From an uncultured Gemmatimonadales bacterium (GTDB lineage: Bacteria > Gemmatimonadota > Gemmatimonadetes > Longimicrobiales > Gaopeijiaceae): a DNA stretch of 64,000 bases. This document shows positions 1 to 64,000 of the stretch, piece after piece. The DNA lies in the NCBI GenBank assembly GCA_963809895.1, contig CAWELD010000003.1, forward strand, positions 2,880,001 through 2,944,000. The letters run 5' to 3'. The translations under genes and the position numbers were made by a program. The notes below the pieces were generated by a model. The model saw only the letters and a program-made list of their open reading frames with translations, ran no database searches and was not told the origin of the DNA. Every line of letters starts with the position of its first letter. The stretch's first letter is position 1.

Positions 1-278
1 ACCCCTCGCCCTCCCCCCGGGACCTGGTCCTGCTGGTGCTGCTGGGCACGGTGTTCACGGCGCTGGCCCACAGCCTCTTCATCCGGGGACTGCGTACCGT
101 CGAGGCCCGCACCGCCAGCATCGTCACGACGCTGGAGCCTCTCTACGGGATCCTCCTGGCCGCCCTCCTCCTGGGGGAGGTTCCGGGCCCGCGCATCCTG
201 GCCGGGGGAGGACTCATCCTCGCGGCGACGGCCTGGGTTACGCTGCGAACGCCGCCGACCCCGGTATCACCAGGTTAG
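1..278 (+). CDS. DMT/EamA family transporter, 3' part (5' end outside window)
   Basis: Frame is open from the window edge. Hydrophobic helices with the EamA C-terminal pattern 'ASIVTTLEPLYGILLAALLLGE...ILAGGGLIL'. Confidence 0.85.
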   Translation, partial: PSPSPRDLVLLVLLGTVFTALAHSLFIRGLRTVEARTASIVTTLEPLYGILLAALLLGEVPGPRILAGGGLILAATAWVTLRTPPTPVSPG

Positions 279-351
279 CCACGGTGCACCGTCGATCCCA
301 GCAGCCAGGCTCCCTGACCGCGTCCTCGTCCCTCGCTCCCCCCGTGCCGCC

Positions 352-2281
352 GTGTTGATCTTCGCCTTCTCCGTTGCCGCCTCCCTGACGCTGGGCTCCA
401 CGCCCGACACCACGGCCTACGAGGTGCTGAACCACGGGCGCCACGCCGGCGACATGATCGTGGTGCGCCAGGCCGACACCGTCCACGTCCGCTACATCTA
501 CCGGGACCGCAACCGGGGCACGCGCCGCGAGGTCCTCTACCACATGGCCCCCGACGGGGGCGTCGCCGGCGCGGCGTCCGCCGTCGTGGACGCCGACGGC
601 CAGGCCCGAGATCCCGACGAACGCTTCGTGGTGGAGGGCGACCGGGTGCGGTGGACCCGCAACGGGCGCGCCGACTCGGCCTCGGCCGAAGAACGGAGCG
701 CTCTACGACCTCGGCGGCGACACTCCCTTCGATCGGGCGGCGCTGGCCAGGTCGCTGCTACGGCATCCCGACGGCCGAGCTCCCCTGCTTCCGTCGGGAG
801 AGGCCCAGGCATGGGTGGCGGCCGACACGGCGCTGGCAGGGGGCGACGACGGGCGCCTCCGCTTCGTGCTGGTACGAGAGACCACGGGCTCGGAGGCCCA
901 GGGGCGCTGGACCGACGAATGGGGGGTGTGGCTGGACTCCGAAGGGCGTCTGGTGGCCACCGACGCCGGCTGGTTCATCACCGTGCTGGAGGGCAGACAG
1001 GCGCTGCTCCCGGCGCTCCGGGCCATGGAGACCCGGGTGCGCGAGGTCCGCGCCCAGGAGCTGGAGCAGGCCGTTCGGCAACCCGTGGCGGGGCAGCTGG
1101 TGATCGCCGGCGGCGACGTGTTCGACAGCGAGAGCGGCACGGTCCTGCCCGACATGACGGTGGTGGTCGAGGACGACCGCATCACCCGCGTGGTCCCGGC
1201 CTCGGACTACCAGGCGCCCGCCGACGCCACCGTGGTGGACGCCCGCGGCCGCACCGTGCTGCCGGGACTGTGGGACATGCACGTGCACCTGAACTTCGGC
1301 AGCCAGACCGTCGGCATGGTGACCAAGCTCGCTGCGGGCGTCACCAGCGCCCGGGACATGGCCTCGGACCTGGACGTGGCACTCTCCCACCGCCGGCGCG
1401 CCGACCAGGGCACCATCGCCTCGCCCCGCATGCTCCTGGCCGGCTTCATGGAGGGTCCCGGAGCCTGGGCGGGCCCCACCGAGGTGCTGGTGCGGGACGA
1501 GGCCGAGGCGCTGCGCTGGGTGGCGCGCTACGACTCGCTGGGCTACCGACAGATCAAGCTCTACAACCTCATCCACCCGGACCTCGTGCCCACCATCTCC
1601 CGGGAAGCGCACCGCCGGGGCATGCGGCTGAGCGGACACATCCCCCGCGGGCTCAGCCTCGAGGCCGCCGTGGAGCTCGGCTACGACGAGGTGAACCACG
1701 CGGCGTTCCTCTTCTCCACCTTCTTTCCCGACTCGCTGTTCGTGCCCACCATGCGTCCCTACTCGGGAGTGGCGTCGGCGGTGGCGGGGGATTTCGATGT
1801 CGACGGTCCCGCCATGAACGGCCTGCTCGAGTTCCTGAAGGACCACGGCACGGTGGTGGACGGCACCTTCGCCATCTGGGAAGGATGGGGGATGCTGGAC
1901 GGCCAGGGGCCGCCCTCCGCCCACGCCTATGAACGGCTGCTCCGACGCCTCTTCGAGGAGGGGGTCACGCTGGTCCCGGGCACCGACGCGGCCAGCGGCA
2001 CCCAGCTCCTCGTCGAGTTGGAGCTGTACGAGCACGCCGGCATCCCCGCCCCCGAGGTGCTGCGCATCGCGACCCTGATCCCGGCCACCGTCATGGGCGA
2101 GGCCGCGGACTACGGAAGCGTGACCGCGGGCAAGATCGCGGATCTCGTCATCGTCGACGGCCGTCCCGCCGAACACATCCGTGACCTGCGACGGACGGAG
2201 TGGGTGGTGCGCGCCGGGCGTCTCTACCGGTCGGAGGATCTTTATCGCGCGGCGGGCGTCGTGCCTCCGCCGCACCCGTGA
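352..2281 (+). CDS. Secreted metal-dependent amidohydrolase with N-terminal accessory domain; one frameshift near 690
   Basis: Signal-peptide-like start in ORF 352. After about 690 the reading continues in the frame of ORF 815..2281 (ALYDLGGDTPFD...). Amidohydrolase motifs PGLWDMHVH, QIKLY, LSGH, VPGTD, GKIADLVIVDG. Confidence 0.85.
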
Positions 2282-2288
2282 GCGATTC

Positions 2289-3947
2289 CTACTGCTTCGT
2301 GACCGTCACGGTCCCCACGGCGGTCCCGCCGCCGGTGAAGTAGACGGTGAAGTCGGCCGTGTGGCTGCTGGCGCTGTTGGTCCCCGAGTAGTCCCAGGCA
2401 TCGATGCCGCTGGTGGGTACGGACACGCTGGACAGGTCGAACGAGCCCGGCGCCAGGTCGAACTGCACCGGTCCGTGCGAGGGTGAGGTGTAGTCCACCA
2501 TCATCGTCTCGGCCTTCAGGGTGCCCACGATGGTCATGGGCGGCGGATCCGACGTGCCGAACACGAACCCGTCCACGTCCAGGATCAGCGTGGCCTTCAG
2601 ATTGTCGACGTCGATGGTCAGCGTGGCGTTGATCGCGCCCGTGGACGCATAGGTCGTATTGGTCCAGCTCCCGGCCCACGTTCCGGCCCACTGGGTCCAG
2701 TCGATGGTGGAGGTGAGGTCGGCCGTGCCCTCGATGCCGTCGACGCTGGCCGTGATGGTCACCGCCCCCGGCGCCAGCGTGGTCACCAGCCCGTCTCCGT
2801 CCACCGTGGCCACGCTCTCGTCGGAGCTGCTCCACGCGAGCGTCTCGCCCTGGAGCTCGTTGTCGCCCGCGTCCAGCGCCTTGCCGGACATCTGGACCGT
2901 CCCCCCGGACACGACGCCCAGCACCGGGGTCGTGACCACCACGGAAGCGACGGTGTTCTGGACGGTGATGGCCGCGGTGCCCTCCACACCCTCCGAGGTC
3001 GCCGTGACGGTGGCGGATCCTTCGGCCATGCCCGTCACCAGGCCCTCGTCGTCCACGGTGGCCACCGCGTCGTCGGAGCTCGCCCAACCAACGTCCCGCT
3101 CCAGGGCATCGCCGTTCGCGTCGCGGGGCGTGGCCGTGAGGGCGACGCTGCCGCCGACGCCGATCTGCGCCTCGGCGGGATCGACGGTCACCGAGGCCAC
3201 CGGGATCCGCACCGTGACGGTGCTGCTGCCCTGCGCCCCCTCGCTGGTGGCCGTCACCGTGGTGGCGCCTTCGCCCTGGCCGGTGACCAGGCCGTCGGCA
3301 TCCACGGTGGCCACCGCTTCGTCGCCGCTGCTCCAGGTCACTTCGCGGTCGAGCAGTTCCAGGCCGTCCGCCGACTTCGGGTGCGCGGTGAGCTGACCGG
3401 TCGCTCCCAGGTCGACGGCGAGCTCGGCCGGGGTCACGTCCACGCCCGCCACGTGCGGCCCCAGCACGCCGTAGACGCTGAAGCTGTTGATGGACCCGCT
3501 CACGGTATTGCTGCCGGCGTCGACGGTGCTGCCCTGCACCTCTTCCCAGCCACCGCTCACGGCCTTATAGAGCCCCAGCTCCTGCTCGCGCACGCCCGCC
3601 GGCAACTGGCCGGGATCATAGCCCAGGGTGAGACCCACGGGCTGCGAGAACTGGGTGCCGTCGGGCCCCAGATCACGATCCGAGCCACCGACCAGGAAAT
3701 CGTCGGCGGGGCCCCCACCCAGCTGCACGGTCACCGTCAGGTCCGACGACACGGCGCCGGCCGGGAACACCAGCACGACCCCGCCGTTCTGAAAGGAGAG
3801 CGTACCGCCGTCGGGTCCCACCGTGTCTTCCGGCCCCTCGGGTCCCGACGGAGACCCGTCGTCTCCCCCGCACGCCTGCACGAGGACGAGCGGAGCGAGG
3901 AGCGTGAGCAGGCCGGCAAGCGCGCGGAAAGCCCGGGAGCGGATCAT
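2289..3947 (-). CDS. Surface lipoprotein with ZU5-like region and three BIG2 Ig-like repeats
   Basis: ATG at 3947, lipobox-like LVQAC, 'VGPDGGTL...FPAGAV...LGPDGTQFSQPV' segment, three repeats of about 83 aa containing W-x-S-x-D-x-x-VATVD-x-x-GLVT. Confidence 0.85.
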   Translation of the reverse strand: MIRSRAFRALAGLLTLLAPLVLVQACGGDDGSPSGPEGPEDTVGPDGGTLSFQNGGVVLVFPAGAVSSDLTVTVQLGGGPADDFLVGGSDRDLGPDGTQFSQPVGLTLGYDPGQLPAGVREQELGLYKAVSGGWEEVQGSTVDAGSNTVSGSINSFSVYGVLGPHVAGVDVTPAELAVDLGATGQLTAHPKSADGLELLDREVTWSSGDEAVATVDADGLVTGQGEGATTVTATSEGAQGSSTVTVRIPVASVTVDPAEAQIGVGGSVALTATPRDANGDALERDVGWASSDDAVATVDDEGLVTGMAEGSATVTATSEGVEGTAAITVQNTVASVVVTTPVLGVVSGGTVQMSGKALDAGDNELQGETLAWSSSDESVATVDGDGLVTTLAPGAVTITASVDGIEGTADLTSTIDWTQWAGTWAGSWTNTTYASTGAINATLTIDVDNLKATLILDVDGFVFGTSDPPPMTIVGTLKAETMMVDYTSPSHGPVQFDLAPGSFDLSSVSVPTSGIDAWDYSGTNSASSHTADFTVYFTGGGTAVGTVTVTKQ

Positions 3948-4051
3948 TCCGGTATCCTGTGGGGAGGGACACGAAGACTCGTCTCGTTCCAAGTTGAGCC
4001 TCTCCGCCCGCGCCAGACAACCGTGTCGCCTCCGGCGGTGGCCCCGACCCC

Positions 4052-4743
<692 letters not shown>

Positions 4744-4747
<4 letters not shown>

Positions 4748-5877
4748 GGGCGGAACACCTCGCCCGGATAGACCCGCCGGAGCTTCCAGAGTGGCAACCA
4801 CGCCGCCAGCATCCCCAGCACCAGCGCTCCCAGAACCGTCGCCGGCACCGTCCACGGCCCGGCCGCGAAGGCGATCTCGGGCATGACGCTCCGGGCCACC
4901 AGGGCGGCGCATGCATACACGAGGACACCGGCGCCCAGCCCGCACACGACGGTGAAGAAGGCCTGGCGCAGGACGAGGCCGTCCACCCAGCGTGACCCGG
5001 CACCCACCGCCTTCAGGAGCGCGTAGTCCTCGCGGCGTTCCAGAACCCCACCGTACAGCAGCAGTGACAGGATCACTCCGCCCACCACGACCCCGAACAC
5101 GGTCAGCGTCCAGAGCAGCGGCAGCACGCCGGTGCGCATCTCGGCCACGTTGTTCGCGCTGAACTCGGCCTGCGTGAAGGTGTTGAGCTCGTCGAAACGA
5201 GCTCGCAGCGTGTCGGTGACCGTGCGCGCCGTGGTCCCGGACGTGGCCTGCACCAGCAGGTAGCTGACGATGCCCTCGAAGCCCAGGAGCCGCTGCGCGT
5301 CAGGGAGCGTGGCGAAGGCGAACTGGGTGACCAGAGCGTTGGTGCCGGAGGTGAGACCTCCGACGCGGAAGGTCAGGCCCTGGACCTCGATGGAGTCGCC
5401 CATGGTGAGGCCGTAGCGAGCCGCCAGCGCACGGTCCACGAGCAGCGTGCCCGGCTCCGGCGTCGGCTGGCCCGCCACCACGGTGGGACGCGTGGCGTCG
5501 GCCCGCGGATCGATCCCCAGGATGAAGAAGGTGGCCCGGCGACCCCGGATGCGCGTGCTGGCGATGACCCGCAGAAGGGGATCCACCCGACCGACCCCGG
5601 GAATGGTCCGCAGCCCCTCCGCCATCTCCTCCTGCATGTACGAGACACTGCGCACCAGGTTGGTGGAGTTCCGGTGCATGACCCATGCGTCCACGGGCCG
5701 GGCCGCCACGTAACCGTTGCCCTCCAGCAGAGCGCCCTGGTAGACGGTGAAGAGGAAGAGAACGAGACCCACCGTCATGCCCACCCCGGCCACGGTGAGC
5801 CCGAAGCGGGCCCGGTCGTGCACCAGCATGCGGCGCCCGACCGGTACGCGGCCGCCGAGCCCCGGCAGCGAGCTCAA
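4744..5877 (-). CDS. ABC transporter permease (FtsX/MacB/DevC-like)
   Basis: N-terminal TM, periplasmic domain, three C-terminal TMs with ERREDYALLKAVGA; coupled to the ATPase gene. Confidence 0.9.
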
Positions 5878-5907
5878 GACCGGTGCATCCCGCCGGAGCG
5901 GGACCCG

Positions 5908-7761
5908 TCAGTCACCACCCCACCGGTTGTCGTCCCGATTCACGTCGGGCATGAATCGGTCGGGATCGATGACCACCGAGGTCACCTCACCGTCGACGGT
6001 GAGCTGGATACGGTGGTCCTGCCAGGCGTCCACGTCCTGACGCAGCCGCTGCAGGGTGCCGTCGGCGGTCTCGACCAGGAGGAGGACCGGCATGGGGATC
6101 GAACCCCGGTCCTCGAGCACGATGGTCGATTCCTCCGAACCCGGGCGCACCTCGGCCACCGCCTGGTCCAGCACCCGGGTGGTGTACATCCACGGATAGA
6201 AGAACCAGTCCAGATCCTCACCGCTGACATCCTCGAAGGTCCAGAAGAGGTCCAGGGGGTCGGGGTGCTTGAACGCCCAGCGGCGGGTGTACTCCCGCAG
6301 CGCGCGATCGAAGATCTCCTGACCCAGCACCGCGCGCAGGGCGCGCATGACCGACGCCGGCTTGCCGTAGGAGGCCATCCCCCGATTGCCGAAGGGGCCG
6401 TAGAGATCCGCATGCCGCATGCTGGGCGTCTCACGGTCCGACCCCGCCAGGCGAACGTAGCCGTTCATGTCGTTGAGCCCACCGTCGGTTCCGAAGAGCT
6501 CCTGGCTCGACAGGTTCTCGGCGAAGGAGGCGAGGCCCTCGTCCATCCACGCGTGCGCCTTCTCGTTGGACCCCACCACCATGGGCCACCACATGTGCCC
6601 CAGCTCGTGGGCAATCACGCTGTAGAGCGAGGCGGGCGTCCGGCCTCCGCCGATGATGGTGATCATGGGATACTCCATCCCCCCGCCGATCACCCCTTCG
6701 TTCACCGTGGCCTGGGGATACGGGTACGGGAACCAGGTGGAATGGCTCTCGATGGCGTGGCGCGCGAACTCCGCCGACTGGCTCCAGTTCGACTGATCGG
6801 GCCGGTACAGCGTCTGGATCAGGGGATGCCGCCGCACCTGGGGTCCATCCGAGTAGTCGGCCATGGTGGCGTCCCAGACGTACTCGTCCGAGGCGCCCCA
6901 GGCGAAATCGCGCACGTTGCGCGCCGTGAAGTGCCAGGTGAGCAAGCCGTCGTCACCCCCGTCGCGGGTGGAGCGGCCCGCATCCCGGTCTTCGGTGGAC
7001 ACCACGTGCACGATGCTGTCGGTAGAGGCGTCGTTGAGCCGCGCCATGGCCTCGGGACGGAGCACCTGAGATGCGTTCTGCAGCTCGCCCGACGCGCCCA
7101 CCAGCCATCCCTCGGGCACCGTCACCTCCACGTCGAAGTCCCCGTACTCGAGATAGAATTCGCCGTCGCCCATGTAGGGGTCCCGCACCCAGCCCACAAG
7201 GTCGTCGTAGACCGCGATCTGCGGGTACCACTGCCCGAGGAAGAACACCTCGTGGCCCACCCGACCCATGCGAAACGTCCCTTCCGGCACGGTGAAGGAC
7301 CACGTGGCCTGGAGCTCGACGGTGGCGCCGGGAGCCAACGGACGGGCCAGCGGCAGGCTCAGCACCGTGGGCAGAGAGCGGCCGGTCGGTGCGGACACCT
7401 CCACGACGTTTCCACCCAACACGACCCGCTCCAGCGTGATGCCTCCGGTGATGGGAACCGTGCGATTCCTCACGTTGCCCGGCGCGAACACGTTCTGGCC
7501 CAGGTTGAGCACGATCTGGTTCAGGGTGTCCGGCGAGTTGTTCGTGTAGCGAACGCTCTCCTCGCCGCGCAGGAGCGCGGCCACCGGATCCAGGCCCGCG
7601 CGGATCGCGTATGCCACCCTCTGCTGCCAATATCTCGGGCCCGGGGCTCCGGTGCGGGCCCGGGTGCCGGCGGCCAGCGCCTGTTGGTAGGCGTGGGGAA
7701 CGGGCAATGTGTCGGCGGGCTGACCCAGGGCCAACCCGGCCAGAAGCAGAAATCTGATCAC
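5908..7761 (-). CDS. Secreted M1 family zinc aminopeptidase
   Basis: GTG start with signal peptide (VIRFLLLAGLALG), GGMEYP exopeptidase motif, HELGH...DEG gluzincin motif. Confidence 0.92.
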   Translation of the reverse strand: MIRFLLLAGLALGQPADTLPVPHAYQQALAAGTRARTGAPGPRYWQQRVAYAIRAGLDPVAALLRGEESVRYTNNSPDTLNQIVLNLGQNVFAPGNVRNRTVPITGGITLERVVLGGNVVEVSAPTGRSLPTVLSLPLARPLAPGATVELQATWSFTVPEGTFRMGRVGHEVFFLGQWYPQIAVYDDLVGWVRDPYMGDGEFYLEYGDFDVEVTVPEGWLVGASGELQNASQVLRPEAMARLNDASTDSIVHVVSTEDRDAGRSTRDGGDDGLLTWHFTARNVRDFAWGASDEYVWDATMADYSDGPQVRRHPLIQTLYRPDQSNWSQSAEFARHAIESHSTWFPYPYPQATVNEGVIGGGMEYPMITIIGGGRTPASLYSVIAHELGHMWWPMVVGSNEKAHAWMDEGLASFAENLSSQELFGTDGGLNDMNGYVRLAGSDRETPSMRHADLYGPFGNRGMASYGKPASVMRALRAVLGQEIFDRALREYTRRWAFKHPDPLDLFWTFEDVSGEDLDWFFYPWMYTTRVLDQAVAEVRPGSEESTIVLEDRGSIPMPVLLLVETADGTLQRLRQDVDAWQDHRIQLTVDGEVTSVVIDPDRFMPDVNRDDNRWGGD

Positions 7762-7825
7762 GGTTCGAGCGCCTCCGGAGGGTCGAGCGGTTGCCGTTGC
7801 AGTTGAGGGTGAGCGAGTCCGAGGG

Positions 7826-8221
7826 TCAAGGCGGCCGGACGAAGGACTCGAAGAGACGATCGAGCTCGACGGCCGGATGGTCACAGACGCCCTCGTGCAC
7901 CGGCGAGCACTGCAGCACGTCCGATCGGGGTGACGTGATCCAGTGGAAACGCTCCGAGGGCGGCGCCAGCGCCACCGGTCCCGCTTCGGCGTCACCCTGG
8001 CAGACCGCCCGCGCCGACAGCAGATAGCGCTGGAGCAGCTCCACATCGGTCTCGGGCACGCGACGCCGCAACTCGGCAGCATCGTCCAGAACGCGGATCC
8101 CGAGGTACTCGCGGGTGCGGGCGTGGAGCACGACCCCGACGTTGGTGAACGCGCCGAGATGAACGTGCGGCACCGCGCGCAGCACGGCGAAGGCGTAGGC
8201 GACCGAGCCCTCGGAGCTCAT
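7826..8221 (-). CDS. DUF3037 family protein (partner of HipA-like kinase)
   Basis: YAFAVLRAVP...FTNVGVVL...ERFHWITSPRSDVLQCSPVHEG pattern; ATGA overlap with the upstream kinase. Confidence 0.85.
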   Translation of the reverse strand: MSSEGSVAYAFAVLRAVPHVHLGAFTNVGVVLHARTREYLGIRVLDDAAELRRRVPETDVELLQRYLLSARAVCQGDAEAGPVALAPPSERFHWITSPRSDVLQCSPVHEGVCDHPAVELDRLFESFVRPP

Positions 8222-9051
8222 CGCCGGGCCTGCAGCCGAGTGGGAGGGCTGTCCGCTCGGCGCTGCTTGGCGGCGGCGGCTTCCTCCACGAACGCGCGCC
8301 GGGCGCCGAGGCGAGTGAGGAGGTAGCGCCGGTAGCGGGCACGGGCCTCGTCGCCGGTGGTGAACGGATCCACCTCGGGTCGGTCCAGGAGGAGATCGTC
8401 GGGCACGGCCTGGAGCACGTCGGTGAGCAGCTCGGGGGTCAGGCGCGCGCTCATGCGACGGTCGGCGTCGCCGAGGTCTCCGGCGCGGGCCAGGAGCACG
8501 TGATCGCGGATCAGCGCGAAGGGCGTCGTGGTCCTCGCGTCGTCCACGCGGCTCCAGTCGTGGTGGGCGTACAGGGCGGCGCCGTGATCGATGAGCCAGG
8601 CACGCCGCTCCCAGACCAGCAGATTGGGGTTGCGGTGCGTGCGGTCGGGGTTGGTGACGTATGCATCGAACCACACCAGATCTGCCGCGAGCTCCGCCGA
8701 TACCAGCTCACCGGCCGCCATCTCGTCGTAGTTGAAGGCACCGTCGAGATAGCGCATGGCCACGTTGATTCCGTGGCTGGCCCGCAAAATGTCCTGGATC
8801 TCGGGATCGGGCTCCTGGCGCCCGAAGGCCGGCGCCACCTCGATGAGCGCCAGGTCGGGGACCGGGAGGCCGAGCTCCCGGGCGAGCAGTCCCACCACCA
8901 GCTCGGCGACGAGGGCCTTGGCACCCTGGCCCGCACCGCGGAACTTCGCGACGTAGAGGCCGTCGTCGGTGTCCACGACCGCCGGCAGCGATCCGCCCTC
9001 CCGAAGAGGCTGCACGTACCGGGTGGCCCGGTGCTTCGCCAGCTCGATCAT
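8218..9051 (-). CDS. HipA-like (HipA_2 type) kinase
   Basis: YVQPLREGGSLP, YVAKFRGAGQG-KALVAE, NPDRTHRNPN catalytic loop and LIDHG Mg-binding motif. Confidence 0.85.
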   Translation of the reverse strand: MIELAKHRATRYVQPLREGGSLPAVVDTDDGLYVAKFRGAGQGAKALVAELVVGLLARELGLPVPDLALIEVAPAFGRQEPDPEIQDILRASHGINVAMRYLDGAFNYDEMAAGELVSAELAADLVWFDAYVTNPDRTHRNPNLLVWERRAWLIDHGAALYAHHDWSRVDDARTTTPFALIRDHVLLARAGDLGDADRRMSARLTPELLTDVLQAVPDDLLLDRPEVDPFTTGDEARARYRRYLLTRLGARRAFVEEAAAAKQRRADSPPTRLQARR

Positions 9052-9163
9052 GACGTACAGCTTACCGGGCCGGAGCGGACCGCGGGAGGGGCGGTCACGG
9101 TTGCGCACGGGAAGAGCGGTCCTCTATCGTCGATGTGAGGCCCTCCCCCAATCCCCCGGCGCC

Positions 9164-9721
9164 ATGTCCGGACCTCCGGATGTCACCCAGCTGCTGGCCG
9201 CCATTCGCGGCGGGGACCGGAGCTCGTTCGAGCCCCTCTTCCGGCTGGTCTACGAGGAGCTGTATCGGCGGGCCCATTTTCAGCGGCGAGACGGCCCCGC
9301 CACCCCCACGCTCAACACGACGGCGCTGGTCCACGAAGCCTATCTGAAGCTCGCAGGCGCCGGAAACCCGGACTGGGAGGATCGGCGACACTTCTTTCGC
9401 GTGGCCGCACGGGCCATGCGTCAGATTCTCGTGGACGCCGCCCGCCGGCGTGCCGCCGGGAAGCGGGGTGGGGGCGGACCCGTGCTGGATCTCGACGCCG
9501 CCGAGATCGGCGCCGATACGCAGGCCGACGAGATCCTGGCCCTCGAAGAGGCGCTCTCACGTCTGGAGGGCATGAATCCCCGTCTCGCGCGCGTGGTCGA
9601 GTTGCGGTTCTTCGCGGGCCTCACGGTGGAAGAGACCGCGGAGGCCATGGAGACGTCGGAGCGCACGGTGAAGCGCGATTGGCGATTGGCCCGGGCCTTT
9701 CTCCATCAGGCCCTCACATGA
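9164..9721 (+). CDS. ECF sigma factor, TIGR02999-like group (kinase-associated)
   Basis: DVTQLL, TALVHEAYLKL, HFFRVAARAMRQILVDAARRR, VELRFFAGLTVEETA, RTVKRDWRLARA. Confidence 0.92.
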   Translation: MSGPPDVTQLLAAIRGGDRSSFEPLFRLVYEELYRRAHFQRRDGPATPTLNTTALVHEAYLKLAGAGNPDWEDRRHFFRVAARAMRQILVDAARRRAAGKRGGGGPVLDLDAAEIGADTQADEILALEEALSRLEGMNPRLARVVELRFFAGLTVEETAEAMETSERTVKRDWRLARAFLHQALT

Positions 9722-12600
9722 CCGACCGACCCCTGGACTCCGCCACCTGGTCGAGGATCGAGGCCATCTTCCAGGAGGCGCTGGATCGTCCGGCCGACCA
9801 GCGCGACGCGTTCGTGCGTGTGGCCTGCGCGGGCGAAGGAGGGCTCGTAGAACGGGTCGAGGCGCTCCTGGCCGCGGACCGCGCGGGGCCGGGGCTCCTG
9901 GACACCTCTCCGCTGGAGGCCGCGGGCCTGCTCCTGGCCGGCGCCCCGTCGACGGGTGATCTTCCAGCCACCGTCCCGCTACCCCCCGATACACGGGTCG
10001 GCCCCTTCCGCGTCCTGGACGTGCTGGGACGGGGTGGGATGGGCACCGTCTACCGTGCCGAGCGCGCCGACGGGGCCTACCAGCAGCAGGTGGCGCTCAA
10101 GGTCGTGAGCGGAGGTCCGCTGGCCGGGGACCTCGAGCGGCGCTTCCTCCGGGAGCGGCAGATCCTGGCGCGCCTACAACACCCTGGGATCTCCCGGCTC
10201 CTGGACGGGGGCCTCACCGACGAGGGCCACCCCTATCTCGCCATGGAGTTGGTGGAAGGCCGACCCCTCCTGGAATGGGCGGAGGCCACGGATGCCGATC
10301 TGGAAGCCCGCATCCGGCTCATGTTGGAAATCTGCGACGCGGTGCAGTACGCCCACCGGAACCTGGTGGTCCACCGCGACCTGAAGCCCTCCAACGTGCT
10401 CGTGGATGCCGGCGGCCGGCCCCACCTGCTGGACTTCGGAATCGCCCATCTGCTGGAAGCGGACGCCGGGGATCCCGACGATGCGGCGACTCGCACGGGG
10501 ATGCTCCTGCTCACGCCGCAGTACGCCGCTCCGGAACAACTCCGCGGCGGAACCGCCACCACGGCGACCGACGTCTACTCGCTGGGGGCGGTCCTCTACG
10601 AGTTGCTGGCGCGGCGCCGGCCCTTCGAGGGCGATCTCGGGTCCTGGGAGCAGATGCTGCAATCGACCCGCGAGGATCCACCCATCATGAGCCGCGCGGT
10701 GCCCGCCGACGAGGTTCACCTCCGGCGGTCGCTCCGGGGGGATCTGGATACGATCGTGGCCAAGGCGCTCCGACGGCAGCCGGAGCGGCGCTATCCGTCG
10801 GTCGAGGCCCTCGCCGACGATCTAGAACGGTATCTGGCGCAGCGCCCGGTGTCGGCACGGCCCGACACCCTGACCTACCGCCTCGGCCGCTACGTGCGCC
10901 GGCACAGAACCGGAGTGGCCGCCGCCCTGACCGTGGCCGTGGCCCTGGTAGCGGGCCTGGCGTCGACGGCCTGGCAGGCCCGGGCCACGCGCCTCGAGGC
11001 CAGGCGCACGCGCGAGGTGAGCGACTTCCTCTTCAGCCTCTTCGACGCCGCCGACCCCGAGCAGAATGCCGGCGTCATTCCCGACGCCCGCGAGCTCCTG
11101 GACCGAGGTGCCGCGCGCGTCCGGTCGCTCGGCACCGGCGCGGGCCCGGAGATCCGCGCGGACATCTTCACCACGCTGGGTCTCCTCTACCAGAAGCTCG
11201 GCCTGCTGGAGCGGGCGGACACGCTGCTGCGAGAGGCGGTCGAACTCGCCCAGAGCTCGCTGGGCGACGACGAGCGGACCGCGCGGGCGTTGGGCGCCCT
11301 GGGCACGGTGGCCATCGACGAAGGGCGCTACCAGGAGGCGGAGGACGTGCTGCGGCGGAGCCTCGAGCTTCGCGACCGGATCGGCTCTCCGGACACGCTC
11401 CGCGCCGAGGCGCTGGGGAACCTGGGAGTTCTGCAGAGCGTCGCGGGGCGCCTGGACAGCGCCGTGGCGCTCCATCGCCGCGCGCTGGCCATAGACCGTC
11501 GGGCATTGGGCCCCGCCGCTCCGCGGGTGGCCACGGACCTCAACAACCTGGGGCTCGCCCTGGACGGAGCCGGGAATCCCGAGGAAGCCGAGCCGTTGCT
11601 GCGCGACGCGCTGCGCATTCGCCTGGCCGCCTACGGGGAGCGCCACCCGCTGGTGGCCGCGAGCTACGCCAACCTGGCCGCGCCCGTGGGCAGTCTGGGC
11701 GACCTGGCCGGCGCCGAAGCACTCCACCGGAAGGCGCTGGCGATCCGCCGGGAAATCTACGGCAGCGAGCACCCGGACATCGCCCGCGCCCTGGACCAGA
11801 TCGCCCTGTACGCCGACCAGCAGGGGCGCTTCCACGAGGCAGACAGCCTCTATCGCGAAGCGTTGGCCATGAGGCGGCGGCTTCTCGGAGAGGACCATCC
11901 GGACGTGGCCGCAACGCTGAACAACCTCGCCACGCTTCGCTACCGCATGGGCGACTACGCCGGGGCCGCTGCTGCCCAGGTGGAAGTGGTGCGGCTGTGG
12001 AAGGAGAGCCTGGGGCCGGAACACGCGAACTACGCCACCGCCCTCAACAACCTGGGCGTCATGCGGATGAAGGCCGGCGATCCGGTCCAGGGAGAACGGG
12101 ACCTGGAAGAAGCCCTGGCCCTGCGAAGGCGGATCCGGGGCGAGATGCACGAAGACGTGGGCGCCAGTCTCCTCAACGTGGGGGACGCCCGGCGTGCCCG
12201 AGGGCGCCTTTCGGAGGCGGACTCCCTGTACAGGGCGGGGCTCGTCGTGCTCCGCGAATCCACGGTGCCGGGGCACTGGCGCCGTGCCGACGCCGAGGTG
12301 CGCCTGGGGCGCGTGTTGGTGGAGGAGGGGCGTCCCGGTGACGCGATCGACATCCTGCGTGACGGGCTGGACATCCGCGAGGCCACCTTCGTAGAGGACG
12401 ACCTGCGCATCGCCGAGGCCCGCCTGTGGCTGGGCGTTGCCCTGGCCCATGCGGGCAGCACCGCCGAGGCCCGGCCCCTCCTCTCGGAGGCTCGGGACAG
12501 CTACCTGGAGCAGAGGGGACCGGACGACGCCGACGCGCTGCGCGCGGCCGCGGAGCTGGCCCGACTCGGGGCCCCTGAGCGGCCCGCCGACGGGCGGTAG
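9718..12600 (+). CDS. Membrane Hanks-type Ser/Thr protein kinase with C-terminal TPR array
   Basis: ATGA overlap with the sigma gene. GRGGMGTVY, VALK, HRDLKPSN, LDFG, YAAPEQ; one TM (GVAAALTVAVALVAGLA); then repeated units of about 42 aa of the 'G-x-x-HP-x-VA-x-x-LNNL' TPR type. Confidence 0.95.
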   Translation: MTDRPLDSATWSRIEAIFQEALDRPADQRDAFVRVACAGEGGLVERVEALLAADRAGPGLLDTSPLEAAGLLLAGAPSTGDLPATVPLPPDTRVGPFRVLDVLGRGGMGTVYRAERADGAYQQQVALKVVSGGPLAGDLERRFLRERQILARLQHPGISRLLDGGLTDEGHPYLAMELVEGRPLLEWAEATDADLEARIRLMLEICDAVQYAHRNLVVHRDLKPSNVLVDAGGRPHLLDFGIAHLLEADAGDPDDAATRTGMLLLTPQYAAPEQLRGGTATTATDVYSLGAVLYELLARRRPFEGDLGSWEQMLQSTREDPPIMSRAVPADEVHLRRSLRGDLDTIVAKALRRQPERRYPSVEALADDLERYLAQRPVSARPDTLTYRLGRYVRRHRTGVAAALTVAVALVAGLASTAWQARATRLEARRTREVSDFLFSLFDAADPEQNAGVIPDARELLDRGAARVRSLGTGAGPEIRADIFTTLGLLYQKLGLLERADTLLREAVELAQSSLGDDERTARALGALGTVAIDEGRYQEAEDVLRRSLELRDRIGSPDTLRAEALGNLGVLQSVAGRLDSAVALHRRALAIDRRALGPAAPRVATDLNNLGLALDGAGNPEEAEPLLRDALRIRLAAYGERHPLVAASYANLAAPVGSLGDLAGAEALHRKALAIRREIYGSEHPDIARALDQIALYADQQGRFHEADSLYREALAMRRRLLGEDHPDVAATLNNLATLRYRMGDYAGAAAAQVEVVRLWKESLGPEHANYATALNNLGVMRMKAGDPVQGERDLEEALALRRRIRGEMHEDVGASLLNVGDARRARGRLSEADSLYRAGLVVLRESTVPGHWRRADAEVRLGRVLVEEGRPGDAIDILRDGLDIREATFVEDDLRIAEARLWLGVALAHAGSTAEARPLLSEARDSYLEQRGPDDADALRAAAELARLGAPERPADGR

Positions 12601-12622
12601 TCCGGACCTGGTGCCACCGGCC

Positions 12623-13213
12623 TCACCGCAACCGGGACATGACGATCCCGGCCAGCGTCGCCACGGCCTCCCGCGTCGGTCCGTTCAGGAGCACCACCAC
12701 GGCGTCCTGGGCGTCCTTCTCGACCGTGGCGGTCCAGCCACCTTCGCCGGCATCACGCAACGCGGCGGCATGGCCGTCCAGCGACAGCGCACTCCAGCGT
12801 CCGCCCTCGACGAGGCTCGCCATGTCCGGGTCGGCGTCGTCCAGGTCCTCGTTCAGGCGCGCGGCGAGGGCGGCGGAGGTCGTGGGCGGGCCCCACGAGC
12901 CGCTCTGTCGGACGGTGAGGTTCACCGCATTGGGCCATCCACCGTCATAGATGCAGATCGTCACCAGGCTCCTGGGCACGCCCTCGGGGGCGTAGCCACC
13001 GTCCGCTTCCCGCCGCGTGGGCTCGGCCACCGGGACGCCGATGGCGTCTCCCACCTCGGCCGGCGTGAGGAGGGAGCACGCGTCGATGCGCGTGAGCGAT
13101 TCGGCCACCCGGCTCCCCCCTTCGGAGTCTCCGCCCCCCCCGCAGGCCAGGGTGAAGATCGGCGCGCAGAGGGCGACGCTGACGAGCGTGGGTGCGCGTG
13201 AGAACGATCGCAT
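12623..13213 (-). CDS. Hypothetical lipoprotein (DUF3558-like)
   Basis: Lipobox TLAC; IDACSLLTPAEV motif followed by a second Cys (ICIY). Confidence 0.7.
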   Translation of the reverse strand: MRSFSRAPTLVSVALCAPIFTLACGGGGDSEGGSRVAESLTRIDACSLLTPAEVGDAIGVPVAEPTRREADGGYAPEGVPRSLVTICIYDGGWPNAVNLTVRQSGSWGPPTTSAALAARLNEDLDDADPDMASLVEGGRWSALSLDGHAAALRDAGEGGWTATVEKDAQDAVVVLLNGPTREAVATLAGIVMSRLR

Positions 13214-13255
13214 GGAATCTCTCCGTTCGTTGACGTTGGACAACGTAGCACCAGC

Positions 13256-13909
13256 TCAGTCCGATCGGCGGTACCGGTCGGCCATGAACTGGTAGTAGAT
13301 GAAACCGTATCGGTCGAACCAGGCATCCTCGCCGAAGATCTGCGCCTCGCAGGCGGCGATCCCCTTCAGCGCGGCTTCGAGCGTGCCCACCAACTCCGCG
13401 TACTTGTCGTCGTAGGCAGCCTGTACCCCCTTCTGGGACGTCTGGATCTTCGTGCGCTCGCGCATCCAGGCGAGGCCCGCAACAGGGTGGACGCCCGCAA
13501 TCGCGTCGCCGAAGGCGATGGCCTCCTTGATCATGTCCTGGCTCGAGGAGTAGATGCGCCTGAGCGCTTCGAACCGGAGGCGGACCCGCTGTAGATCGGC
13601 GTAGGGTTGCTCGAAACACGCCTGGCACTCGGCCGACCCCTTGCAGCGGGAGGGCAGTTGGGGCATTCCCGGCGGAGAGGGGTCGGGATCGTACCCCGCG
13701 TCCTTCGGAGAGAACGGATCCATCCAGTCGAAGATCTTCTTGCCGCCGTCGAAGGACTTCTTGATGGGATCGTAGGCCTTCTTGCTGTTGTCCCACATCT
13801 TCTTCAGGGCGGACCAATCGTCCAGTCCGGGCGCCAGCGAGGACTGGGCGGACGCCGGCAGGTGGAACAGGGCGCACAGGCCCGCCAGGAGGAGCACGCG
13901 ACGAATCAT
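13256..13909 (-). CDS. Hypothetical secreted, mostly helical protein with Cys cluster
   Basis: Signal peptide ending ASA-Q; CKGSAECQAC plus a distal Cys; ATGA overlap with the upstream gene. Confidence 0.8.
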   Translation of the reverse strand: MIRRVLLLAGLCALFHLPASAQSSLAPGLDDWSALKKMWDNSKKAYDPIKKSFDGGKKIFDWMDPFSPKDAGYDPDPSPPGMPQLPSRCKGSAECQACFEQPYADLQRVRLRFEALRRIYSSSQDMIKEAIAFGDAIAGVHPVAGLAWMRERTKIQTSQKGVQAAYDDKYAELVGTLEAALKGIAACEAQIFGEDAWFDRYGFIYYQFMADRYRRSD

Positions 13910-14589
13910 GAGACGTTCCTCCGCACCAGGAGCACGGTAGCCAGGACCAGGAGGCCACCCGCCAGGAAAGCAGCGAGCACGACGAAGGGGACGGAGGCCC
14001 CTCGGCCCGACGCTCCCTCCGACGACGCCACGCCAGAGGCCGGCTCCAGCGACGCCCGGGTCGCGCGAAACTCCTCGGGCGTGAGGATCACGTCGTCGGC
14101 GAGGTCGGGGGTGACCTCGTCACCCACCCAGGCCACGAGTCCGAAGGCGACGGGGGTAGGTCCTGGACCCCGCACACGGATGTTCACCACACCCTCGGTC
14201 CGGAGCTCGAAGGTGACTGCGCCGTCGGGGCCCGTCGCCCCCGACCGAAGCGGGTCCGTCCATCCGTCGGCCATGAGATCCACGCGGACGTCGTCGCCGG
14301 CGGCGGACAGCACCGTGATGACCGTGGGCTGGAGAACGCTCAGGTTCCCGAGGCGTAGCTTGAGCCCCGCGCTGTCGACCTGCCCGTGACGGATGGCCAC
14401 CTCGCCCCCGGGCAACGCCGGATCCGGCCGGCGGTCCAGCACCGTGACGTCCGGTGCCGGGTCCGTGGGGTCGAAGGAGGGCACGTCTTCCCCCGCGGGG
14501 TCCTGGGCTCGGGCCTGCGGGGAAGCGACGCACAGCGCCATGGGGACGATCGCGCAGACGAGCCACCGCCGTCGTATGCTCTCCAGCAT
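13906..14589 (-). CDS. Hypothetical exported protein with C-terminal membrane anchor
   Basis: GGAGG RBS before ATG 14589, signal peptide ending ARA-Q, beta-rich core, Ser/Gly linker, C-terminal TM followed by RRN. Confidence 0.75.
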   Translation of the reverse strand: MLESIRRRWLVCAIVPMALCVASPQARAQDPAGEDVPSFDPTDPAPDVTVLDRRPDPALPGGEVAIRHGQVDSAGLKLRLGNLSVLQPTVITVLSAAGDDVRVDLMADGWTDPLRSGATGPDGAVTFELRTEGVVNIRVRGPGPTPVAFGLVAWVGDEVTPDLADDVILTPEEFRATRASLEPASGVASSEGASGRGASVPFVVLAAFLAGGLLVLATVLLVRRNVS

Positions 14590-14647
14590 GCGGTCCTCCT
14601 GTGGGGGTGCGGCGGGCGGCGGAGTTCCAACCGCCGTCATCACCCAC

Positions 14648-14680
14648 CCAGACGGAACTCCGGGCGATGAGGGGACAGGG
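14648..14680 (-). promoter_or_regulatory. Putative ECF promoter for the leftward operon
   Basis: Minus strand reads CCCTGTCCCC-N16-CGTCTGG. Confidence 0.7.
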
Positions 14681-14682
14681 CA

Positions 14683-14715
14683 CCCTGGCCCCCCGCCGTC
14701 GCACCCTGCGTCTGG
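14683..14715 (+). promoter_or_regulatory. Putative ECF promoter for the rightward operon
   Basis: Plus strand reads CCCTGGCCCC-N16-CGTCTGG, with the same spacing as the opposite-strand copy. Confidence 0.7.
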
Positions 14716-14781
14716 ATGATCGGGACCGGCGGCACACGCCCCGAACCCCGAGGTCCCGCCTGCTACCTTCCGGAGGCCCCC

Positions 14782-16179
14782 ATGCCGCGACACACCACCC
14801 TCACCCTGATGCTCCTCGCCCAGGTCATCGCCTGCGGTGCATGCGGACGCGACGGCTCGGAGGCGCGAGCTTCGTCGGACGAGGTGCCTGCCGGCGCTCC
14901 GGGGGTGGCCGATCCGGTCGCGTCGCCGGCCCCCGCTGAAGCGTCTCCAGCACCCACCACCGGGACCGGGCTCGACGGACTCCTCGCCGGCCTCGATCAG
15001 CTCGCCGATGCAGTGTCCGGAGACGAGACGCCCCTGGAGCCGTGGCCACTGGAGCAGCCGCCGGCGGGCTGGGAAGAGGCGGCGCCTGACGCCATCCCCC
15101 TGACCGAGGGCCTCACCGTCGTGACGGCCGTCGCCGAACCCCGGGGCGACTACGAGTCCATGAAGCAGGTGCGCGAGGCCGACGAGTCGTCGGTGCTCAT
15201 CCACTACCGCACCCGGAGCGACGACCCGGCGCTGCCCCGGTTGGAGCAATGGCGGCGGGTGTCACGCGAAGACCTTCGTGAAGCCCGGGGCTATCGCATG
15301 ATCTTCGGCCAGGACGACGAGTCCTCGTATCCCGGCCAGACGGCTCTGGGCGTGTCCACCGCGGTGCTGGACGCGCTCAGGCGCGGGGATCAGCCGGAGT
15401 TCGAGTTGACGGGAGACGCCGATATGTTCGCGAGCCTGATGGGGGCCGCATTCGGCGGAGATCCCGTTCCCCTCCGCGGCCAGCTTCAGCGGGTGGAAGG
15501 CCCGCCGCAGGCCGTTCCCGTCCTCCTCAACGGCAGCCGGGTCTGGCTGCCCGCCATCCACGCCCGCGGCACCCTTCAGGGACTCCTGAGCCCGTTCCCG
15601 GTGGAGTTCTGGTTCCTGGACGATTCGAGCAATCCCCTCACACTCCGCGCCCATACGACGAGCATGCGCCTTCAAGCGGTCCGCATCGACCTGCCCGCGC
15701 CCGCGGCCGTGGCCACGGAGCTGGAGAGCGCGCTGGCCTCACGGGAGTCCGCCGAACTCTTCGGCGTCTACTTCGAGTTCGCCAGCGACGAGCTCCAGCC
15801 CGAATCGGACGCCGTGTTGGACGAGGTGGCAGCCCTCCTGGAGCGACATCCCGACTGGCGGCTGCGTGTGGAGGGCCACACCGACGACGTGGGCCGCCCG
15901 GAGGACAACCTGGATCTCTCCGAGCGTCGCGCCGCCGCAGTGGTGGCGGCCCTCGCAGCCCGTGTCCCGGCGGCCGTGGACCGGCTGGAAGCCCGGGGGT
16001 TCGGGGAGACCCGTCCCCGCGAGTCCAACGAGACCCTGGAAGGGCGGGCCCGCAATCGTCGGGTGGAGCTCGCGCGCGTCGGCGCGGACGCCCTCCCTGC
16101 CCCACTCCCGGATTCCGGGCGGGGACGTTCGTGGGACCGCACCCGCATCGCAGGCCTGGCAGCCCGGAGAAACCCATGA
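14782..16179 (+). CDS. OmpA-C domain lipoprotein with large uncharacterised N-terminal domain
   Basis: GGAGG RBS, lipobox-like IACGAC, C-terminal VYFEFASDEL...VEGHTD...NLDLSERRA...GFGETRP...GRARNRRVEL. Confidence 0.9.
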   Translation: MPRHTTLTLMLLAQVIACGACGRDGSEARASSDEVPAGAPGVADPVASPAPAEASPAPTTGTGLDGLLAGLDQLADAVSGDETPLEPWPLEQPPAGWEEAAPDAIPLTEGLTVVTAVAEPRGDYESMKQVREADESSVLIHYRTRSDDPALPRLEQWRRVSREDLREARGYRMIFGQDDESSYPGQTALGVSTAVLDALRRGDQPEFELTGDADMFASLMGAAFGGDPVPLRGQLQRVEGPPQAVPVLLNGSRVWLPAIHARGTLQGLLSPFPVEFWFLDDSSNPLTLRAHTTSMRLQAVRIDLPAPAAVATELESALASRESAELFGVYFEFASDELQPESDAVLDEVAALLERHPDWRLRVEGHTDDVGRPEDNLDLSERRAAAVVAALAARVPAAVDRLEARGFGETRPRESNETLEGRARNRRVELARVGADALPAPLPDSGRGRSWDRTRIAGLAARRNP

Positions 16180-16760
16180 GCACCTTGTCGCCGATCCGCA
16201 CCGCCACCGCCCTCGCCGTCCTCGTCCTCGTCGCCGCCTGTGGACGGAGCCCGGACGCCGATCGCCCAGGCCAGGCACCGGAGACCGAGCCAGACGCGGC
16301 CGATGTGGCTCCGTCCGGCAGGGCCGCGGCCCCACGCGATGCATGCGAGCTCATGACCTCCCGAGAGGTCGCCGCGTTCTACGGGGGCGACGTGGAGGTG
16401 GTGGGCGTGCCCGATGCCGGCGCCACGTGGAGCTCCTGCCACTACACGACGCCGGAAGACGACTTTCCCTTCATGGAGCTCACCGTCTATTGGGAGAACG
16501 GCAGGGAAGAGTGGCGGAGCTGGCAGGCGGCCAACGGCGTGGCACCCTCGGTCATGGCGACGCCGGGCGTGAACGTCGATTCCATCATCCGGCCCGGTCC
16601 GGTGGCTGGGCTCGGCGACGCCGCCTACTACAGCTCCATGCTCCCGTCGCTCATCCTGGTGGGAGATCGCCTGCTCGAGATCGCCATCCCCCTGATGCCC
16701 GACGCGGAGATGCACTTCAGGACGATCGGCGAGACGCTCCTCTCCCGGTTGGATCGATAG
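16176..16760 (+). CDS. Hypothetical lipoprotein (DUF3558-like), probable paralog of 12623..13213
   Basis: ATGA overlap with the ompA-like gene, lipobox VAAC, RDACELMTSREV, SCHY, VAGLGDAAYY. Confidence 0.75.
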   Translation: MSTLSPIRTATALAVLVLVAACGRSPDADRPGQAPETEPDAADVAPSGRAAAPRDACELMTSREVAAFYGGDVEVVGVPDAGATWSSCHYTTPEDDFPFMELTVYWENGREEWRSWQAANGVAPSVMATPGVNVDSIIRPGPVAGLGDAAYYSSMLPSLILVGDRLLEIAIPLMPDAEMHFRTIGETLLSRLDR

Positions 16761-16794
16761 CGGTGAAAGACCCCGTGCCCAGGCCGGTCGGTGC

Positions 16795-17115
16795 CTATTC
16801 GCAGCAGGGCCCTTCGCGCCATCCGGCCTCCGCCGGCGGAGCCTCACCCGTGGCGTCGCCCATTTCCTCGAGGACTTCGGGCTCGAGGGAGTAGTGCACC
16901 CACCGACCCTGGCGGCGGTCGCGCACGATACCGGCGTCCTTGAGCTTCTTCAGATGGAAGGAAAGTCGCGACTGGGGGGCGCCGAGCTGCTCTTGAAGCT
17001 CACAGACACAGCGCTCGCCACCGGTGAGCAGGCGCACGATCTCGATGCGCGTCAGGTCGGCCACAGCCTGGAATCCTCGCACCAGGGCGGAATCGGGGAG
17101 GGCCGTTCTGGACAT
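16795..17115 (-). CDS. arsR: ArsR/SmtB metalloregulator
   Basis: ADLTRIEIVRLL, ERCVCEL alpha3 Cys box, QSRLSFHLKKLKDAG, RRQGRWVHYSL, C-terminal CC. Confidence 0.88.
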   Translation of the reverse strand: MSRTALPDSALVRGFQAVADLTRIEIVRLLTGGERCVCELQEQLGAPQSRLSFHLKKLKDAGIVRDRRQGRWVHYSLEPEVLEEMGDATGEAPPAEAGWREGPCCE

Positions 17116-17128
17116 AGTCAATATGTCC
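17110..17128. promoter_or_regulatory. Palindrome over the arsR start, putative autoregulatory operator
   Basis: GGACATA-gtcaa-TATGTCC, perfect 7-bp arms; contains TTGACT on the minus strand. Confidence 0.55.
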
Positions 17129-17431
17129 GGGATGCCTTGCCGCGGCAACTCGCGGCTCAGGTTGAGCGGCGCCTCCGCCCTCGCGCGGCACGCGCCGTTT
17201 CACGAGACGTTCCGCCAGGGGTGCCGAACGTTCCGTGAAACAGACGCAGGACGGGTCGGGCACAGCCGTTCGGCAGCCCCAAGCCGTTGACACATCGCGA
17301 GTTGTCGCCCCAGAGCACCGACCGGGGGGTCGTCGGCCCGCACATTGCACTCTTATGGCTCCGCTGGGAACCCCCCACACCCCTCTCTCGGGGCTCGGTT
17401 CCGCACACTGTCATCAGACGGAGGACATCTC

Positions 17432-18616
17432 ATGAGGCATTGGAAGACCGTACCTCTTCTGGCGTTGACCGCGGTCGCCGCGGTGGCCTGCAACGACGCC
17501 ACGGATCCCGCTACCGTCACGTCGCCGGACGTGGTCACCGCGGCCTCGCCCGCCGGCGGCTCCCCGTCCATCCGCACGGGGGCCGTCTACCTGCAGTCCA
17601 ACGAGGCGGACGGCAACCACGTGCTGGTCTACAACCGGGCCGCAGACGGCTCACTCACGGCCGCCTCGCCGGTGGCCACCGGCGGAGACGGCACGGGCGA
17701 CGGCCTGGGCAACCAGGGCGCGTTGGCGCTGACGAACAACGGCCGGCTCCTCCTGGTGGTGAACGCGGGCTCCAACTCCATCACGTCGTTCCGGGTGACC
17801 CACAGCGGCCTGCAGTGGGCCGACATGGCCCCGTCCGGCGGTGATCGGCCCGTCAGTCTCACCATTCACGGCAACCTGGTCTACGTGCTGAATGCGGCGC
17901 GCGACGCGGGAGACGGCGGGCCCAACAACATCAGCGCGCTGTGGCTGGGGAACGACGGATCGTTGGAGCCCATGGCAGGCTCGTCGCGGCCGCTGAGCGA
18001 CGACTACGTCGGACCGGCTCAGGTGAGCTTCTCGCCCGACGGGCACGTGTTGGCGGTCACCGAGAAGGGCACGAATCTGATCACTACCTACACCGTGGAC
18101 TCCGACGGCATGGCCTCCGGGCCCACTTGGTTCGCCTCCGCCGCACCCACGCCCTTCGGCTTCGCCTTCGATCGCGATGGACACCTCATCGTCAGTGAAG
18201 CCGCCGGTGGCGCTGCCGACGCCAGCAGCGTGTCGTCGTACGACGTGGGTTGGGACGGTTCGCTGAGCCTGATCACCGATGCGCTCGCCACGACCGAGAC
18301 CGCGGCATGCTGGATCGCCATCTCGAACAACAGCCGCTTCGCGTACACGACGAACGGCGGCAGCGGCACGATCTCCGGCGTTAGCATCGGCCATGACGGC
18401 AGCTTGAGCCTGCTGGACGCCGATGGTGTCACGGGCGACTCAGGAGCCGGCAGCACGCCTCTGGACGCCGCCTTCTCGTCCGGCGGCCGGTACCTCTACG
18501 TGCTGGCGGCGGGTGTGCCCGGTATCGCCGTCTTCGAGATCGACTCCCATGGTGGGCTCACCGAGCTGCCGGGTGTGTCGCTTCCGGCGGGCGCGAACGG
18601 GATGGCAGCACGGTAG
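17432..18616 (+). CDS. Lactonase-family (Pgl-like) beta-propeller lipoprotein
   Basis: GGAGG RBS, lipobox AVAC, repeated blades (LLVVNAGSNSITSF, VSFSPDGHVL, CWIAISNNSRFAYTTN, FSSGGRYLYVL). Confidence 0.85.
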   Translation: MRHWKTVPLLALTAVAAVACNDATDPATVTSPDVVTAASPAGGSPSIRTGAVYLQSNEADGNHVLVYNRAADGSLTAASPVATGGDGTGDGLGNQGALALTNNGRLLLVVNAGSNSITSFRVTHSGLQWADMAPSGGDRPVSLTIHGNLVYVLNAARDAGDGGPNNISALWLGNDGSLEPMAGSSRPLSDDYVGPAQVSFSPDGHVLAVTEKGTNLITTYTVDSDGMASGPTWFASAAPTPFGFAFDRDGHLIVSEAAGGAADASSVSSYDVGWDGSLSLITDALATTETAACWIAISNNSRFAYTTNGGSGTISGVSIGHDGSLSLLDADGVTGDSGAGSTPLDAAFSSGGRYLYVLAAGVPGIAVFEIDSHGGLTELPGVSLPAGANGMAAR

Positions 18617-18640
18617 GAACCGTCAGCTGCAGAATCTCGC

Positions 18641-18682
18641 GACCCCTCCCCCTCCGGCCTACGCCGGGGGCGGAGGGGTTTC
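18641..18682. terminator. Intrinsic terminator-like hairpin between convergent genes
   Basis: gACCCCTCC-c-CCTCCGGC-ctac-GCCGGGGG-c-GGAGGGGT followed by TTCT. Confidence 0.65.
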
Positions 18683-18688
18683 TCGCGT

Positions 18689-19468
18689 TCAGGCGCCGGC
18701 GGGCACCAGCGCCAATACCCGCAACGGGCTGCCGCTTCCATCGACGATCTTGAGCGGCGCCGCGACCACCACGGCCCCCTTCGCCGGTAGCTGATCCAGG
18801 TTCGTTAGGCTCGCGAGCCCGAACCTGCCGGCCCCGTGCATGAGGGTGTGGTTCGGAAACGGCGGGTCGAAGCCCCCGGCCTGACCGGCGTCGGTGCCGA
18901 TGGTCTCCACCCCGACCCCGAGCACGTCACGATCGATGAGGAGCTCGGTGGCGTCCTTGCGCATACCCGGCGAGTGCGGGCCGTCGTCGGCCACGTTCAG
19001 GAAGTCGTCCGGATCCATGCGCTTGCTCCAGTCGCTCCGCACCAGGACCCAGGAATCGGCGGGAATGCGGCCGTGGTCGGCCTCCCACGCCTCGATGCGC
19101 GCGGGCGTCAGCAGGAAGTCCGGGTCGTCGGCGACCTCCGCGGAGACGTCGATGACGCACGCGGGGCCCACGAACCGCTCCGGGGGGATCGTGTCGCAGC
19201 GGTTGTCGGGCAGATCCTTGCCCGTCACCCAGTGCACCGGCGCGTCGAAATGGGTGCCGGTGTGCTCCCCCAGGCGCAACGTGTTCCAGTACCAGCCCGG
19301 GCCTCGATCGTCGTAGCGGCTGATCTCCTCCACGGTGAGTCCCGGGGACTGCGCGAAGATGTCGGGCAATCCGATGACCGGCGTGCCCGGTCCCAGAGGT
19401 TGGGTCAGATCCACGACCCGGATGCGGCCGGCGGCGAGATCGGAGACGAGCTGGTCGAGCGAAGCCAT
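18689..19468 (-). CDS. Cyclase family metal-dependent hydrolase (kynurenine formamidase/isatin hydrolase-like)
   Basis: HTGTHFDAPVH matches HxGTHxDxPxH; C-terminal APLKIVDGSGSPLRVLA. Confidence 0.92.
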   Translation of the reverse strand: MASLDQLVSDLAAGRIRVVDLTQPLGPGTPVIGLPDIFAQSPGLTVEEISRYDDRGPGWYWNTLRLGEHTGTHFDAPVHWVTGKDLPDNRCDTIPPERFVGPACVIDVSAEVADDPDFLLTPARIEAWEADHGRIPADSWVLVRSDWSKRMDPDDFLNVADDGPHSPGMRKDATELLIDRDVLGVGVETIGTDAGQAGGFDPPFPNHTLMHGAGRFGLASLTNLDQLPAKGAVVVAAPLKIVDGSGSPLRVLALVPAGA

Positions 19469-19500
19469 GTGGTGGTCCTCGGGGATCGGATTCTGGGGGC

Positions 19501-20088
19501 TCAGCCCCGCGCGTGGGCTTGCTTGCGCTCCTGGATACAGCGCCGGAAGCGGAAGGCGTTCTCGGGCAGATGCAGGTCCATGCCGTAGTGGTCGGGCCCG
19601 GTGGCGCGCACGCGGGCGACGATGACGCTGAGGGCCTCGCGCTCCAGCGCCTCCAGAGCGGCCTCGCCGAACTCCAGCGGCGTGGCCACGTCGGCCACGT
19701 GCTCGATACCGGCTCCCCGGGCTATCGCGGCCAGGTCCGTGACACCGGAAGCGGTTTGCGAGTCGAAGCCACCGGTGGACAGCAGGCTGCCGTTGTCGAA
19801 CACGACGTGGATGAGGTTGGGTGGCCGGTAGCGCGCCAGCGTAGCCAGGGTACCCAGGTTCATGAGCACCGAGCCGTCGCCGTCCAGGACGAAGACGCGC
19901 TCGTGGGGCAGATGACGCGCCAGCCCGAGGCCGATGGACGACGCCAGACCCATGGCGTGCTGCAGATAGAAGAAATTGTCCCGGTCGCCCAGGTCGTAGA
20001 GCTCCTGGGCGCAGGCCCCCATGATGGTGACCACGAGCCGGTCTTCCAGCTCCGGATAGAGGACCTCGAGGCACTGGGCGCGTTCCAC
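19501..20088 (-). CDS. ThDP-dependent decarboxylase beta subunit (ComE/Ppd-like)
   Basis: MGLASSIGLGLA and the ThDP motif LDGDGSVLMNLG...VFDNG. Confidence 0.88.
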   Translation of the reverse strand: MERAQCLEVLYPELEDRLVVTIMGACAQELYDLGDRDNFFYLQHAMGLASSIGLGLARHLPHERVFVLDGDGSVLMNLGTLATLARYRPPNLIHVVFDNGSLLSTGGFDSQTASGVTDLAAIARGAGIEHVADVATPLEFGEAALEALEREALSVIVARVRATGPDHYGMDLHLPENAFRFRRCIQERKQAHARG

Positions 20089-20089
20089 G

Positions 20090-20599
20090 TCAGTCCTCCA
20101 TGAGGTCGCGGGTCAGGAGCAGCGCCACCGGCGACAACGAGCTCTGCGAGAAGGTGTGGGCCTCGCGGATCTGTCGGCCCACCTCGGCCGGGTCCCGGGC
20201 GTAGGCGAAGGGGATGGAGAGCGCCCTGAGCACCTCTTCGGTGACGATGCCGCCCCGCGTGTGCCAGGGATAGGGCTCCCCCCAGTGACCCCGCAGCGCG
20301 ATGAGCATGCACAGAGGCACGCTGTAGAGCTCCGCCAGCGACACGATGCCGTTGATGGCCGCCAAAAAGCCGTGGTTCTGCATGAGGAGCGCGTGGGGCT
20401 CACCGGCGAACCAGGCCCCCGCCGCCACCCCGATGGCCTCTTCCTCCTTGGCCACCTGGATCAGATCCATGTCCGGATCGTCCTCGGCCCGCTGCAGCAG
20501 GAGGCCCAGCCAGGTCTCGGGAAGCGCCGAGATCGAGCGAATGCCAGCCGCCTTGATCCCCTGGTAGACGATCTTGGAGTTGTCGTACGAGACCGGCAT
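20090..20599 (-). CDS. ThDP-dependent decarboxylase alpha subunit (ComD/Ppd-like)
   Basis: KEEEAIGVAAGAWFAG...LMQNHG, IALRG; stop lies 1 nt before the beta-subunit start. Confidence 0.85.
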   Translation of the reverse strand: MPVSYDNSKIVYQGIKAAGIRSISALPETWLGLLLQRAEDDPDMDLIQVAKEEEAIGVAAGAWFAGEPHALLMQNHGFLAAINGIVSLAELYSVPLCMLIALRGHWGEPYPWHTRGGIVTEEVLRALSIPFAYARDPAEVGRQIREAHTFSQSSLSPVALLLTRDLMED

Positions 20600-20677
20600 G
20601 CATTCGCCCCCACGGCCAGGGTTCCACGAAGGGGGCGAGGATAGAGGCAGAGGCGGGGCCGGGCAAGAGGAGAGCGG

Positions 20678-20699
20678 GTGTTTGACGCGTGTTTGACGC
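20678..20699. repeat. Perfect 11-bp tandem direct repeat in a divergent promoter region
   Basis: GTGTTTGACGC twice (20678-20688, 20689-20699). Confidence 0.8.
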
Positions 20700-20754
20700 C
20701 CGCGCGCGAACATGGGCGACCTTCACCGTTCGGTCCCGCCGCGGAGGCTCATCC

Positions 20755-21819
20755 ATGCGTCGTCCCCTGCTCGTCCTGCTGCCCCTCGTCCTCGCCACGC
20801 TCGCAGGCTGCGAAGGCCCCGACGCCGCATCCGTCGTCAGCCCAGAGCTGGCCCGGTCCAAGGGCGACCACGGCAAGCCCGGCGGGTCGGTCACCGCGCC
20901 CACCCTGGACGAGTTCTTCGTCTACGAGGGGGCCGGCGGCCAGGACTACGTCCACGTGGTGGTGGACGGGCCGGCGACCGTCATCTCGTTCAACTCGGTC
21001 TTCGACCACTTCCAGAACGGCGTGCGGGACGACGATCCCCCGTTCGACACGCACTACGAGTTCTTCCACCGCGGCTTCGCACCCGACCAGCCGCCCGAGG
21101 CTCTCGGTGACGGACGGGTCCACGTGGACATCCCCTTCGACGGCACCTTCGCCGACTACGACCCCGCCATCGACGACTACCGGCCGGCCACCTTCTTCGA
21201 CCACCCCTATCAGGATCTGGACGGCAATGGCGCCGACGCCTACGCCCTCCGCCTCGTCTGGCAGTGGGACGACGGTGGCACGCAGACGGAGAGCATGACC
21301 CCCTACTCGGTGATCGGCTCCAACGACACCGGCCTGCACGACGGGGCGACCACCTCCACCTTCGCCCGCTTCAAGGGCGCCGCGGCACCGAGCCAGGTCT
21401 ACGTCTCGGCCATGTCCGCTGCGCCGGCCCGCTGCTCCACTACCACCGTGCGCTCCGGCAAGGGGAAGAACCGCACGGAGGAGACGGTGACGCAGGTCGA
21501 CGTGGACGTGTCGTATACCCTGGGCACCTCCGGCGTGGGCGATCCTGCCGACGCCGATCCCTGGGTCGAGTTCCACCTGCAGGACGGTGATCTCCTCTCC
21601 TACCGAGCCTCCGTCATCGCCGATGCCTGGAGCGGGACCCTGACGCTGGAGCTCCCGGCCGGCTCCAACCTCGGCGACCTGCGCTTCATCGTCGACTACG
21701 TGTATCCGGACGCCGCCTGGGGTGTGTACGACCCCGGCCAGAACGACGTCACCACCGAGACCGGCCCCGACAGCGAGCCCGTGGCCTTCGTGAGTGTGGA
21801 CACCAGCGCCTGCTCGTAA
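20755..21819 (+). CDS. Hypothetical acidic lipoprotein
   Basis: GGAGG RBS, lipobox LAGC, strongly GC3-biased codons, Asp/aromatic-rich; no family recognised. Confidence 0.8.
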   Translation: MRRPLLVLLPLVLATLAGCEGPDAASVVSPELARSKGDHGKPGGSVTAPTLDEFFVYEGAGGQDYVHVVVDGPATVISFNSVFDHFQNGVRDDDPPFDTHYEFFHRGFAPDQPPEALGDGRVHVDIPFDGTFADYDPAIDDYRPATFFDHPYQDLDGNGADAYALRLVWQWDDGGTQTESMTPYSVIGSNDTGLHDGATTSTFARFKGAAAPSQVYVSAMSAAPARCSTTTVRSGKGKNRTEETVTQVDVDVSYTLGTSGVGDPADADPWVEFHLQDGDLLSYRASVIADAWSGTLTLELPAGSNLGDLRFIVDYVYPDAAWGVYDPGQNDVTTETGPDSEPVAFVSVDTSACS

Positions 21820-21978
21820 CGCCGGAGCAGACGAGGGTCTGACAGGCCGAAGCCCCGGAGCGGCGCCGCGGAACGCGCTGCCGAGCGCTGGGCCTGGTGG
21901 TGACCCTCCGCGTCGACGGTCAGCCGGGGGAGCTTGGGAGTCGTACGGGCACGGCTGGCCGTTCGGCGCGAGTCGCAC

Positions 21979-22010
21979 GGGGTGGGCGTCCGCTGAGACG
22001 CCCACCCCTT
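21979..22010. terminator. Hairpin between convergent genes
   Basis: GGGGTGGGCGTC-cgctga-GACGCCCACCCC, 12-bp perfect stem. Confidence 0.7.
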
Positions 22011-22021
22011 CGTCTATCCGA

Positions 22022-23926
<1,905 letters not shown>

Positions 23927-24149
23927 GCGCCCTCCTTGAAGGGTACGCGGATCCGAAACCGCCATGGGAGGGGGATGGCGGCGCGACCGGGACCGGCGGG
24001 TCGTCCCTGGCTTCATGCTAGGGCTCCGGGCCTTGACCTGCCAGCGTCCCGTCAGGCGCGGGGGTCGGGTCCGTGGGGCGCTTTTGAACACTCGGACGAC
24101 TGCGTGGTATGAGAGAGGGTTGGTATCTCTGTCCCTCCTTCCCGGGAAG

Positions 24150-24839
24150 ATGATGGCCCTCAGCGACTTGGCGCTCCACGAACAGATCATGCTCCTCGTC
24201 CTCACGCGCCGGGACGGCTCGCTCCTGGAGACCACCCAATACCAGTACGCCGTCGCCGGAGGGATCCTGGCGCAGCTCGTGCTGGAGGGTTACGTGGAGC
24301 TCAAGGCCGGCTCGAGCGGTCCCCTGGTGACGGTGATTCGCGAGGAGCCCACGGGGGATCCGGTCCTGGACGAAGCCCTGGAGCAACTCCGGGACGGAAC
24401 CCGCCGTGCGAGCCCACGTCGCTGGATCGGACGTTTCGCCGAAGACGAAGAGCTCCACCTGCGCGTCACGCGCCAGCTGTGCCGAAAGGGCGTCGTGGAC
24501 GAGCACCCGGGCCGTGCCAGGCTCATCTTCCTGCGCAGCGTCTACGTGGACCTGGACCCCGAAACGAAGGAATCCGTGGTCGAGCGCGTTCGCCAGGCGA
24601 TCTTCGGCGACGGTCCTGTCGACGTGCGCACCGCGGTCGTCACGGCGCTGGCCGGTGCGGGTGACGTGTTGCGCTACGTCTTCGATCCGGGCGAGGTGCT
24701 GGCTCGGGGGCCGCGCATCCGGTCGATGGTGGACAACGCCGAGACCGGCGAAGCCGTGCGCGAAGCTCTCCGCGAGGCCGAGGCGGCGGTGGTGTCGGCC
24801 ACGGACACAGCCGTCCTGGAAAGGGCCGCCGGCGTCTGA
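24150..24839 (+). CDS. GPP34 (GOLPH3/Vps74-like) family protein
   Basis: [10 protein letters not shown]...[15 protein letters not shown]...[11 protein letters not shown]...WIGRF...D-x-RTAVV-x-ALA. Confidence 0.8.
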
Positions 24840-24872
24840 TCGCAGGCGGCCGGGTGCGGGACCCCGGTCGGG

Positions 24873-25700
24873 TCAGTAGCCCAGGTCGAACGACCGCAGG
24901 CGAAACTCCAGGGTCCGCAGCACCGGGAGCCTGGACTTGAGCATCACGAGCAGGTGCAGCGAGTCGTCGGTGAAGAAAAGCTCCGCTTCGCCACCCTGTC
25001 CGAAGAGACCCGTGGTCTGGATCGTGGGGCGAACGACGATGGTCTCGAACTGGCCGGCCGGAACCCGAACCGTCTGTTTCCGGACCACGTCCAGAACCAG
25101 GGGATTCCCATTCTCGCGGAAGTAGTCCTTCAGGACGTAACGGTTTCCGACTTCCAGGGGCAACGCCCGCACGTAGTAGACGAAGGAGATGTCGTCCAGC
25201 GGGTTCGCCGAGGGTAGTGGTCCCGACTCCCCCGCGCCCTCCTCGTCGGTGCGGCGCCACTCGCCCTCGTCGGGATAGAACTCGTAGACCTGGTGTGTAT
25301 GGGTCTTGGGTTCGTCCTGGTCCTTCTGGAACCGCAACGCCCTCATGGTGGCGGGGTCCAGCCACGACTGGAGCACGTCGTCTACGGTCACGGATCCGAA
25401 CAGGGCCGAGGCGTGCAGCTCCAGACGCACGTTGTAGACCGGCGTGCCCCGCACCGAGTCCGCCCGCACCTCCAGGATCCCCTCGCCCACGTTACCCAGG
25501 AAACCCACGTGGGCATCGTACTCCAGGCGTTCGCCGGGCCGATACGGATGATACATCCCATGGCGGGGAGGCAACGGCGTGCTGGAGCTCATGGCGCTGT
25601 CCGCTCCCCTACCATCGTTCGACTGGCCGGCGAGGGGCCCGGCCGCTGCCAGAACGGCAGCCGCTGCAAGACCGAAGGCGAGTCGTGGCAAGGAAGGCAT
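24873..25700 (-). CDS. DUF3108 family exported protein
   Basis: Signal peptide; PGERLEY...VGEG, PLDDISFVYYVRALPLEVG, VRVPAGQFETIVVRP, LFFTDD. Confidence 0.8.
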   Translation of the reverse strand: MPSLPRLAFGLAAAAVLAAAGPLAGQSNDGRGADSAMSSSTPLPPRHGMYHPYRPGERLEYDAHVGFLGNVGEGILEVRADSVRGTPVYNVRLELHASALFGSVTVDDVLQSWLDPATMRALRFQKDQDEPKTHTHQVYEFYPDEGEWRRTDEEGAGESGPLPSANPLDDISFVYYVRALPLEVGNRYVLKDYFRENGNPLVLDVVRKQTVRVPAGQFETIVVRPTIQTTGLFGQGGEAELFFTDDSLHLLVMLKSRLPVLRTLEFRLRSFDLGY

Positions 25701-25920
25701 GGTCTGCGGACGAGGGGACGAAAAGGACGGATCCGGCACTGGAAGGCGCCGCAATCGCGGGAGGGTCTTGAACACCGCGCATCCCCGCCCCGTTCCCCGC
25801 GCGCTGGACCGCCGCAGTTCCCCTTCGTGCGCCGTAGACCTATAGTCGTGGCCGCGTGGGCGGATTCGAGCCACCCTGAGATCCGCTGGACCCGCGCGGG
25901 CATCTCAACAGAGGTCGGGC

Positions 25921-27774
25921 ATGAGCGAAACCAGTACCGGAGCCGCCGGCGAACACTGGGAGTTCGCCGGGTGGGGCAAGGCGGAGCGGGTCACCGACCT
26001 GGCCCCGACTCCCCCGGAGCAGTTCACGCACCTCGACCAGCCGCACAAACACCTGCTGGGCCAATGGCGCGCCACCGCCATCTGCGGCAACGACATCACC
26101 TCCAGCGTCCTGTACGTTTCCGCGCTGTGCGCTGCCCAGGCCGGTGCGCTGGCGCCGGTCGTGCTCGTCATCGTGGCCGGCGTCCTCTTCCTCTACCGAC
26201 GCATCTACGCCGAGGTCGGAAGCGCGCTGCCACTGAACGGCGGCACGTACACGGTGCTGCTCAACACCACCAACAAGCGTCTCGCCGCGGCCGCGGCCGT
26301 ACTCACGCTGCTGTCCTACATCGCCACGGCCGTGATCAGCTCCAGCGAGGCGATGCACTACGCCCACAATCTCGCGCCCGGGCTCCCCGTGATCGCGGCG
26401 ACCGTGGGGGTGCTGGGGATCTTCGCGTTCCTGAACATCATGGGCGTCAGCGAATCGGCGATGGTGGCGCTGGGCATCTTCGTCATCCACATCCTGACGC
26501 TCACCGTGCTGGCCGTTGCGGCGAGCATCCGGGTCGTCCGCGACCCGTCGCTCCTCATGGCGAACTGGACCATGCCCGATCCCCGGGGCCTGGGGTCCGC
26601 GCTCTTTCTCGGGTTCGCAGCGGGTATGCTGGGGATCAGCGGCTTCGAGAGCTCAGCGAATTTCATCGAGGAGCAGGAACGGGGCGTTTTTCCCAAGACG
26701 TTGCGCAACATGTGGGTGGCGGTGGCCATCTTCAATCCGCTGATCAGCCTGCTCTCGCTCGGGCTACTACCGTTGCAGGAGATCCGCTCGGTGCCCCCGG
26801 ATCTGCTGGCACAGATGGGCACCCAGTCGGTGTCGCCCTGGCTCGGCCGCTGGGTGAGCCTCGACGCGGTCCTGGTCCTGTCGGGTGCCGTGCTCACCAG
26901 CTTCGTCGGCGTCACCGGCCTCGTCCGCCGCATGAGCCTGGATCAATGCCTGCCCCAGATCCTGCTACGGGAGAACCGCTGGCGAGGCACGAACCACTGG
27001 ATCATTCTCGGCTTCTTCGCCCTGTGCACCTCCATCCTCTTCGTGACCCGGGGCGACATCTCGACGTTGGCCGGCGTCTACACGCTCTCGTTCCTGAGCG
27101 TCATGGCGCTCTTCGCCATCGGCAACATGCTGCTCAAGCGCCGCCGGGCTCGCCTGCCCCGGGCGGTACGCGCGAGCTGGCCGGGCGTGGTGTTCGCCCT
27201 GGCCGCGGTGCTGGCCGGCATCATCGGCAACGTCCAGCTCAACCCGCACAACGTGGAGGTCTTCTCCATCTACTTCGTGGTGGCGGCGCTGGCCGTGGCG
27301 CTCATGTTCATCAGACGGGAGCTCCTGCGGGGGATTCTCGGCGCGTCGAGCGCCGTGGTGGAGCGCGTGCGAGACGTCAACGAGCGGGTGCGGGGATTCG
27401 TCACCGGCAAGCTGGACGAGATCAACCGCATGGGCGTCATCTACTTCACCAAGGGCGACGACGCCGCCATCCTGAATCGCGCGGCGCTCTACGTGCGGAC
27501 CAACGAACAGACGAACCGAATGCGCGTGGTGCACGTGTTCGAGAACGAGAAGGACATCCCCGCGCACCTGGCGGAGCAGCTCTCGGAGATCGACCACCTC
27601 TATCCCGAGCTACGCATCGACTTCGTGGCGGTGAAGGGCACCTTCGGACCCGCCATCATCGAGAGTCTGTCGCGGCGCTACCGGGTACCCAAGAACCTCA
27701 TGTTCATCGGCACGCCGGGCGACCGCTTCCCCCATCGCATCTCGGAGCTGGGGGGAGTGCGGGTGATTCTCTAG
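25921..27774 (+). CDS. APC family amino acid permease with C-terminal soluble domain
   Basis: ATAICGNDITSSVLYV TM1, PLNGGTY, GISGFESSANF; multiple TMs followed by a hydrophilic tail. Confidence 0.92.
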   Translation: MSETSTGAAGEHWEFAGWGKAERVTDLAPTPPEQFTHLDQPHKHLLGQWRATAICGNDITSSVLYVSALCAAQAGALAPVVLVIVAGVLFLYRRIYAEVGSALPLNGGTYTVLLNTTNKRLAAAAAVLTLLSYIATAVISSSEAMHYAHNLAPGLPVIAATVGVLGIFAFLNIMGVSESAMVALGIFVIHILTLTVLAVAASIRVVRDPSLLMANWTMPDPRGLGSALFLGFAAGMLGISGFESSANFIEEQERGVFPKTLRNMWVAVAIFNPLISLLSLGLLPLQEIRSVPPDLLAQMGTQSVSPWLGRWVSLDAVLVLSGAVLTSFVGVTGLVRRMSLDQCLPQILLRENRWRGTNHWIILGFFALCTSILFVTRGDISTLAGVYTLSFLSVMALFAIGNMLLKRRRARLPRAVRASWPGVVFALAAVLAGIIGNVQLNPHNVEVFSIYFVVAALAVALMFIRRELLRGILGASSAVVERVRDVNERVRGFVTGKLDEINRMGVIYFTKGDDAAILNRAALYVRTNEQTNRMRVVHVFENEKDIPAHLAEQLSEIDHLYPELRIDFVAVKGTFGPAIIESLSRRYRVPKNLMFIGTPGDRFPHRISELGGVRVIL

Positions 27775-28073
27775 CGAGGCAGGGAGATCTCGGGCTCGTC
27801 GGGGAACGGGCGGTAGAGCACCATGGTGCGACCGATGGTCTGCACCACGTGCACGTCTTCGAGGCTGTCCCGGATGGCATCGGCCGCCTCGTCCACGTCC
27901 ACGGGAGCCCCCATCAGGACCTTGAGCTTCACAAGCTCCCGGGTGTTGAAGGCCTCCTCCACGCTACGGAGCACGGCCGCGGTCACACCGTCGCCGCCCA
28001 CCTGGAAGACCGGCTTCAGCCGTTGGGCGAGCGAGCGCAGGTGGGCGCGCTGCTTCGACGTGAGGGTCGTCAT
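27771..28073 (-). CDS. yhbY: YhbY/CRM RNA-binding protein
   Basis: LTSKQRAHLRSLAQRLKPVFQVGGDGV...ELVKLKV...VQTIGRTMVLYR. Confidence 0.92.
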   Translation of the reverse strand: MTTLTSKQRAHLRSLAQRLKPVFQVGGDGVTAAVLRSVEEAFNTRELVKLKVLMGAPVDVDEAADAIRDSLEDVHVVQTIGRTMVLYRPFPDEPEISLPR

Positions 28074-28082
28074 GGCGGACGC

Positions 28083-28358
28083 CTATTCGAAGCCCGCGTA
28101 GGCCGCGTCCAGATCCTCTTTCGAGAGGATCCGGAACGCCACGTGCGTCTCCGTGCGCTCGAGCCCTTCCACCGCGGTGATCTTCTCCGTCACCACCTCG
28201 GCGATTTCGTCCCACTCGGCGACCCGCACCATGGCGACGAGGTCCCATTCGCCCGTGACGGAGTACACCTCGGCCACCCCCTCGAATCCCGCGATGCTGC
28301 GAGCAGCATGAGGGACCTTCTCGGGTTGGCAGCGAATCATGACCAGAGCGACGAACAT
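28083..28358 (-). CDS. Stand-alone Lrp/AsnC ligand-binding domain protein
   Basis: GVAEVYSVTGEWDLVAMVRV...VEGLERTETHVAF; no HTH. Confidence 0.88.
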   Translation of the reverse strand: MFVALVMIRCQPEKVPHAARSIAGFEGVAEVYSVTGEWDLVAMVRVAEWDEIAEVVTEKITAVEGLERTETHVAFRILSKEDLDAAYAGFE

Positions 28359-28540
28359 GCATTCCCCCTGAGCGAGACCCGTGCGCGGTCAGTGCGCCGC
28401 GCATCCCGCGAGAAACCTGACGAAAGCCGGGCCCCGGGGCAAAGGGGCGGCGGGTCCGGCCGTTGGCATCCGGGTGAAATGCGCCTAACATGGTTGGGAT
28501 CGGCCCTCCCGAACACAGGTTCCCGATTCCGGAGGCGAAT

Positions 28541-28918
28541 GTGAGGAAGCCGGCCTTCACCGCCCTGCTCGTCCTGACAATGGCTGCCTGCGCATCGCCA
28601 GGCACACCGCGGGCGTCCAGACCCAACCCCGACCTCATCACGCGAGCCGAGATCGAAGAGGCCGGGCCCTCGTCGGCCTACGACCTGATCCAGAAGCTGC
28701 GCCCCACCTGGCTGCGCAAGCGTGGCAACACGAGCTTCACCCAGGACACGGATCTCGTGGTCTATCTGGACGGCACGCGCATGGGCAACCGGGACGCGCT
28801 CCGCAACGTGTCCACCAACTACATCCAGTCCATCGAGTACCTGGACAGCCGCCGGGCGACGAACCGGTTCGGAACGGGCCATGTCGCCGGAGCGATCTTG
28901 ATCCACACGGGGAACTGA
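28541..28918 (+). CDS. Small lipoprotein consisting of a TonB-receptor plug-like domain only
   Basis: GGAGG RBS plus GTG, lipobox MAAC, LITRAEI, VVYLDG, IQSIEYL...ATNRFGTGHVAGAILIHT. Confidence 0.75.
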   Translation: MRKPAFTALLVLTMAACASPGTPRASRPNPDLITRAEIEEAGPSSAYDLIQKLRPTWLRKRGNTSFTQDTDLVVYLDGTRMGNRDALRNVSTNYIQSIEYLDSRRATNRFGTGHVAGAILIHTGN

Positions 28919-28944
28919 GCCAGCAGTCCGTTTCTGGAGAGCCC

Positions 28945-29808
28945 ATGCCCATCGAGCACATCTCGGACACCGCCCGCTGGGTGGCAGTGTACCGGGCCAT
29001 GGAAACCGAGCGGCCCGACGCCATCTTCCGGGATCCTTTCGCCCGGCGCCTGGCGGGCGCGCGGGGCGAAGAGATCGTCGAGGGAATCAAGCGCGGACGA
29101 TCCATCGCCTGGTCCATGATCGTGCGCACCGCGCTCTTCGACGAGATCCTGATGCGGGTGCTCGGCGAGGCGAAGGTGGAACTGGTGCTCAACCTGGCGG
29201 CGGGGCTCGACGCCCGGCCCTGGCGCCTGGATCTGCCGGAGTCGCTGCGCTGGGTGGATGCGGACCTCCCGGGCATCCTGGACTACAAGCTCGACGCCCT
29301 CCGCGACGAGACCCCCCGCTGCGACTACGAGGGCGTGCGCATCGATCTCAGGGAGCGCGAGCCGCGGCGGGAGCTCTTCGCCCGCCTGGCCGAGAACAGC
29401 CGCTCGACCCTGGTGTTGACCGAGGGGCTCCTGCTCTACCTCGAGCCGGAATCGGTAGGAGAGCTGGCCAGCGACCTGGCGGCAGAGAAGGGCTTCCACT
29501 CGTGGATCATCGATCTGGCCAATCCCCGCCTCCTGAAGATGATGCTCCGCTGGATGGGCAAGACCACGTCGGCCGGGGGCGCCGAGTTCCGGTTCGCGCC
29601 CGCCGAGGGCACCGGCTTCTTCGCGCGCTTCGGCTGGCGCGAGGCCGAGTATCGCTCCATGTGGGACGAGTCGCAGCGCCTGAAGCGCGAGATGCGGGGG
29701 GCCTGGCTGTGGCGCTTCCTCAGCCGCTTCTCGTCCCAGCGCCGGCGCGAAGAGGCCCGCCGGATGTCGGGCGTGGTGCTCCTGCAGCGGGAGGGCGAGG
29801 TCGGCTGA
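28945..29808 (+). CDS. SAM-dependent methyltransferase (leucine carboxyl methyltransferase-like)
   Basis: ISDTARWVAVYRA, FRDPFARRLAG, NLAAGLDARPWRL, TEGLLLYL. Confidence 0.9.
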   Translation: MPIEHISDTARWVAVYRAMETERPDAIFRDPFARRLAGARGEEIVEGIKRGRSIAWSMIVRTALFDEILMRVLGEAKVELVLNLAAGLDARPWRLDLPESLRWVDADLPGILDYKLDALRDETPRCDYEGVRIDLREREPRRELFARLAENSRSTLVLTEGLLLYLEPESVGELASDLAAEKGFHSWIIDLANPRLLKMMLRWMGKTTSAGGAEFRFAPAEGTGFFARFGWREAEYRSMWDESQRLKREMRGAWLWRFLSRFSSQRRREEARRMSGVVLLQREGEVG

Positions 29809-31309
29809 GCCCGTCGTCCGTCCCCACCGCCCGTCGCTCGAGCAGGATCACCGCCGTGTCGTCGGCGTACCAGCGCTCCCAGTGCCCCGACTGCTCGGCA
29901 GCGCGCGCCAGCGGTGCGGCCGGAGGCACCAGCAGCATGTCGATGCCGCGGCGCTCCAACGCCGTCTCCCACCCGGGCTCGGCGAGCATCACCGACGTGT
30001 ATTCGGCCATGAGCGACGCCCCGAAGAAGTTGGCCATGCCGTCGATGTAGATGCGCTCGCCGGGCCAGGCCCACAGGACGTAGCCACCCCAGAGGTACGC
30101 GTTGAACATGCGCCGGTCCTCGAGACCGGCCTCGCGGGCCCGCGCTACGGCCTCCACCGGAAAGGCCCGGCGCGAGAAGGCGTCGGGGACGATCTGCACG
30201 GGCCCCAGCCTTCCAGAGGTCACGACCAGCCCCGTCAGCACCAGCACGGCGCCGACGATCCAGGGTGCGGTGACGGCCCGGGCATCGTCCTCCTCCATGG
30301 TCCGCCGCGCGCGCTCCACCGGCGCCCAACGCCAACGTCGCAGGGGCTCGGCCGCCACCGACACGGCCAGGGGCAGCGCGAAGAGTCCGAAGAGGGTGAT
30401 GTTTCGCTGGGCCGTCACCCCCGCGACCACCGCCGCCGCCAGAGGCAGCGCCACCGCCCACGGCGGCCGGCGGCGCCGGGCGATCAGCAGGACCACCACA
30501 CCCGACACCACGGCGAAGAAGAGCAGCCCGTATCCGGAGCGAAGGCTCGGCGGCTGGAACTCCTGGATCAGCCCCAGCGCGCCGGTGTCGCCCAGGTGTC
30601 TTAGGATCTCCCGGTGGAGTCCCCATCCCATGGGGTTGAGGAGCGTGGCGCCGACGGCGACCAGGCCCGACAACACGTCTCCCCGGATCCGCGCCGCCCT
30701 GCGGTGATCCAGCATGTCGCCGAGCAGATAGGCCCCCAGGATGGCGACGCCGTAGAAGAACCCCGGATGCAGGTTGGCCCATAGAGCGAAGAGCACGCCC
30801 AGCGCCAGGTGGCGCTTCCAGTCCGGCGGGCGGGTGACGATGCCCAGAAGCAACGACAGGCACAGGAACGAGAACAGGTGGGGACGCGCGATCCAGTGCG
30901 GTCCCGTGAACACCGCCGCCAGGAAGGCCACCGGAACCGCCACCGCCGGCTCGACCCGGGGACGGAGGTAGCGCATGACCAATGCGATGGAGGTGGCGAT
31001 CAACAGCGCCGCGAGCACGGCCACGGCGGCCAGGCCACCCACGCGCTCCGTGAGCCACAGGATCACCTCGCTGAGCCACTCGTAGGCCCGGAAGGGCTCG
31101 CCCGGAAGGGTGTGCGAGAAGACATCGGCGAACACCACCCCGTGCCCGAGGATGTAGCGTCCGAGCACGAGATGCCGGGGAAGGTCCCCGTCACCGTTGA
31201 GCAGGCGCGCCCCGAAGACCACGGGTGTGGCCAGCGCGAGGATGCCGAACAGCAGGGCAGTACCCGAGGGCTGACGGCGCCGTCGCTGGGGGGGCGGGCT
31301 GGAGGTCAT
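29720..31309 (-). CDS. Polytopic membrane protein, probable GT-C fold glycosyltransferase
   Basis: Many TMs; DGDLPRHL after TM1, YEWLSEV, RPHLFS, LWANLHPGF, LLNPMG, FNAYLWGGYVLW, IYIDG. The 3' end overlaps the convergent methyltransferase. Confidence 0.65.
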   Translation of the reverse strand: MTSSPPPQRRRRQPSGTALLFGILALATPVVFGARLLNGDGDLPRHLVLGRYILGHGVVFADVFSHTLPGEPFRAYEWLSEVILWLTERVGGLAAVAVLAALLIATSIALVMRYLRPRVEPAVAVPVAFLAAVFTGPHWIARPHLFSFLCLSLLLGIVTRPPDWKRHLALGVLFALWANLHPGFFYGVAILGAYLLGDMLDHRRAARIRGDVLSGLVAVGATLLNPMGWGLHREILRHLGDTGALGLIQEFQPPSLRSGYGLLFFAVVSGVVVLLIARRRRPPWAVALPLAAAVVAGVTAQRNITLFGLFALPLAVSVAAEPLRRWRWAPVERARRTMEEDDARAVTAPWIVGAVLVLTGLVVTSGRLGPVQIVPDAFSRRAFPVEAVARAREAGLEDRRMFNAYLWGGYVLWAWPGERIYIDGMANFFGASLMAEYTSVMLAEPGWETALERRGIDMLLVPPAAPLARAAEQSGHWERWYADDTAVILLERRAVGTDDGLSRPRPPAAGAPRPTSGGPLRAGAGTRSG

Positions 31310-31432
31310 GCATCGGATGCTAGGGCACCCTACGCGCAACGGCCAGGGTTGACGCCGCGTGTCACGGGCGCCAGATCGCCATCGTACATGGACCAGCCGG
31401 ACGTGCAGTCTCCCCTCTCGGAGGACCCTTCC

Positions 31433-31999
31433 ATGAAGCGCACCGGACTGACCGCCGTTCTCGTCGCGGCGCTGGCCTCACCCCTGGCCGCACAGAACGC
31501 CACCCCCGCCGACCTCACCGCCGAGTACCTCTCCGACATGGCCACCGTGGAGGAAAAGCTGGTGGCCCTGGCCGAGGCCATTCCCGAGGAGCAGTACGGG
31601 TGGCGGCCCATGGAGGGAGTCCGCTCGGTGAGCGAAGCCTTCATGCACGTCACCAGCGAGAACTACTTCTACATGCCCGCAACGCTGGGCGCCGGCCCCC
31701 CGGCGGACCTGAACATGGGCACCGGCCGGGAGATCCCCGGCAACCTGGAGAAGGTGACCAGCAAGGCCGACGTGATCCGGCACCTGCACGCCTCCTACGC
31801 CTACCAGAAAAAGGTGTTGGCCGATTCGGAGGCCAAGCTGGCCACCGGCAAGCTCATGGTGTTCGGCCAGGAGCGCACGGTGGCCGGGCTCTTCAACCTG
31901 TTCCTGGCGGACCAGCACGAGCACCTGGGCCAGCTCATCGCCTACGCCCGCTCGCTGAAGGTCGTGCCGCCGTGGTCGGCGGGGAACGGCGGCGGCTGA
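31433..31999 (+). CDS. Exported DinB family protein
   Basis: Signal peptide, LAEAIPEEQYGWRP-x-EGVRSVSEAFMH, HEHLGQLIAYAR...VPPWS. Confidence 0.88.
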   Translation: MKRTGLTAVLVAALASPLAAQNATPADLTAEYLSDMATVEEKLVALAEAIPEEQYGWRPMEGVRSVSEAFMHVTSENYFYMPATLGAGPPADLNMGTGREIPGNLEKVTSKADVIRHLHASYAYQKKVLADSEAKLATGKLMVFGQERTVAGLFNLFLADQHEHLGQLIAYARSLKVVPPWSAGNGGG

Positions 32000-32041
32000 T
32001 CCCCTTCGCGCCGCGGCCGATCTCCGGTAGCTTGTCACGTC

Positions 32042-33079
32042 ATGGAGATCGGCATCTACACCTTCGCGGAGACCCGGGTCGACCCGGAAACGGGACGACA
32101 GCTCGGGGTCCGTGAGCGGATGCGGGACCTGCTGGAGGAGATCGAGCTCGCCGATCAGGTGGGGCTCGACGTGTTCGGCGTGGGCGAGCACCACCGGCCC
32201 GACTACGCGGTGTCGGCGCCGGCCGTGGTCCTGGCGGCCGGCGCCGCGCGCACGCACCGCATCCGGCTCACCAGCGCGGTATCGGTATTGAGCTCGGACG
32301 ACCCCGTCCGGGTCTTCCAGGATTTCGCCACCCTGGACCTGATCTCCGGCGGCCGGGCCGAGATCATGGCGGGCCGGGGTTCGTTCATCGAGTCCTTCCC
32401 GCTCTTCGGGCAGGACCTGGACGACTACGACGAGCTCTTCGCCGAGAAGCTGGAGCTGCTCCTGGAGCTCCGCAGCCACGAGCGTGTCACGTGGAGCGGC
32501 AAGCACCGGCCGGCCATCGACGACCGACCGGTGTTTCCGCGGCCCGTACAGGATCCGCTACCGGTGTGGATCGCGGTGGGCGGCAGTCCGGGATCGGTGG
32601 TACGAGCGGGCACGCTGGGGCTCCCCATGGCGCTGGCCATCATCGGCGGCGCACCGGCCCGCTTCAAGCCCATGGTGGAGCTCTACCGCGAGGCGGCGGA
32701 GCGGGCCGGCCACGATCCGGCGACGCTGCCGCTCAGCATCAACTCCCACGGCTTCATCGCCGACGATGCGGCAGAGGCGGCCGATATCGCTTTTCCGCCC
32801 TTCGCCGAGACCATGAGCCGCATCGGCCGGGAGCGGGGCTGGCCGCCCACCACCCGGGCGCAGTTCGACGCCGAGGCCCGGCTCTCGGGCGCCCTCTTCG
32901 TGGGCGGCCCGCAGGAGATCATCGACAAGATCCTCTATCAGCACGAGCTCTTCGGCCACCAGCGCTTCCTGATCCAGCTCACCGTGGGCCCCATGCCCCA
33001 CGACCGCGTCATGCGGGCCATCGAGCTGCTGGGAAACGAGGTGGCCCCGGTGGTTCGGCGGGAGACCGCTCAGGAGTAA
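32042..33079 (+). CDS. LLM class flavin-dependent oxidoreductase
   Basis: [45 protein letters not shown]. Confidence 0.93.
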
Positions 33080-33085
33080 CGAGCC

Positions 33086-33120
33086 GGGGGCCGCGGACGC
33101 GTACCAACGCCGCGGCCCCC
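33086..33120. terminator. Hairpin between convergent genes
   Basis: GGGGGCCGCGG-N13-CCGCGGCCCCC, 11-bp perfect stem. Confidence 0.6.
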
Positions 33121-33147
33121 GAGCCGTATCCACCGCCTGGACGAGCG

Positions 33148-36100
33148 TCAGCTGCCGGGCACGCCCCGGCCGGTCGTCCAACGGATTCCCAGCGCGTCCA
33201 TGCGCGCCTCCAGCGCCGGCACTTCCTCCTCCACGGCCTGGCGCAACCCGGGCTCCACGTCGGCGAAGGCCGCCTCCGCGATGTCCAGCTGCTCCCGGTG
33301 CGTGGCCGTCGGCCCGTAGGTCGTGCTCAGGACCCCGCCCAGCACCGTCTGGATGCGTGAGATGATGCCCGGCATGGCGGGCTCCTGTCGGCGTGCCCGG
33401 GTCGGGTCGCCCGCGAGCGCCTCGCGCAGGTCGGTGAGGCGGAGCTCAAGCGCCCGGGCCTGCTCCCGGAGCTCCGGTGTGCCGGCGGGATCGCGGAGCG
33501 CCGCGTTCTTCATGGCCGTCACGCTCTCCATGGCCTCACCCAACGCGCTCATGGCACCCATGACCTGCCGCTGCAGCTCGCCCGCCCGCTGACTGAAGGC
33601 CAGCGTCGCGGCCCGGTCCTGGACCGGCAGCGTGTGCATCCCCAGCGCCTCAACCTGGAAGGGCACGGGATCCACCAGCGGGTGGAACTCGCCGTCCACC
33701 ATGCTGGCGAGCTCCACGGTGAAGCGTCCCGGCACCACCATGGGACCCTGCCCGTCGGAGCGGGAGTTGGCGCTCACCGGCGTGTAGCCCGGGTAGCGCA
33801 GGTCCCAGTTCACCCGGTGCATCCCGCTCGAGGTGGGTCCGGTGACGCGGCGCACCACGTTGCCGTCGGTGTCCCGCACGGTGAGGACGATGGCCGGCGC
33901 CTCCTCCCGGTCCTCGGCCTTGAGTTCCTCCCACGTCGGGTACGGCGTATCCTCGCCCGCCCGCTCCAGCCGGCGCTCCTCGGCGCGCCGCTCGGCCCGC
34001 CTCGTCTGCAGGCCGTCCTCGAGCCAGTAGGTGAAGGTGGCGCCGAACGGCGGGTTGGCATCGGTGTGGAAGTCGGCACCCTGGAAGGCCTGGCCGGGCA
34101 CGCCCAGGGGGGTGTCCTCGATGAACGCCCGGGCGGTCTCGACCGGGAAGATGCGGGCCGCGGCCTCCGACGAGGGCTGCTCCGCCGCCGCCCGCAGCGG
34201 CGTGTAGTCGTCCAGGATCCAGAAGCCCCGTCCGAACGAGGCTGCCACGAGGTCGTTCTCGCGGGTCTGGATCACCAGATCCCGCACGGCGATGGTGGGC
34301 AGGCCTCCGCCGAACTTCACCCAGTGCTGCCCCTCGTCGCGGGTCACCCAGATGCCGAACTCGGTGCCCACGAAGAGGAGCTGGGGATCCTCGGTGTCCT
34401 GGAGCACTGTGTAGATGGATCCGCGCTCCGGCAGATCACCCGTGATGGAGCTCCAGCTCCGGCCGCGGTCCCTGCTGACCAGCAGATAGGGCTTGAAGTC
34501 ACCCATCTTGTGGTTGTTGAAGGCGGCGTAGACGGTGTTGGCGTCGTGCTTGGATGCCTCGATGTCGTTCACGTATGTGCGCTCGGGCACGCCGGGAAAG
34601 CTCGATATCTCACGCCAATTCCCGCCACCGTCCTCACTCACCTGCACCAGCCCGTCGTCGGTGCCCGCGTAGAGCAGGTCGGCCTGGAGCGGCGACTCGC
34701 TCACCGTGGTCAGATTGCCGAACACCGAGGTGGACACGTTCTTGGCCACCGCGTCGACGCTCCACACCCGGTCCATGACCTCCAGCGCGTTGCGATCGAG
34801 CTGACGGGTGAGGTCCGGCGAAATGGCCGTCCAGGTGTCGCCCCGGTCGTCGCTTCTGAAGAGCATCTGAGCGCCGAAATAGAGGCGCTGGGGATTGTGG
34901 GGCGAGATGAGGATCGGCGAGTCCCAGTTCCAGCGCAGCGGGGGGCCATCGGCCGCCTCCTGGGGCTTGATGTCCACCTGCTCGCCGGTGAGACGATCGA
35001 AGCGGATCAGGCCGCCGTACTGCCACTCCGAGTAGACGATGTTCGGATTCGAGGGATCCACGGCCTGGCCGAAGCCGTCGCCGAAGACGGTGGTGAACCA
35101 GTCCGAGTTGCGGATGCCGTGGGTGTTGGTGGTCTGGCTCGGCACCCCGTGCGAGGCGTTGTCCTGGGTGCCCCCGTACACGTAGTAGAAGGGCTCGTCG
35201 TTGCTGACCGCGGTCTTGTAGTACTGGGCCAGCGGCAGGTTGGGGAAGAAGCGGTAGGTGCGGCCGCGGTCGAAGGTCTCGTAGAGTCCGCCGTCGCACC
35301 CGAACAGCATGTGCTCCGGGTCGTCGGGGTCCTGCCAGAAGGCGTGGTTGTCCACGTGCTTGTCGGCTTCGCCGAACGGATGGAAGCTCCGTCCGCCGTC
35401 CTCCGACGTCATGATGTTGGTGTCCAGCGCGTAGATGCGGTCCGGATCCTCGCGGTCGACGTAGATCTCGTTGTAGTACTGCGGGCTGCCCGACACGTAG
35501 TCGCTCTGCCTGGACCAGCTCTCGCCGCCGTCGTCGGAGCGGTAGAATCCCCCCTCGCCTCCGGACAGCTCGATGATGGCGTAGACGACGTCGGGATCCG
35601 ATGGCGCCAGCGCCAGGCCGATGCGGCCCTTGTCACCGCCCGGCAGTCCCTTCTCGATCTTGCGCCAGGTGTCGCCACCATCGGTGCTCTTCCACACCCC
35701 GGAGCCCGGGCCGCCGTCGATGAGCGTCCACACGTGCCGGCGGCGCTGATACGATGCGGCGTACAGCACGTCTGGATCCCGGGGATCCATGAGCAGGTCC
35801 GTGGCGCCGGTGTTCTCGTCGATGGCCAGCACCTGATCCCACGACTCGCCGCCGTCGGTGGTGCGGTAGACGCCTCGCTCGCCCCCGGCGCTCCACAGCG
35901 GACCCTGGGCCGCCACGAAGACGCGGTCGGAATTCGTGGGATCCACCAGGATGCGGGCGATGTGCTCCGAGCTCTCCAGACCCATCTTCTCGAAGGATCC
36001 TCCGCCGTCCAGCGACTTGTAGATGCCGTCGCCGTAGGCCACCGAGCGCTGGGAGTTGTTCTCGCCGGTCCCCACCCACACGGTGGACGGGTTCGAGGGG

Positions 36101-36462
36101 TCCACGGCCACGGTGCCGATGGAATAGGACCCGTAGTGATCGAAGACGGGACGGAAGGTCACCCCTGCGTTGCCCGTCTTCCACACGCCGCCCGAGGCCG
36201 TCGCAACGTACCAGGTGGAGGCATCGGTGGGATCCGTGGCCACCTCCACCACGCGACCGCTCATGAAGGCGCCGCCCAGGTTGCGGAAACGGAGGCCGGA
36301 AACAGCGGCACGAAACAGGTCGGCGCTGGCCGAGTCCGCTTCCTGGGCCGCCACCCGCGGCGGCGCCACGAAGGAGAGCAGTGCCAGAACCGTACACGAG
36401 ATCGAAGCCAGCGCCGCAGAGGCGCGCCGGCGGGAATTGCGGGACAAGACGGTGCGGATCAT
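33148..36462 (-). CDS. Large secreted VPS10/BNR (Asp-box) beta-propeller protein
   Basis: Signal peptide; many S/T-x-D-x-G-x-S/T-W/F boxes; YYVYGGTQDN; helical C-terminus. Confidence 0.9.
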   Translation of the reverse strand: MIRTVLSRNSRRRASAALASISCTVLALLSFVAPPRVAAQEADSASADLFRAAVSGLRFRNLGGAFMSGRVVEVATDPTDASTWYVATASGGVWKTGNAGVTFRPVFDHYGSYSIGTVAVDPSNPSTVWVGTGENNSQRSVAYGDGIYKSLDGGGSFEKMGLESSEHIARILVDPTNSDRVFVAAQGPLWSAGGERGVYRTTDGGESWDQVLAIDENTGATDLLMDPRDPDVLYAASYQRRRHVWTLIDGGPGSGVWKSTDGGDTWRKIEKGLPGGDKGRIGLALAPSDPDVVYAIIELSGGEGGFYRSDDGGESWSRQSDYVSGSPQYYNEIYVDREDPDRIYALDTNIMTSEDGGRSFHPFGEADKHVDNHAFWQDPDDPEHMLFGCDGGLYETFDRGRTYRFFPNLPLAQYYKTAVSNDEPFYYVYGGTQDNASHGVPSQTTNTHGIRNSDWFTTVFGDGFGQAVDPSNPNIVYSEWQYGGLIRFDRLTGEQVDIKPQEAADGPPLRWNWDSPILISPHNPQRLYFGAQMLFRSDDRGDTWTAISPDLTRQLDRNALEVMDRVWSVDAVAKNVSTSVFGNLTTVSESPLQADLLYAGTDDGLVQVSEDGGGNWREISSFPGVPERTYVNDIEASKHDANTVYAAFNNHKMGDFKPYLLVSRDRGRSWSSITGDLPERGSIYTVLQDTEDPQLLFVGTEFGIWVTRDEGQHWVKFGGGLPTIAVRDLVIQTRENDLVAASFGRGFWILDDYTPLRAAAEQPSSEAAARIFPVETARAFIEDTPLGVPGQAFQGADFHTDANPPFGATFTYWLEDGLQTRRAERRAEERRLERAGEDTPYPTWEELKAEDREEAPAIVLTVRDTDGNVVRRVTGPTSSGMHRVNWDLRYPGYTPVSANSRSDGQGPMVVPGRFTVELASMVDGEFHPLVDPVPFQVEALGMHTLPVQDRAATLAFSQRAGELQRQVMGAMSALGEAMESVTAMKNAALRDPAGTPELREQARALELRLTDLREALAGDPTRARRQEPAMPGIISRIQTVLGGVLSTTYGPTATHREQLDIAEAAFADVEPGLRQAVEEEVPALEARMDALGIRWTTGRGVPGS

Positions 36463-36644
36463 GGGAACCTCGACGGGTAGAGCGCGAACAGCGTGGATCC
36501 CGCGGCAGCCCGCCACGGGCCACCACCCACGGACCATGGCGCGTCGCCGCCGGTTCTGCCAGTCGGGAGAAATCCTCCGGGGGCGTGCCGCCCGCGAAGT
36601 GTTATCGTGAGGGCCACCATCGAGTCCGTTGTCCAGGGGTCCGC

Positions 36645-37340
36645 GTGAGCCGTAGATACAACGACCAGGAAGTCGGCCTGATCCTCCAGAAGGCGCTGGA
36701 GCCCCGGCGCGAGGCCCAGCAACTCGAGGTGGACGGCGGCGGGCTGTCGCTGGACCAGATCAAGGAGATCGCGGCCGAGGTCGGCATCGAGCCGGCGCGC
36801 ATCGAGCTGGCGGCAGCGAGCCTGGTCGAGCCCACGCCGGCATCCCCCAATCTCTACGTGGGCATCCCCACCACCATCCAGTTCCAGACCACCCTCGAGG
36901 GCATCTCCGTGGAGGAGCTGGACCACTCGGAGATCCTGGCCGTGATCCGCGCGGTCATGGGTCGGCACGGGAGGGTGGGCAGCGAGTTCGGCTCGCTGGA
37001 GTGGGAGGCCAAGGATGCTCTCGGCGCGCGCTACGTCTCGCTCATGCCGGCCAAGGAGGGGGTGCGCATCCGGGTCATGGGCAACTTCCGCGACGGCATG
37101 CTGGTCTCGGTGGCCGGGGTCGGGGGCGTGACCTTCGCCGCCTCGTCGGCGGTGCTGGCCTCCTTCCTGGGGCCGTTGGGTCTGCCCGCCGCCGGCGCGC
37201 TGGCGCTGGTCCCACCCCGGTTCTTCTACCGCTGGCGGCGCCGCTCCGAAGACGCCCGCCTGCGCGAAGTGCACGAGCGGCTGGTGGCGCTCCTGGGCGC
37301 GCCACTCACAGAGCCACCCAGATTGCCGGATGGTCCATGA
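36645..37340 (+). CDS. Hypothetical membrane protein
   Basis: RRYNDQEVGLILQKA...LSLDQIKEIAAEVGIEP N-terminal helical domain; two C-terminal TMs. Confidence 0.7.
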   Translation: MSRRYNDQEVGLILQKALEPRREAQQLEVDGGGLSLDQIKEIAAEVGIEPARIELAAASLVEPTPASPNLYVGIPTTIQFQTTLEGISVEELDHSEILAVIRAVMGRHGRVGSEFGSLEWEAKDALGARYVSLMPAKEGVRIRVMGNFRDGMLVSVAGVGGVTFAASSAVLASFLGPLGLPAAGALALVPPRFFYRWRRRSEDARLREVHERLVALLGAPLTEPPRLPDGP

Positions 37341-37830
37341 CCGCGAGAAAGCGGAGCATGTCGGCGCGGGCGATGGCCGTGGTGCGGGCGTTGTCCAGCG
37401 GATGGGCGTTCCAGAGGTCGTAGTCCCGGAGGCCCCGGTCCAGCGCCACCTGCACCCTGCGGCCGTGATCGTTGATCACCGCGAAGGGTGACACCGCCCC
37501 GGGAGTGAGGCCCAGGTAGCGCATCAGGCGGCCTTCGCTCCCGAAGGAGAGACGTCCCGACGCCCCCAGCGCATCGGCCAGCGCCTTCAGGTCGACCTCC
37601 CGGTCGTGGAGCGCCACCACCAGCCACATGCGCCCCTTCTTGTCTCTCAGGAAGAGGTTCTTGGTGTGGGCCCCGGGCAGGTCGCCCTTGAGCGCCTGGG
37701 CCTCCTCCACCGTGTAGACCGGGTCGTGCTCGTGGGTCGCGGCCTCGATGCCCATGGCCTCCAGCCGCGACAGAAGCTGGTCCGAGGTCGCGGGCTCGGT
37801 ACCGTCGTCGAGGAGCTGGGCTGAGGTCAT
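37306..37830 (-). CDS. YbaK/ProX family aminoacyl-tRNA deacylase (ProXp-ala-like)
   Basis: HDPVYTVEEA, HTKNLFLRDKK, LSFGS, LGLTPGAVSPFAVIND, HPLDNARTT. Confidence 0.92.
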   Translation of the reverse strand: MTSAQLLDDGTEPATSDQLLSRLEAMGIEAATHEHDPVYTVEEAQALKGDLPGAHTKNLFLRDKKGRMWLVVALHDREVDLKALADALGASGRLSFGSEGRLMRYLGLTPGAVSPFAVINDHGRRVQVALDRGLRDYDLWNAHPLDNARTTAIARADMLRFLAVMDHPAIWVAL

Positions 37831-37887
37831 GGCGTTGAGGTAGGGGATTCCCGACAGCCGCGCCAGCTCACTCGCCGGGCCTTCAAC

Positions 37888-38607
37888 TCACTCCGGACGC
37901 GTCCCAGTGGCCTCCACCGTGCGCACGTTGGTGGCGTTCTCGAGGATGAGCTTGACGACGAAGCCCTTTCCGGCCTCGATGTCGGTGAGCGAAAAGGAGA
38001 TGTTGAACTGCCCCGAAGCGCCGTCGCTCTGCCCGGTCGGACCGTCGTCGACGTATTCGAGGAGATCGGGTCCTGGTTGCTCCACCACCCGGTAGAGCTC
38101 CGTGCGCCAGGTGTGGGCCTGGGGAGGCGCGGTCCAGGCAAGCGTCACCTCCAAGGCATCCGCGGTCGTGGAGAGGCCCGTCACCGGGAGGAGCCCGGGA
38201 ATCTGAAGCGGAGCGGTGATGAAGACCTTGTCGTTGACGTCATAGGTGAGTTCCAACCGGTAGTCGCCGGGGGTGAGCTCTTCAGGGTGAGCCTCATCGA
38301 CAACGGTAGCCACCCACCCTCCGCTGATCTGATCGAACTCGGCGTCCGCCGTCGTGCGGGTCGAGCCGTCGGGCCAGCTCACGGCGATCCCCTGGATCTC
38401 CTGCACCTCACCGTCGGACACCTCGGATCCGGCGGTGACCCGGAATTCGGGCACGTAGGTCGACTCGGTCCCGACCTGGGTGATGAGATTGCGGGCGCTC
38501 AGGGTGAAGTCTCGGGAACGAGAAGGCCCCGTGGCATCGCCGCAGGCACCGGCGGTCACGATGGCGGCCAGCGCAGCGGCGGAGAATCGTGCACGACGAA
38601 GGTTCAT
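37888..38607 (-). CDS. Hypothetical beta-rich lipoprotein
   Basis: Lipobox AGAC-GDATGP; Ig/FN3-like strands; no family recognised. Confidence 0.7.
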   Translation of the reverse strand: MNLRRARFSAAALAAIVTAGACGDATGPSRSRDFTLSARNLITQVGTESTYVPEFRVTAGSEVSDGEVQEIQGIAVSWPDGSTRTTADAEFDQISGGWVATVVDEAHPEELTPGDYRLELTYDVNDKVFITAPLQIPGLLPVTGLSTTADALEVTLAWTAPPQAHTWRTELYRVVEQPGPDLLEYVDDGPTGQSDGASGQFNISFSLTDIEAGKGFVVKLILENATNVRTVEATGTRPE

Positions 38608-38741
38608 GTCGGTCTCGGCGTTGTTGGAGGACGCGGGTCACTCCCGAGACGGATCGGCGGCCCCGATTCTGCCGCGGCGGGGGCCGTCCGATATCCCCCG
38701 GGGGGAAGCGCCACCGGCCCGTCTTTCCTAGAATGGTGCCC

Positions 38742-39863
38742 ATGTCCTCGCACGACCGGGCGCGCAGCGCCGCCCAACGATTCCTGGCCAGGGCCGAGGT
38801 CGCCATCGACGGCGACGAGCCCTGGGACCTCCAGGTCCACGACGACAGGTTCTTCCGCCGCGTCCTCGCCGGGGGCTCCCTGGCGCTGGGCGAGTCCTAC
38901 ATGGACGGGTGGTGGGACGTGAAGCGGCTGGACCAGTTCTTCTGCCGCGTGTGCCGGGCAGGACTCGACAAGGCCCTGCGAGGAGACTGGCGCACGCTCC
39001 TGCTGGCGATCACCAGCCGCATCTTCAACCGGCAATCCCACCGGCGCGCGGCCATCGTCGCCCAGGAGCACTACGACCGGGGCAACGACCTCTTCCAGGC
39101 CATGCTGGATCCGCGCATGGTCTACACCTGCGCCTACTGGAAGGACGCCGACAACCTGGCCGACGCCCAGGTGGCCAAGATGGACCTGGTGTGCCGCAAG
39201 CTGGGGCTGGAGCCGGGAGACCGGGTGCTGGACATCGGCTGCGGCTTCGGCTCCTTCGCCCGCTACGCCGCCGAGGAATACGGCGCCGAGGTGGTGGGCA
39301 TCAGCGTCTCGGAAGAGCAGACGAAGTACGCCCGTCAGGAAACCGCCGGGCTGCCCGTGGAGATCCGCATCCAGGACTACCGCGACGTCGAGGGCCACTT
39401 CGACCACGTGGCGTCCATCGGCATGTTCGAGGCCGTGGGCTGGCGCAACTACCGGCCCTACATGGAGAGCGTGCGCCGGGTGATCGCCGACGACGGGCTG
39501 TTCGTGCTGCAGACCTTCGGCAACGACGTCTCGGTGAAGGAGTCCGAGGCCTGGTTCGACAAGTACATCTTCCCCAACGGGATGATTCCGTCGATCGCGC
39601 AGATGGGGAAGGCGGCCGAGGGCCTCTTCACCATCGAGGACTGGCACAATTTCGGCGCCGACTACGACAAGACGCTCATGGCCTGGCACGGCAACATCGA
39701 GGCGGCCTGGGACCGCCTCAAGGGGTACGACGAGCGCTTCCGCCGCATGTGGCGCTACTACCTGCTGTCGCTGGCCGGCGCCTTCCGGGCCCGCACCATC
39801 CAGCTCTGGCAGGTGGTGTTCTCACCCCGCGGGGTGCCCGGGGGTTACGCCACCGTCCGCTGA
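38742..39863 (+). CDS. cfa: Cyclopropane fatty acyl phospholipid synthase
   Basis: SLALGESYMDGWW, HYDRGNDLFQAMLD, VLDIGCGFG, SIGMFEAVG, KYIFPNG, ERFRRMWRYYL. Confidence 0.95.
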   Translation: MSSHDRARSAAQRFLARAEVAIDGDEPWDLQVHDDRFFRRVLAGGSLALGESYMDGWWDVKRLDQFFCRVCRAGLDKALRGDWRTLLLAITSRIFNRQSHRRAAIVAQEHYDRGNDLFQAMLDPRMVYTCAYWKDADNLADAQVAKMDLVCRKLGLEPGDRVLDIGCGFGSFARYAAEEYGAEVVGISVSEEQTKYARQETAGLPVEIRIQDYRDVEGHFDHVASIGMFEAVGWRNYRPYMESVRRVIADDGLFVLQTFGNDVSVKESEAWFDKYIFPNGMIPSIAQMGKAAEGLFTIEDWHNFGADYDKTLMAWHGNIEAAWDRLKGYDERFRRMWRYYLLSLAGAFRARTIQLWQVVFSPRGVPGGYATVR

Positions 39864-42589
39864 CACCACCGGCGCCGGCGGCGCCTTGCCCTTGTCCAGG
39901 AAGGGCACGCCGCCTTCCATCCACGCCGGGGCCGGCGCGTCCATGAGGTAGTGGTCGAAGAACTGCTTCATGCGGATCTGGAAGTCCTTCTGGTTGGCCT
40001 CTTTCGACAGGTGGTGCGGCTCGTCTGGATACGAGAGCAGGATCACCGTCTTGCCCATGCGCCGGGCCGCCGTGTAGAGCTCGAGCCCCTGGTTCCAGTC
40101 CACCGCGCCGTCGGCGGTGCCCTGCAGGATCAGGAAGGGCGTCGTGATGTTCTTCACGTGCTCGATGGGGGATTGGCTGCGCCAGCGCTCCGGGTCGTCC
40201 CAGGGCGTGTCGCCCATGCGGCCCTGGCTCCACTGCAGGATGGGCCCGTTCACCGAGCCCGACTGCTTGTAGAGGATGTTGTTCATGCTCATGAGGTCCG
40301 TGAGCGGAGCTCCGGTGACGATGCACGCGAACATGTCGGTCTGGGTGAGGATGAACGAGGTCTCGTAGCCTCCCCAGGAGTGGCCCTGCAGGCCGATGTG
40401 GTCGGGATCGGCGTAGCCCAGGTCGATGACCTTCTGCGCCGCCGCCGTGACGTCGTCCAGCGCCGAGCTGCCCGGATAGCCGTCGTCGTAGACGATGTCG
40501 GGCATGAGCACCAGGTAGCCGTTGCTGGCGTAGGTGGACATGTGGGGCCGGTCGTCGTACACGGGCTGGCTGAACTCGTGGTGGCGCTGGCTCATCTTCT
40601 CGTAGAAGTAGATGACCATGGGATAGCGCCGACCCTCCTGGTAGCCCGCCGGCAGGGCCAGCGTGGCCTGCAGGTCGTTGCCGCGCTGATCGGTGTAGTC
40701 CACGAGCACACGGCGCCCCCACGCGAAGTCCGCGAGCTGCGGATTGGCGTCGGTGACCTGGCGGGGACTGCGGAGCCGGCCGTCGCTCACCCAGTAGTCG
40801 GGGAACTGCTGGAAGGTCTGACGCGTGAAGACAACCCGGTCGGCGTTCTCGGCCTTGATGAGACCGCCGATCATCTCGTCGCCGAAGAGGAGCGCCTCGG
40901 GATCCCCGCCCGGGCGCGCCCGGTAAGTAGCCGGACTTCTTGGTCCACTCGCCGTAGGCCGACAGCATGGCGCCGTCGGGGTCGGTCCAGTCGGCGTCCC
41001 GGTCCAGGCGCTCCAGCCGGAAGCGGATCTGCTCCCGGCCGCCCATGCCGCCGGTGACGCTCCGGGCCTCGCCACCGGCCAGCGGCACCGCCCACACGTC
41101 GTACTGCGAGTACAGCAGTGCGTCGCCGTCTTCGGTCCAGCCGCCCACCGGATACGCGGGCTGCTCGCCCATGAGATCGTATTCGGCGTTGGAGAAGTCG
41201 ATGCCCGTACGCTCCGACAGGTTCTGATCTTCGAGGGATTGCAGGTCGACGGCGTGCACCGCTCCATCGCGGCTGTAGAGGAGCCACCGGCCGTCGGGCG
41301 AGCTGCCCATGGGCCGGCGCACGGCCTCCGCCATGACGCGCTGCTCGCCGGTGCCGGGATCGATACGCACCAGGTCGGCCCGCCCGTCCTCCACGTCGAC
41401 GATGGAGCGGTAGGGCGCGTCGCGACGGCCGATGGCCCAGCGGCCGTCGTCGGTGAGGTCGACCCGGGGCATGTCTTCGGTGGCCAGGCGCACGAAGCGG
41501 CCGCCGTCGAGGTTGTAGACCGCGGTGTAGGTGAAGCGGCGGTCGCCGGGTGCCTGGCGCATCTGCACCGACTGCACGCGGTCGTCGTGCCAGTGCCAGA
41601 CGTCCACGTTGGCCTGCTCGTCGCCGTTCTCGGCCTCGGGCGCTTCGGGCTCCTGCTCCTTGATGCCCACCACCAGGCGCGCGCCGTCCTTCGTCCAGCG
41701 CGTGTTGGCCAGCTCCGAGAGGACGAATCCCTCGGGGAAGACATCGTCGGTGGCCGGATCCCAGGTGGTCACCGACGGGCTGGCGCCGTCCACGCCCCGG
41801 GCCACCACCAGCACGTTGGCGCGCTGCGCCATGCTGTCGGGCGTCTCGCCGCGCAGGGCGGCCACGTCGGCGCCCGGCCTCGCTCCAGGTGAGGTCGGAG
41901 AAGCGCGCCTGGCCCGTGCTCAGCGGACGGATGCGGCCCTCGGCGGCGTTGACGACGTAGAGGCCGTTGCCCGCCTCGGCCTGGGCATCGACCAGGTAGC
42001 CCAGCGTCGCGCCCGATTCGTCGAAGGCGTACTCGGAAACGTTGCCCAGTGACAGCACCGTGCCGGCCTGCAGGTCCCGGAGCAGGAGGTCGGCGCCGGT
42101 GTGCTCGGCCTCACGGTCGGCCCGCTCGCGGAGGATCGCCAGGAAGCGACCGCCGTCGGAGAAGGCGAACGATGCCACCCCGGGATCCGTCTGCTCGTCG
42201 CCGCTCCGCAGGTCCACCAGATGGAAGGTGTGGGGCACGGGCTTGCGCTGCTGCCGAAGCTTGTCGGCCTCCTCCTCCGGGGGCGCCGTCAGGAAGCCCA
42301 CCCAGCGCCCGTCGTCGGAGAACGCCGCGTCGGAGCCGTTCACACCCTCGTAGACGGCGTCCCCGTCCAGCGACTTCACCCGGAGCGTGGCGTCGCCGTC
42401 GTTGGGCTGGACCGTATACGCCATCCAGGCGCCGTCCGGCGACAACGAGACCCGGTTGATGCGGCTCCAGGGGCCGTAGTCGGCCAGGGTGAGCGGGCGC
42501 TTCTCCTGCGCGTGGGCCGCGGCAGGCAGGAGCAGGAGGACGGCCAGGAGCCGGAGCAGGTCGGCGGTATGGTGATGCTGGCGACGCAT
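39822..42589 (-). CDS. Secreted S9 family peptidase; two frameshifts (about 41874 and 40925)
   Basis: Three consecutive ORF pieces join into signal peptide + beta-propeller + catalytic domain with GHSWGGYE, GTADGAV and DEPHH. Confidence 0.88.
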
Positions 42590-42768
42590 GAAATCCCTCT
42601 CGGAAGGCGGTGGGCACCGGGCCATGCTGCAGGTCCCGGCCGCCTCGGGCAAGACCACGCGTCTGCCGGCGGCGAGAGCGGCACAGCGGCGGCCCCGGGG
42701 AGTAGTCCAGAGAGCCCGGGCGCTCGCCTTTCGGGCGCACCCGCTGACCACGATTCGATCGACCTGCC

Positions 42769-43641
42769 ATGCCCTTCGATGCCGACGACCTCATCGACCT
42801 GCTCGACCTGGAGCCCATCGAGCACAACATCTACCGGGGCAAGAACCGCGACATCGGCACCGATCGGGTCTACGGTGGCCAGGTCCTGGCCCAGGCGCTG
42901 GTGGCCGCCCAGCGCACGGTGGGCGAGGACCGGCCGGTGCATTCCATGCACGGCTACTTCATCCTGCCCGGCGACCTGTCCGTGCCCGTGGTCTACTTCG
43001 TGGACCGGCTGCGCGACGGCGGATCCTTCACCACCCGGCGGGTGACGGCCATCCAGCACGGACGCGCCATCTTCAACCTGTCGGCATCGTTCCACCGCCA
43101 CGAGGAGGGCCTGGAGCACCAGACCGAGATGCCCGACGTGCCTCCGCCCGAAGAGCTCCCCTCGGAGCTGGACCTCATCCGGGCCGGCGCGGACCGCATC
43201 CCCGAGGAGCTCCGCGACGTGCTCACCCAGGAACGTCCGCTGGACATCCGCGTCGTGGGCGGCGAGAGCCCCTTCGACACCTCGCCTCGGGAGCCCCGGC
43301 GCCGGCTCTGGGTGCGGGCCCGAGGCAGGCTGGGCAATCAGGAGCTGCAACACCGGGCGGTATTGTCCTACGCCTCCGACTACGGCCTCATCGTCACCGC
43401 GCTCCGCCCCCACGGCATGAGCTTCCGCGACCCCCGGGTCATGGTGGCGAGCCTGGACCACTCCATCTGGTTCCACCGCTCCTTCCGGGCCGACGAGTGG
43501 CTCCTGTACGACGTGGAAGGCCCGGTGGCCGCGGGCGGACGCGGCTTCGCACGCGGCACCTACTTCACCCGCGACGGCACGCTGGTGGCGTCGGTGGCTC
43601 AGGAGGGGCTGATGCGGCTGAGGCGGGACCGGAACGCGTAA
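42769..43641 (+). CDS. tesB: Acyl-CoA thioesterase II
   Basis: RVYGGQVLAQAL, VHSMHGYFILPG, RDGGSFTTRRV, YASDY, ASLDHSIWFH, ASVAQEGLMR. Confidence 0.95.
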   Translation: MPFDADDLIDLLDLEPIEHNIYRGKNRDIGTDRVYGGQVLAQALVAAQRTVGEDRPVHSMHGYFILPGDLSVPVVYFVDRLRDGGSFTTRRVTAIQHGRAIFNLSASFHRHEEGLEHQTEMPDVPPPEELPSELDLIRAGADRIPEELRDVLTQERPLDIRVVGGESPFDTSPREPRRRLWVRARGRLGNQELQHRAVLSYASDYGLIVTALRPHGMSFRDPRVMVASLDHSIWFHRSFRADEWLLYDVEGPVAAGGRGFARGTYFTRDGTLVASVAQEGLMRLRRDRNA

Positions 43642-43723
43642 CGTCGGAGGTCGGAAACTCGGCCCGACGCGCACACGTACCACAGGGTGTGACAGGCATT
43701 CACTCCAACGGAGAGTCTGCGCC

Positions 43724-44746
43724 GTGCGCTCGCGCCTTCTCACCCTCCTCGTCACCCTCCTGCTATTCGCTCTCCCCTCCCCCGCCGCCGGCCAGGGCGG
43801 GGGCCTCAAGCTCGCCATCGGTGACGTGGGTCTGGGCATCGGCGACGTGCCCCGTCTCGACGGCATCCGTCTCAATTTCCGCGACCGGCACCTGGAGCGG
43901 GTGCGCGGCATCAACGCCACCCTGTGGAACCCGTATGACGAAGCCGACGGAGTCGTGCGCGGACTGGCTCTGGGGCTGCCCCTCACCGGCGCGGCCGAGA
44001 TCTCCGGCATCGCCGTGGGCCTGGGCATCGGTGTGGACCGGGACTTCTCGGGCATCGGCCTGGCTCCGCTGGGGTTCGGGGCGGGCAAGAGGATCCAGGG
44101 CATCGCCGTCGCCGGCATGGGCATCGGCGGCGGCGGCGATCTGGACGGCATCATGATCGGCGGCGTGGGCCTGGGGGTCGGCGGCAACATCCGCGGCATC
44201 GCCATCGGGGGCGTGGGAGCCGGCGGCTCGGGCAACCTCCAGGGGATCGCGGTGGGCGGCATCGGGATCGGTCTGGGCGGAGACGTCACCGGACTCACCG
44301 TCGGCGGCGTGGGCGTGGGCGCCAAGGGAACCGTCCGGGGCATCACCCTGGGCGGCGTCGGCGTGGGCGCCGGCACCGACGTCATCGGGCTGACGCTGGC
44401 CGGCATGGGCGTGGGCGCCGGTGGTGAGCTCAGTGGAGTGACGTTGGCCGGCATGGGGATCGGCGCTCCCGAGATCAGCGGCGTCGCCATCGCCGGGTTC
44501 GGAATCGGGGGCATCGACCTGAGCGGACTGATGATCGCGCCGGCCTTCCTGAAGGTGGAGGACGGCGGCACCATCCGGGGCGTGTCCATCAGCGCGTACC
44601 ACGACATCGACGGCCGTCAGTCGGGGCTGGCCATCGGACTGCTCAACATCGCCAACGAACTGCACGGACTTCAGGTCGGGCTCATCAACATCGCCCGCAA
44701 CAAGCAGTCCTTCCGCGTGCTGCCCTTCTTCAACTACGCGCGCTGA
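43724..44746 (+). CDS. Secreted Gly-rich repeat (beta-solenoid) protein, LA_2272-like
   Basis: Signal peptide; about 12 repeats of 15-16 aa; C-terminal GLQVGLINIA...VLPFFN. Confidence 0.8.
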   Translation: MRSRLLTLLVTLLLFALPSPAAGQGGGLKLAIGDVGLGIGDVPRLDGIRLNFRDRHLERVRGINATLWNPYDEADGVVRGLALGLPLTGAAEISGIAVGLGIGVDRDFSGIGLAPLGFGAGKRIQGIAVAGMGIGGGGDLDGIMIGGVGLGVGGNIRGIAIGGVGAGGSGNLQGIAVGGIGIGLGGDVTGLTVGGVGVGAKGTVRGITLGGVGVGAGTDVIGLTLAGMGVGAGGELSGVTLAGMGIGAPEISGVAIAGFGIGGIDLSGLMIAPAFLKVEDGGTIRGVSISAYHDIDGRQSGLAIGLLNIANELHGLQVGLINIARNKQSFRVLPFFNYAR

Positions 44747-44758
44747 GCCGTCGGGCTG

Positions 44759-44803
44759 GGCGGCAGCCCGTGGTCGCCGGAGATCACGCCGCGGGCTGCC
44801 GCC
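44759..44803. terminator. Hairpin between convergent genes
   Basis: GGCGGCAGCCCGTGG pairs with CCGCGGGCTGCCGCC (15 bp, one G-U). Confidence 0.6.
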
Positions 44804-44812
44804 TGGCAGCGA

Positions 44813-47005
44813 TCACCCTCCCGGATGGTACTCCCGCTCGGTGTGCCCTTCGAGCTGCGGGCGGTAGTAGTAGACCGGGCGCAGGTCGCCGGTGGCGTAG
44901 CGCTCCGCCTCGTCGTTGAAGTGGGGTGAGGCGGGGTCGCCGCTCTCGCCCCCGGCGGTGATGGCGATGGCCCGTACACTGTCCCCGAACTCCACCACCG
45001 CGACGAAGCTGTTGCCGCTGGTGCCGTACCACTTCTTGGTGCCGGGATACGCCCGGGCGCCGAACGAGGCCAGCGAGCCCCAGCGCGACGAGGTGAAGCC
45101 CACGGGAATGCTGGGCGCGTCGTCGTTGAAGGGCTGCACGATGTCGCCGGTGAGGCGCTGGAAGCGGTTGATGTCGCCCCAGGGGGTGCGCCAGTCGCCG
45201 AAATCCTCGGTGAGCTTGTCCGAGGCCGCCGCCAGCGCGTCCAGGCGCTGCTGCGAGGCTGCGTCGCTCGCCGCGTACGCATACATGTCCATGCCGGCCT
45301 GGCGGGCCTCACGCCCCACGCGCTGTAGCAGGTCGGTGCCCCAGAAAACGGCCAGCGAGGTGGGCAGCGACTCCACGCCCCAGCGCAGATCCCAGTCCCG
45401 GAGCAGGGCAATCTGTTCGACCAGGCGGCCCTTCATGGGATCCGATTGGGGGAGCGCGTCCCAGTCCGCGACCAGCGCCGGCACCAGGTCCTCGAAGGCC
45501 GTCAGGTAGCTGTCGAAGGCCGCATCACGCAGCGACTCGACAGTGAAGTCGTGCTTGCCCTCCAGCACGCGCATGGCGTGGATGCCCCGGGGATTCTCAC
45601 CACCCGTCTCCACGTAGCTCGGAAAGTCGGCCTGCTTCGGGCTGTACTCTCCCGAGACCGAGAAGGGCCAGTTGTTGGTGTTCTGGATCCAGCCGTTGGG
45701 GGGATTCAGCACCCCGGGCGTCTCGTCGATGGAGAGCACGTCCCCCCACTCCGTCGCGGGGTTGCTCCCGTCCACCGGCCGCGACCAGTCGAAGCTCGTG
45801 TCGCGCCGGGGGATGAAGTTGGAGTGGAAGTAGGCGATGTTGCCGTCGGCGTCGGCGAACACGGTGTTGTTGGAGGAGTTGGTGTGGAGCTCCATGCTCT
45901 GGCGGAACTCCTGATAGTTCTGCGCCTTGGTCCGGATGTAGGACTGCTCCAGCGCCTTCAAGGGCTCCTGCATGAGGCGCACGGTGATCCACTTGCCGTC
46001 GGCGGCCCGCACCACCGGCCCGTGGTGCGTCCGGTAGACGGTGAACTCCTTTTCGGCCATCCCCGAGTCGGTGCGGTAGGGCACGGTGATGTGCTCTTCG
46101 GTGACCGGCCGCTCCTCGTCGCCGTATGCGTAGACGTAGCCGCCGTCCTTCTCGGTCACCGTCTCGGCGTACTCGTCGATGTTGTCGACCCCGCTGGAGG
46201 TGTGCATCCAGCCGGCGTGCTCGTTGAATCCCTGATAGATGAAGAACTGGCCCCAGGTCACGGCGCCGTAGGCGTCGAGTCCCTCGTTGCTGATGGCGTG
46301 CAGCTCGGAGCGGAAGAAGAAGGAGGTGTGGGGATTGATGAGCAGGAGTGCGTGCCCGTCGGTGGTGTTGGCCGGCGCGATGGCGAAGCCGTTGGAGCCC
46401 GAGGGCTCGCGGAAGCGCGCATCGTCCGCCGCCGACATCTCATCCCCCTGGCTCGCATCGGCATCCCCGTAGAACTCCTCCAGGCCCCGGAGCGACACCC
46501 GCTCGATGTCGCCGCCGATGCTTCCTTCGCTGAAGGTGAGCGCCATCCACGGCTCGAAGTGCGTGATGACCTTGGGCGTGACCTGGGGATTCTCGTGCAG
46601 GTAGTAGTTGAGCCCGTCGGCCCACGCGTCCATGAGAGCCTTGAGCCAGTCCGGGCTGCGGGCGTACATGGCCCGCATCGAGTCGGGATCGATGAAGAGC
46701 TTCATGCGGAGATCGCGGTAGATCTCGCCCTCGCCCTCGGCCTCGGCCAGCCGCCCCATGGCGTTCAGATAGTTCACCTCTACCCGGTTGAAATCGTCTT
46801 CGGCCTGGGCGTAGATGACGCCGAAGACCGCATCGGCGTCGGTGTCGCCGTAGACGTGGGCGATGCCCCAGTCGTCGCGGACGATGGTGACGTTCTGGGC
46901 GCGCTGCTCCCAGCGCTGGACATCGGCGTTGGAGCTGTTGTCAGGAGCGTCCTGGGGCGCGCACGCGGCGGCCGCGACGGCGAGGACGAGCAGGAGCTTC
47001 TTCAT
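44813..47005 (-). CDS. Penicillin acylase family (S45) Ntn-hydrolase lipoprotein
   Basis: Lipobox AAAC, RDDWGIAHVYG, YAQAED, autoprocessing site G|SNGFAIAP, LLINPH. Confidence 0.93.
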   Translation of the reverse strand: MKKLLLVLAVAAAACAPQDAPDNSSNADVQRWEQRAQNVTIVRDDWGIAHVYGDTDADAVFGVIYAQAEDDFNRVEVNYLNAMGRLAEAEGEGEIYRDLRMKLFIDPDSMRAMYARSPDWLKALMDAWADGLNYYLHENPQVTPKVITHFEPWMALTFSEGSIGGDIERVSLRGLEEFYGDADASQGDEMSAADDARFREPSGSNGFAIAPANTTDGHALLLINPHTSFFFRSELHAISNEGLDAYGAVTWGQFFIYQGFNEHAGWMHTSSGVDNIDEYAETVTEKDGGYVYAYGDEERPVTEEHITVPYRTDSGMAEKEFTVYRTHHGPVVRAADGKWITVRLMQEPLKALEQSYIRTKAQNYQEFRQSMELHTNSSNNTVFADADGNIAYFHSNFIPRRDTSFDWSRPVDGSNPATEWGDVLSIDETPGVLNPPNGWIQNTNNWPFSVSGEYSPKQADFPSYVETGGENPRGIHAMRVLEGKHDFTVESLRDAAFDSYLTAFEDLVPALVADWDALPQSDPMKGRLVEQIALLRDWDLRWGVESLPTSLAVFWGTDLLQRVGREARQAGMDMYAYAASDAASQQRLDALAAASDKLTEDFGDWRTPWGDINRFQRLTGDIVQPFNDDAPSIPVGFTSSRWGSLASFGARAYPGTKKWYGTSGNSFVAVVEFGDSVRAIAITAGGESGDPASPHFNDEAERYATGDLRPVYYYRPQLEGHTEREYHPGG

Positions 47006-47148
47006 GGCCGGACCTTCCCCCCGGATGGGACCGAAGTGCGGATGGAACAGGGGCGCATACTAGGCCGGCGCCGGCCCTCGGACCAGTCGGGAGAATCCCG
47101 TCGGCCGTCGGGGAGACGGGTGGCTGCCGGGAAGGTGCGCGACCTCCG

Positions 47149-47625
47149 CTACTCCTCCTGGAGCCGGCGGAAGCGCCGGTACATGCCCACGCGCCAGCGC
47201 AGGATCATGCCGAAGGCGAGGATGAAGAAGACCGCGGCGGTCTGACGGGTCGACAGCAGGTGTCCCACGTAGTCGTGGAGCGCCAGGCGCAGCGCCAGCA
47301 GGCCCAGCAGGATCAAGAGAAAGCCGTTGGAGCGCCGCATCATCACCACCTCGCCCTCCCGCTCCAACGACGAGGTGCGGATCAGCGGGTAGGCCAGCAC
47401 CAGCGCACCCAGCAGGAACGCGGTCAGCGCCCATGTCCAAGGCACCCGCATGGCGGGCATGACGAACATGGCGAAGCCCGTGCTCATCCCCAGTGGCGGG
47501 ACGATGATCTTCCTGGCCGTCACCGGTTTGCGGGTCTCCTGCACGCGCCACGCGATCACGGCCGCCCCACCCACCACGGGGGCGAGAACCGGAAGCATGC
47601 GAACGACGCCGGAGATTGCGGTCAT
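47149..47625 (-). CDS. CcdC/DUF1453 family membrane protein
   Basis: KPVTARKIIVPPLGMSTGF, AYPLIRTS, FFILAFGMILRWRV. An alternative start at 47736 would overlap the lactonase stop (ATGA). Confidence 0.8.
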   Translation of the reverse strand: MTAISGVVRMLPVLAPVVGGAAVIAWRVQETRKPVTARKIIVPPLGMSTGFAMFVMPAMRVPWTWALTAFLLGALVLAYPLIRTSSLEREGEVVMMRRSNGFLLILLGLLALRLALHDYVGHLLSTRQTAAVFFILAFGMILRWRVGMYRRFRRLQEE

Positions 47626-47732
47626 GACAGAAGAAAGATGGGGTGGATCGGGGAAGGCGTCTACACGCGCGGCGGGCAGGCCATCCGCGAGGGGTCGAAG
47701 CGAGGTGGACGGCCCTGTGAGCTGCGAGGTGG

Positions 47733-48665
47733 TCATCGCAGGCTGACCCGCAGGCGAGAGGCCGCACCGGCTCCTCCCCAGGTGCGGGGAGGGGCCGGAC
47801 TGGCTTCCGAGTCCTCGGAGGTCCGGGCCTCGACGAAGGTGATGCGTCGCTGGAGGCGCGTCGCCGACCCGGGGTCGTGCGAGGGCAGGTAGACCATCGG
47901 GCGCGTGCGACCCAGCCGGCGGATACGCGCCAGGGTCAGCGCCGCGGCCCCCGCGCCTCCGCCCAACGAGGACACCCCATCTACGGTCCCCTCTCGCAGA
48001 TGGGTCTCGGTATAGGAGGTATCGCCCGCCAGGAAGACGAGGTGATCGCCCCGGTCGACGACGACCGACAGGTGGCCGCGGGTGTGTCCCGGCGTGGGCA
48101 CGAGACGGACGTCACCGGCCCGGGTCACGGGCACGCTGGCCGGGAACGGCCCCCACGGATCACCCGTGAAGCCGACGCGGCTGGGCTCGAGATCCCGAGG
48201 CCACCGGTGCGGCAGGTATCCGCGCAACCGTCCGGGTAGTCCCGTGGCGTCGCTCAGCTCCTGGGCCGACACCAATACCTCGGACGAGCCGACGTGGTGC
48301 AATCCCCCGGCGTGATCGGTGTGAAGATGGGTCATGACCGTCCAGCGTACGTCGGTCGGGCCGATCCCCAGTCGCCGCAGGGCGGGCCCCAGCTCCTGAT
48401 CGGGCCGAACCTGCTCGCGCAAACCCACCCGGAAGTAGGGGTGCCAGCGCGGAAAGTACCCCGGGCGGGCGGCCAGGGCCGTCTCGCCGGTGTCCACGAC
48501 GATGACGCCCTCGGCATGTTCGATGGCCCAGGCCAGGATGGGAAGCGGCTCGGTCCACGTCCGGTCCATGAGGGTGTTGGCGAAGCGTCCGAGGCCCTGC
48601 CCCACCCCCGAGCGCTGCCGCTCGCGCACCTGAACGGTTCCGGTCTGGATGGCATGGATCTTCAT
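47733..48665 (-). CDS. Metallo-beta-lactamase fold hydrolase, N-acyl homoserine lactonase family
   Basis: VDTG, THLHTDHAGG, TPGHTRGH, LAGDTSY, PSHD. Confidence 0.88.
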   Translation of the reverse strand: MKIHAIQTGTVQVRERQRSGVGQGLGRFANTLMDRTWTEPLPILAWAIEHAEGVIVVDTGETALAARPGYFPRWHPYFRVGLREQVRPDQELGPALRRLGIGPTDVRWTVMTHLHTDHAGGLHHVGSSEVLVSAQELSDATGLPGRLRGYLPHRWPRDLEPSRVGFTGDPWGPFPASVPVTRAGDVRLVPTPGHTRGHLSVVVDRGDHLVFLAGDTSYTETHLREGTVDGVSSLGGGAGAAALTLARIRRLGRTRPMVYLPSHDPGSATRLQRRITFVEARTSEDSEASPAPPRTWGGAGAASRLRVSLR

Positions 48666-49297
48666 GAGTCCTCCTTCGAGTCCGCGGCGGTTGCCAGGCC
48701 GCGCAGCATGGTGTCGACGATTCCCTGGGCCAGCTGGTCGTCCAGGGGTCCCCCTGTGACCAGGATGCGGTAGAAGAGCGGGCCGCCGAGGACGTCGAGC
48801 GCCAACTCGAAGTCGGTCCCGGGCCGGAGCTCGCCTCGGGTCACGCCCCGCTCGAGGACCGTGGCGAGTGCCGCACGGCGCTCTCTCAGGAAACCGTCGC
48901 GGACGGCCTGCGCCACCGCGTCGCTCTCGGCCATGGCGGCGATCAAGCCCGGCAGCACGCGGCCCGGGCGCCCCCGGTAGACCTCCACGGCCTGGCGCAT
49001 GAGGATCAACAGGTCCTCGGCGACCTTTCCGGTGTCCGGCACGCGGATGTCCGTGACGAAGTCCTCCACCGCCGCGGCCACCACCTCGGCAGGCGAGCGC
49101 CAGCGCCGATAGAGTGTGGTCTTGCCTACCTCCGCCCTGGCCGCGATGGCCTCCATGGTCAGGCGTCCGAAGCCTCCTTCGGCCAGCAGGTCGAGCACCG
49201 CGTCCAGGAGGGCGCGGTCGGCGCTGGTGCTTCTCGGTCGGCCCGGCCCACGGGTCCCGTCGGTCGAGTCTTCTCGGGCAATCATGTTCGGCTCCAT
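48662..49297 (-). CDS. TetR/AcrR family transcriptional regulator
   Basis: GRPRS, LTMEAIAARAEVGKTTLYRRW, PDTG, GPLFYRIL; ATGA overlap with the lactonase. Start is 49297 or 49285. Confidence 0.93.
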   Translation of the reverse strand: MEPNMIAREDSTDGTRGPGRPRSTSADRALLDAVLDLLAEGGFGRLTMEAIAARAEVGKTTLYRRWRSPAEVVAAAVEDFVTDIRVPDTGKVAEDLLILMRQAVEVYRGRPGRVLPGLIAAMAESDAVAQAVRDGFLRERRAALATVLERGVTRGELRPGTDFELALDVLGGPLFYRILVTGGPLDDQLAQGIVDTMLRGLATAADSKEDS

Positions 49298-49362
49298 TAC
49301 GATACAGCTACGTTGCGTATTCAATCGTAGCAGCGTGGATTACGATACGCAAGTGTAGCGTA
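49296..49362. promoter_or_regulatory. Two related operator-like sites upstream of tetR
   Basis: ATTACGATAC at 49296 and 49339, each running into a 17-bp dyad (TACAG-N7-GCGTA and TACGC-N7-GCGTA) in an AT-rich patch. Confidence 0.65.
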
Positions 49363-49494
49363 AAGGAGGACGGCCACACCTGATTCGCCGAGGATCGCGG
49401 CGCGACCGTTGTCGTTGCGTCTCCTCCGCTCGATCCAGCACGGCGTGAGGACAGCAGGGCGCCAGCCGCCTCCTCGGGTGCAGGTCGCATTGCC

Positions 49495-49530
49495 GCGCAA
49501 GTCTTCGCACGACCGTGCAGATTCTTGCAC
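49495..49530. promoter_or_regulatory. Tandem enhancer-like (UAS) dyads for a sigma54 activator
   Basis: GCGCAAGTCTTCGCAC (49495-49510) and GTGCA-GATTCT-TGCAC (49515-49530), 20-bp period, about 80-110 bp upstream of the -24 box. Confidence 0.6.
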
Positions 49531-49607
49531 GGTCATCTGGTCGTCCTGATCGCCGCCAAGACGCCCAAGACGTTGGCACGCTTGAGGTAACGAGAGCACG
49601 CCATCTG

Positions 49608-49623
49608 TGGCGTGCCCCTTGCT
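49608..49623 (+). promoter_or_regulatory. Sigma54 (-24/-12) promoter
   Basis: TGGCGTGCCCCTTGCT: GG-N10-GC with TTGC, about 55 bp upstream of ATG 49678. Confidence 0.75.
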
Positions 49624-49677
49624 CCTCTCCAGGCCGTGACCCCCTTGAAACGGCCACCGACTCGGAGAGCCACCCGA

Positions 49678-50316
49678 ATGCTGAGCACCCTCGCACTCCT
49701 CGCCTCGCTGACCCTCCCCGCGGGGAGCGCGACCCCACCCGATACGCTGGCGCCGCCGGTTCTGTCGCCGGCGGCCGTGCTGCAGCCTCGGGCCGCCCCC
49801 CTGACCATGGCGGCTCGGCCGGTCTCGCTCGCCTCTCAGATCACTTCGCCCCTCGCCTCCCGGCCCGACGAAGAGCCGCAGCTCATCGAGTACAGCGACG
49901 CGTACTTCACGCGACTCACCATCCACAAGTGGGCCAGCTACCTCACGGTGCCGCTCTTCGTGAGCCAGTACATCGTGGGCCAGAAGCTCATGAACGGTGA
50001 GGGCACGGACCGGCTGCGCAGCATCCACGGCGCCCTCGCCGCGGGCGTGGGCGGGCTCTTCGTGGTGAACACCATTACCGGAGGGCTCAACGCCATCGAG
50101 GCGCGCAAGGATCCCGCGGAGAAGAACCGCCGCACTCTCCACTCGGCGCTCATGCTGTTGGCCGACGCGGGCTTCGTCGCCACCGGCATGCTCGCCAAGG
50201 AGAACGAGGGCCGCGGACTCGCGAACAACAGGACCCACCGGGACGTGGCGCTGGCCTCCATGGCCACGGCCCTCCTGGGCTACGTGATCATGCTCCCCCC
50301 CTTCAGGAAGGACTGA
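49678..50316 (+). CDS. Four-helix membrane protein with one His per helix (cytochrome b561-like)
   Basis: Signal-like N-terminus and Pro-rich linker, then TIHKWA, SIHGAL, TLHSAL, RTHRDV each leading a hydrophobic helix. Confidence 0.65.
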   Translation: MLSTLALLASLTLPAGSATPPDTLAPPVLSPAAVLQPRAAPLTMAARPVSLASQITSPLASRPDEEPQLIEYSDAYFTRLTIHKWASYLTVPLFVSQYIVGQKLMNGEGTDRLRSIHGALAAGVGGLFVVNTITGGLNAIEARKDPAEKNRRTLHSALMLLADAGFVATGMLAKENEGRGLANNRTHRDVALASMATALLGYVIMLPPFRKD

Positions 50317-50813
50317 TGCACGCCTTGCTGGACTGGATCGCGTCCGCCACGTCCTGGTGGTCCGATTTCTACGCCGACTCCGGTGCCATGGAGACGGTCG
50401 TGATGTTCCTCCACCTGGGCGGCATGGTCGCCGCAGGTGGTATCGCCTTCACCATGGACCGCGCCGTCATGCGCAGCGCCAACGGCTGGCCGCACCGGGA
50501 CAACCTGGCCCGGGAGATCCACGCGTCCCACGCCGCCGTCATCGGCGGGCTGGTCCTGGTCTTCGCCAGCGGCATCGCCCTCACGCTGTCTGATCCCCGG
50601 ATCTTCCTGACCTCCTGGATCTACTGGGCCAAGATGGTCTCGGTGCTCCTCCTGCTCGGCAACGGGTGGTACCTGAAGCACTGGGGCGAGGTGCTGCTGG
50701 ACGACCCCGAGAGCGAGACCGCCTACCGGGGTCTGCGCCGTGCCGCGCTGCGGAGCGGGGGCCTGTGGGCGCTGGCCCTTCTGGGCGGCGTCGCCATCAC
50801 CATGTACGCATAG
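50316..50813 (+). CDS. Four-TM membrane protein (DUF2214/DUF6644-like)
   Basis: TGATG overlap; FLHLGG, IHASHAAV, ASGIAL, YWAKMV...LLGNG, SGGLW. Confidence 0.7.
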   Translation: MHALLDWIASATSWWSDFYADSGAMETVVMFLHLGGMVAAGGIAFTMDRAVMRSANGWPHRDNLAREIHASHAAVIGGLVLVFASGIALTLSDPRIFLTSWIYWAKMVSVLLLLGNGWYLKHWGEVLLDDPESETAYRGLRRAALRSGGLWALALLGGVAITMYA

Positions 50814-50824
50814 ATCGAAGTCCC

Positions 50825-51361
50825 ATGAGCGAGATGAAGCTGACCACGTTGACGACACCCGACGAGCCCGAGTGCGAGGAATGCGAGACCTGCGTCGGCA
50901 GGCGCGAGTTCTTCCGCATCGGCTTCGGCACCGCGGCGCTGGCCGCCCTCGCCGCGCTGGTCCCCAAGGGGGCCGCGGCCGCCCCGGTGCGCTGGACCCG
51001 GGCCCGATTCACCGGCGGGGCGCTCCGCTACCCCGTGCCCTCGGACGATGGCGTGACCGTCGACCGGGACAACGAAGTCATCCTGGTCCGCTATCAGGGC
51101 CTTGTCGCGGCCTTCGCCCTGTCGTGCCCGCACCAACGCTCGTTGCTCCGCTGGCGCGAGGACGACGGCATCTTCCGCTGCACGAAGCACCACTCGGAGT
51201 ACAGCCCCACCGGGGTGTACGAGAAGGGACGCGCCACCCGGAACATGGACCGCCTGGGGATCTCCCTGGACGGCAGTGAGGTGGTCGTCGACCCCACCAC
51301 CGTCTACCACAGCGACGACGACCCGCAGGGATGGGCGTCGGCCGCCGTGAAGTTGAGCTGA
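50825..51361 (+). CDS. Tat-exported Rieske [2Fe-2S] protein with N-terminal CxxCxxC
   Basis: GRREFF twin-arginine motif, box I CPHQRS, box II CTKHHSEY. Confidence 0.88.
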   Translation: MSEMKLTTLTTPDEPECEECETCVGRREFFRIGFGTAALAALAALVPKGAAAAPVRWTRARFTGGALRYPVPSDDGVTVDRDNEVILVRYQGLVAAFALSCPHQRSLLRWREDDGIFRCTKHHSEYSPTGVYEKGRATRNMDRLGISLDGSEVVVDPTTVYHSDDDPQGWASAAVKLS

Positions 51362-51366
51362 GATCC

Positions 51367-51783
51367 ATGGAACGACGAGACTTCCTGACTCAAAGCACGC
51401 TCCTGAGCGTCGTCGCCGTGCTGGCAGGCGCCTGCAACGGAATCGGCGGCATCACCGGACCGGACCGCAATCTCGACGTCGTGGTGAACCTCGACGACTA
51501 CCCGGCCCTCGACCAGGCAGGCGGCGTAGCGCGCATCAACGGGACCTCCACCCCGGTGGCTCTGGTGAACATGGGCTCGGGGACGTTCGCCGCCTTCTCG
51601 CTGGTGTGCCCGCACCAGGGGAGCACCGTGCAGTGGACGGGCTCGGCTTTCGTGTGCCCGAACCACGGCGCGCGTTTCGCGTCCGACGGCCACTGGACCG
51701 GCGGCCAGCCCACCTCGAACCTGTACGAATACGCGGCCCAGTACGACATGGGCGCCAACACCGTGCACATCACCGGTGCGTGA
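51367..51783 (+). CDS. Tat-exported Rieske [2Fe-2S] lipoprotein
   Basis: ERRDFL motif, lipobox-like LAGAC, box I CPHQGS, box II CPNHGARF, GQPTSNL. Confidence 0.9.
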   Translation: MERRDFLTQSTLLSVVAVLAGACNGIGGITGPDRNLDVVVNLDDYPALDQAGGVARINGTSTPVALVNMGSGTFAAFSLVCPHQGSTVQWTGSAFVCPNHGARFASDGHWTGGQPTSNLYEYAAQYDMGANTVHITGA

Positions 51784-51791
51784 GCTCCAGG

Positions 51792-53120
51792 CTAGATCCC
51801 GAGCTTCTCGATCTTGTAGAAAAGCGTGCGCACGCTGATACCGAGCAGGCGCGCGGCCTGAGCCTTGTTGTCGCCGGTGCGCTCCAGCGCGGCGCGAATG
51901 GCGTCGCGCTCGGCCCGGGCAACCACCTCGCCCAGGGGCTCCACACCGCCCGCCGACTCTGGCGGCGACGACGCCTCAACTGCCGGGAGGCTCACGTCCT
52001 GGACGTCCCCGTCCTCCGACATCAGCACGGACCGCTCCAGAACGTTCTTCAGCTCACGCACGTTCCCGGGCCAGGCATGGCTCTTCAGGCGCTCCAGCGC
52101 CGCGGGCGAGAGGCGGGCTCGCACGCCCAGGCGCTCGGCGAACTCCGCCAACATCGTACGAGCCAGCGCTTCGACGTCGGTGGGCCGCTCGCGGAGCGGG
52201 GGGATGTGGATGGGGAAGACGTTGATGCGGTAGTAGAGGTCCTCGCGGAAGCGTCCTTCGCGCACCGCCTGGGCGAGATCCTCATGCGTCGCAGCGACGA
52301 CGCGCACGTCGACCTTCCGGGGCGTGTTCGATCCCAGACGCTCCACGACGCCCTCCTGGAGGACCCGCAGCAGCTTGGGCTGAAGGGTCGAGGGCATGTC
52401 ACCGATCTCGTCGAGAAAGAGCGTACCACCGTCGGCCACCTCGAACTTGCCCGGGCGATCCTTGACGGCGCCCGTATAGGCGCCTCGCTGGGCCCCGAAC
52501 AGCTCGGCCTCCAGGAGCTCGCCGGGTATCGCGGCACAGTTCACGGCCACGAACGGATGATCGCGCCGGGCGGACCGCTGGTGGAGCAGGCGAGCCACCA
52601 CTTCCTTGCCGACCCCGGTCTCTCCCGTGACCAGCACCGTGGTGGGAGCGTCGGCGACCTGTCCCACCAGCGAGAGGACCTCCCGCATGGCAGGGCTCTC
52701 GGCCACGACGCCCGCCGCGTCCGACGTGTCCGTCGCGGCAGCCGCGCGGCCTCCCGGTCGGGCTTCCAACGCACCGGCCACCAGCGACTCGAGCTCGTCC
52801 ACGCTGAAGGGCTTGAGCACGTAGTCGTAGGCGCCGGCCTTGATGGCCTCCACCGCGGTCTCGACGGTGCCGAACGCCGTGATGAGGATCACAGGCGTCC
52901 CCGGACGTCGGGTCCGGAGATCGGCGAGAAGCTCCATCCCGGAACGTCCCGGCAGCTGAAGGTCCGTGACCACCACATCCACCGACTGCTCGGACAGGAG
53001 CTCGGCGGCGTCCTCCGCGGTCGAAGCCGTGAGCACGTCGTAGCCCCGGTCCCCCAACGCCATCTCCACGATGCGTCGGATGTGCGGCTCGTCGTCGACG
53101 ACGAGGACCCTTTCACTCAT
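51792..53120 (-). CDS. Sigma54-dependent response regulator (NtrC/AtoC family)
   Basis: Receiver VLVVDDE...TDLQLPG; AAA+ GETGVGKE, GAYTGA, LFLDEIG, FREDLYYR, WPGNVREL; Fis HTH. Confidence 0.96.
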   Translation of the reverse strand: MSERVLVVDDEPHIRRIVEMALGDRGYDVLTASTAEDAAELLSEQSVDVVVTDLQLPGRSGMELLADLRTRRPGTPVILITAFGTVETAVEAIKAGAYDYVLKPFSVDELESLVAGALEARPGGRAAAATDTSDAAGVVAESPAMREVLSLVGQVADAPTTVLVTGETGVGKEVVARLLHQRSARRDHPFVAVNCAAIPGELLEAELFGAQRGAYTGAVKDRPGKFEVADGGTLFLDEIGDMPSTLQPKLLRVLQEGVVERLGSNTPRKVDVRVVAATHEDLAQAVREGRFREDLYYRINVFPIHIPPLRERPTDVEALARTMLAEFAERLGVRARLSPAALERLKSHAWPGNVRELKNVLERSVLMSEDGDVQDVSLPAVEASSPPESAGGVEPLGEVVARAERDAIRAALERTGDNKAQAARLLGISVRTLFYKIEKLGI

Positions 53121-54820
53121 CGCTGCTCCGGACCTGCAATGGGGAGGGTCACACGCATGCACGTGCCCTCGCCCGGTGTGCTCTCCACCTCGATCCGCCC
53201 CCCATGAGCCTCGACCAACTGCCGCACGATGGGAAGGCCCAGCCCGTTCCCGGCCCGATGCGTCGTGATCAATGGCTTCCAGATCTCCTCCAGCATGTCG
53301 GCGGGAATGCCCTCCCCGTCATCCTCCACCTCCATCACCGCCAGACTCCCATGGGTATTCGTACGCACCACCACGTGCCCCCCAGCGGCGCAGGCCCGGG
53401 TCGCGTTGGTGACGAGATTGACGACCACCTGTCGCAGAAGGTCCGGATCGGCCTCCAACGGAGCCGACTCGCCCTCGAGTCGGAGATCCACGCCCTTCTC
53501 CACGGCCTCGGCGTCCAGCGCCTCGATGGCGCCCCGGGCGACGTCGCGCAGGTCCGTCTGCTGGAGCACCGGCGCGGACTGTCGACCGAAGACCAGGAGG
53601 TCGTCCACCAGGCGGGCGAGCCGTTCCACTTCGGCCTCGAGCATCTCGCTCACCTCACGCTCTCGCGATCCGGCACCCGGTGCGCGAGCCAGAATCTCCG
53701 TGCCGGCGCGCAGCACGGCCAGCGGCGTCCGGATCTCGTGGGCCAGGCTCTTGGTGAGCATGCCCACCGCCGCCAGCGACTCGGCCCGGGCCAGCTCGGT
53801 GCGGGCCTCCTCGAGACGGGTGACCATGCTGGAGATGGCCTCGGCGAGAACCCGTACCTCCGACGGAGCCCACGACGAGGCCGCGGGGATGGGTTCGGGA
53901 TGTCGCGGGTCCAGATCCCGAGCAGCCCGGGTGAGACGGGCCAGCGAGAGCGTCGCGCTCCGGGTCACGAGCAGTGCGGCCGGCAGCGCCAGCACCAGGA
54001 AGAGCAACGCCAACGTAGCGAGTTGACGACCCGCCTGATGCAACGCGCGGGTCACCTCCGCCCGGGCGCGGCCCACCGACACCACCATCGGTCCCGCGAC
54101 GGTGCGTCCTGTGTGACTCGCCCAGATGTAGGCGTCGTCGGGTCCGTCCAATCCCTCGCCCCGGGCGAGCAGGGTCCCGTCGTCGAGGGTGAGCCGCGTG
54201 GTGGCCAGCTCCAGGGGGATCGCGGACGTGAGGAAGGGACGGAGCGGAGTCCACACCACGATGCGCCCCAGGACGCTCTCGTCCACGGCGGAATGCACGT
54301 CGGCGGAGGAGATCACCGATCCCCCGTCGCCGGGCACGAGACGAATCCCGGGTACCGCCGCCACGATCGCATCCTGCACGTCGGCGGGAAGCGGCGGCCC
54401 CTCTCCGCCCAGACGCGCCGGATCGGACGCCGACAGGATCGTGCCGTTGCGCGCGGCCACCGCTCGGGTGCCGTTCCCCAGCGCGTCGGCCAGGTCGGCC
54501 AGCGACTGCGACACCCGCTTGTCGACGTCGTCCACGGCCAGGTCCTGGGAGGTTTCCAGGGTGGCCCACAGGTCCACGAGACGGCTCCGCTCGGCCAGCG
54601 CGCCTTCGAGACGATCCGCCGCCACGGTGGCCTCGACGGACAGGGTCGCGTCGGTCTCGGCTACCAGGCGCTCCTCGCCGGCGCCATATTCGCGCAGGAC
54701 GACCGCCACCGTGGCCAGGACCATGAACGCAGCCAACAGGAGGGCGAGACGTCCGGCCAACGACCCGGGCAGCAGCCCGACCGCGCGTCCTGCACCCTGA
54801 GAGGATTCCGACCGTTGCAC
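53117..54820 (-). CDS. Membrane sensor histidine kinase with HAMP domain
   Basis: Two TMs around a periplasmic domain, H-box LAHEIRTPL, NLVTNA, DDGEGI, GNGLGL; ATGA overlap with the regulator. Start approximate. Confidence 0.92.
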   Translation of the reverse strand: MQRSESSQGAGRAVGLLPGSLAGRLALLLAAFMVLATVAVVLREYGAGEERLVAETDATLSVEATVAADRLEGALAERSRLVDLWATLETSQDLAVDDVDKRVSQSLADLADALGNGTRAVAARNGTILSASDPARLGGEGPPLPADVQDAIVAAVPGIRLVPGDGGSVISSADVHSAVDESVLGRIVVWTPLRPFLTSAIPLELATTRLTLDDGTLLARGEGLDGPDDAYIWASHTGRTVAGPMVVSVGRARAEVTRALHQAGRQLATLALLFLVLALPAALLVTRSATLSLARLTRAARDLDPRHPEPIPAASSWAPSEVRVLAEAISSMVTRLEEARTELARAESLAAVGMLTKSLAHEIRTPLAVLRAGTEILARAPGAGSREREVSEMLEAEVERLARLVDDLLVFGRQSAPVLQQTDLRDVARGAIEALDAEAVEKGVDLRLEGESAPLEADPDLLRQVVVNLVTNATRACAAGGHVVVRTNTHGSLAVMEVEDDGEGIPADMLEEIWKPLITTHRAGNGLGLPIVRQLVEAHGGRIEVESTPGEGTCMRVTLPIAGPEQR

Positions 54821-54853
54821 CGAAGCTTCTCGCTCTTCCCCGCCCTCGGGCGT

Positions 54854-55981
54854 TTGGTTCGACGGGCCCTGACCGTGGCGTTGGCCCTGGGTGCCCTGTC
54901 GGGTGCCGCGGCGCCCGCCCGGGCCCAGCTTCCGGCGCCGCCGGTGGTGGGGACCGACTTCTTCCAGTTCGGGGGCTACGCCGGGCTCACCGTCACCCGG
55001 CCCGAACATCCGGAAGGGGTCGAGAATGTCGATGTCAGCGAGCTCGTGGCCGCCCTCATGGCCTGGGGGCAGCTTTCCCCCAGGGCAAGCTATCTGGTCG
55101 AGCTGGACATGGCCAAGCGCACCACCGAGACCTGGACCGGACGTGAGTCCGATCGGCGGCTGGACCCCGTGCGCCTCTACCTGGAGTACTCGGCCAGCGA
55201 TCTGCTGCGGGTGCGGGTCGGACGCTTCCTCACCCCTGTCGGTCAGTGGAACGAGCGGCACGCCGAGCCTCTCACGTGGACGCCCACGCGCCCACTGACC
55301 ACCTATCGTCCCTTCGCGAAGAGCCTCACCGGACTGCTGCTCGCGGGCGAGGGCTCGGTGGCGGGGCACGACGCGGGCTATGCCCTGTTCTGGGCACCGT
55401 CCGCGTCCTGGGACCGGCGCTTCTACGACGAGGAGGAGAGTGGGTTCGCCCAGGCCCTTGGAGCTCGGGTGGCCGTCGAAGCCCATCGTGGGCTGACGCT
55501 GGGCCTGAGCGCGGCGCGCATCCGACGCTCGCAGCCCCGCGACCCGGACACCGAGCTCACCGGCGAGCGGGCCGCCGTCGTCGTCTTCCCCGCGCCGACC
55601 ATCCCCCGACTCGCAACGCAGGAGACGGACGAGTGGGAGGAGGAAGAGGAGCCCCGGGCCCTGTTCGGCGCCGACCTCCGCTGGATCCGACCGAACGTGG
55701 AGCTCACCGCGGAAGGCGCCTGGATCCCATCGGTCGACGGAGAGCCCACCGAGCGCGGGATCTTCGGCCAGGGCGCCGTACGCGTACGAGGTCCGGTATG
55801 GGCCGTCGGACGGGCCGAGACCTACACCCCCGTAGACGGCACCACCGTGCACGTGGGATACGCCGGACTCACCGTTCGGGCAGGTCCCCATTTCGTGATG
55901 AAGTTCGGCCGCCAGTTCTCGAAGCGACCCTCGACCCGGATCCCGGACGGATGGTTCCTGTCCTTCTCGTCGCTCTTCTGA
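54854..55981 (+). CDS. Outer-membrane beta-barrel (porin-like) protein
   Basis: Signal peptide ending ARA-Q, amphipathic strands, YLEY...RVRVGRFLTPVGQWNERH, terminal Phe (SSLF). Start approximate. Confidence 0.75.
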   Translation: MVRRALTVALALGALSGAAAPARAQLPAPPVVGTDFFQFGGYAGLTVTRPEHPEGVENVDVSELVAALMAWGQLSPRASYLVELDMAKRTTETWTGRESDRRLDPVRLYLEYSASDLLRVRVGRFLTPVGQWNERHAEPLTWTPTRPLTTYRPFAKSLTGLLLAGEGSVAGHDAGYALFWAPSASWDRRFYDEEESGFAQALGARVAVEAHRGLTLGLSAARIRRSQPRDPDTELTGERAAVVVFPAPTIPRLATQETDEWEEEEEPRALFGADLRWIRPNVELTAEGAWIPSVDGEPTERGIFGQGAVRVRGPVWAVGRAETYTPVDGTTVHVGYAGLTVRAGPHFVMKFGRQFSKRPSTRIPDGWFLSFSSLF

Positions 55982-56553
55982 GCGGGGCGGGGGCGCGCCC
56001 CACCCCCCGGGCCCAGGAGGCGCCGGAGCCGGTGTGCGTGGTGGCGCACCTGCCCGAGGGTGTGGAGGCGGATCACGTGACGGAGGAGCTCGTCCGGCGG
56101 CTCTTCCTCGTCCGCCAGCGCTTCTGGCCCGACGGCAGTGCGGCGCATCCGGTGAACCTACCGGCGGCCTCGCCGGTCCGGGACCGGTTCTCGCGCGCGA
56201 TCTTCGGCGAGACCGTGCAGGAGATGGTGCCCTACTGGAACGACCGCTACTTCCACGGGACCCGCCCTCCGCCCACGGTGGCCTCGGAGGCCGCCGTGCT
56301 CCTCTACCTGGATCGCACGTCCGGAGGGATCGGCTACGTGCAGGCGTCGGCCGCCGAGGCACTGCCGACGAGCGTCACGCGGCTCTTCTGTACGTCCCCC
56401 CGGGGGGCGAGCGCCTCCGGCGGGTCATTCCGGAACCGGAGTCTCGACGATGACCCGACCTCGCATCGTCGGGTGAAACGAACACAGGTACGCCCTGGAA
56501 CCGGGACTCCCCGCAATCCACCGCCAATGTCGGCCCGGATCCAGACGGGGTGA
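55951..56553 (+). CDS. Small exported PstS/PBP2-fold protein
   Basis: Signal peptide; VVAH...VRRLFL...FWPDG...VRDRFS...YWNDRYFHG-x-RPP...SEAAV...GGIGYV; overlaps the barrel gene end. Confidence 0.75.
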   Translation: MVPVLLVALLSGAGARPTPRAQEAPEPVCVVAHLPEGVEADHVTEELVRRLFLVRQRFWPDGSAAHPVNLPAASPVRDRFSRAIFGETVQEMVPYWNDRYFHGTRPPPTVASEAAVLLYLDRTSGGIGYVQASAAEALPTSVTRLFCTSPRGASASGGSFRNRSLDDDPTSHRRVKRTQVRPGTGTPRNPPPMSARIQTG

Positions 56554-56763
56554 GGTCCAGGCAGAATCGGCGGCCGTGACGGTGTGCGGGATCACGTCGT
56601 CATTGGTCCACTCCACGGTATCGCCCGGAAGCACCCGGATTTCCGCCGGCCTGAAGGCCATCCCCCGGATCTCCACGCTGCGCGTCACCGGCGTGCGCGG
56701 TGGCCCCGGCCCACCGCATGCGAGAACGTACGGGATCGCGAACAGGAAGCGAGCGCTGCGCAT
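56425..56763 (-). CDS. Cupredoxin (amicyanin/plastocyanin-like) lipoprotein
   Basis: Lipobox VLAC, FRPAEIRV-x-PGDTVEWTN-x-D-x-x-PHTVT, type-1 Cu loop YLCSFHPTMRG. Confidence 0.92.
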   Translation of the reverse strand: MRSARFLFAIPYVLACGGPGPPRTPVTRSVEIRGMAFRPAEIRVLPGDTVEWTNDDVIPHTVTAADSAWTSPRLDPGRHWRWIAGSPGSRAYLCSFHPTMRGRVIVETPVPE

Positions 56764-56769
56764 GCGAGC

Positions 56770-57297
56770 TCAGCCGTTGGGAAGCGCGGCGAGAACGCCC
56801 CGCGCCTGCTCCAGATGGGCCCGCAGCGCCGGCAGCACTCCCTCCAGGAGCTCTCGCAACTCGTCGTTGGAGGTGGCCGGTACGAGCGTGTCCGCCACGG
56901 TGGCGATCACCGCCTCGTGATAGCTGACCTCGTTCTCCATGTATGCCCGGTCGAATGCGGCACCTTCCAGCCGTGCCAACCTCTGACGGGTCGCTTGCGC
57001 TCCCTTGGCCAGGCCCCGGCTCGTGTCGTTGTCCACGGGCTCGACACCGAGGCGGCCGGCGAGGGCAGCGGCCTGATCGATGACGGCCTGATGGTCCCGA
57101 ACCATCGTTTCCGCGAACTGCCGCACGGCCTGGTTTTCGGAGCGTTCCAGAGCCTGTTCGGCCGCCGTGATGTCCAACCGGTTCGCGGTCACGGCGATGT
57201 GCGCGATCTCGGCATCGCTCAGTCGGACCGGCATGGGCGCCGCATCGGTGATGGGGAATATCGAGAGAAGCACGACGGTGGCGAAGAGCGTGGTCAT
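56770..57297 (-). CDS. DUF4142 ferritin-like exported protein
   Basis: AGGAGG RBS; LSDAEIAHI...AN, VRQFAETMVRDH, GAAFDRAYMENEVSYH, HLEQA. Confidence 0.9.
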   Translation of the reverse strand: MTTLFATVVLLSIFPITDAAPMPVRLSDAEIAHIAVTANRLDITAAEQALERSENQAVRQFAETMVRDHQAVIDQAAALAGRLGVEPVDNDTSRGLAKGAQATRQRLARLEGAAFDRAYMENEVSYHEAVIATVADTLVPATSNDELRELLEGVLPALRAHLEQARGVLAALPNG

Positions 57298-57344
57298 CCT
57301 CGGTCCTCCTGGGTTCGAGATGGGCGGTGTCGCCTGAGTCGAGA

Positions 57345-57400
57345 AGAAAAAGAATGAGGTTAACATAGTTTGTCAATGAGTTTCTTGTGTTACTGTGAAA
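57345..57400 (-). promoter_or_regulatory. AT-rich promoter/operator region for DUF4142-cupredoxin
   Basis: Marked AT-rich patch; perfect TTGACA on the minus strand (57376-57371) next to an imperfect dyad centred on GTTAAC; no clear -10. Confidence 0.5.
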
Positions 57401-57452
57401 TCCTCGGCCCTTGTCGGCGCTACGTGAGACCTCCCTGGGACTGCGCCCGGAC

Positions 57453-58091
57453 CTACGCGTCCTGCGCGTCCGCAAACGTGACCTCGAACGCGCACTGCGC
57501 TCGCCGTCCCCGCTCACAGACCTCGCGCACACGCCCTCCAGTGGTCTCACGAACCAGGGCCTCCACCAGGCCGCAGGCCCGCGCATCCTGGCGCGTCACG
57601 GCGGAGAGTGGACATGCGGAGCCACGAAGGGTCCACATTCCGTCCCGGTGGCGAACCTCCACGCTTCCGCCCAGCGCCCGCAGTGCGGCCGCCGCCTGGG
57701 TGACGCGTGCCTCGGGGCTTCCCGACCCTGGGGTGGCCGCCTCGACGCCCACGTCGTCCAGGAGCTCGCGGAGTCCCGACGACCCCAGCCTCGTCTCGAC
57801 GGCGTCCATGAGACGCTCCAGAACGAAGGCGTACGCTTTGGGAAAGAGCTCGTCGGCCTCCTGGGTGACGGAGTAGGTGGCCGCCGGCTTTCCTCCGGTA
57901 TCCCGGCGGACGCCGGTTTGGAGGACCAACCCGTCCCGCTCCAGCGCAGCCATGTGTCCACGGATGGCGTTGGGTGTCACTCCCACCTCCTCGGCCACCT
58001 CCTGAATCGTGCGATCGCCGCGTTGGAGGAGCTGCATCACCTGCAGACGAGTATCGCCCGCGAGTCGCTCGAGCCAGTCCGGTGCCACCAT
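57453..58091 (-). CDS. Winged-HTH regulator with four C-terminal Cys (COG2345/SufR-like)
   Basis: TRLQVMQLL...GVTPNAIRGHMAALERDGLV...GGKPAATY...FPKAY; CPL, AC, VC, QCAF. Confidence 0.85.
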   Translation of the reverse strand: MVAPDWLERLAGDTRLQVMQLLQRGDRTIQEVAEEVGVTPNAIRGHMAALERDGLVLQTGVRRDTGGKPAATYSVTQEADELFPKAYAFVLERLMDAVETRLGSSGLRELLDDVGVEAATPGSGSPEARVTQAAAALRALGGSVEVRHRDGMWTLRGSACPLSAVTRQDARACGLVEALVRETTGGRVREVCERGRRAQCAFEVTFADAQDA

Positions 58092-58314
58092 GAGTCCCAC
58101 TCCACCAGAGAAAACGGTAAACGAAGGATAAACTGGGCTTTCCTTCCAGTTCCCTCTCCCGTTCCCGGTACGGGCTTCTACGGACCACCGCCGGGGCACA
58201 TCCCGACACGGATCTCCAGCCGCGTCCCACAGCCTGCGCCCCCGGCGATGGCTTAGGCTTACGCTACCAGACGGCTGCGAATCGAACGAAGCGCCCCGAA
58301 CCCCCGAGGTCGAC

Positions 58315-59539
58315 ATGCGTCACGGACGTCCCCCTGGTCATCCCCACGGCCACTCCTCCTCCAGGACGGGTCCCCTCGGGATGACGCTCGACTTCGACCA
58401 GGCGCCCTTCCTGGTCATCTGGGAGACCACCCAGGCCTGTGACCTGGCGTGCAAGCACTGTCGGGCCGAGGCCCAGCCGCTGCCGCCACCCGACGAGCTG
58501 ACCACGGCCGAGGCAAAGAAGCTACTGGAGGACGTGCGGCGCTTCGGCCCCATCATCTTCGTCTTCTCCGGCGGTGACGCGCTGAAGCGGCCCGACATCG
58601 TGGAGCTGACCCGCTACGGCACCGAGCTGGGACTGCGCATGGCCATCACGCCGGCCACCACGCCGCTGTGCTCCGAGGAGAAGCTGCGCGAGCTCCACGA
58701 GGCCGGGATGGCCCGGCTGGCGGTGAGCCTGGACGGCTCCGACGTCGGCGGTCCACGACGAGTTCCGCAGGTGCAGGGTTCGTTCGACCACGGACTCCGG
58801 ATCCTGCGCACCGCCCGGGAGATCGGCATGTCCACCCAGGTGAACACGGTCGTCGCCCGCCACAACGTGAACGACTTCCGCGTGATGGCCGAGCTGCTCT
58901 CGGAGCTCGGGATCGTCTTCTGGGAGGTCTTCTTCCTCGATCCCCATGGGGCGCGCGCGCCCGGAGGACGTGGCCGGCGCAGAGGCTTTCGAGCGCGTGT
59001 TCAACGAGCTCTACGACTGCCAAGAGGTGCCGTTCGACATCAAGGCCACGGCCGCGCCCCAATACTCGCGCGTGGTGCTCCAGCGGAAGGTCGCGGAGCG
59101 GCGAGAAGGGATGCGGGACGGAGGCGTCGGACGTGCTCACCGACGGTGTCGGCCCACTCCCTGAGCGACGGCATCGGCCGGGCCCGGGGCGTGAACGACG
59201 GCGACGGCTTCATGTTCGTGAGCCACGTCGGGCGACATCTTCCCGTCGGGCTTCCTCCCCATGTCGGCGGGCAACGTCCGCACCCACGACCTGGTGGACA
59301 TCTACCGCAACGCTCCGCTCTTCCGGCAGCTCCGCGACCGGTCAGCTCTCAAGGGCAAGTGCGCGGTCTGCGAGTACCTGCGCGTGTGCGGGGGGAGCCG
59401 GGCGCGGGCCTACGCGGTCACCGGCGATCCCCTGGAGGCCGAGCCCTTCTGCGCCCACATCCCGAAGCGGTACCAGCGGATGGTGGAGGCCGGTGAGGCC
59501 GAGCCGGTGGATCCGTACTTCGCCAGCGAGGGCTCTTGA
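58315..59539 (+). CDS. Radical SAM/SPASM protein (TIGR04053-like, NirJ/AhbD-related); several frameshifts between 58.9 and 59.25 kb
   Basis: GAGGT RBS, WETTQACDLACKHC, SGGD, VSLDG; later frames give PMGRA, IKATAAPQYSRV, GVNDGDGFMFVSH, KGKCAVCEY...CGGSRARAYA. Confidence 0.85.
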
Positions 59540-59589
59540 TCGGGGGATAGCGCCTCGATCCATGGAGGGAGGGCGACGTGAGAACGGCG

Positions 59590-59946
59590 CCACCCGTGCC
59601 GTCGCAGGCGCTTCAGCAGGTAGCGCCGCAAGGCACCGCGTTGTTGCGCTCGGTGTCGCGGGCTGCGTATACGAGCGTCGCCGGCCCTTCCCTGACGGCG
59701 TCGAGAAGCGTCACGAGGCCGTCGGGATCGCCATCCAACTCGGCGTGGTATCGCCGGAGTAGTTCGTCCCAGCGCTCCGGGTCCCGGTCGTACCAGCGCT
59801 GCGGACGTCGTTCGGTGCGACGTAGCCGAGCTACGCCTCGCTCGCTCGCCTTCCCTGCTCACTCCCGCGGCCAGAGTCGGTCCACCAGGAAGCGCCGGCC
59901 AACGTCGTCGGGCGGCGCGTCGTGACCCGCCGGACCAGGTTCGCAT
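59590..59946 (-). CDS. DUF488 (YeaO-like) protein, multiply frameshifted and absent from the ORF track
   Basis: Manual translation across frames: GRRFLVDRLWPR, QRWYDRDPERWDELLRRYHAEL, TLVYAARDTERNNAV, LRRYL. GAGGT RBS before ATG 59946; end approximate. Confidence 0.75.
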
Positions 59947-59963
59947 GGAACCTCGCCCCGGGC

Positions 59964-61232
59964 TCAGGAACCCGCGGACCCCCGGGCCGAGCCCCCGCCA
60001 GGCGCTCCGCAGTCCGTCGCGCCTCCGCCAGCCGCCCGGGAATCCCGGGCCGCCCATCCAGTTCGCCGCGACGTGAAGCCGCTTGGGAGGCCCAGCCCTG
60101 CAGGGCGCCCCAGGACCCGTCCCAGGCGGGCATGACCTCGCGCTCGACGGCGAGGGGCCGCGCGTCGTACCCGGTGCAGGTCCGGAACTCATCGACCGCG
60201 AGGCGGGCCAGCTCGGTGTCGGGCAGTTCGACGACTTCCGGGCGGCGCCGCCCAGGTATGCCGTGTACACGTTCCGTCGGCCGAACATGGAGTGGTTGTA
60301 CGTGACGCCCCGGAGCGCGAGGTGCTCCGTGAAGGCGACCTGAAAGCCGAGTCCCTCGAGGTCCGTCTCGGCGTCGAGATGCACCACCGCCAGCGGGTTG
60401 TAGTGGAGGGACCGAAGCGCGCCGGCGGCGTCCGGCGCGACGGAATCCAGCAGGGTCGCCACGGCCGGCGCCGGAGCGGTGAACACCACCTGCTCGGCGT
60501 CCAGAGGCCGCCATCGACCTCGAGGCACCCGCCCGTGCGCTCCGCTCGCGGGCCTCGCACGGGCGCACCGAGACGCACGCCTCACCCAGAGATCGCGCGA
60601 GGGCGTTCGGCAGGGTCTGCATGCCCTCCCGGAACGACAGGGCCGGCGGGGGCACGATGCGCCCGCCGCGCCGCAACAGAGGAAGCACGAGACTCCGGCG
60701 AATACCGAACTCGCGTCAGCACGTGTCCCAGTGACAGCCCGACCACCATGTCCGCGGGATCGGAGCCGTAGAGGCCTCCGTAGAGGGGCGCTACGAGCGT
60801 CTCGTAGATCTCCCGTCCGACCTTCCGCGTGAAGTAGCGGGCTACGCGTTCCCCGGGATCGGCACCGGAGGTGAGGGGCTCGAGGGCGAGGCGCAGCTTC
60901 GCCATGGGGCTCACGATGTCCGAGCGCAGGAAGTCGCCCGCCGAGAACGGAACGCGCCGTAAGCGCTTCTTCCGGTACACGAACAGGCCCAGCCCGGAGG
61001 GTGCGATGAGCGCCTCTCCCTCCAGCTCGAGATCCTCCACCAGATCGCGGAGTCCGGACGTCAGGCGTGTACGTTGCGGTCCCCACTCCAGCACGCGATC
61101 CTCGACGCGTGCGCTCCGGATGACACCGCCGGGCCGGTCGGAAGCCTCCAGGACCACGAAGTCCACCTGCCGGCGACTCAGCTCCCATCCCAGAACGAGC
61201 CCGGTGATCCCTCCCCCCACGACGGCGATCAT
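59964..61232 (-). CDS. hemY: HemY-type (copro/protoporphyrinogen) oxidase, frameshifted
   Basis: IAVVGGGITGL FAD motif, LEASDRPGGVIRS, EWGPQ, GLYGSDP, SFREGMQTL, LHYNPLAVVHL, GLGFQV, PGIPGRL spread over three frames; end approximate. Confidence 0.85.
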
Positions 61233-62326
61233 GCTTCTGCGCGGTGCTCGCCCGGCTCGCGGGGGTGACGTACGGGCGGGGGCAGGTCTCGCGCCCCGTT
61301 GGTGCACCACGTGTCGTCCAGTGGGCAACAGCGGCACGCGGAAAGTACCCCGGGACGCGTCGGGTCCTCGGCCATCGCCTGGCTCACCAGGTCCGCCAGG
61401 AAGCGCGGAAAGCGTGGATCGTCGTGCGGCACGGGGACGCGGTGCATCTCCTTGCCGAGGCTCTCGACGAAGGCTCCGAGTTCGTGATCGAGCTCCGCCA
61501 GCGTTTCGGATTGCTCGTGCATGAACGAGATCGGCACCACCACGAGCCGCCGTTCCGGGCGACGGCGAACGGCGTCGTCGTTGTCAGGCTGTGTCCATCG
61601 GATGCGGCGGTTGGTGTGATTCTGGAAGCCGACCTCGTATCGGTCGGCGCGCAGTGCGTGGGCGATGTCACGGCAGTGCTCGTAGACGTAGCGATCGTAC
61701 CTGTTCCCGTCGGACAGGTAGCGCACCGGTGTGCCGTGGACGGAGAAGTACAGGAGCGTGTCCGGATCGCTCAGGTCGAGGCCGCCGCTCGCCAGGAAGG
61801 ACCTCAGGTGCTCGACGAGCATGCTCCGATAGGCGGGGTGGTGATGCCAGCCTGCGATCCCGACGAAGCGCGGCGTCCACCCGACCTCATCGAGGGCCGC
61901 GCGCACGTCACGGAGCGCGGCGGCGGTCGTGGAATGCCCGCACATGGGATAGACCGGAAGCGCCACCAGCGTGTCGACGCCGTCGGCTCTGGCCTCCGCC
62001 ACCTTCTCCTGGATGGAGGGCTCGGTGAACTGGAAGGCGGAGTAGACGCGCGCGTCTCGACCCCGTGACCGCAGCTCCGTCTCCAGTGCGTGGGCCTGGG
62101 CATCGGCCTGGCCGTTGAGGGGTGAGCCTCCGATGGCGGCGTAGTCGCTTACCAGACCGGGTGCCCTGTCCGCCGCGAGCTGCCGGGCGCGCGAGACCGC
62201 CGCCGCGTCGGCGTGGCCTTCCAGGCTCGCGTTCTGGAGGAAGATCCTCTCCAGGTAGGGGCGCGCCTTCTCGAGGGTCGCCTCGTCGGGCTCACCGAAA
62301 TTCAGGATCAGGACTCCGATGGACAC
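61229..62326 (-). CDS. hemH: Ferrochelatase (HemH/CpfC) with Cys-rich C-terminus
   Basis: GVLILNFGEP, YAAIGGSPL, LPVYP, FSVHGTP, WTQP, PISFMHEQSETLAELD. Confidence 0.93.
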   Translation of the reverse strand: MSIGVLILNFGEPDEATLEKARPYLERIFLQNASLEGHADAAAVSRARQLAADRAPGLVSDYAAIGGSPLNGQADAQAHALETELRSRGRDARVYSAFQFTEPSIQEKVAEARADGVDTLVALPVYPMCGHSTTAAALRDVRAALDEVGWTPRFVGIAGWHHHPAYRSMLVEHLRSFLASGGLDLSDPDTLLYFSVHGTPVRYLSDGNRYDRYVYEHCRDIAHALRADRYEVGFQNHTNRRIRWTQPDNDDAVRRRPERRLVVVPISFMHEQSETLAELDHELGAFVESLGKEMHRVPVPHDDPRFPRFLADLVSQAMAEDPTRPGVLSACRCCPLDDTWCTNGARDLPPPVRHPREPGEHRAEA

Positions 62327-62374
62327 GTCACGGGCTCCGGTGGGGTGGGTGCGCAGGGCCTCGTGGAGGTGGGG

Positions 62375-63418
62375 TCAACCCGCTTTGCGAAGCGACTGTT
62401 CGTGTACGCGGTCGACCAGGAAGGCCACCTGGTCGGGATCCGTCGTGCGGTGGATTCCGTGTCCCAGGTTGAACACGTGGGCGGCGGCGCCGGAGCCTTC
62501 CTTCAGCACGTCGTCCACGGCGGCGGCCAGCTCGCTGCGGGGAGCGAACAGCGCCGCCGGGTCGAGATTGCCCTGGACCACCACATCTTCGCCCAGATCC
62601 TGCACGGCCCTGGACAGGGGGAGCGTCCAGTCGATGCCCACCACGTCGGCGTCGAGCTCCCGCACATCGGAGAGCAGGGTCGCGCCGGCATTCGCGAAGT
62701 AGATGACCGGACGGTCCACCTGCGCACGGATGGCCGCGACGGTGTCCTTCAGAACCGGGAGAACGTGGCGGCGGTAGCTCTGCGGGCCGAGGAGTCCCGC
62801 CCAGGAGTCGAAGAGCATGAGGGCGTCGGCGCCCGCCCTCGCCTGGGCGACGAGATAGGCCGCCATGGACGTTCCGAGGAGGCGCAGCAGGCGGTTGGCG
62901 GTCTCCGGCTCGGCGTGCAGGAAGGCACGAGCCGTGGCGAAGTCCTTGGATCCGCTCCCTTCGACGAGATAACAGAAGAGCGTGAAGGGCGCCCCGGCGA
63001 AGCCGATGAGGGCGGCGTCGCGACGGAGCTCGGCCCGCACCAGGCGCAGCGCCTCCATGACGAAGCCCGCGCTCTCTTCGGGCACGAGCGCCCGGAGAGC
63101 TTCCACGTCGCTTGCGGAGCGGATGGGCCGGTCCAGGACCGGCCCCGGCGCGAAGTCCAGGCCCACTCCCATTCCCTCCAGGGGCGTCATGATGTCGCTG
63201 AAGAGGATGGCGGCGTCCAACGGGAAGCGCTCCACGGGTTGGAGCGTGATGCGTGCCGCGACGTCGGGGGTCTTGGTGGCGGTGAGGAAGTCGACGTGCT
63301 CGCGCAGCTTGCGGTACTCCGGCAGGTATCGCCCCGCCTGCCGCATGATCCAGACGGGTGGGCGCGGTCCACGGATCCCCCGACAGGCCTGCTCGAAGAG
63401 CGTCTTGGGCTCAGGCAT
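62375..63418 (-). CDS. hemE: Uroporphyrinogen decarboxylase
   Basis: [55 protein letters not shown]. Confidence 0.97.
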
Positions 63419-64000
63419 CGGGGAAATCTTCTTCCGTCATGACGTCCTCGGCGGCGTCCAGGGTACGCTCGACGTCCTCGGGGGTGTGCGCGAACGACCA
63501 GAACCACGCCTCGAAGGGGCTGGGCGGCAGGTGGATGCCCCGGTTCAGAAGCCCATGGAAGAGGGCCGTGAACCGCTCCCGGCTCGCCGCCGAGGCCGAG
63601 GGCCAGTCGATCACCGGTGTCTCGGAGAAGAAGAGCGACCCCATGCCACCCACACGGTTCCACCGCAGCGGGATTCCGAGCCGACGGCCCAGGTCCGAGA
63701 AGCCCTCGTCGAAGGCCCTGCCGAGGGCTTCCAGGTGCTCGTACACGGCCCGACTCCTCGTCGATGTATCGGAGCGTCGCCAGGCCTGCCGCCACGGCCA
63801 GCGGGTTGCCCGAGAGCGTGCCCGCCTGGTAGACGGGACCGTCGGGGGCGATCTGGCGCATGAGGTCGGCCCTGCCCCCGTACGCACCCACCGGAAGGCC
63901 TCCGCCGATGACCTTGCCGAGGGTCGTGAGGTCCGGCGTGATTCCGTAGCGTCCCTGTGCTCCCTGGGGGCCGACGCGGAAGCCCGTCATGACTTCGTCG
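63411..64000 (-). CDS. hemL: Glutamate-1-semialdehyde 2,1-aminomutase, 3' part; frameshift near 63750
   Basis: [42 protein letters not shown], then in another frame [13 protein letters not shown]. Confidence 0.93.

Follow-up and report, generated by a model that had tools for sequence, protein, structure and literature searches.

The closest described relatives of the regulatory genes considered here are EcfK/PknS of Xanthomonas citri and EcfP/PknT of Vibrio parahaemolyticus, in which the sigma factor is activated by phosphorylation and the outputs, in the accessible portions of the published accounts, are an anti-predator response and polymyxin resistance (PMC13147305, PMC8999054). The same portions place the phosphosite of known ECF43 sigmas in a QTTA/STTA motif (PMC13147305, PMC8999054), QTTA being the consensus of the S/T motif in sigma2.2 (PMC13147305). 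The 2021 classification lists ECF43 from Proteobacteria only, and the ligand and promoter of these sigmas are poorly known. In mycobacterial SigM/ESX-4 operons, according to the available part of one report, an ECF sigma co-expresses DUF3558 proteins and exported helical-hairpin proteins (PMC13491425).

Here, we describe a locus in a window of 64,000 nucleotides (the whole stretch of DNA that was analysed) from an uncultured Gemmatimonadales bacterium, in which a sigma factor-kinase pair stands beside five genes for exported proteins, named lipL, HEL, BETA, OMPA, and lipR. The new part is the output half, that is, the cassette of exported genes, and not the regulatory half. The features are as follows.

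9164..9721, + strand: ECF43-type sigma factor, 185 aa (TIGR02999, PF07638, NTTA motif)
9718..12600, + strand: PknS-like Hanks-type Ser/Thr kinase with a single TM and an extracytoplasmic TPR array
12623..13213, - strand: lipL, DUF3558-like lipoprotein, distant lipR paralogue (local profile; C-x-L and C-x-Y conserved)
13256..13909, - strand: HEL, Sec-exported four-Cys helical hairpin protein of an undescribed family
13906..14589, - strand: BETA, exported PPC/PliG-fold beta-sandwich with a C-terminal TM anchor and basic tail
14649..14677, - strand: leftward candidate ECF-type promoter, TGTCCC-N17-CGTCTG
14686..14714, + strand: rightward candidate ECF-type promoter, TGGCCC-N17-CGTCTG, back-to-back with the leftward one
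14782..16179, + strand: OMPA lipoprotein, LolA-like N-domain (model) and OmpA C-like domain (PF00691)
16176..16760, + strand: lipR, DUF3558 lipoprotein (PF12079), ATGA-coupled to OMPA

All seven open reading frames proposed in the initial annotation are present at these positions; it had noted two ATGA-coupled junctions, and ATGA overlaps are indeed found at BETA/HEL and OMPA/lipR, as well as between the sigma and kinase genes. The export signals claimed for the five output proteins were also recognized, as judged by eye: HEL and BETA have Sec AxA sites (ASA↓Q and ARA↓Q, respectively), and lipobox-like Cys residues are present in OMPA (VIAC, C18), lipR (VAAC, C22), and lipL (TLAC, C24, with a non-canonical -3 position). 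A search of positions 9000-17000 for sigma70 promoters and intrinsic terminators returned none.

The sigma factor scores 209.8 bits against TIGR02999 (cut-off 126.15) and 190.9 bits against PF07638, and carries NTTA at residues 51-54 in place of the acidic DxxD motif of sigma2.2, with T53 as the predicted phosphosite. The kinase, at +1 to the sigma, has a Pkinase domain (98-366), one TM at about 398-420, and 8 TPR_12 stretches (Pfam), and its catalytic motifs (GRGGMG, VALK, HRDLKPSN, DFG, and APE) are intact. Judged by its sequence, this regulatory half is of a known kind, an ECF43-type sigma with a kinase-TM-TPR protein as in EcfK/PknS. In other words, it shares with EcfK/PknS and EcfP/PknT the Sigma70_ECF domain, the S/T motif in sigma2.2, the +1 kinase, the single TM, and the periplasmic TPRs; no anti-sigma was seen, and the outputs of those systems concern envelope threats. 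The pair had been taken for a type that acts by phosphorylation, which agrees with the EcfK and EcfP precedents as far as the accessible text of those reports goes; the signalling logic is one already known. On the other hand, the output here is neither a T6SS nor a known resistance gene set, and this Gemmatimonadota genome, with its ten ECF43-type sigmas, extends the range of ECF43 beyond Proteobacteria to a further lineage.

BETA lies within 3 kb of HEL in 32/32 GTDB HEL loci, which represent five phyla, and forms a single chain with it in 15 of them; these counts overstate independence because 12 loci belong to one clade, the Flavobacteriaceae. Among the best 150 HEL family representatives, 46 are BETA-TM-basic-hydrophobic-HEL fusions, 44 of which keep a second, signal-peptide-like hydrophobic segment after the basic cluster, and 41 a loose AxA-like site. 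This HEL segment is present in free and fused forms, and the arrangement suggests that these bacteria make a polyprotein which is cleaved at an internal signal peptide. As far as gene order goes, BETA is the obligate upstream partner of HEL. The whole five-gene set recurs in a genome of the same order (G607) and in two Nevskiaceae loci (L026/L027). Its spread is patchy: BETA was found in 2/400 other genomes of the class and 0/6 of the genus. When 400 genomes of the phylum were searched for HEL, only two weak matches came up, both containing stops; a word-index search with BETA matched only BETA itself. The check for conserved co-occurrence proposed in the initial annotation, once run, found the exported genes recurring together in five phyla. 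On the strength of this synteny, the BETA-HEL fusions, and G607 with all five genes, the exported genes are read from these comparisons as a conserved, patchily spread cassette. That they are chance neighbours is close to inconceivable; the regulator link alone is variable, whereas the 32/32 adjacency, the fusions, and the five-gene sets in G607 and L026/L027 refute it for BETA, HEL, OMPA, and the lipoproteins.

BETA ends in a Gly-rich linker, a C-terminal TM, and a basic tail. No Pfam match and no PDB sequence match at E<0.2 were found. The fold of a BETA homologue resembles PliG (Z 11.6) and the collagenase PPC domain (Z 11.5), with an rmsd of 2.4 Å over about 100 residues for these matches, and the protein is predicted from the model to be an inner-membrane-anchored binding domain of the PPC/PliG type. 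Although this jelly-roll fold is shared with PliG and PPC domains, BETA is only 9-10% identical to them, shows no sequence match, and is membrane-anchored; since its top fold matches are tied with unrelated PPC-like domains, no inhibitor function follows. Alternatively, the C-terminal TM may be a protein-sorting signal, in which case BETA and HEL would be a surface adhesin or cell-contact pair that the OmpA protein helps to export or anchor, as do the sortase-associated PdsO or TraAB. The linker, TM, and basic tail fit this reading, as does the ligand-binding nature of PPC, collagen-binding, and claudin-binding jelly rolls, and sub-threshold CTERM matches occur in 2/36 proteins scanned. However, no model for GlyGly-CTERM or similar sorting signals reached its cut-off among the 36 (best 16.9 vs 29 and 16.7 vs 22), the loci have no recurrent sortase, exosortase, or rhombosortase gene, and in the fusions the TM continues into the second signal-like segment, and we consider a surface pair quite improbable.

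The HEL family comprises 473 clusters at 50% identity and has no Pfam or NCBIfam match, no PDB sequence match at E<0.2, and no usable match in the ESM Atlas. Its core, with a Gly/Ser-rich hairpin tip (AFGD...G.H..AGLAW) and an aromatic C-terminal helix, is strongly conserved across phyla (conservation table). In the AlphaFold model of a homologue that is naturally fused, the helices have 46 and 51 residues; HEL is predicted to be a helical hairpin of roughly 70 Å whose tip is rich in Gly, and two disulfides, C89-C95 and C98-C187, probably close the hairpin. A fold search with this two-domain model against 48,161 chains pointed to no specific family, the matches being generic for long helices (best Z 10.7 for a designed pore, 8.3 for a chemoreceptor, and 7.8 for LapD2). 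Flavobacterial HELs have the same C-terminal motif at their end without an added domain, which suggests periplasmic residence. A suspected likeness of the HEL C-terminus to PPE proteins found no support in Pfam.

The resemblance to SigM/ESX-4 operons raises the question of whether HEL is a Sec-exported, membrane-attacking effector like the WXG100/PPE hairpins, with the PliG-like BETA and the DUF3558 lipoproteins as immunity proteins or chaperones, in a Gram-negative counterpart of ESX-4 substrate operons. The strict pairing, 1:1, of HEL with a membrane-anchored protein encoded upstream, the patchy distribution of BETA, the Gly-rich, hydrophobic hairpin tip, and the weak match to LapD2, within the range of generic helical matches, are consistent with this reading. 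So are the available parts of two reports: in M. abscessus, the SigM regulon, which is under ECF control, shows an enrichment of DUF3558 proteins next to WXG100/PE/PPE genes (PMC13491425), and EcfK controls an anti-predator T6SS (PMC8999054). An effector is nevertheless rather unlikely, based on the following observations: (i) no member of a 100-protein BETA/HEL alignment matches a WXG100, PE, or PPE Pfam profile at E<=0.05; (ii) HEL is highly conserved across phyla and in this unlike a polymorphic toxin tip; (iii) the loci share no conserved secretion apparatus; and (iv) flavobacterial HELs tolerate an insertion of 244-329 residues. The co-expression with DUF3558 proteins, reported for SigM, is only predicted here, and the cassette differs from SigM/ESX-4 in the Sec signal and four conserved Cys of HEL, in that the HEL loci showed no type VII apparatus, and in its Gram-negative hosts.

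OMPA matches PF00691 at 72.2 bits (cut-off 27.2), and its OmpA C-like peptidoglycan-binding domain (330-426) has nearly invariant D368 and R383 in the alignment, which we take to function in mDAP binding. Pal, TagL, PorE, PdsO, and TraB have the same domain with the conserved Asp/Arg pair, but the named NCBIfam models all fall below cut-off for OMPA, and its N-domain is LolA-like. This N-domain (about 105-305; model pLDDT 82.6) is a curved beta-sheet that matches 4fvs (Z 10.9), DUF1849 (9.6), and LmcA (9.3), and is predicted to be a LolA-like hydrophobic-cargo sheet. It matched no family model and nothing in a PDB sequence search at E<0.2, and gave only sub-0.9 leads in the ESM Atlas. A DUF3108-like identity was rejected (no hhalign match, probability 0.1), and the fold search later placed the domain among the LolA-like sheets. 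An OmpA-C protein lies within 4 kb of HEL in 22/32 loci, with an N-domain of the window type in 7/32, and some loci use PD40-OmpA or DUF4892-OmpA proteins. Since none was nearby in 10/20 non-Bacteroidota loci (some of them truncated), wall tethering is not obligatory. The proteins had been described as arranged around an OmpA lipoprotein; the core is rather BETA and HEL, and the OMPA N-domain differs between lineages.

Of the two lipoproteins, lipR passes the PF12079 gathering cut-off (35.6 vs 34.1 bits), as do its homologues in L026 and L053, whereas lipL has no Pfam match and is linked to DUF3558 solely through the local profile of lipR-type proteins. Their proposed paralogy stands at the level of a profile built from lipR and a Nevskiaceae homologue, which picked up lipL, but not by BLAST (E=0.049). 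A DUF3558-like lipoprotein occurs in 11/32 HEL loci, 7 of these counts being tentative because the flavobacterial lipoprotein matches the profile weakly (probability 12, E 0.0024).

The regulators vary far more. An ECF43-kinase pair adjoins the cassette in only 2/32 loci, both from one Nevskiaceae lineage (L026/L027), where it directly precedes the cassette and the ECF is 38% identical to this sigma. G607 has no ECF43 or kinase in 20 kb, in flavobacteria the upstream regulator is a TPR hybrid histidine kinase, and other lineages have sigma70-like promoters. With no adjacent ECF43 in 30/32 loci, the idea of a self-contained signal-to-output module is not supported.

The promoter motif said to be common to both operons does exist, as two back-to-back copies of TG[T/G]CCC-N17-CGTCTG, and this exact pattern has 4 matches in the whole genome, including the 2 here. 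Its statistical support depends on the test, the block sizes having been picked after the motif was seen: the similarity of the copies in 10+10-base blocks (18/20 matches) was equalled by 1/500 shuffles, in 8+8 blocks by 43/500, and in 6+6 blocks by 88/500. The Nevskiaceae loci L026/L027 have TGTCGT-N17-CGTCTA upstream of the kinase and of the operon (6 and 3 of 5000 shuffles), so that the geometry TGTC-N19-CGTCT is common to both lineages. The link between sigma and cassette is supported by this arrangement, and also by a second ECF43-kinase pair of the genome, downstream of which come, in the same orientation, a large ORF, an OmpA protein, and a DUF3558-like lipoprotein. Against it, the strict motif was found in 0/219 upstream regions from around the regulators at 49 other ECF43 loci, is not enriched near the nine other ECF43 paralogues of the genome, and has the spacing of an ECF42 promoter; a search across ECF43 loci for a general ECF43 promoter found none. 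The available part of one analysis predicts GTC at -35 and CAG at -10 for ECF43 (PMC7826278), whereas the candidate sites have GTC in one of the two -35 boxes and CGTCT at -10. TGTC...CGTC is instead given there as the ECF41/ECF42 consensus (ECF42: TGTCGAT/CGTC; PMC7826278).

The cassette may therefore be a real unit whose promoters are read by an ECF42-type sigma, with the ECF43-kinase pair a mere neighbour. This genome encodes three ECF42-type sigmas and one ECF41-like sigma, and G448 has one ECF42-type gene; one ECF42 locus in this genome has TGTCGA-N17-CGTC with identical spacing (23 bases start-to-start), and the nearest orthologues of the sigma (63-65% identity, L068/L069) adjoin other genes. 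Such a reading is a serious contender, though short of an even chance: in Nevskiaceae, the motif also lies between ECF43 and its kinase, as expected of feedback inside that system, ECF43 came to adjoin the cassette in two lineages that are distant from each other and whose ECFs are dissimilar, and the window sites TGTCCC and TGGCCC depart from TGTCGA. Given the motif's absence near the 49 other ECF43 loci and its ECF42-like geometry, we favour control by the adjacent ECF43 sigma only slightly. The ECF42 alternative bears on regulation only, and fits any function of the cassette.

As a tentative model, somewhat short of an even bet, we propose that the cassette builds a peptidoglycan-tethered periplasmic assembly around BETA-HEL that protects the envelope and is here probably switched on by a kinase-activated ECF43. 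The periplasmic TPRs would sense an envelope insult and activate the kinase, which would phosphorylate T53 of the sigma so that both divergent promoters fire. SPase I would free HEL in a 1:1 ratio with BETA, BETA would hold HEL or hand it on, the HEL tip would engage the membrane, OMPA would anchor the assembly in the cell wall, and the lipoproteins might be chaperones or outer-membrane partners. The protective role is suggested by analogy, and we infer that the assembly is inducible, with interchangeable regulators. It is a bolder proposition, and clearly less likely than not, that BETA-HEL forms the core of a categorically new Gram-negative periplasmic defence apparatus. There, signal peptidase would cut a disulfide-stapled, membrane-engaging hairpin out of a polyprotein made of two proteins; the hairpin would dock on a jelly-roll in the inner membrane, a LolA-like/OmpA lipoprotein would tie it to the wall, and DUF3558 lipoproteins would chaperone it. 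The apparatus would parallel ESX-4 substrate operons but depend on Sec, and would have been independently recruited to periplasmic TPR sensors (ECF43 kinases and hybrid histidine kinases) in different phyla.

In the literature searched, largely without subscription journals, we found no paper describing the cassette, DUF3558 lipoproteins in mycobacteria only, and nothing on internal signal peptides in polyproteins, on Gemmatimonadota ECF-kinase pairs, or on OmpA with DUF4412/DUF3108. The cassette defines two unnamed families, HEL and BETA, and a new LolA-like domain fused to OmpA, which would act together in five phyla, and it offers ECF43 sigmas a candidate regulon and promoter. DUF3558, familiar from the ESX-4 operons of actinobacteria, is connected here with a helical-hairpin partner in Gram-negatives, which would aid in assigning a role to the domain. 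As the carriers include culturable hosts, such as Maribacter, Sinimarinibacterium, and Wenzhouxiangella species, these proposals are testable now.

Seven genes make up the signalling pair and the adjacent exported cassette, and their positions match those of the initial annotation, whose observations were confirmed and whose interpretation is partly supported. In the window, they are flanked by an upstream operon divergent from the sigma gene and by a gene convergent with the last lipoprotein gene:

7826-9108 (-), two-gene operon, which by its look we take to encode a HipA-like kinase and a DUF3037-type partner
9164-9721 (+), ECF43-type sigma factor
9718-12600 (+), kinase with a transmembrane (TM) segment and TPR array
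12623-13213 (-), lipoprotein lipL
13256-13909 (-), HEL, secreted four-Cys helical hairpin
13906-14589 (-), BETA, anchored protein of PPC/PliG fold
14782-16179 (+), OMPA, lipoprotein
16176-16760 (+), lipoprotein lipR, a DUF3558 protein
16795-17115 (-), ArsR-like regulator (by eye)

ATGA couplings were found at sigma/kinase, BETA/HEL and OMPA/lipR; export signals were judged by eye. The G+C content of the HEL gene is 64.5%, below the 69-72% of its neighbours. At the C-terminus of OMPA (16080-16179), about 30 extra residues, missing in most homologues, carry the gene into its overlap with lipR.

The signalling pair is an already known type of system. The sigma factor scores above the TIGR02999 cut-off and has NTTA in sigma2.2, and the kinase has intact catalytic motifs, a single TM segment and a TPR array. 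Both proteins fit the description of the ECF43 group in the PMC7826278 supplement, and their architecture is the same as that of EcfK/PknS in PMC13147305. According to PMC8999054, EcfK and EcfP are phospho-activated; the outputs are a T6SS directed at amoebae and resistance to polymyxin. ECF43 is counted among the kinase-associated groups in the bioRxiv version of the ECF classification, and is listed in Proteobacteria only in the 2021 version. The window's own genome (G000) encodes ten TIGR02999-type sigmas on contigs C3, C4 and C10, most of them adjoining kinase-TPR genes, and related genomes encode up to nine. The closest orthologue of the pair (L068:9038-10003; sigma identity 65%) is followed directly by a different, OMPA-similar protein. 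At G000:C10:591911-600755 (-), a second ECF43-kinase pair heads a same-strand series of genes for an ORF of ~1070 aa, an OmpA-C protein and a DUF3558-like lipoprotein; BETA and HEL are absent there.

Within the cassette, HEL has no sequence match in Pfam, NCBIfam or PDB, and its fold search returned generic matches only. In an AlphaFold model of a natural BETA-HEL fusion (L015; mean pLDDT 80, pTM 0.48), BETA forms a PPC/PliG jelly roll (Z 11.6 to PliG, 11.5 to collagenase PPC), and HEL has two helices, 46 and 51 residues long, and a third, aromatic one at the C-terminus. The four Cys of HEL are conserved at 96-100%, and its Gly/Ser-rich tip has conserved D135, H141 and W148; the hairpin register suggests the probable disulfide pairings. 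In flavobacterial HELs (11 of 12 measured), the first two Cys are set apart by an insertion of 244-329 residues, consistent with a loop shut by C89-C95. This insertion, in the fused genes L021-L035, is of low complexity, with repeated P-x-Y-D-x-x-G units in several. The OMPA model (pLDDT 82.6) contains an OmpA-C domain and an N-domain that appears to resemble LolA-like curved sheets; its fold matches are BDI_3050 (Z 10.9), DUF1849 (9.6), LmcA (9.3), vitellogenin (8.8) and MucB (7.6), which we presume to belong together as LolA-like.

HEL relatives numbered 48 in a word search and 473 clusters at 50% identity in a profile search. A pattern scan, which misses the ~30% of the family whose C-terminal motif contains Glu, gave 32 loci in metagenomes and 32 in GTDB; the latter, several of them incomplete and 12 belonging to one flavobacterial clade, span Gemmatimonadota, Acidobacteriota, Myxococcota, Pseudomonadota and Bacteroidota. 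In all 32 GTDB loci, BETA lies within 3 kb of HEL, and in 15 the two are fused (Bacteroidota 12/12, others 3/20). As to the proposed co-occurrence with OmpA and ECF/kinase genes, OmpA-C was found within 4 kb in 22/32 and ECF43 in 2/32; any Ser/Thr kinase occurs in 5/32. The window-type OMPA N-domain is present in seven loci, replaced in other lineages by PD40-OmpA, DUF4892-OmpA or a flavobacterial type, and a DUF3558-like or flavobacterial lipoprotein, the latter weakly linked to DUF3558, in 11. BETA is present in 2/400 other genomes of the class and 0/6 of the genus, and the cassette is thus an accessory, probably mobile unit. The longest cassette (L026:4723-10742, Nevskiaceae) encodes DUF4892-OmpA, a free-standing OMPA N-domain, OMPA, a double DUF3558 lipoprotein, BETA, HEL and a small exported protein with four Cys. 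Tandem copies occur at L054:3125-6736 and 8297-12671; BETA-HEL of the first is broken into two ORFs, and the second is followed by a lipoprotein HEL paralogue without the conserved Cys. The BETA-HEL-centred cassette had no match in family libraries and no description in the literature searched, and this output may prove categorically new.

Among the top 150 HEL family representatives, 46 have an N-terminal BETA. By pattern, a basic cluster and second hydrophobic segment follow the TM of BETA in 44/46 fusions, and a loose AxA-like site is present in 41/46. Most simply, such a fusion would be a polyprotein that signal peptidase cuts to free HEL, giving 1:1 co-export. Co-occurrence, fusion and putative export signals are directly visible in the sequence. 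From these and the predicted folds we tentatively infer, at somewhat under even odds, the binding, location, trigger and function of an inducible periplasmic envelope-protection assembly: BETA, fixed in the inner membrane, would hold HEL or pass it on; the HEL tip would touch the membrane; OMPA would fasten the assembly to peptidoglycan and may carry lipid; and the lipoproteins would act as its chaperones. The patchy distribution of the cassette would also suit its main functional rival, in which HEL is a secreted effector accompanied by immunity proteins, as would a DUF3558 parallel, the enrichment of DUF3558 genes next to WXG100/PE/PPE genes in the M. abscessus SigM regulon (PMC13491425). 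However, HEL is conserved and a secretion system is not conserved in the loci; we consider an effector unlikely.

We lean slightly towards control of the cassette by the adjacent sigma. The divergent gap (14590-14781) does contain the reported shared promoter motif, as two back-to-back copies of TG[T/G]CCC-N17-CGTCTG, which has four exact matches genome-wide, two of them in this gap. The copies agree at 18/20 positions with 10-base blocks (equalled in 1/500 dinucleotide shuffles), a match that is not significant with 8-base (43/500) or 6-base blocks (88/500). Neither a sigma70 promoter nor an intrinsic terminator was found in 9000-17000. The proposed control gains support from two Nevskiaceae loci (L026/L027), whose HEL is distant from that of the window on the tree: an ECF43 only 38% identical to the window's and its kinase lie immediately ahead of the cassette, and TGTCGT-N17-CGTCTA precedes both kinase and operon (sites reached in 6/5000 and 3/5000 shuffles, the motif being partly defined on them). 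The second ECF43-kinase pair of the window's genome, on C10, lies ahead of OmpA and DUF3558-like genes, and OmpA-C genes occur at 4/49 other ECF43 loci. Against control, the strict motif occurs in 0/219 upstream regions near the regulators of those 49 loci, and, in the PMC7826278 supplement, the predicted ECF43 promoter is GTC/CAG, whereas TGTC...CGTC is the ECF41/42 consensus. ECF42-type sigmas number three in the window's genome, where one native ECF42 site has spacing identical to the window motif, and one in another genome (G448). A genome of the window's order (G607) has all five cassette genes but neither ECF43 nor kinase within 20 kb, and elsewhere the cassette lies downstream of sigma70-like promoters (by eye) or TPR hybrid histidine kinases.

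TPR sensors recur beside the cassette, coupled to differing transducers. Flavobacterial cassettes have a TPR-HisKA-HATPase-REC-AraC hybrid kinase upstream, and several of them a TPR-CHAT protein and an apparent ECF/anti-sigma pair downstream (L022:3621-6572 and L021:13827-17866). The native ECF42-type promoter-like site of the window's genome, TGTCGA-N17-CGTC, lies near C10 position 543165, and an ECF41-type one, TGTCAC-N16-CGTCTG, near C3 position 1817837.

Follow-up and report, generated by a model that had tools for sequence, protein, structure and literature searches.

Eight contiguous open reading frames, genes A to H, occupy positions 49678-56553 of the window, that is, of the whole 64,000-nucleotide stretch that was analysed. 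This agrees with the original prediction, which had claimed eight contiguous genes, and the same genes are linked in other genomes too. The genes and the control features upstream of them are as follows.

49495..49510, no strand: upstream activator site 1, an imperfect GTGCA-N6-TGCAC palindrome, in tandem with site 2 in homologues
49515..49530, no strand: upstream activator site 2, a GTGCA-N6-TGCAC palindrome, putative binding site of E
49608..49622, + strand: sigma54 -24/-12 promoter, TGGC-N7-TTGC
49678-50316, + strand: gene A, with a Sec-type leader, a Pro/Ala linker, and a four-helix domain with invariant His83, His117, His155, and His187
50316-50813, + strand: gene B, a four-TM inner-membrane protein of the HemJ/DUF2214/DUF6644/CopD type, predicted to bind heme b
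50825-51361, + strand: gene C, a Tat Rieske protein without a lipobox, with CxxC before the RR motif
51367-51783, + strand: gene D, a Tat lipoprotein Rieske, PetC3-like
51792-53120, - strand: gene E, a REC-AAA+-Fis sigma54 activator of the NtrC/AtoC/ZraR type
53117-54820, - strand: gene F, a membrane histidine kinase with a Cache-like periplasmic sensor of about 220 aa
54815-55981, + strand: gene G, an OprO/OprP-like outer-membrane beta-barrel with a terminal Phe
55951-56553, + strand: gene H, a secreted single-lobe ("half") PstS-fold protein with the subfamily motif FHG (His102)

The left edge of the original prediction, 49495, is the start of the conserved and putatively activator-binding palindrome. 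Among the ORFs of the cassette there is no cytochrome b or c1, oxygenase alpha subunit, molybdenum enzyme, or permease. The locus had been said not to encode a bc1 complex, a Rieske oxygenase, an arsenite oxidase, or a Pst system, and we agree, because the subunits that define those systems are absent from the cassette. The combination of a Qo-site cytochrome b and a disulfide-stabilised Rieske protein that marks a bc1 or b6f complex was not found in it, nor was the molybdenum large subunit or oxygenase alpha subunit that would mark the operon of an arsenite oxidase or a Rieske oxygenase. Rieske/cytochrome b complexes and AioAB likewise have a Tat-exported Rieske protein, in some cases without the disulfide, but the cassette lacks cytochrome b, c1, and AioA. 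The true Rieske/cytochrome b pair of the host genome sits on another contig, C10.

What is conserved is not the full set of eight genes but a core of A, B, and the Tat Rieske protein C, which is carried by Gemmatimonadota and some Acidobacteriota (uncultured bacteria of soils and sediments). Of the 301 Gemmatimonadota genomes sampled, 92 have A, and 83 of these have B within 3.5 kb; in the phylum to which an Acidobacteriota-titled locus belongs, 8 of 301 genomes have A. Among the 73 loci with room, A is followed by B and C in 57 and by some Rieske protein in 64, and A is alone in 11 of 80 loci. Because the loci come from related genomes, these and the other locus counts are not independent. 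D is optional, and about half of the core loci are without it. Only in 23/80 loci, a subset within the Gemmatimonadota, is the core accompanied by the sensor, the activator, the barrel, and the so-called PBP. The proposed linkage of an input half to an output half therefore holds in part: the two are linked in other genomes, but most loci have A-B-C without the input half.

In some loci other redox proteins stand in for parts of the cassette. A c-type cytochrome lipoprotein lies immediately upstream of A in 4 of 80 loci, and a Tat molybdenum aldehyde-oxidoreductase-type operon lies upstream of lone A paralogues only (5/80). Lone B genes adjoin cytochromes c or cupredoxin-like genes. In some genomes A is directly next to the lipoprotein D without B, and B and C are adjacent where A is elsewhere; these variants suggest two sub-pairs, A with D and B with C. 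The metal and redox neighbours to which attention had been drawn, a cupredoxin, a DUF4142 gene, and hem genes, do lie in the window. However, the cupredoxin and DUF4142 recur in only 1 of 80 loci, none of the 80 contains hemE, hemH, hemY, or the radical-SAM gene, and we rejected an association with copper, ferritin-like, or heme genes. Plasmid searches for A and B returned nothing meaningful. Charge complementarity between the basic face of A and either D or the cytochrome c lipoproteins was unsupported (D has a median charge of -1, and the cytochromes are positive).

The promoter region ties the operon to its neighbour E. A GGC-N7-TTGC element aligned in 14 of the 14 upstream regions aligned, and rpoN is present in the host genome. 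A palindrome and a sigma54 box precede A in 20 of 23 loci with an adjacent E but in only 1 of 44 loci without one (13 further loci were truncated, and L034 is counted in neither figure). The sole exception has an E-F-G-H cassette elsewhere in its genome. In a genome scan, the only site with two palindromes and a box was the one upstream of A. Because of this difference in promoter architecture, a regulatory link from activator E to the A operon is well supported by sequence, and so is the claim that the output operon is sigma54-driven. The sequence elements of a sigma54 two-component system are all in place: a REC-AAA+-HTH regulator, a cognate kinase, a -24/-12 box, and upstream palindromes. 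A TGGCACG sequence at about 49574 was rejected as the promoter in favour of the box at 49608-49622, since it has no -12 GC and is not conserved. Between the palindromes and the box lies a possible IHF-like site, which agrees at 7 of 9 positions in the window and at as many as 8 of 9 in some homologues (16 of 25 loci scanned).

E and F do not reach the equivalog cut-off of any named system listed. E shares its REC-AAA+-Fis architecture with ZraSR, AtoSC, and NtrBC, but the input side of the cassette adds a dedicated barrel and a half-PstS protein. The F start codon, GTG, was assigned from homologues. The F sensor has a conserved acidic motif, QDLAVDDVDKR, and no conserved His, Cys, or Met. Kinase F is found together with barrel G and half-PstS H; in a kinase-first search, the barrel was present in 10 of 10 metagenome loci, and A-D in the 2 that were long enough. 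In one RNA library, A, B, E, F, G, and the junction of C and D were covered by short contigs that match almost exactly, at a low depth that, with possible DNA carry-over, keeps them from serving as evidence of expression.

Nine of 16 G homologues have a weak Porin_O_P match; window G itself has no PF07396 match, and its Atlas cosine to a Porin_O_P cluster is 0.98. The start of H overlaps the end of G, and each has a conserved His (His102 in H and His149 in G). H had been taken for a PBP that presents a ligand. However, it aligns to PstS residues 77-185 only, which is a single lobe, and therefore it cannot be a classical two-lobed binding protein. A Pst system has a two-lobed binding protein with an ABC permease and ATPase; H has one lobe, and the cassette has no permease. 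In binding-protein-dependent sensing, a periplasmic protein works with a membrane sensor, as in TorT-TorS, LuxP-LuxQ, and PstS-CtpL. The cassette resembles those pairs in that a PBP-fold protein of the periplasm and a membrane sensor are encoded together, but H has just one lobe, and its translation is coupled to that of its own barrel. Barrel and half-PstS genes also accompany MCPs, GGDEF/EAL proteins, and kinases. They are thus a generic signalling accessory and not a specific feature of the Rieske module.

Gene A has His83, His117, His155, and His187, one on each of four helices (predicted at 74-105, 111-142, 146-175, and 185-204), and 264 of 265 homologues have all four. The earlier description of a four-His, four-helix protein is confirmed. 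The model has four antiparallel helices with a His near each helix start, and its pLDDT is 88-97 over most of the domain. Cytochromes b561 (CYB561/Dcytb, CybB, and Burkholderia LcoA) have the same plan, a four-helix core with four His placed for two bis-His hemes on opposite faces. Weak Pfam matches of A homologues are mostly to di-heme cytochrome-type families (DUF4079 in 40/54 and prokaryotic b561 in 17/54). Window A stays below the cut-offs of PF03188, PF01292, and PF13301 (14-16 bits versus 30-31), and a search of 201 genomes from the phylum gave no DUF4079 match at E<=1e-5. The A fold matched plant b561 (4o6y; Z 10.8, rmsd 3.6, 135 aligned) and the designed diheme protein 4D2 (Z 12.5, rmsd 2.0, 100 aligned), with Z-scores in the range that the tool calls unspecific for helical bundles. 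The b561 match ranked under designed and unrelated bundles, and the top matches were designed non-heme bundles. Foldseek returned nothing at E<=0.001 for the A and B models, and the fold searches were dominated by generic or designed four-helix bundles. We dropped a sequence match between A and 4D2 as homology; its E value was 5e-5 or 0.015 by alignment, over a short chance-level motif. Altogether, A is predicted to be a bis-His diheme b protein, cytochrome b561-like.

The invariant residues of B are His33, Asp48, His72, Asp93, and Lys106, with His33, His72, and Lys106 each in 54 of 54 homologues. HemJ (PgdH2) and the DUF6644, DUF2214, and CopD families share with B four TM helices, a His in TM1, and W-x-K in TM3; compared with HemJ, B has the extra invariant His72, Asp48, and Asp93. 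The heme ligands of HemJ are the TM1 His and the TM3 Lys. Excerpts of PMC13564367 describe HemJ as a b-type hemoprotein. Lys106 aligns with the invariant Lys of HemJ (HH probability 76%, E 2.3e-5, 74 columns) in an alignment that spans TM2-TM3 only, the equivalence of His33 being by motif position. B is therefore predicted to bind heme b. It scores 17.3 bits against HemJ TIGR00701, whose cut-off is 138, and no Pfam family reaches its cut-off for window A or B. The genomic relatives closest to B are tandem pairs of the DUF6644 type next to c-type cytochrome lipoproteins, and sequence searches gave no solved relatives for B, G, or the kinase sensor.

C and D both exceed the PF00355 cut-off and have CxH...CxxH ligands and RR-x-F-L leaders, so the description of both as Tat Rieske proteins stands. 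However, they are not the twins that had been claimed, because D is a lipoprotein with a lipobox that C lacks and the Ser/Tyr residues differ. Ser and Tyr are kept in 61-62 of 62 C-type proteins, but Ser is kept in only 5 of 34 D-type proteins, and D has Ala/Phe at these positions. The disulfide pair is present in 0 of 62 C-type and 5 of 34 D-type proteins. Since the Ser/Tyr residues tune the Rieske potential, C looks like a high-potential protein and D like a low-potential, PetC3-like one. The closest solved relatives of D are 8hn2 and 5cxm (PetC3). Cyanobacterial PetC3, a stand-alone lipoprotein Rieske of +135 mV and unknown function, shares with D the lipid anchor and the loss of both Ser and Tyr. 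D differs from it in mostly lacking the disulfide pair and in being encoded with heme-type membrane proteins and a second, Ser/Tyr-type Rieske protein.

A role in envelope electron transfer is the best reading of these sequences, and we give an even chance to the cassette being an inducible heme-b/Rieske electron-transfer module of the cell envelope. In such a module, a signal would pass or act on barrel G, and H would relay it to the periplasmic sensor of F. F would phosphorylate E, which with sigma54 would transcribe A-B-C-D. A would hold two b hemes, with His83/His155 on one face and His117/His187 on the other, and would carry electrons across a membrane as cytochrome b561 does. B would bind a b heme through His33/Lys106 in the manner of HemJ, and C and D, both exported by Tat, would carry electrons in the periplasm at different potentials. 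Downhill, the most coherent route would lead from a membrane donor to A, to D (low), to C (high), and then to B or an acceptor in the periplasm. Co-folding of A(66-212), C(22-178), and B with three hemes, with B scored, gave a score of 0.00 and "no answer," which is neither for nor against. MsrPQ is a two-component-induced system in which a heme-b membrane protein feeds a periplasmic Tat-exported redox protein. The cassette would similarly combine a two-component-induced operon with a predicted heme-b membrane protein and Tat-exported redox proteins, but it has no molybdoenzyme.

The gene set is apparently undescribed; full-text literature searches, taken at the level of listings and abstract openings, returned no description of it. 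Gemmatimonadota and Acidobacteriota are abundant in soil and sediment, and there has been little study of redox biology in their envelopes. For A and B, two membrane-protein families that lack annotation, the cassette suggests a cofactor hypothesis, and it provides a genomic context for stand-alone periplasmic Rieske proteins, the best studied of which is PetC3. The porin/half-PstS signalling module gains a defined promoter, activator, and output, and therefore a reporter screen for its signal is possible.

Unlike cytochrome b561, A has a cleavable leader and a long Pro/Ala linker; its helices are weakly hydrophobic, and its charge bias is reversed. Of 197 full-length homologues, 188 begin with a short uncharged h-region, whose median run is 13 aa, and in only 7 do at least two K/R follow it. 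Because the short h-region is so rarely trailed by K/R, the leader is read as a cleaved signal peptide and not as a reverse anchor. K/R residues are richer (8.2 versus 5.2) on the side that the signal peptide places outside the cytoplasm in 240 of 265 homologues, opposite to the positive-inside rule. On a hydrophobicity scale of approximate values, the summed insertion energy of the four helices is about 10.7, whereas B has 1.3, HemJ has 2.3, and five b-type/DUF420 proteins of the inner membrane, encoded in the same genome, range from -0.2 to 2.2. The helix faces that vary are apolar (0-6% polar), which argues against a soluble monomer. Given its signal peptide, inverted charge bias, and weakly hydrophobic helices, A may sit outside the inner membrane. 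A route from quinol to heme b through A is uncertain, because the A sequence is unlike that of an ordinary inner-membrane protein.

These same properties could mean that A is fully Sec-exported, heme-bound, and inserted in the outer membrane as an alpha-helical diheme conduit, which we consider unlikely. D would then dock on the periplasmic face of A, C would cross the periplasm, and B would be the inner-membrane end of a porin-free, cytochrome-c-free electron route across the whole envelope. The A-D pairs without B, and the B-C pairs where A is elsewhere, fit such an arrangement. However, the hydrophobicity scale is approximate, helices that bind heme are frequently marginal and may gain stability from partners, and D is missing from many loci. 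The leader and four-helix core also match the register of eukaryotic b561 TM2-5 (model residues 72-212 align to chain residues 40-184). We know of no alpha-helical outer-membrane b cytochrome. It is doubtful that A, as a heme-b outer-membrane conduit, forms with D, C, and B a trans-envelope chain widespread in Gemmatimonadota; if true, extracellular electron transfer would have a new route, without a c-type cytochrome or porin sheath. One fused form of A, of 480 aa, resembles read-through into an anti-sigma-like gene.

It is improbable that the cassette serves metal acquisition, with A and the Rieske proteins feeding a CopD-like or ferric/cupric-reductase-like B that reduces and imports copper or iron, while the barrel and half-PstS sense the metal complex. 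CopD matches occur in 10 of 54 B homologues, and at L216, L218, and L220 lone B genes have cupredoxin-like genes and an ECF sigma pair as neighbours (N-terminal sequence, by eye). His102 of H and His149 of G are conserved, and excerpts of PMC9113575 list Fe3+ reductases among b561 proteins. However, the kinase sensor has no conserved His, Cys, or Met, the window cupredoxin and DUF4142 hardly recur, and no metal transporter or TonB receptor was recognised in the recurrent neighbour clusters (mostly sequence heads, with a partial Pfam scan).

We give equally little credence to an envelope antioxidant like CybB or LcoA-BcnA, in which A would scavenge superoxide or lipid peroxyl radicals at its basic periplasmic face and pass electrons onward through the Rieske proteins. 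CybB and LcoA are b561 proteins with such a role according to excerpts of PMC9113575, and A has a conserved Arg/Lys cluster around His83/His155. However, in excerpts of the literature examined, CybB and LcoA have no described Rieske partners. Cytochrome b561 can be encoded with YceI, but A is encoded with Tat Rieske proteins and a HemJ-like protein, and no YceI lipocalin was found in 117 A or B loci in a weak test (three same-genome queries that barely find each other).

Heme or porphyrin handling (binding, buffering, or a HemJ-like oxidation step) instead of a relay is very improbable: B resembles HemJ, the host genome has no HemJ over the cut-off, and the window has hem genes within a few kb of the cassette, but those genes recur in none of the 80 loci, the HemJ motifs WMAGLFY and NExPT are missing from the B consensus, and exported Rieske partners make no sense for heme buffering. 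Moreover, true HemJ and B co-occur in some genomes, for example, G121, G146, G156, and G188.

All eight open reading frames of the cassette were present and contiguous in the window, as the original prediction had claimed. C and D exceeded the Pfam/NCBIfam cut-offs as Rieske proteins, E as REC, sigma54 AAA+ and Fis HTH, and F as HisKA and HATPase. The b561-like A, the HemJ/DUF6644-like B, the barrel G and the small protein H fell below every cut-off in Pfam and NCBIfam. The features are arranged as follows.

49495-49510 and 49515-49530, upstream of A: palindromes GTGCA-N6-TGCAC, predicted activator sites
49608-49622, upstream of A: -24/-12 box TGGC-N7-TTGC
A-B-C-D, + strand: output genes, A and B overlapping by a shared TGATG
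E and F, - strand, convergent: activator and kinase
G and H, divergent from F: barrel and small protein

The inferred starts of F and G overlap on one hexamer at 54815-54820 (TTG on the + strand, GTG on the - strand). This spacing is repeated in loci L012, L028 and L035 of other genomes, and at 15 of 17 loci the conserved F and G cores are separated by a distance divisible by 3. The divergent F-G pair has essentially no intergenic space for promoters. H begins within the final 31 nt of G (55951-55981), as it does in many homologues, and the non-conserved C-terminal tail of H overlaps a convergent cupredoxin gene by 129 nt (56425-56553).

Named relatives place this genome's homologues in Gemmatimonadota. 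A GTDB scan for A gave 371 relatives, and the best 80 of these 371 were examined as loci. A was followed by both B and C at 59 of the 80 loci, and at 57 of the 73 with at least 1.7 kb of downstream sequence. E adjoined A at 23 of the 80 loci, all labelled Gemmatimonadota. Among loci with 7.5 kb of contig, all 18 that have E also have G and H, and G-H was never found without E. The 20 of 80 loci labelled Acidobacteria, Vicinamibacteria or Aminicenantes had parts of the A-B-C core and lacked E-H. A was present in 6 of 61 near genomes, this genome counted, and four of the other five carried A, B, C and E-H in identical arrangement. When 301 genomes were sampled evenly across the phylum, 92 had A, and 83 of these 92 also had B no more than 3.5 kb away; a close H orthologue (E<1e-50) was present in only 2, including this genome. 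A occurred in 8 of 301 genomes from the phylum of an Acidobacteriota-labelled locus, and the A family comprises 773 clusters at 50% identity. A search that began with the kinase sensor found 10 metagenome loci. The barrel is present at every one, and A-D at both of the two that are long enough to show it. Because the genomes with the cassette are related, these counts describe linkage and not independent events. They indicate that the conserved unit is A-B-C, with D optional, and that the full set of eight genes is a regulated, lineage-restricted version. The cassette is a real, conserved, putative envelope redox module whose proteins are distantly related to known families, and full-text literature searches found no description of it.

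The palindromes and the box aligned across all 14 upstream regions put in the alignment. A box together with a palindrome was found at 20 of the 23 loci where E adjoins A, versus 1 of 44 without E, and at 1 of 13 truncated loci. This pattern supports the proposed coupling of input to output through sigma54, with the palindromes as predicted E sites. The sole E-less exception, L016, has only A and D, and a complete A-B-C/E-F-G-H cassette lies on another of its contigs. This genome has rpoN and 289 strict sigma54 boxes; two passed the filter, and only the cassette box has two palindromes. The genomic evidence for sigma54 control of the A-D operon is good; any cofactor, electron direction, substrate or signal proposed for the cassette is a candidate. 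Seven loci (L045, L050, L065, L068, L071, L078 and L209) are A-B-C-A' or B-C-A' variants without the palindrome. Downstream of A' they have a TPR protein gene in convergent orientation, along with a lipoprotein gene and a sigma54 activator other than E.

His83, His117, His155 and His187 of A were all kept in 264 of 265 homologues, and Arg79, Pro92, Asn131, Asn138, Asp163 and Met205 were near-invariant. The AlphaFold2 model has four long helices, with every His close to a helix start. An up-down bundle would put His83/His155 and His117/His187 on opposite faces in a b561-like manner; b561 proteins bind two hemes with bis-His ligation, one towards each side of the membrane (PMC9113575). Weak Pfam matches of A homologues were mostly to DUF4079 (40/54) and prokaryotic b561 (17/54). 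Structural comparison gave Z 10.8 and rmsd 3.6 over 135 aligned residues with b561, and Z 12.5 and rmsd 2.0 over 100 with 4D2; both matches are compatible with this fold, not specific for it.

A short Sec-type leader was found in 188 of 197 full-length A homologues, and 240 of 265 homologues had a K/R excess on the side that the leader places outside. The A helices were also far less hydrophobic (sum about 10.7, on an approximate scale) than the controls, namely five inner-membrane proteins of this genome, B and HemJ (-0.2 to 2.3). Because these three features conflict with a plain inner-membrane reading, we considered that A might instead be an outer-membrane electron conduit. We regard this as unlikely. 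The variable faces of the helices are apolar.

The model of B has four TM helices (pLDDT 95). His33, Asp48, His72, Asp93, Lys106, Asn116, Ser147 and Trp151 were invariant (54/54), and the 54 homologues weakly matched DUF2214 (43), DUF6644 (36), UPF0093/HemJ (20) and CopD (10). The profile match to eight HemJ-family proteins from the phylum (prob 76%, E 2.3e-5, 74 columns) put W-x-K106 on HemJ's invariant Lys, which, with the TM1 His, we take to ligate the HemJ heme. HemJ is a b-type hemoprotein (PMC13564367). Seven of those eight proteins scored above the HemJ cut-off; B scored below it and was rejected as HemJ. Distant B relatives are DUF6644-type tandem pairs adjoining c-type cytochrome lipoproteins. 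In Gemmatimonadota loci L222-L227, two DUF6644-type genes recur together with genes for a c-type cytochrome lipoprotein and for a small secreted protein bearing an HHAFGAEFD motif. This recurrent cassette is a further uncharacterised redox module of the envelope that is related to B.

C-type Rieske proteins had the Ser in 61/62, the Tyr in 62/62, the disulfide pair in 0/62 and a lipobox in 0/39, and D-type proteins had Ser in 5/34, Phe in 25/34, the disulfide in 5/34 and a lipobox in 18/25. One of the two best solved relatives of D is PetC3, which is lipid-anchored, lacks Ser as well as Tyr, has an Em of +135 mV and is of function not known (PMC10172866). Since Ser and Tyr increase the potential (PMC12954380), are kept in C, are mostly lost in D and are absent in PetC3, we infer that C and D would differ in potential. 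Of 39 C-type leaders, 37 have a CxxC ahead of the RR motif (50825-50900 in the window), possibly for metal- or redox-sensitive export control.

Gene orders at the 80 loci were ABCD (24), ABC (24), A alone (11), ABCA (5), DABC (4), AC (4), AD (3) and five variants found once each. The orders A-D-B-C, B-C-A, A-D alone and B-C alone in further genomes suggest that A+D and B+C are sub-pairs. A c-type cytochrome lipoprotein took D's position upstream of A at 4 of 80 loci. At 5 of 80, closely similar to one another, a lone A followed a Tat-leader Mo-cofactor oxidoreductase operon. At L014 (6499-9889), L020, L022, L023 and L025, a lone A paralogue lies directly 3' of a 2Fe-2S gene and a Tat-leader Mo-cofactor gene of the aldehyde/isoquinoline oxidoreductase type, and may be the membrane electron acceptor of this enzyme.

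G is a predicted OprO/P-like barrel. H had been proposed to be a PBP; its PstS fold held, but it aligned with PstS residues 77-185 alone, one lobe of the two-lobed protein. Distant H paralogues occurred in 29 of 301 phylum genomes. We scanned 46 of 112 listed neighbours in 19 regions with such paralogues. In 13 regions the pair had, adjoining it or close by, a gene for an MCP, a GGDEF/EAL protein, a kinase, a sigma54 regulator, a Ser/Thr kinase or a LysR-type regulator; two showed no such gene, and four had candidates outside the scanned neighbours. Among four of 10 proteobacterial plasmid matches opened, two had an EAL or MCP gene adjoining the pair. The barrel and half-PstS pair is therefore a generic signalling accessory. 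An FHG motif is particular to the H subfamily of the cassette. The sensor of F carries the acidic motif QDLAVDDVDKR and lacks any conserved His, Cys or Met.

The cassette would work like b561- or MsrQ-type modules. It is not a member of the bc complex, arsenite oxidase, Pst or HemJ groups, which agrees with the initial exclusion of bc1, arsenite oxidase and Pst. The Rieske/cytochrome b pair that this genome does have lies elsewhere (G000, contig C10, ~1137400-1140250, L148), downstream of a multiheme cytochrome c. The neighbouring cupredoxin, ferritin-like and heme genes, first noted as fitting metal or redox handling, do not belong to the system: the cupredoxin and DUF4142 genes recurred at 1 of 80 A loci, and hemE, hemH, hemY and the radical-SAM gene at 0 of 80. 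The region 56425-63999 encodes an amicyanin-like cupredoxin, DUF4142, an ArsR/SufR-like HTH regulator, a TIGR04053 radical SAM protein and further genes read by eye as hemY/hemH/hemE/hemL. Apparent frameshifts in the radical SAM, hemY and hemL genes and in a large peptidase-like gene (40871-42751) suggest assembly indels.
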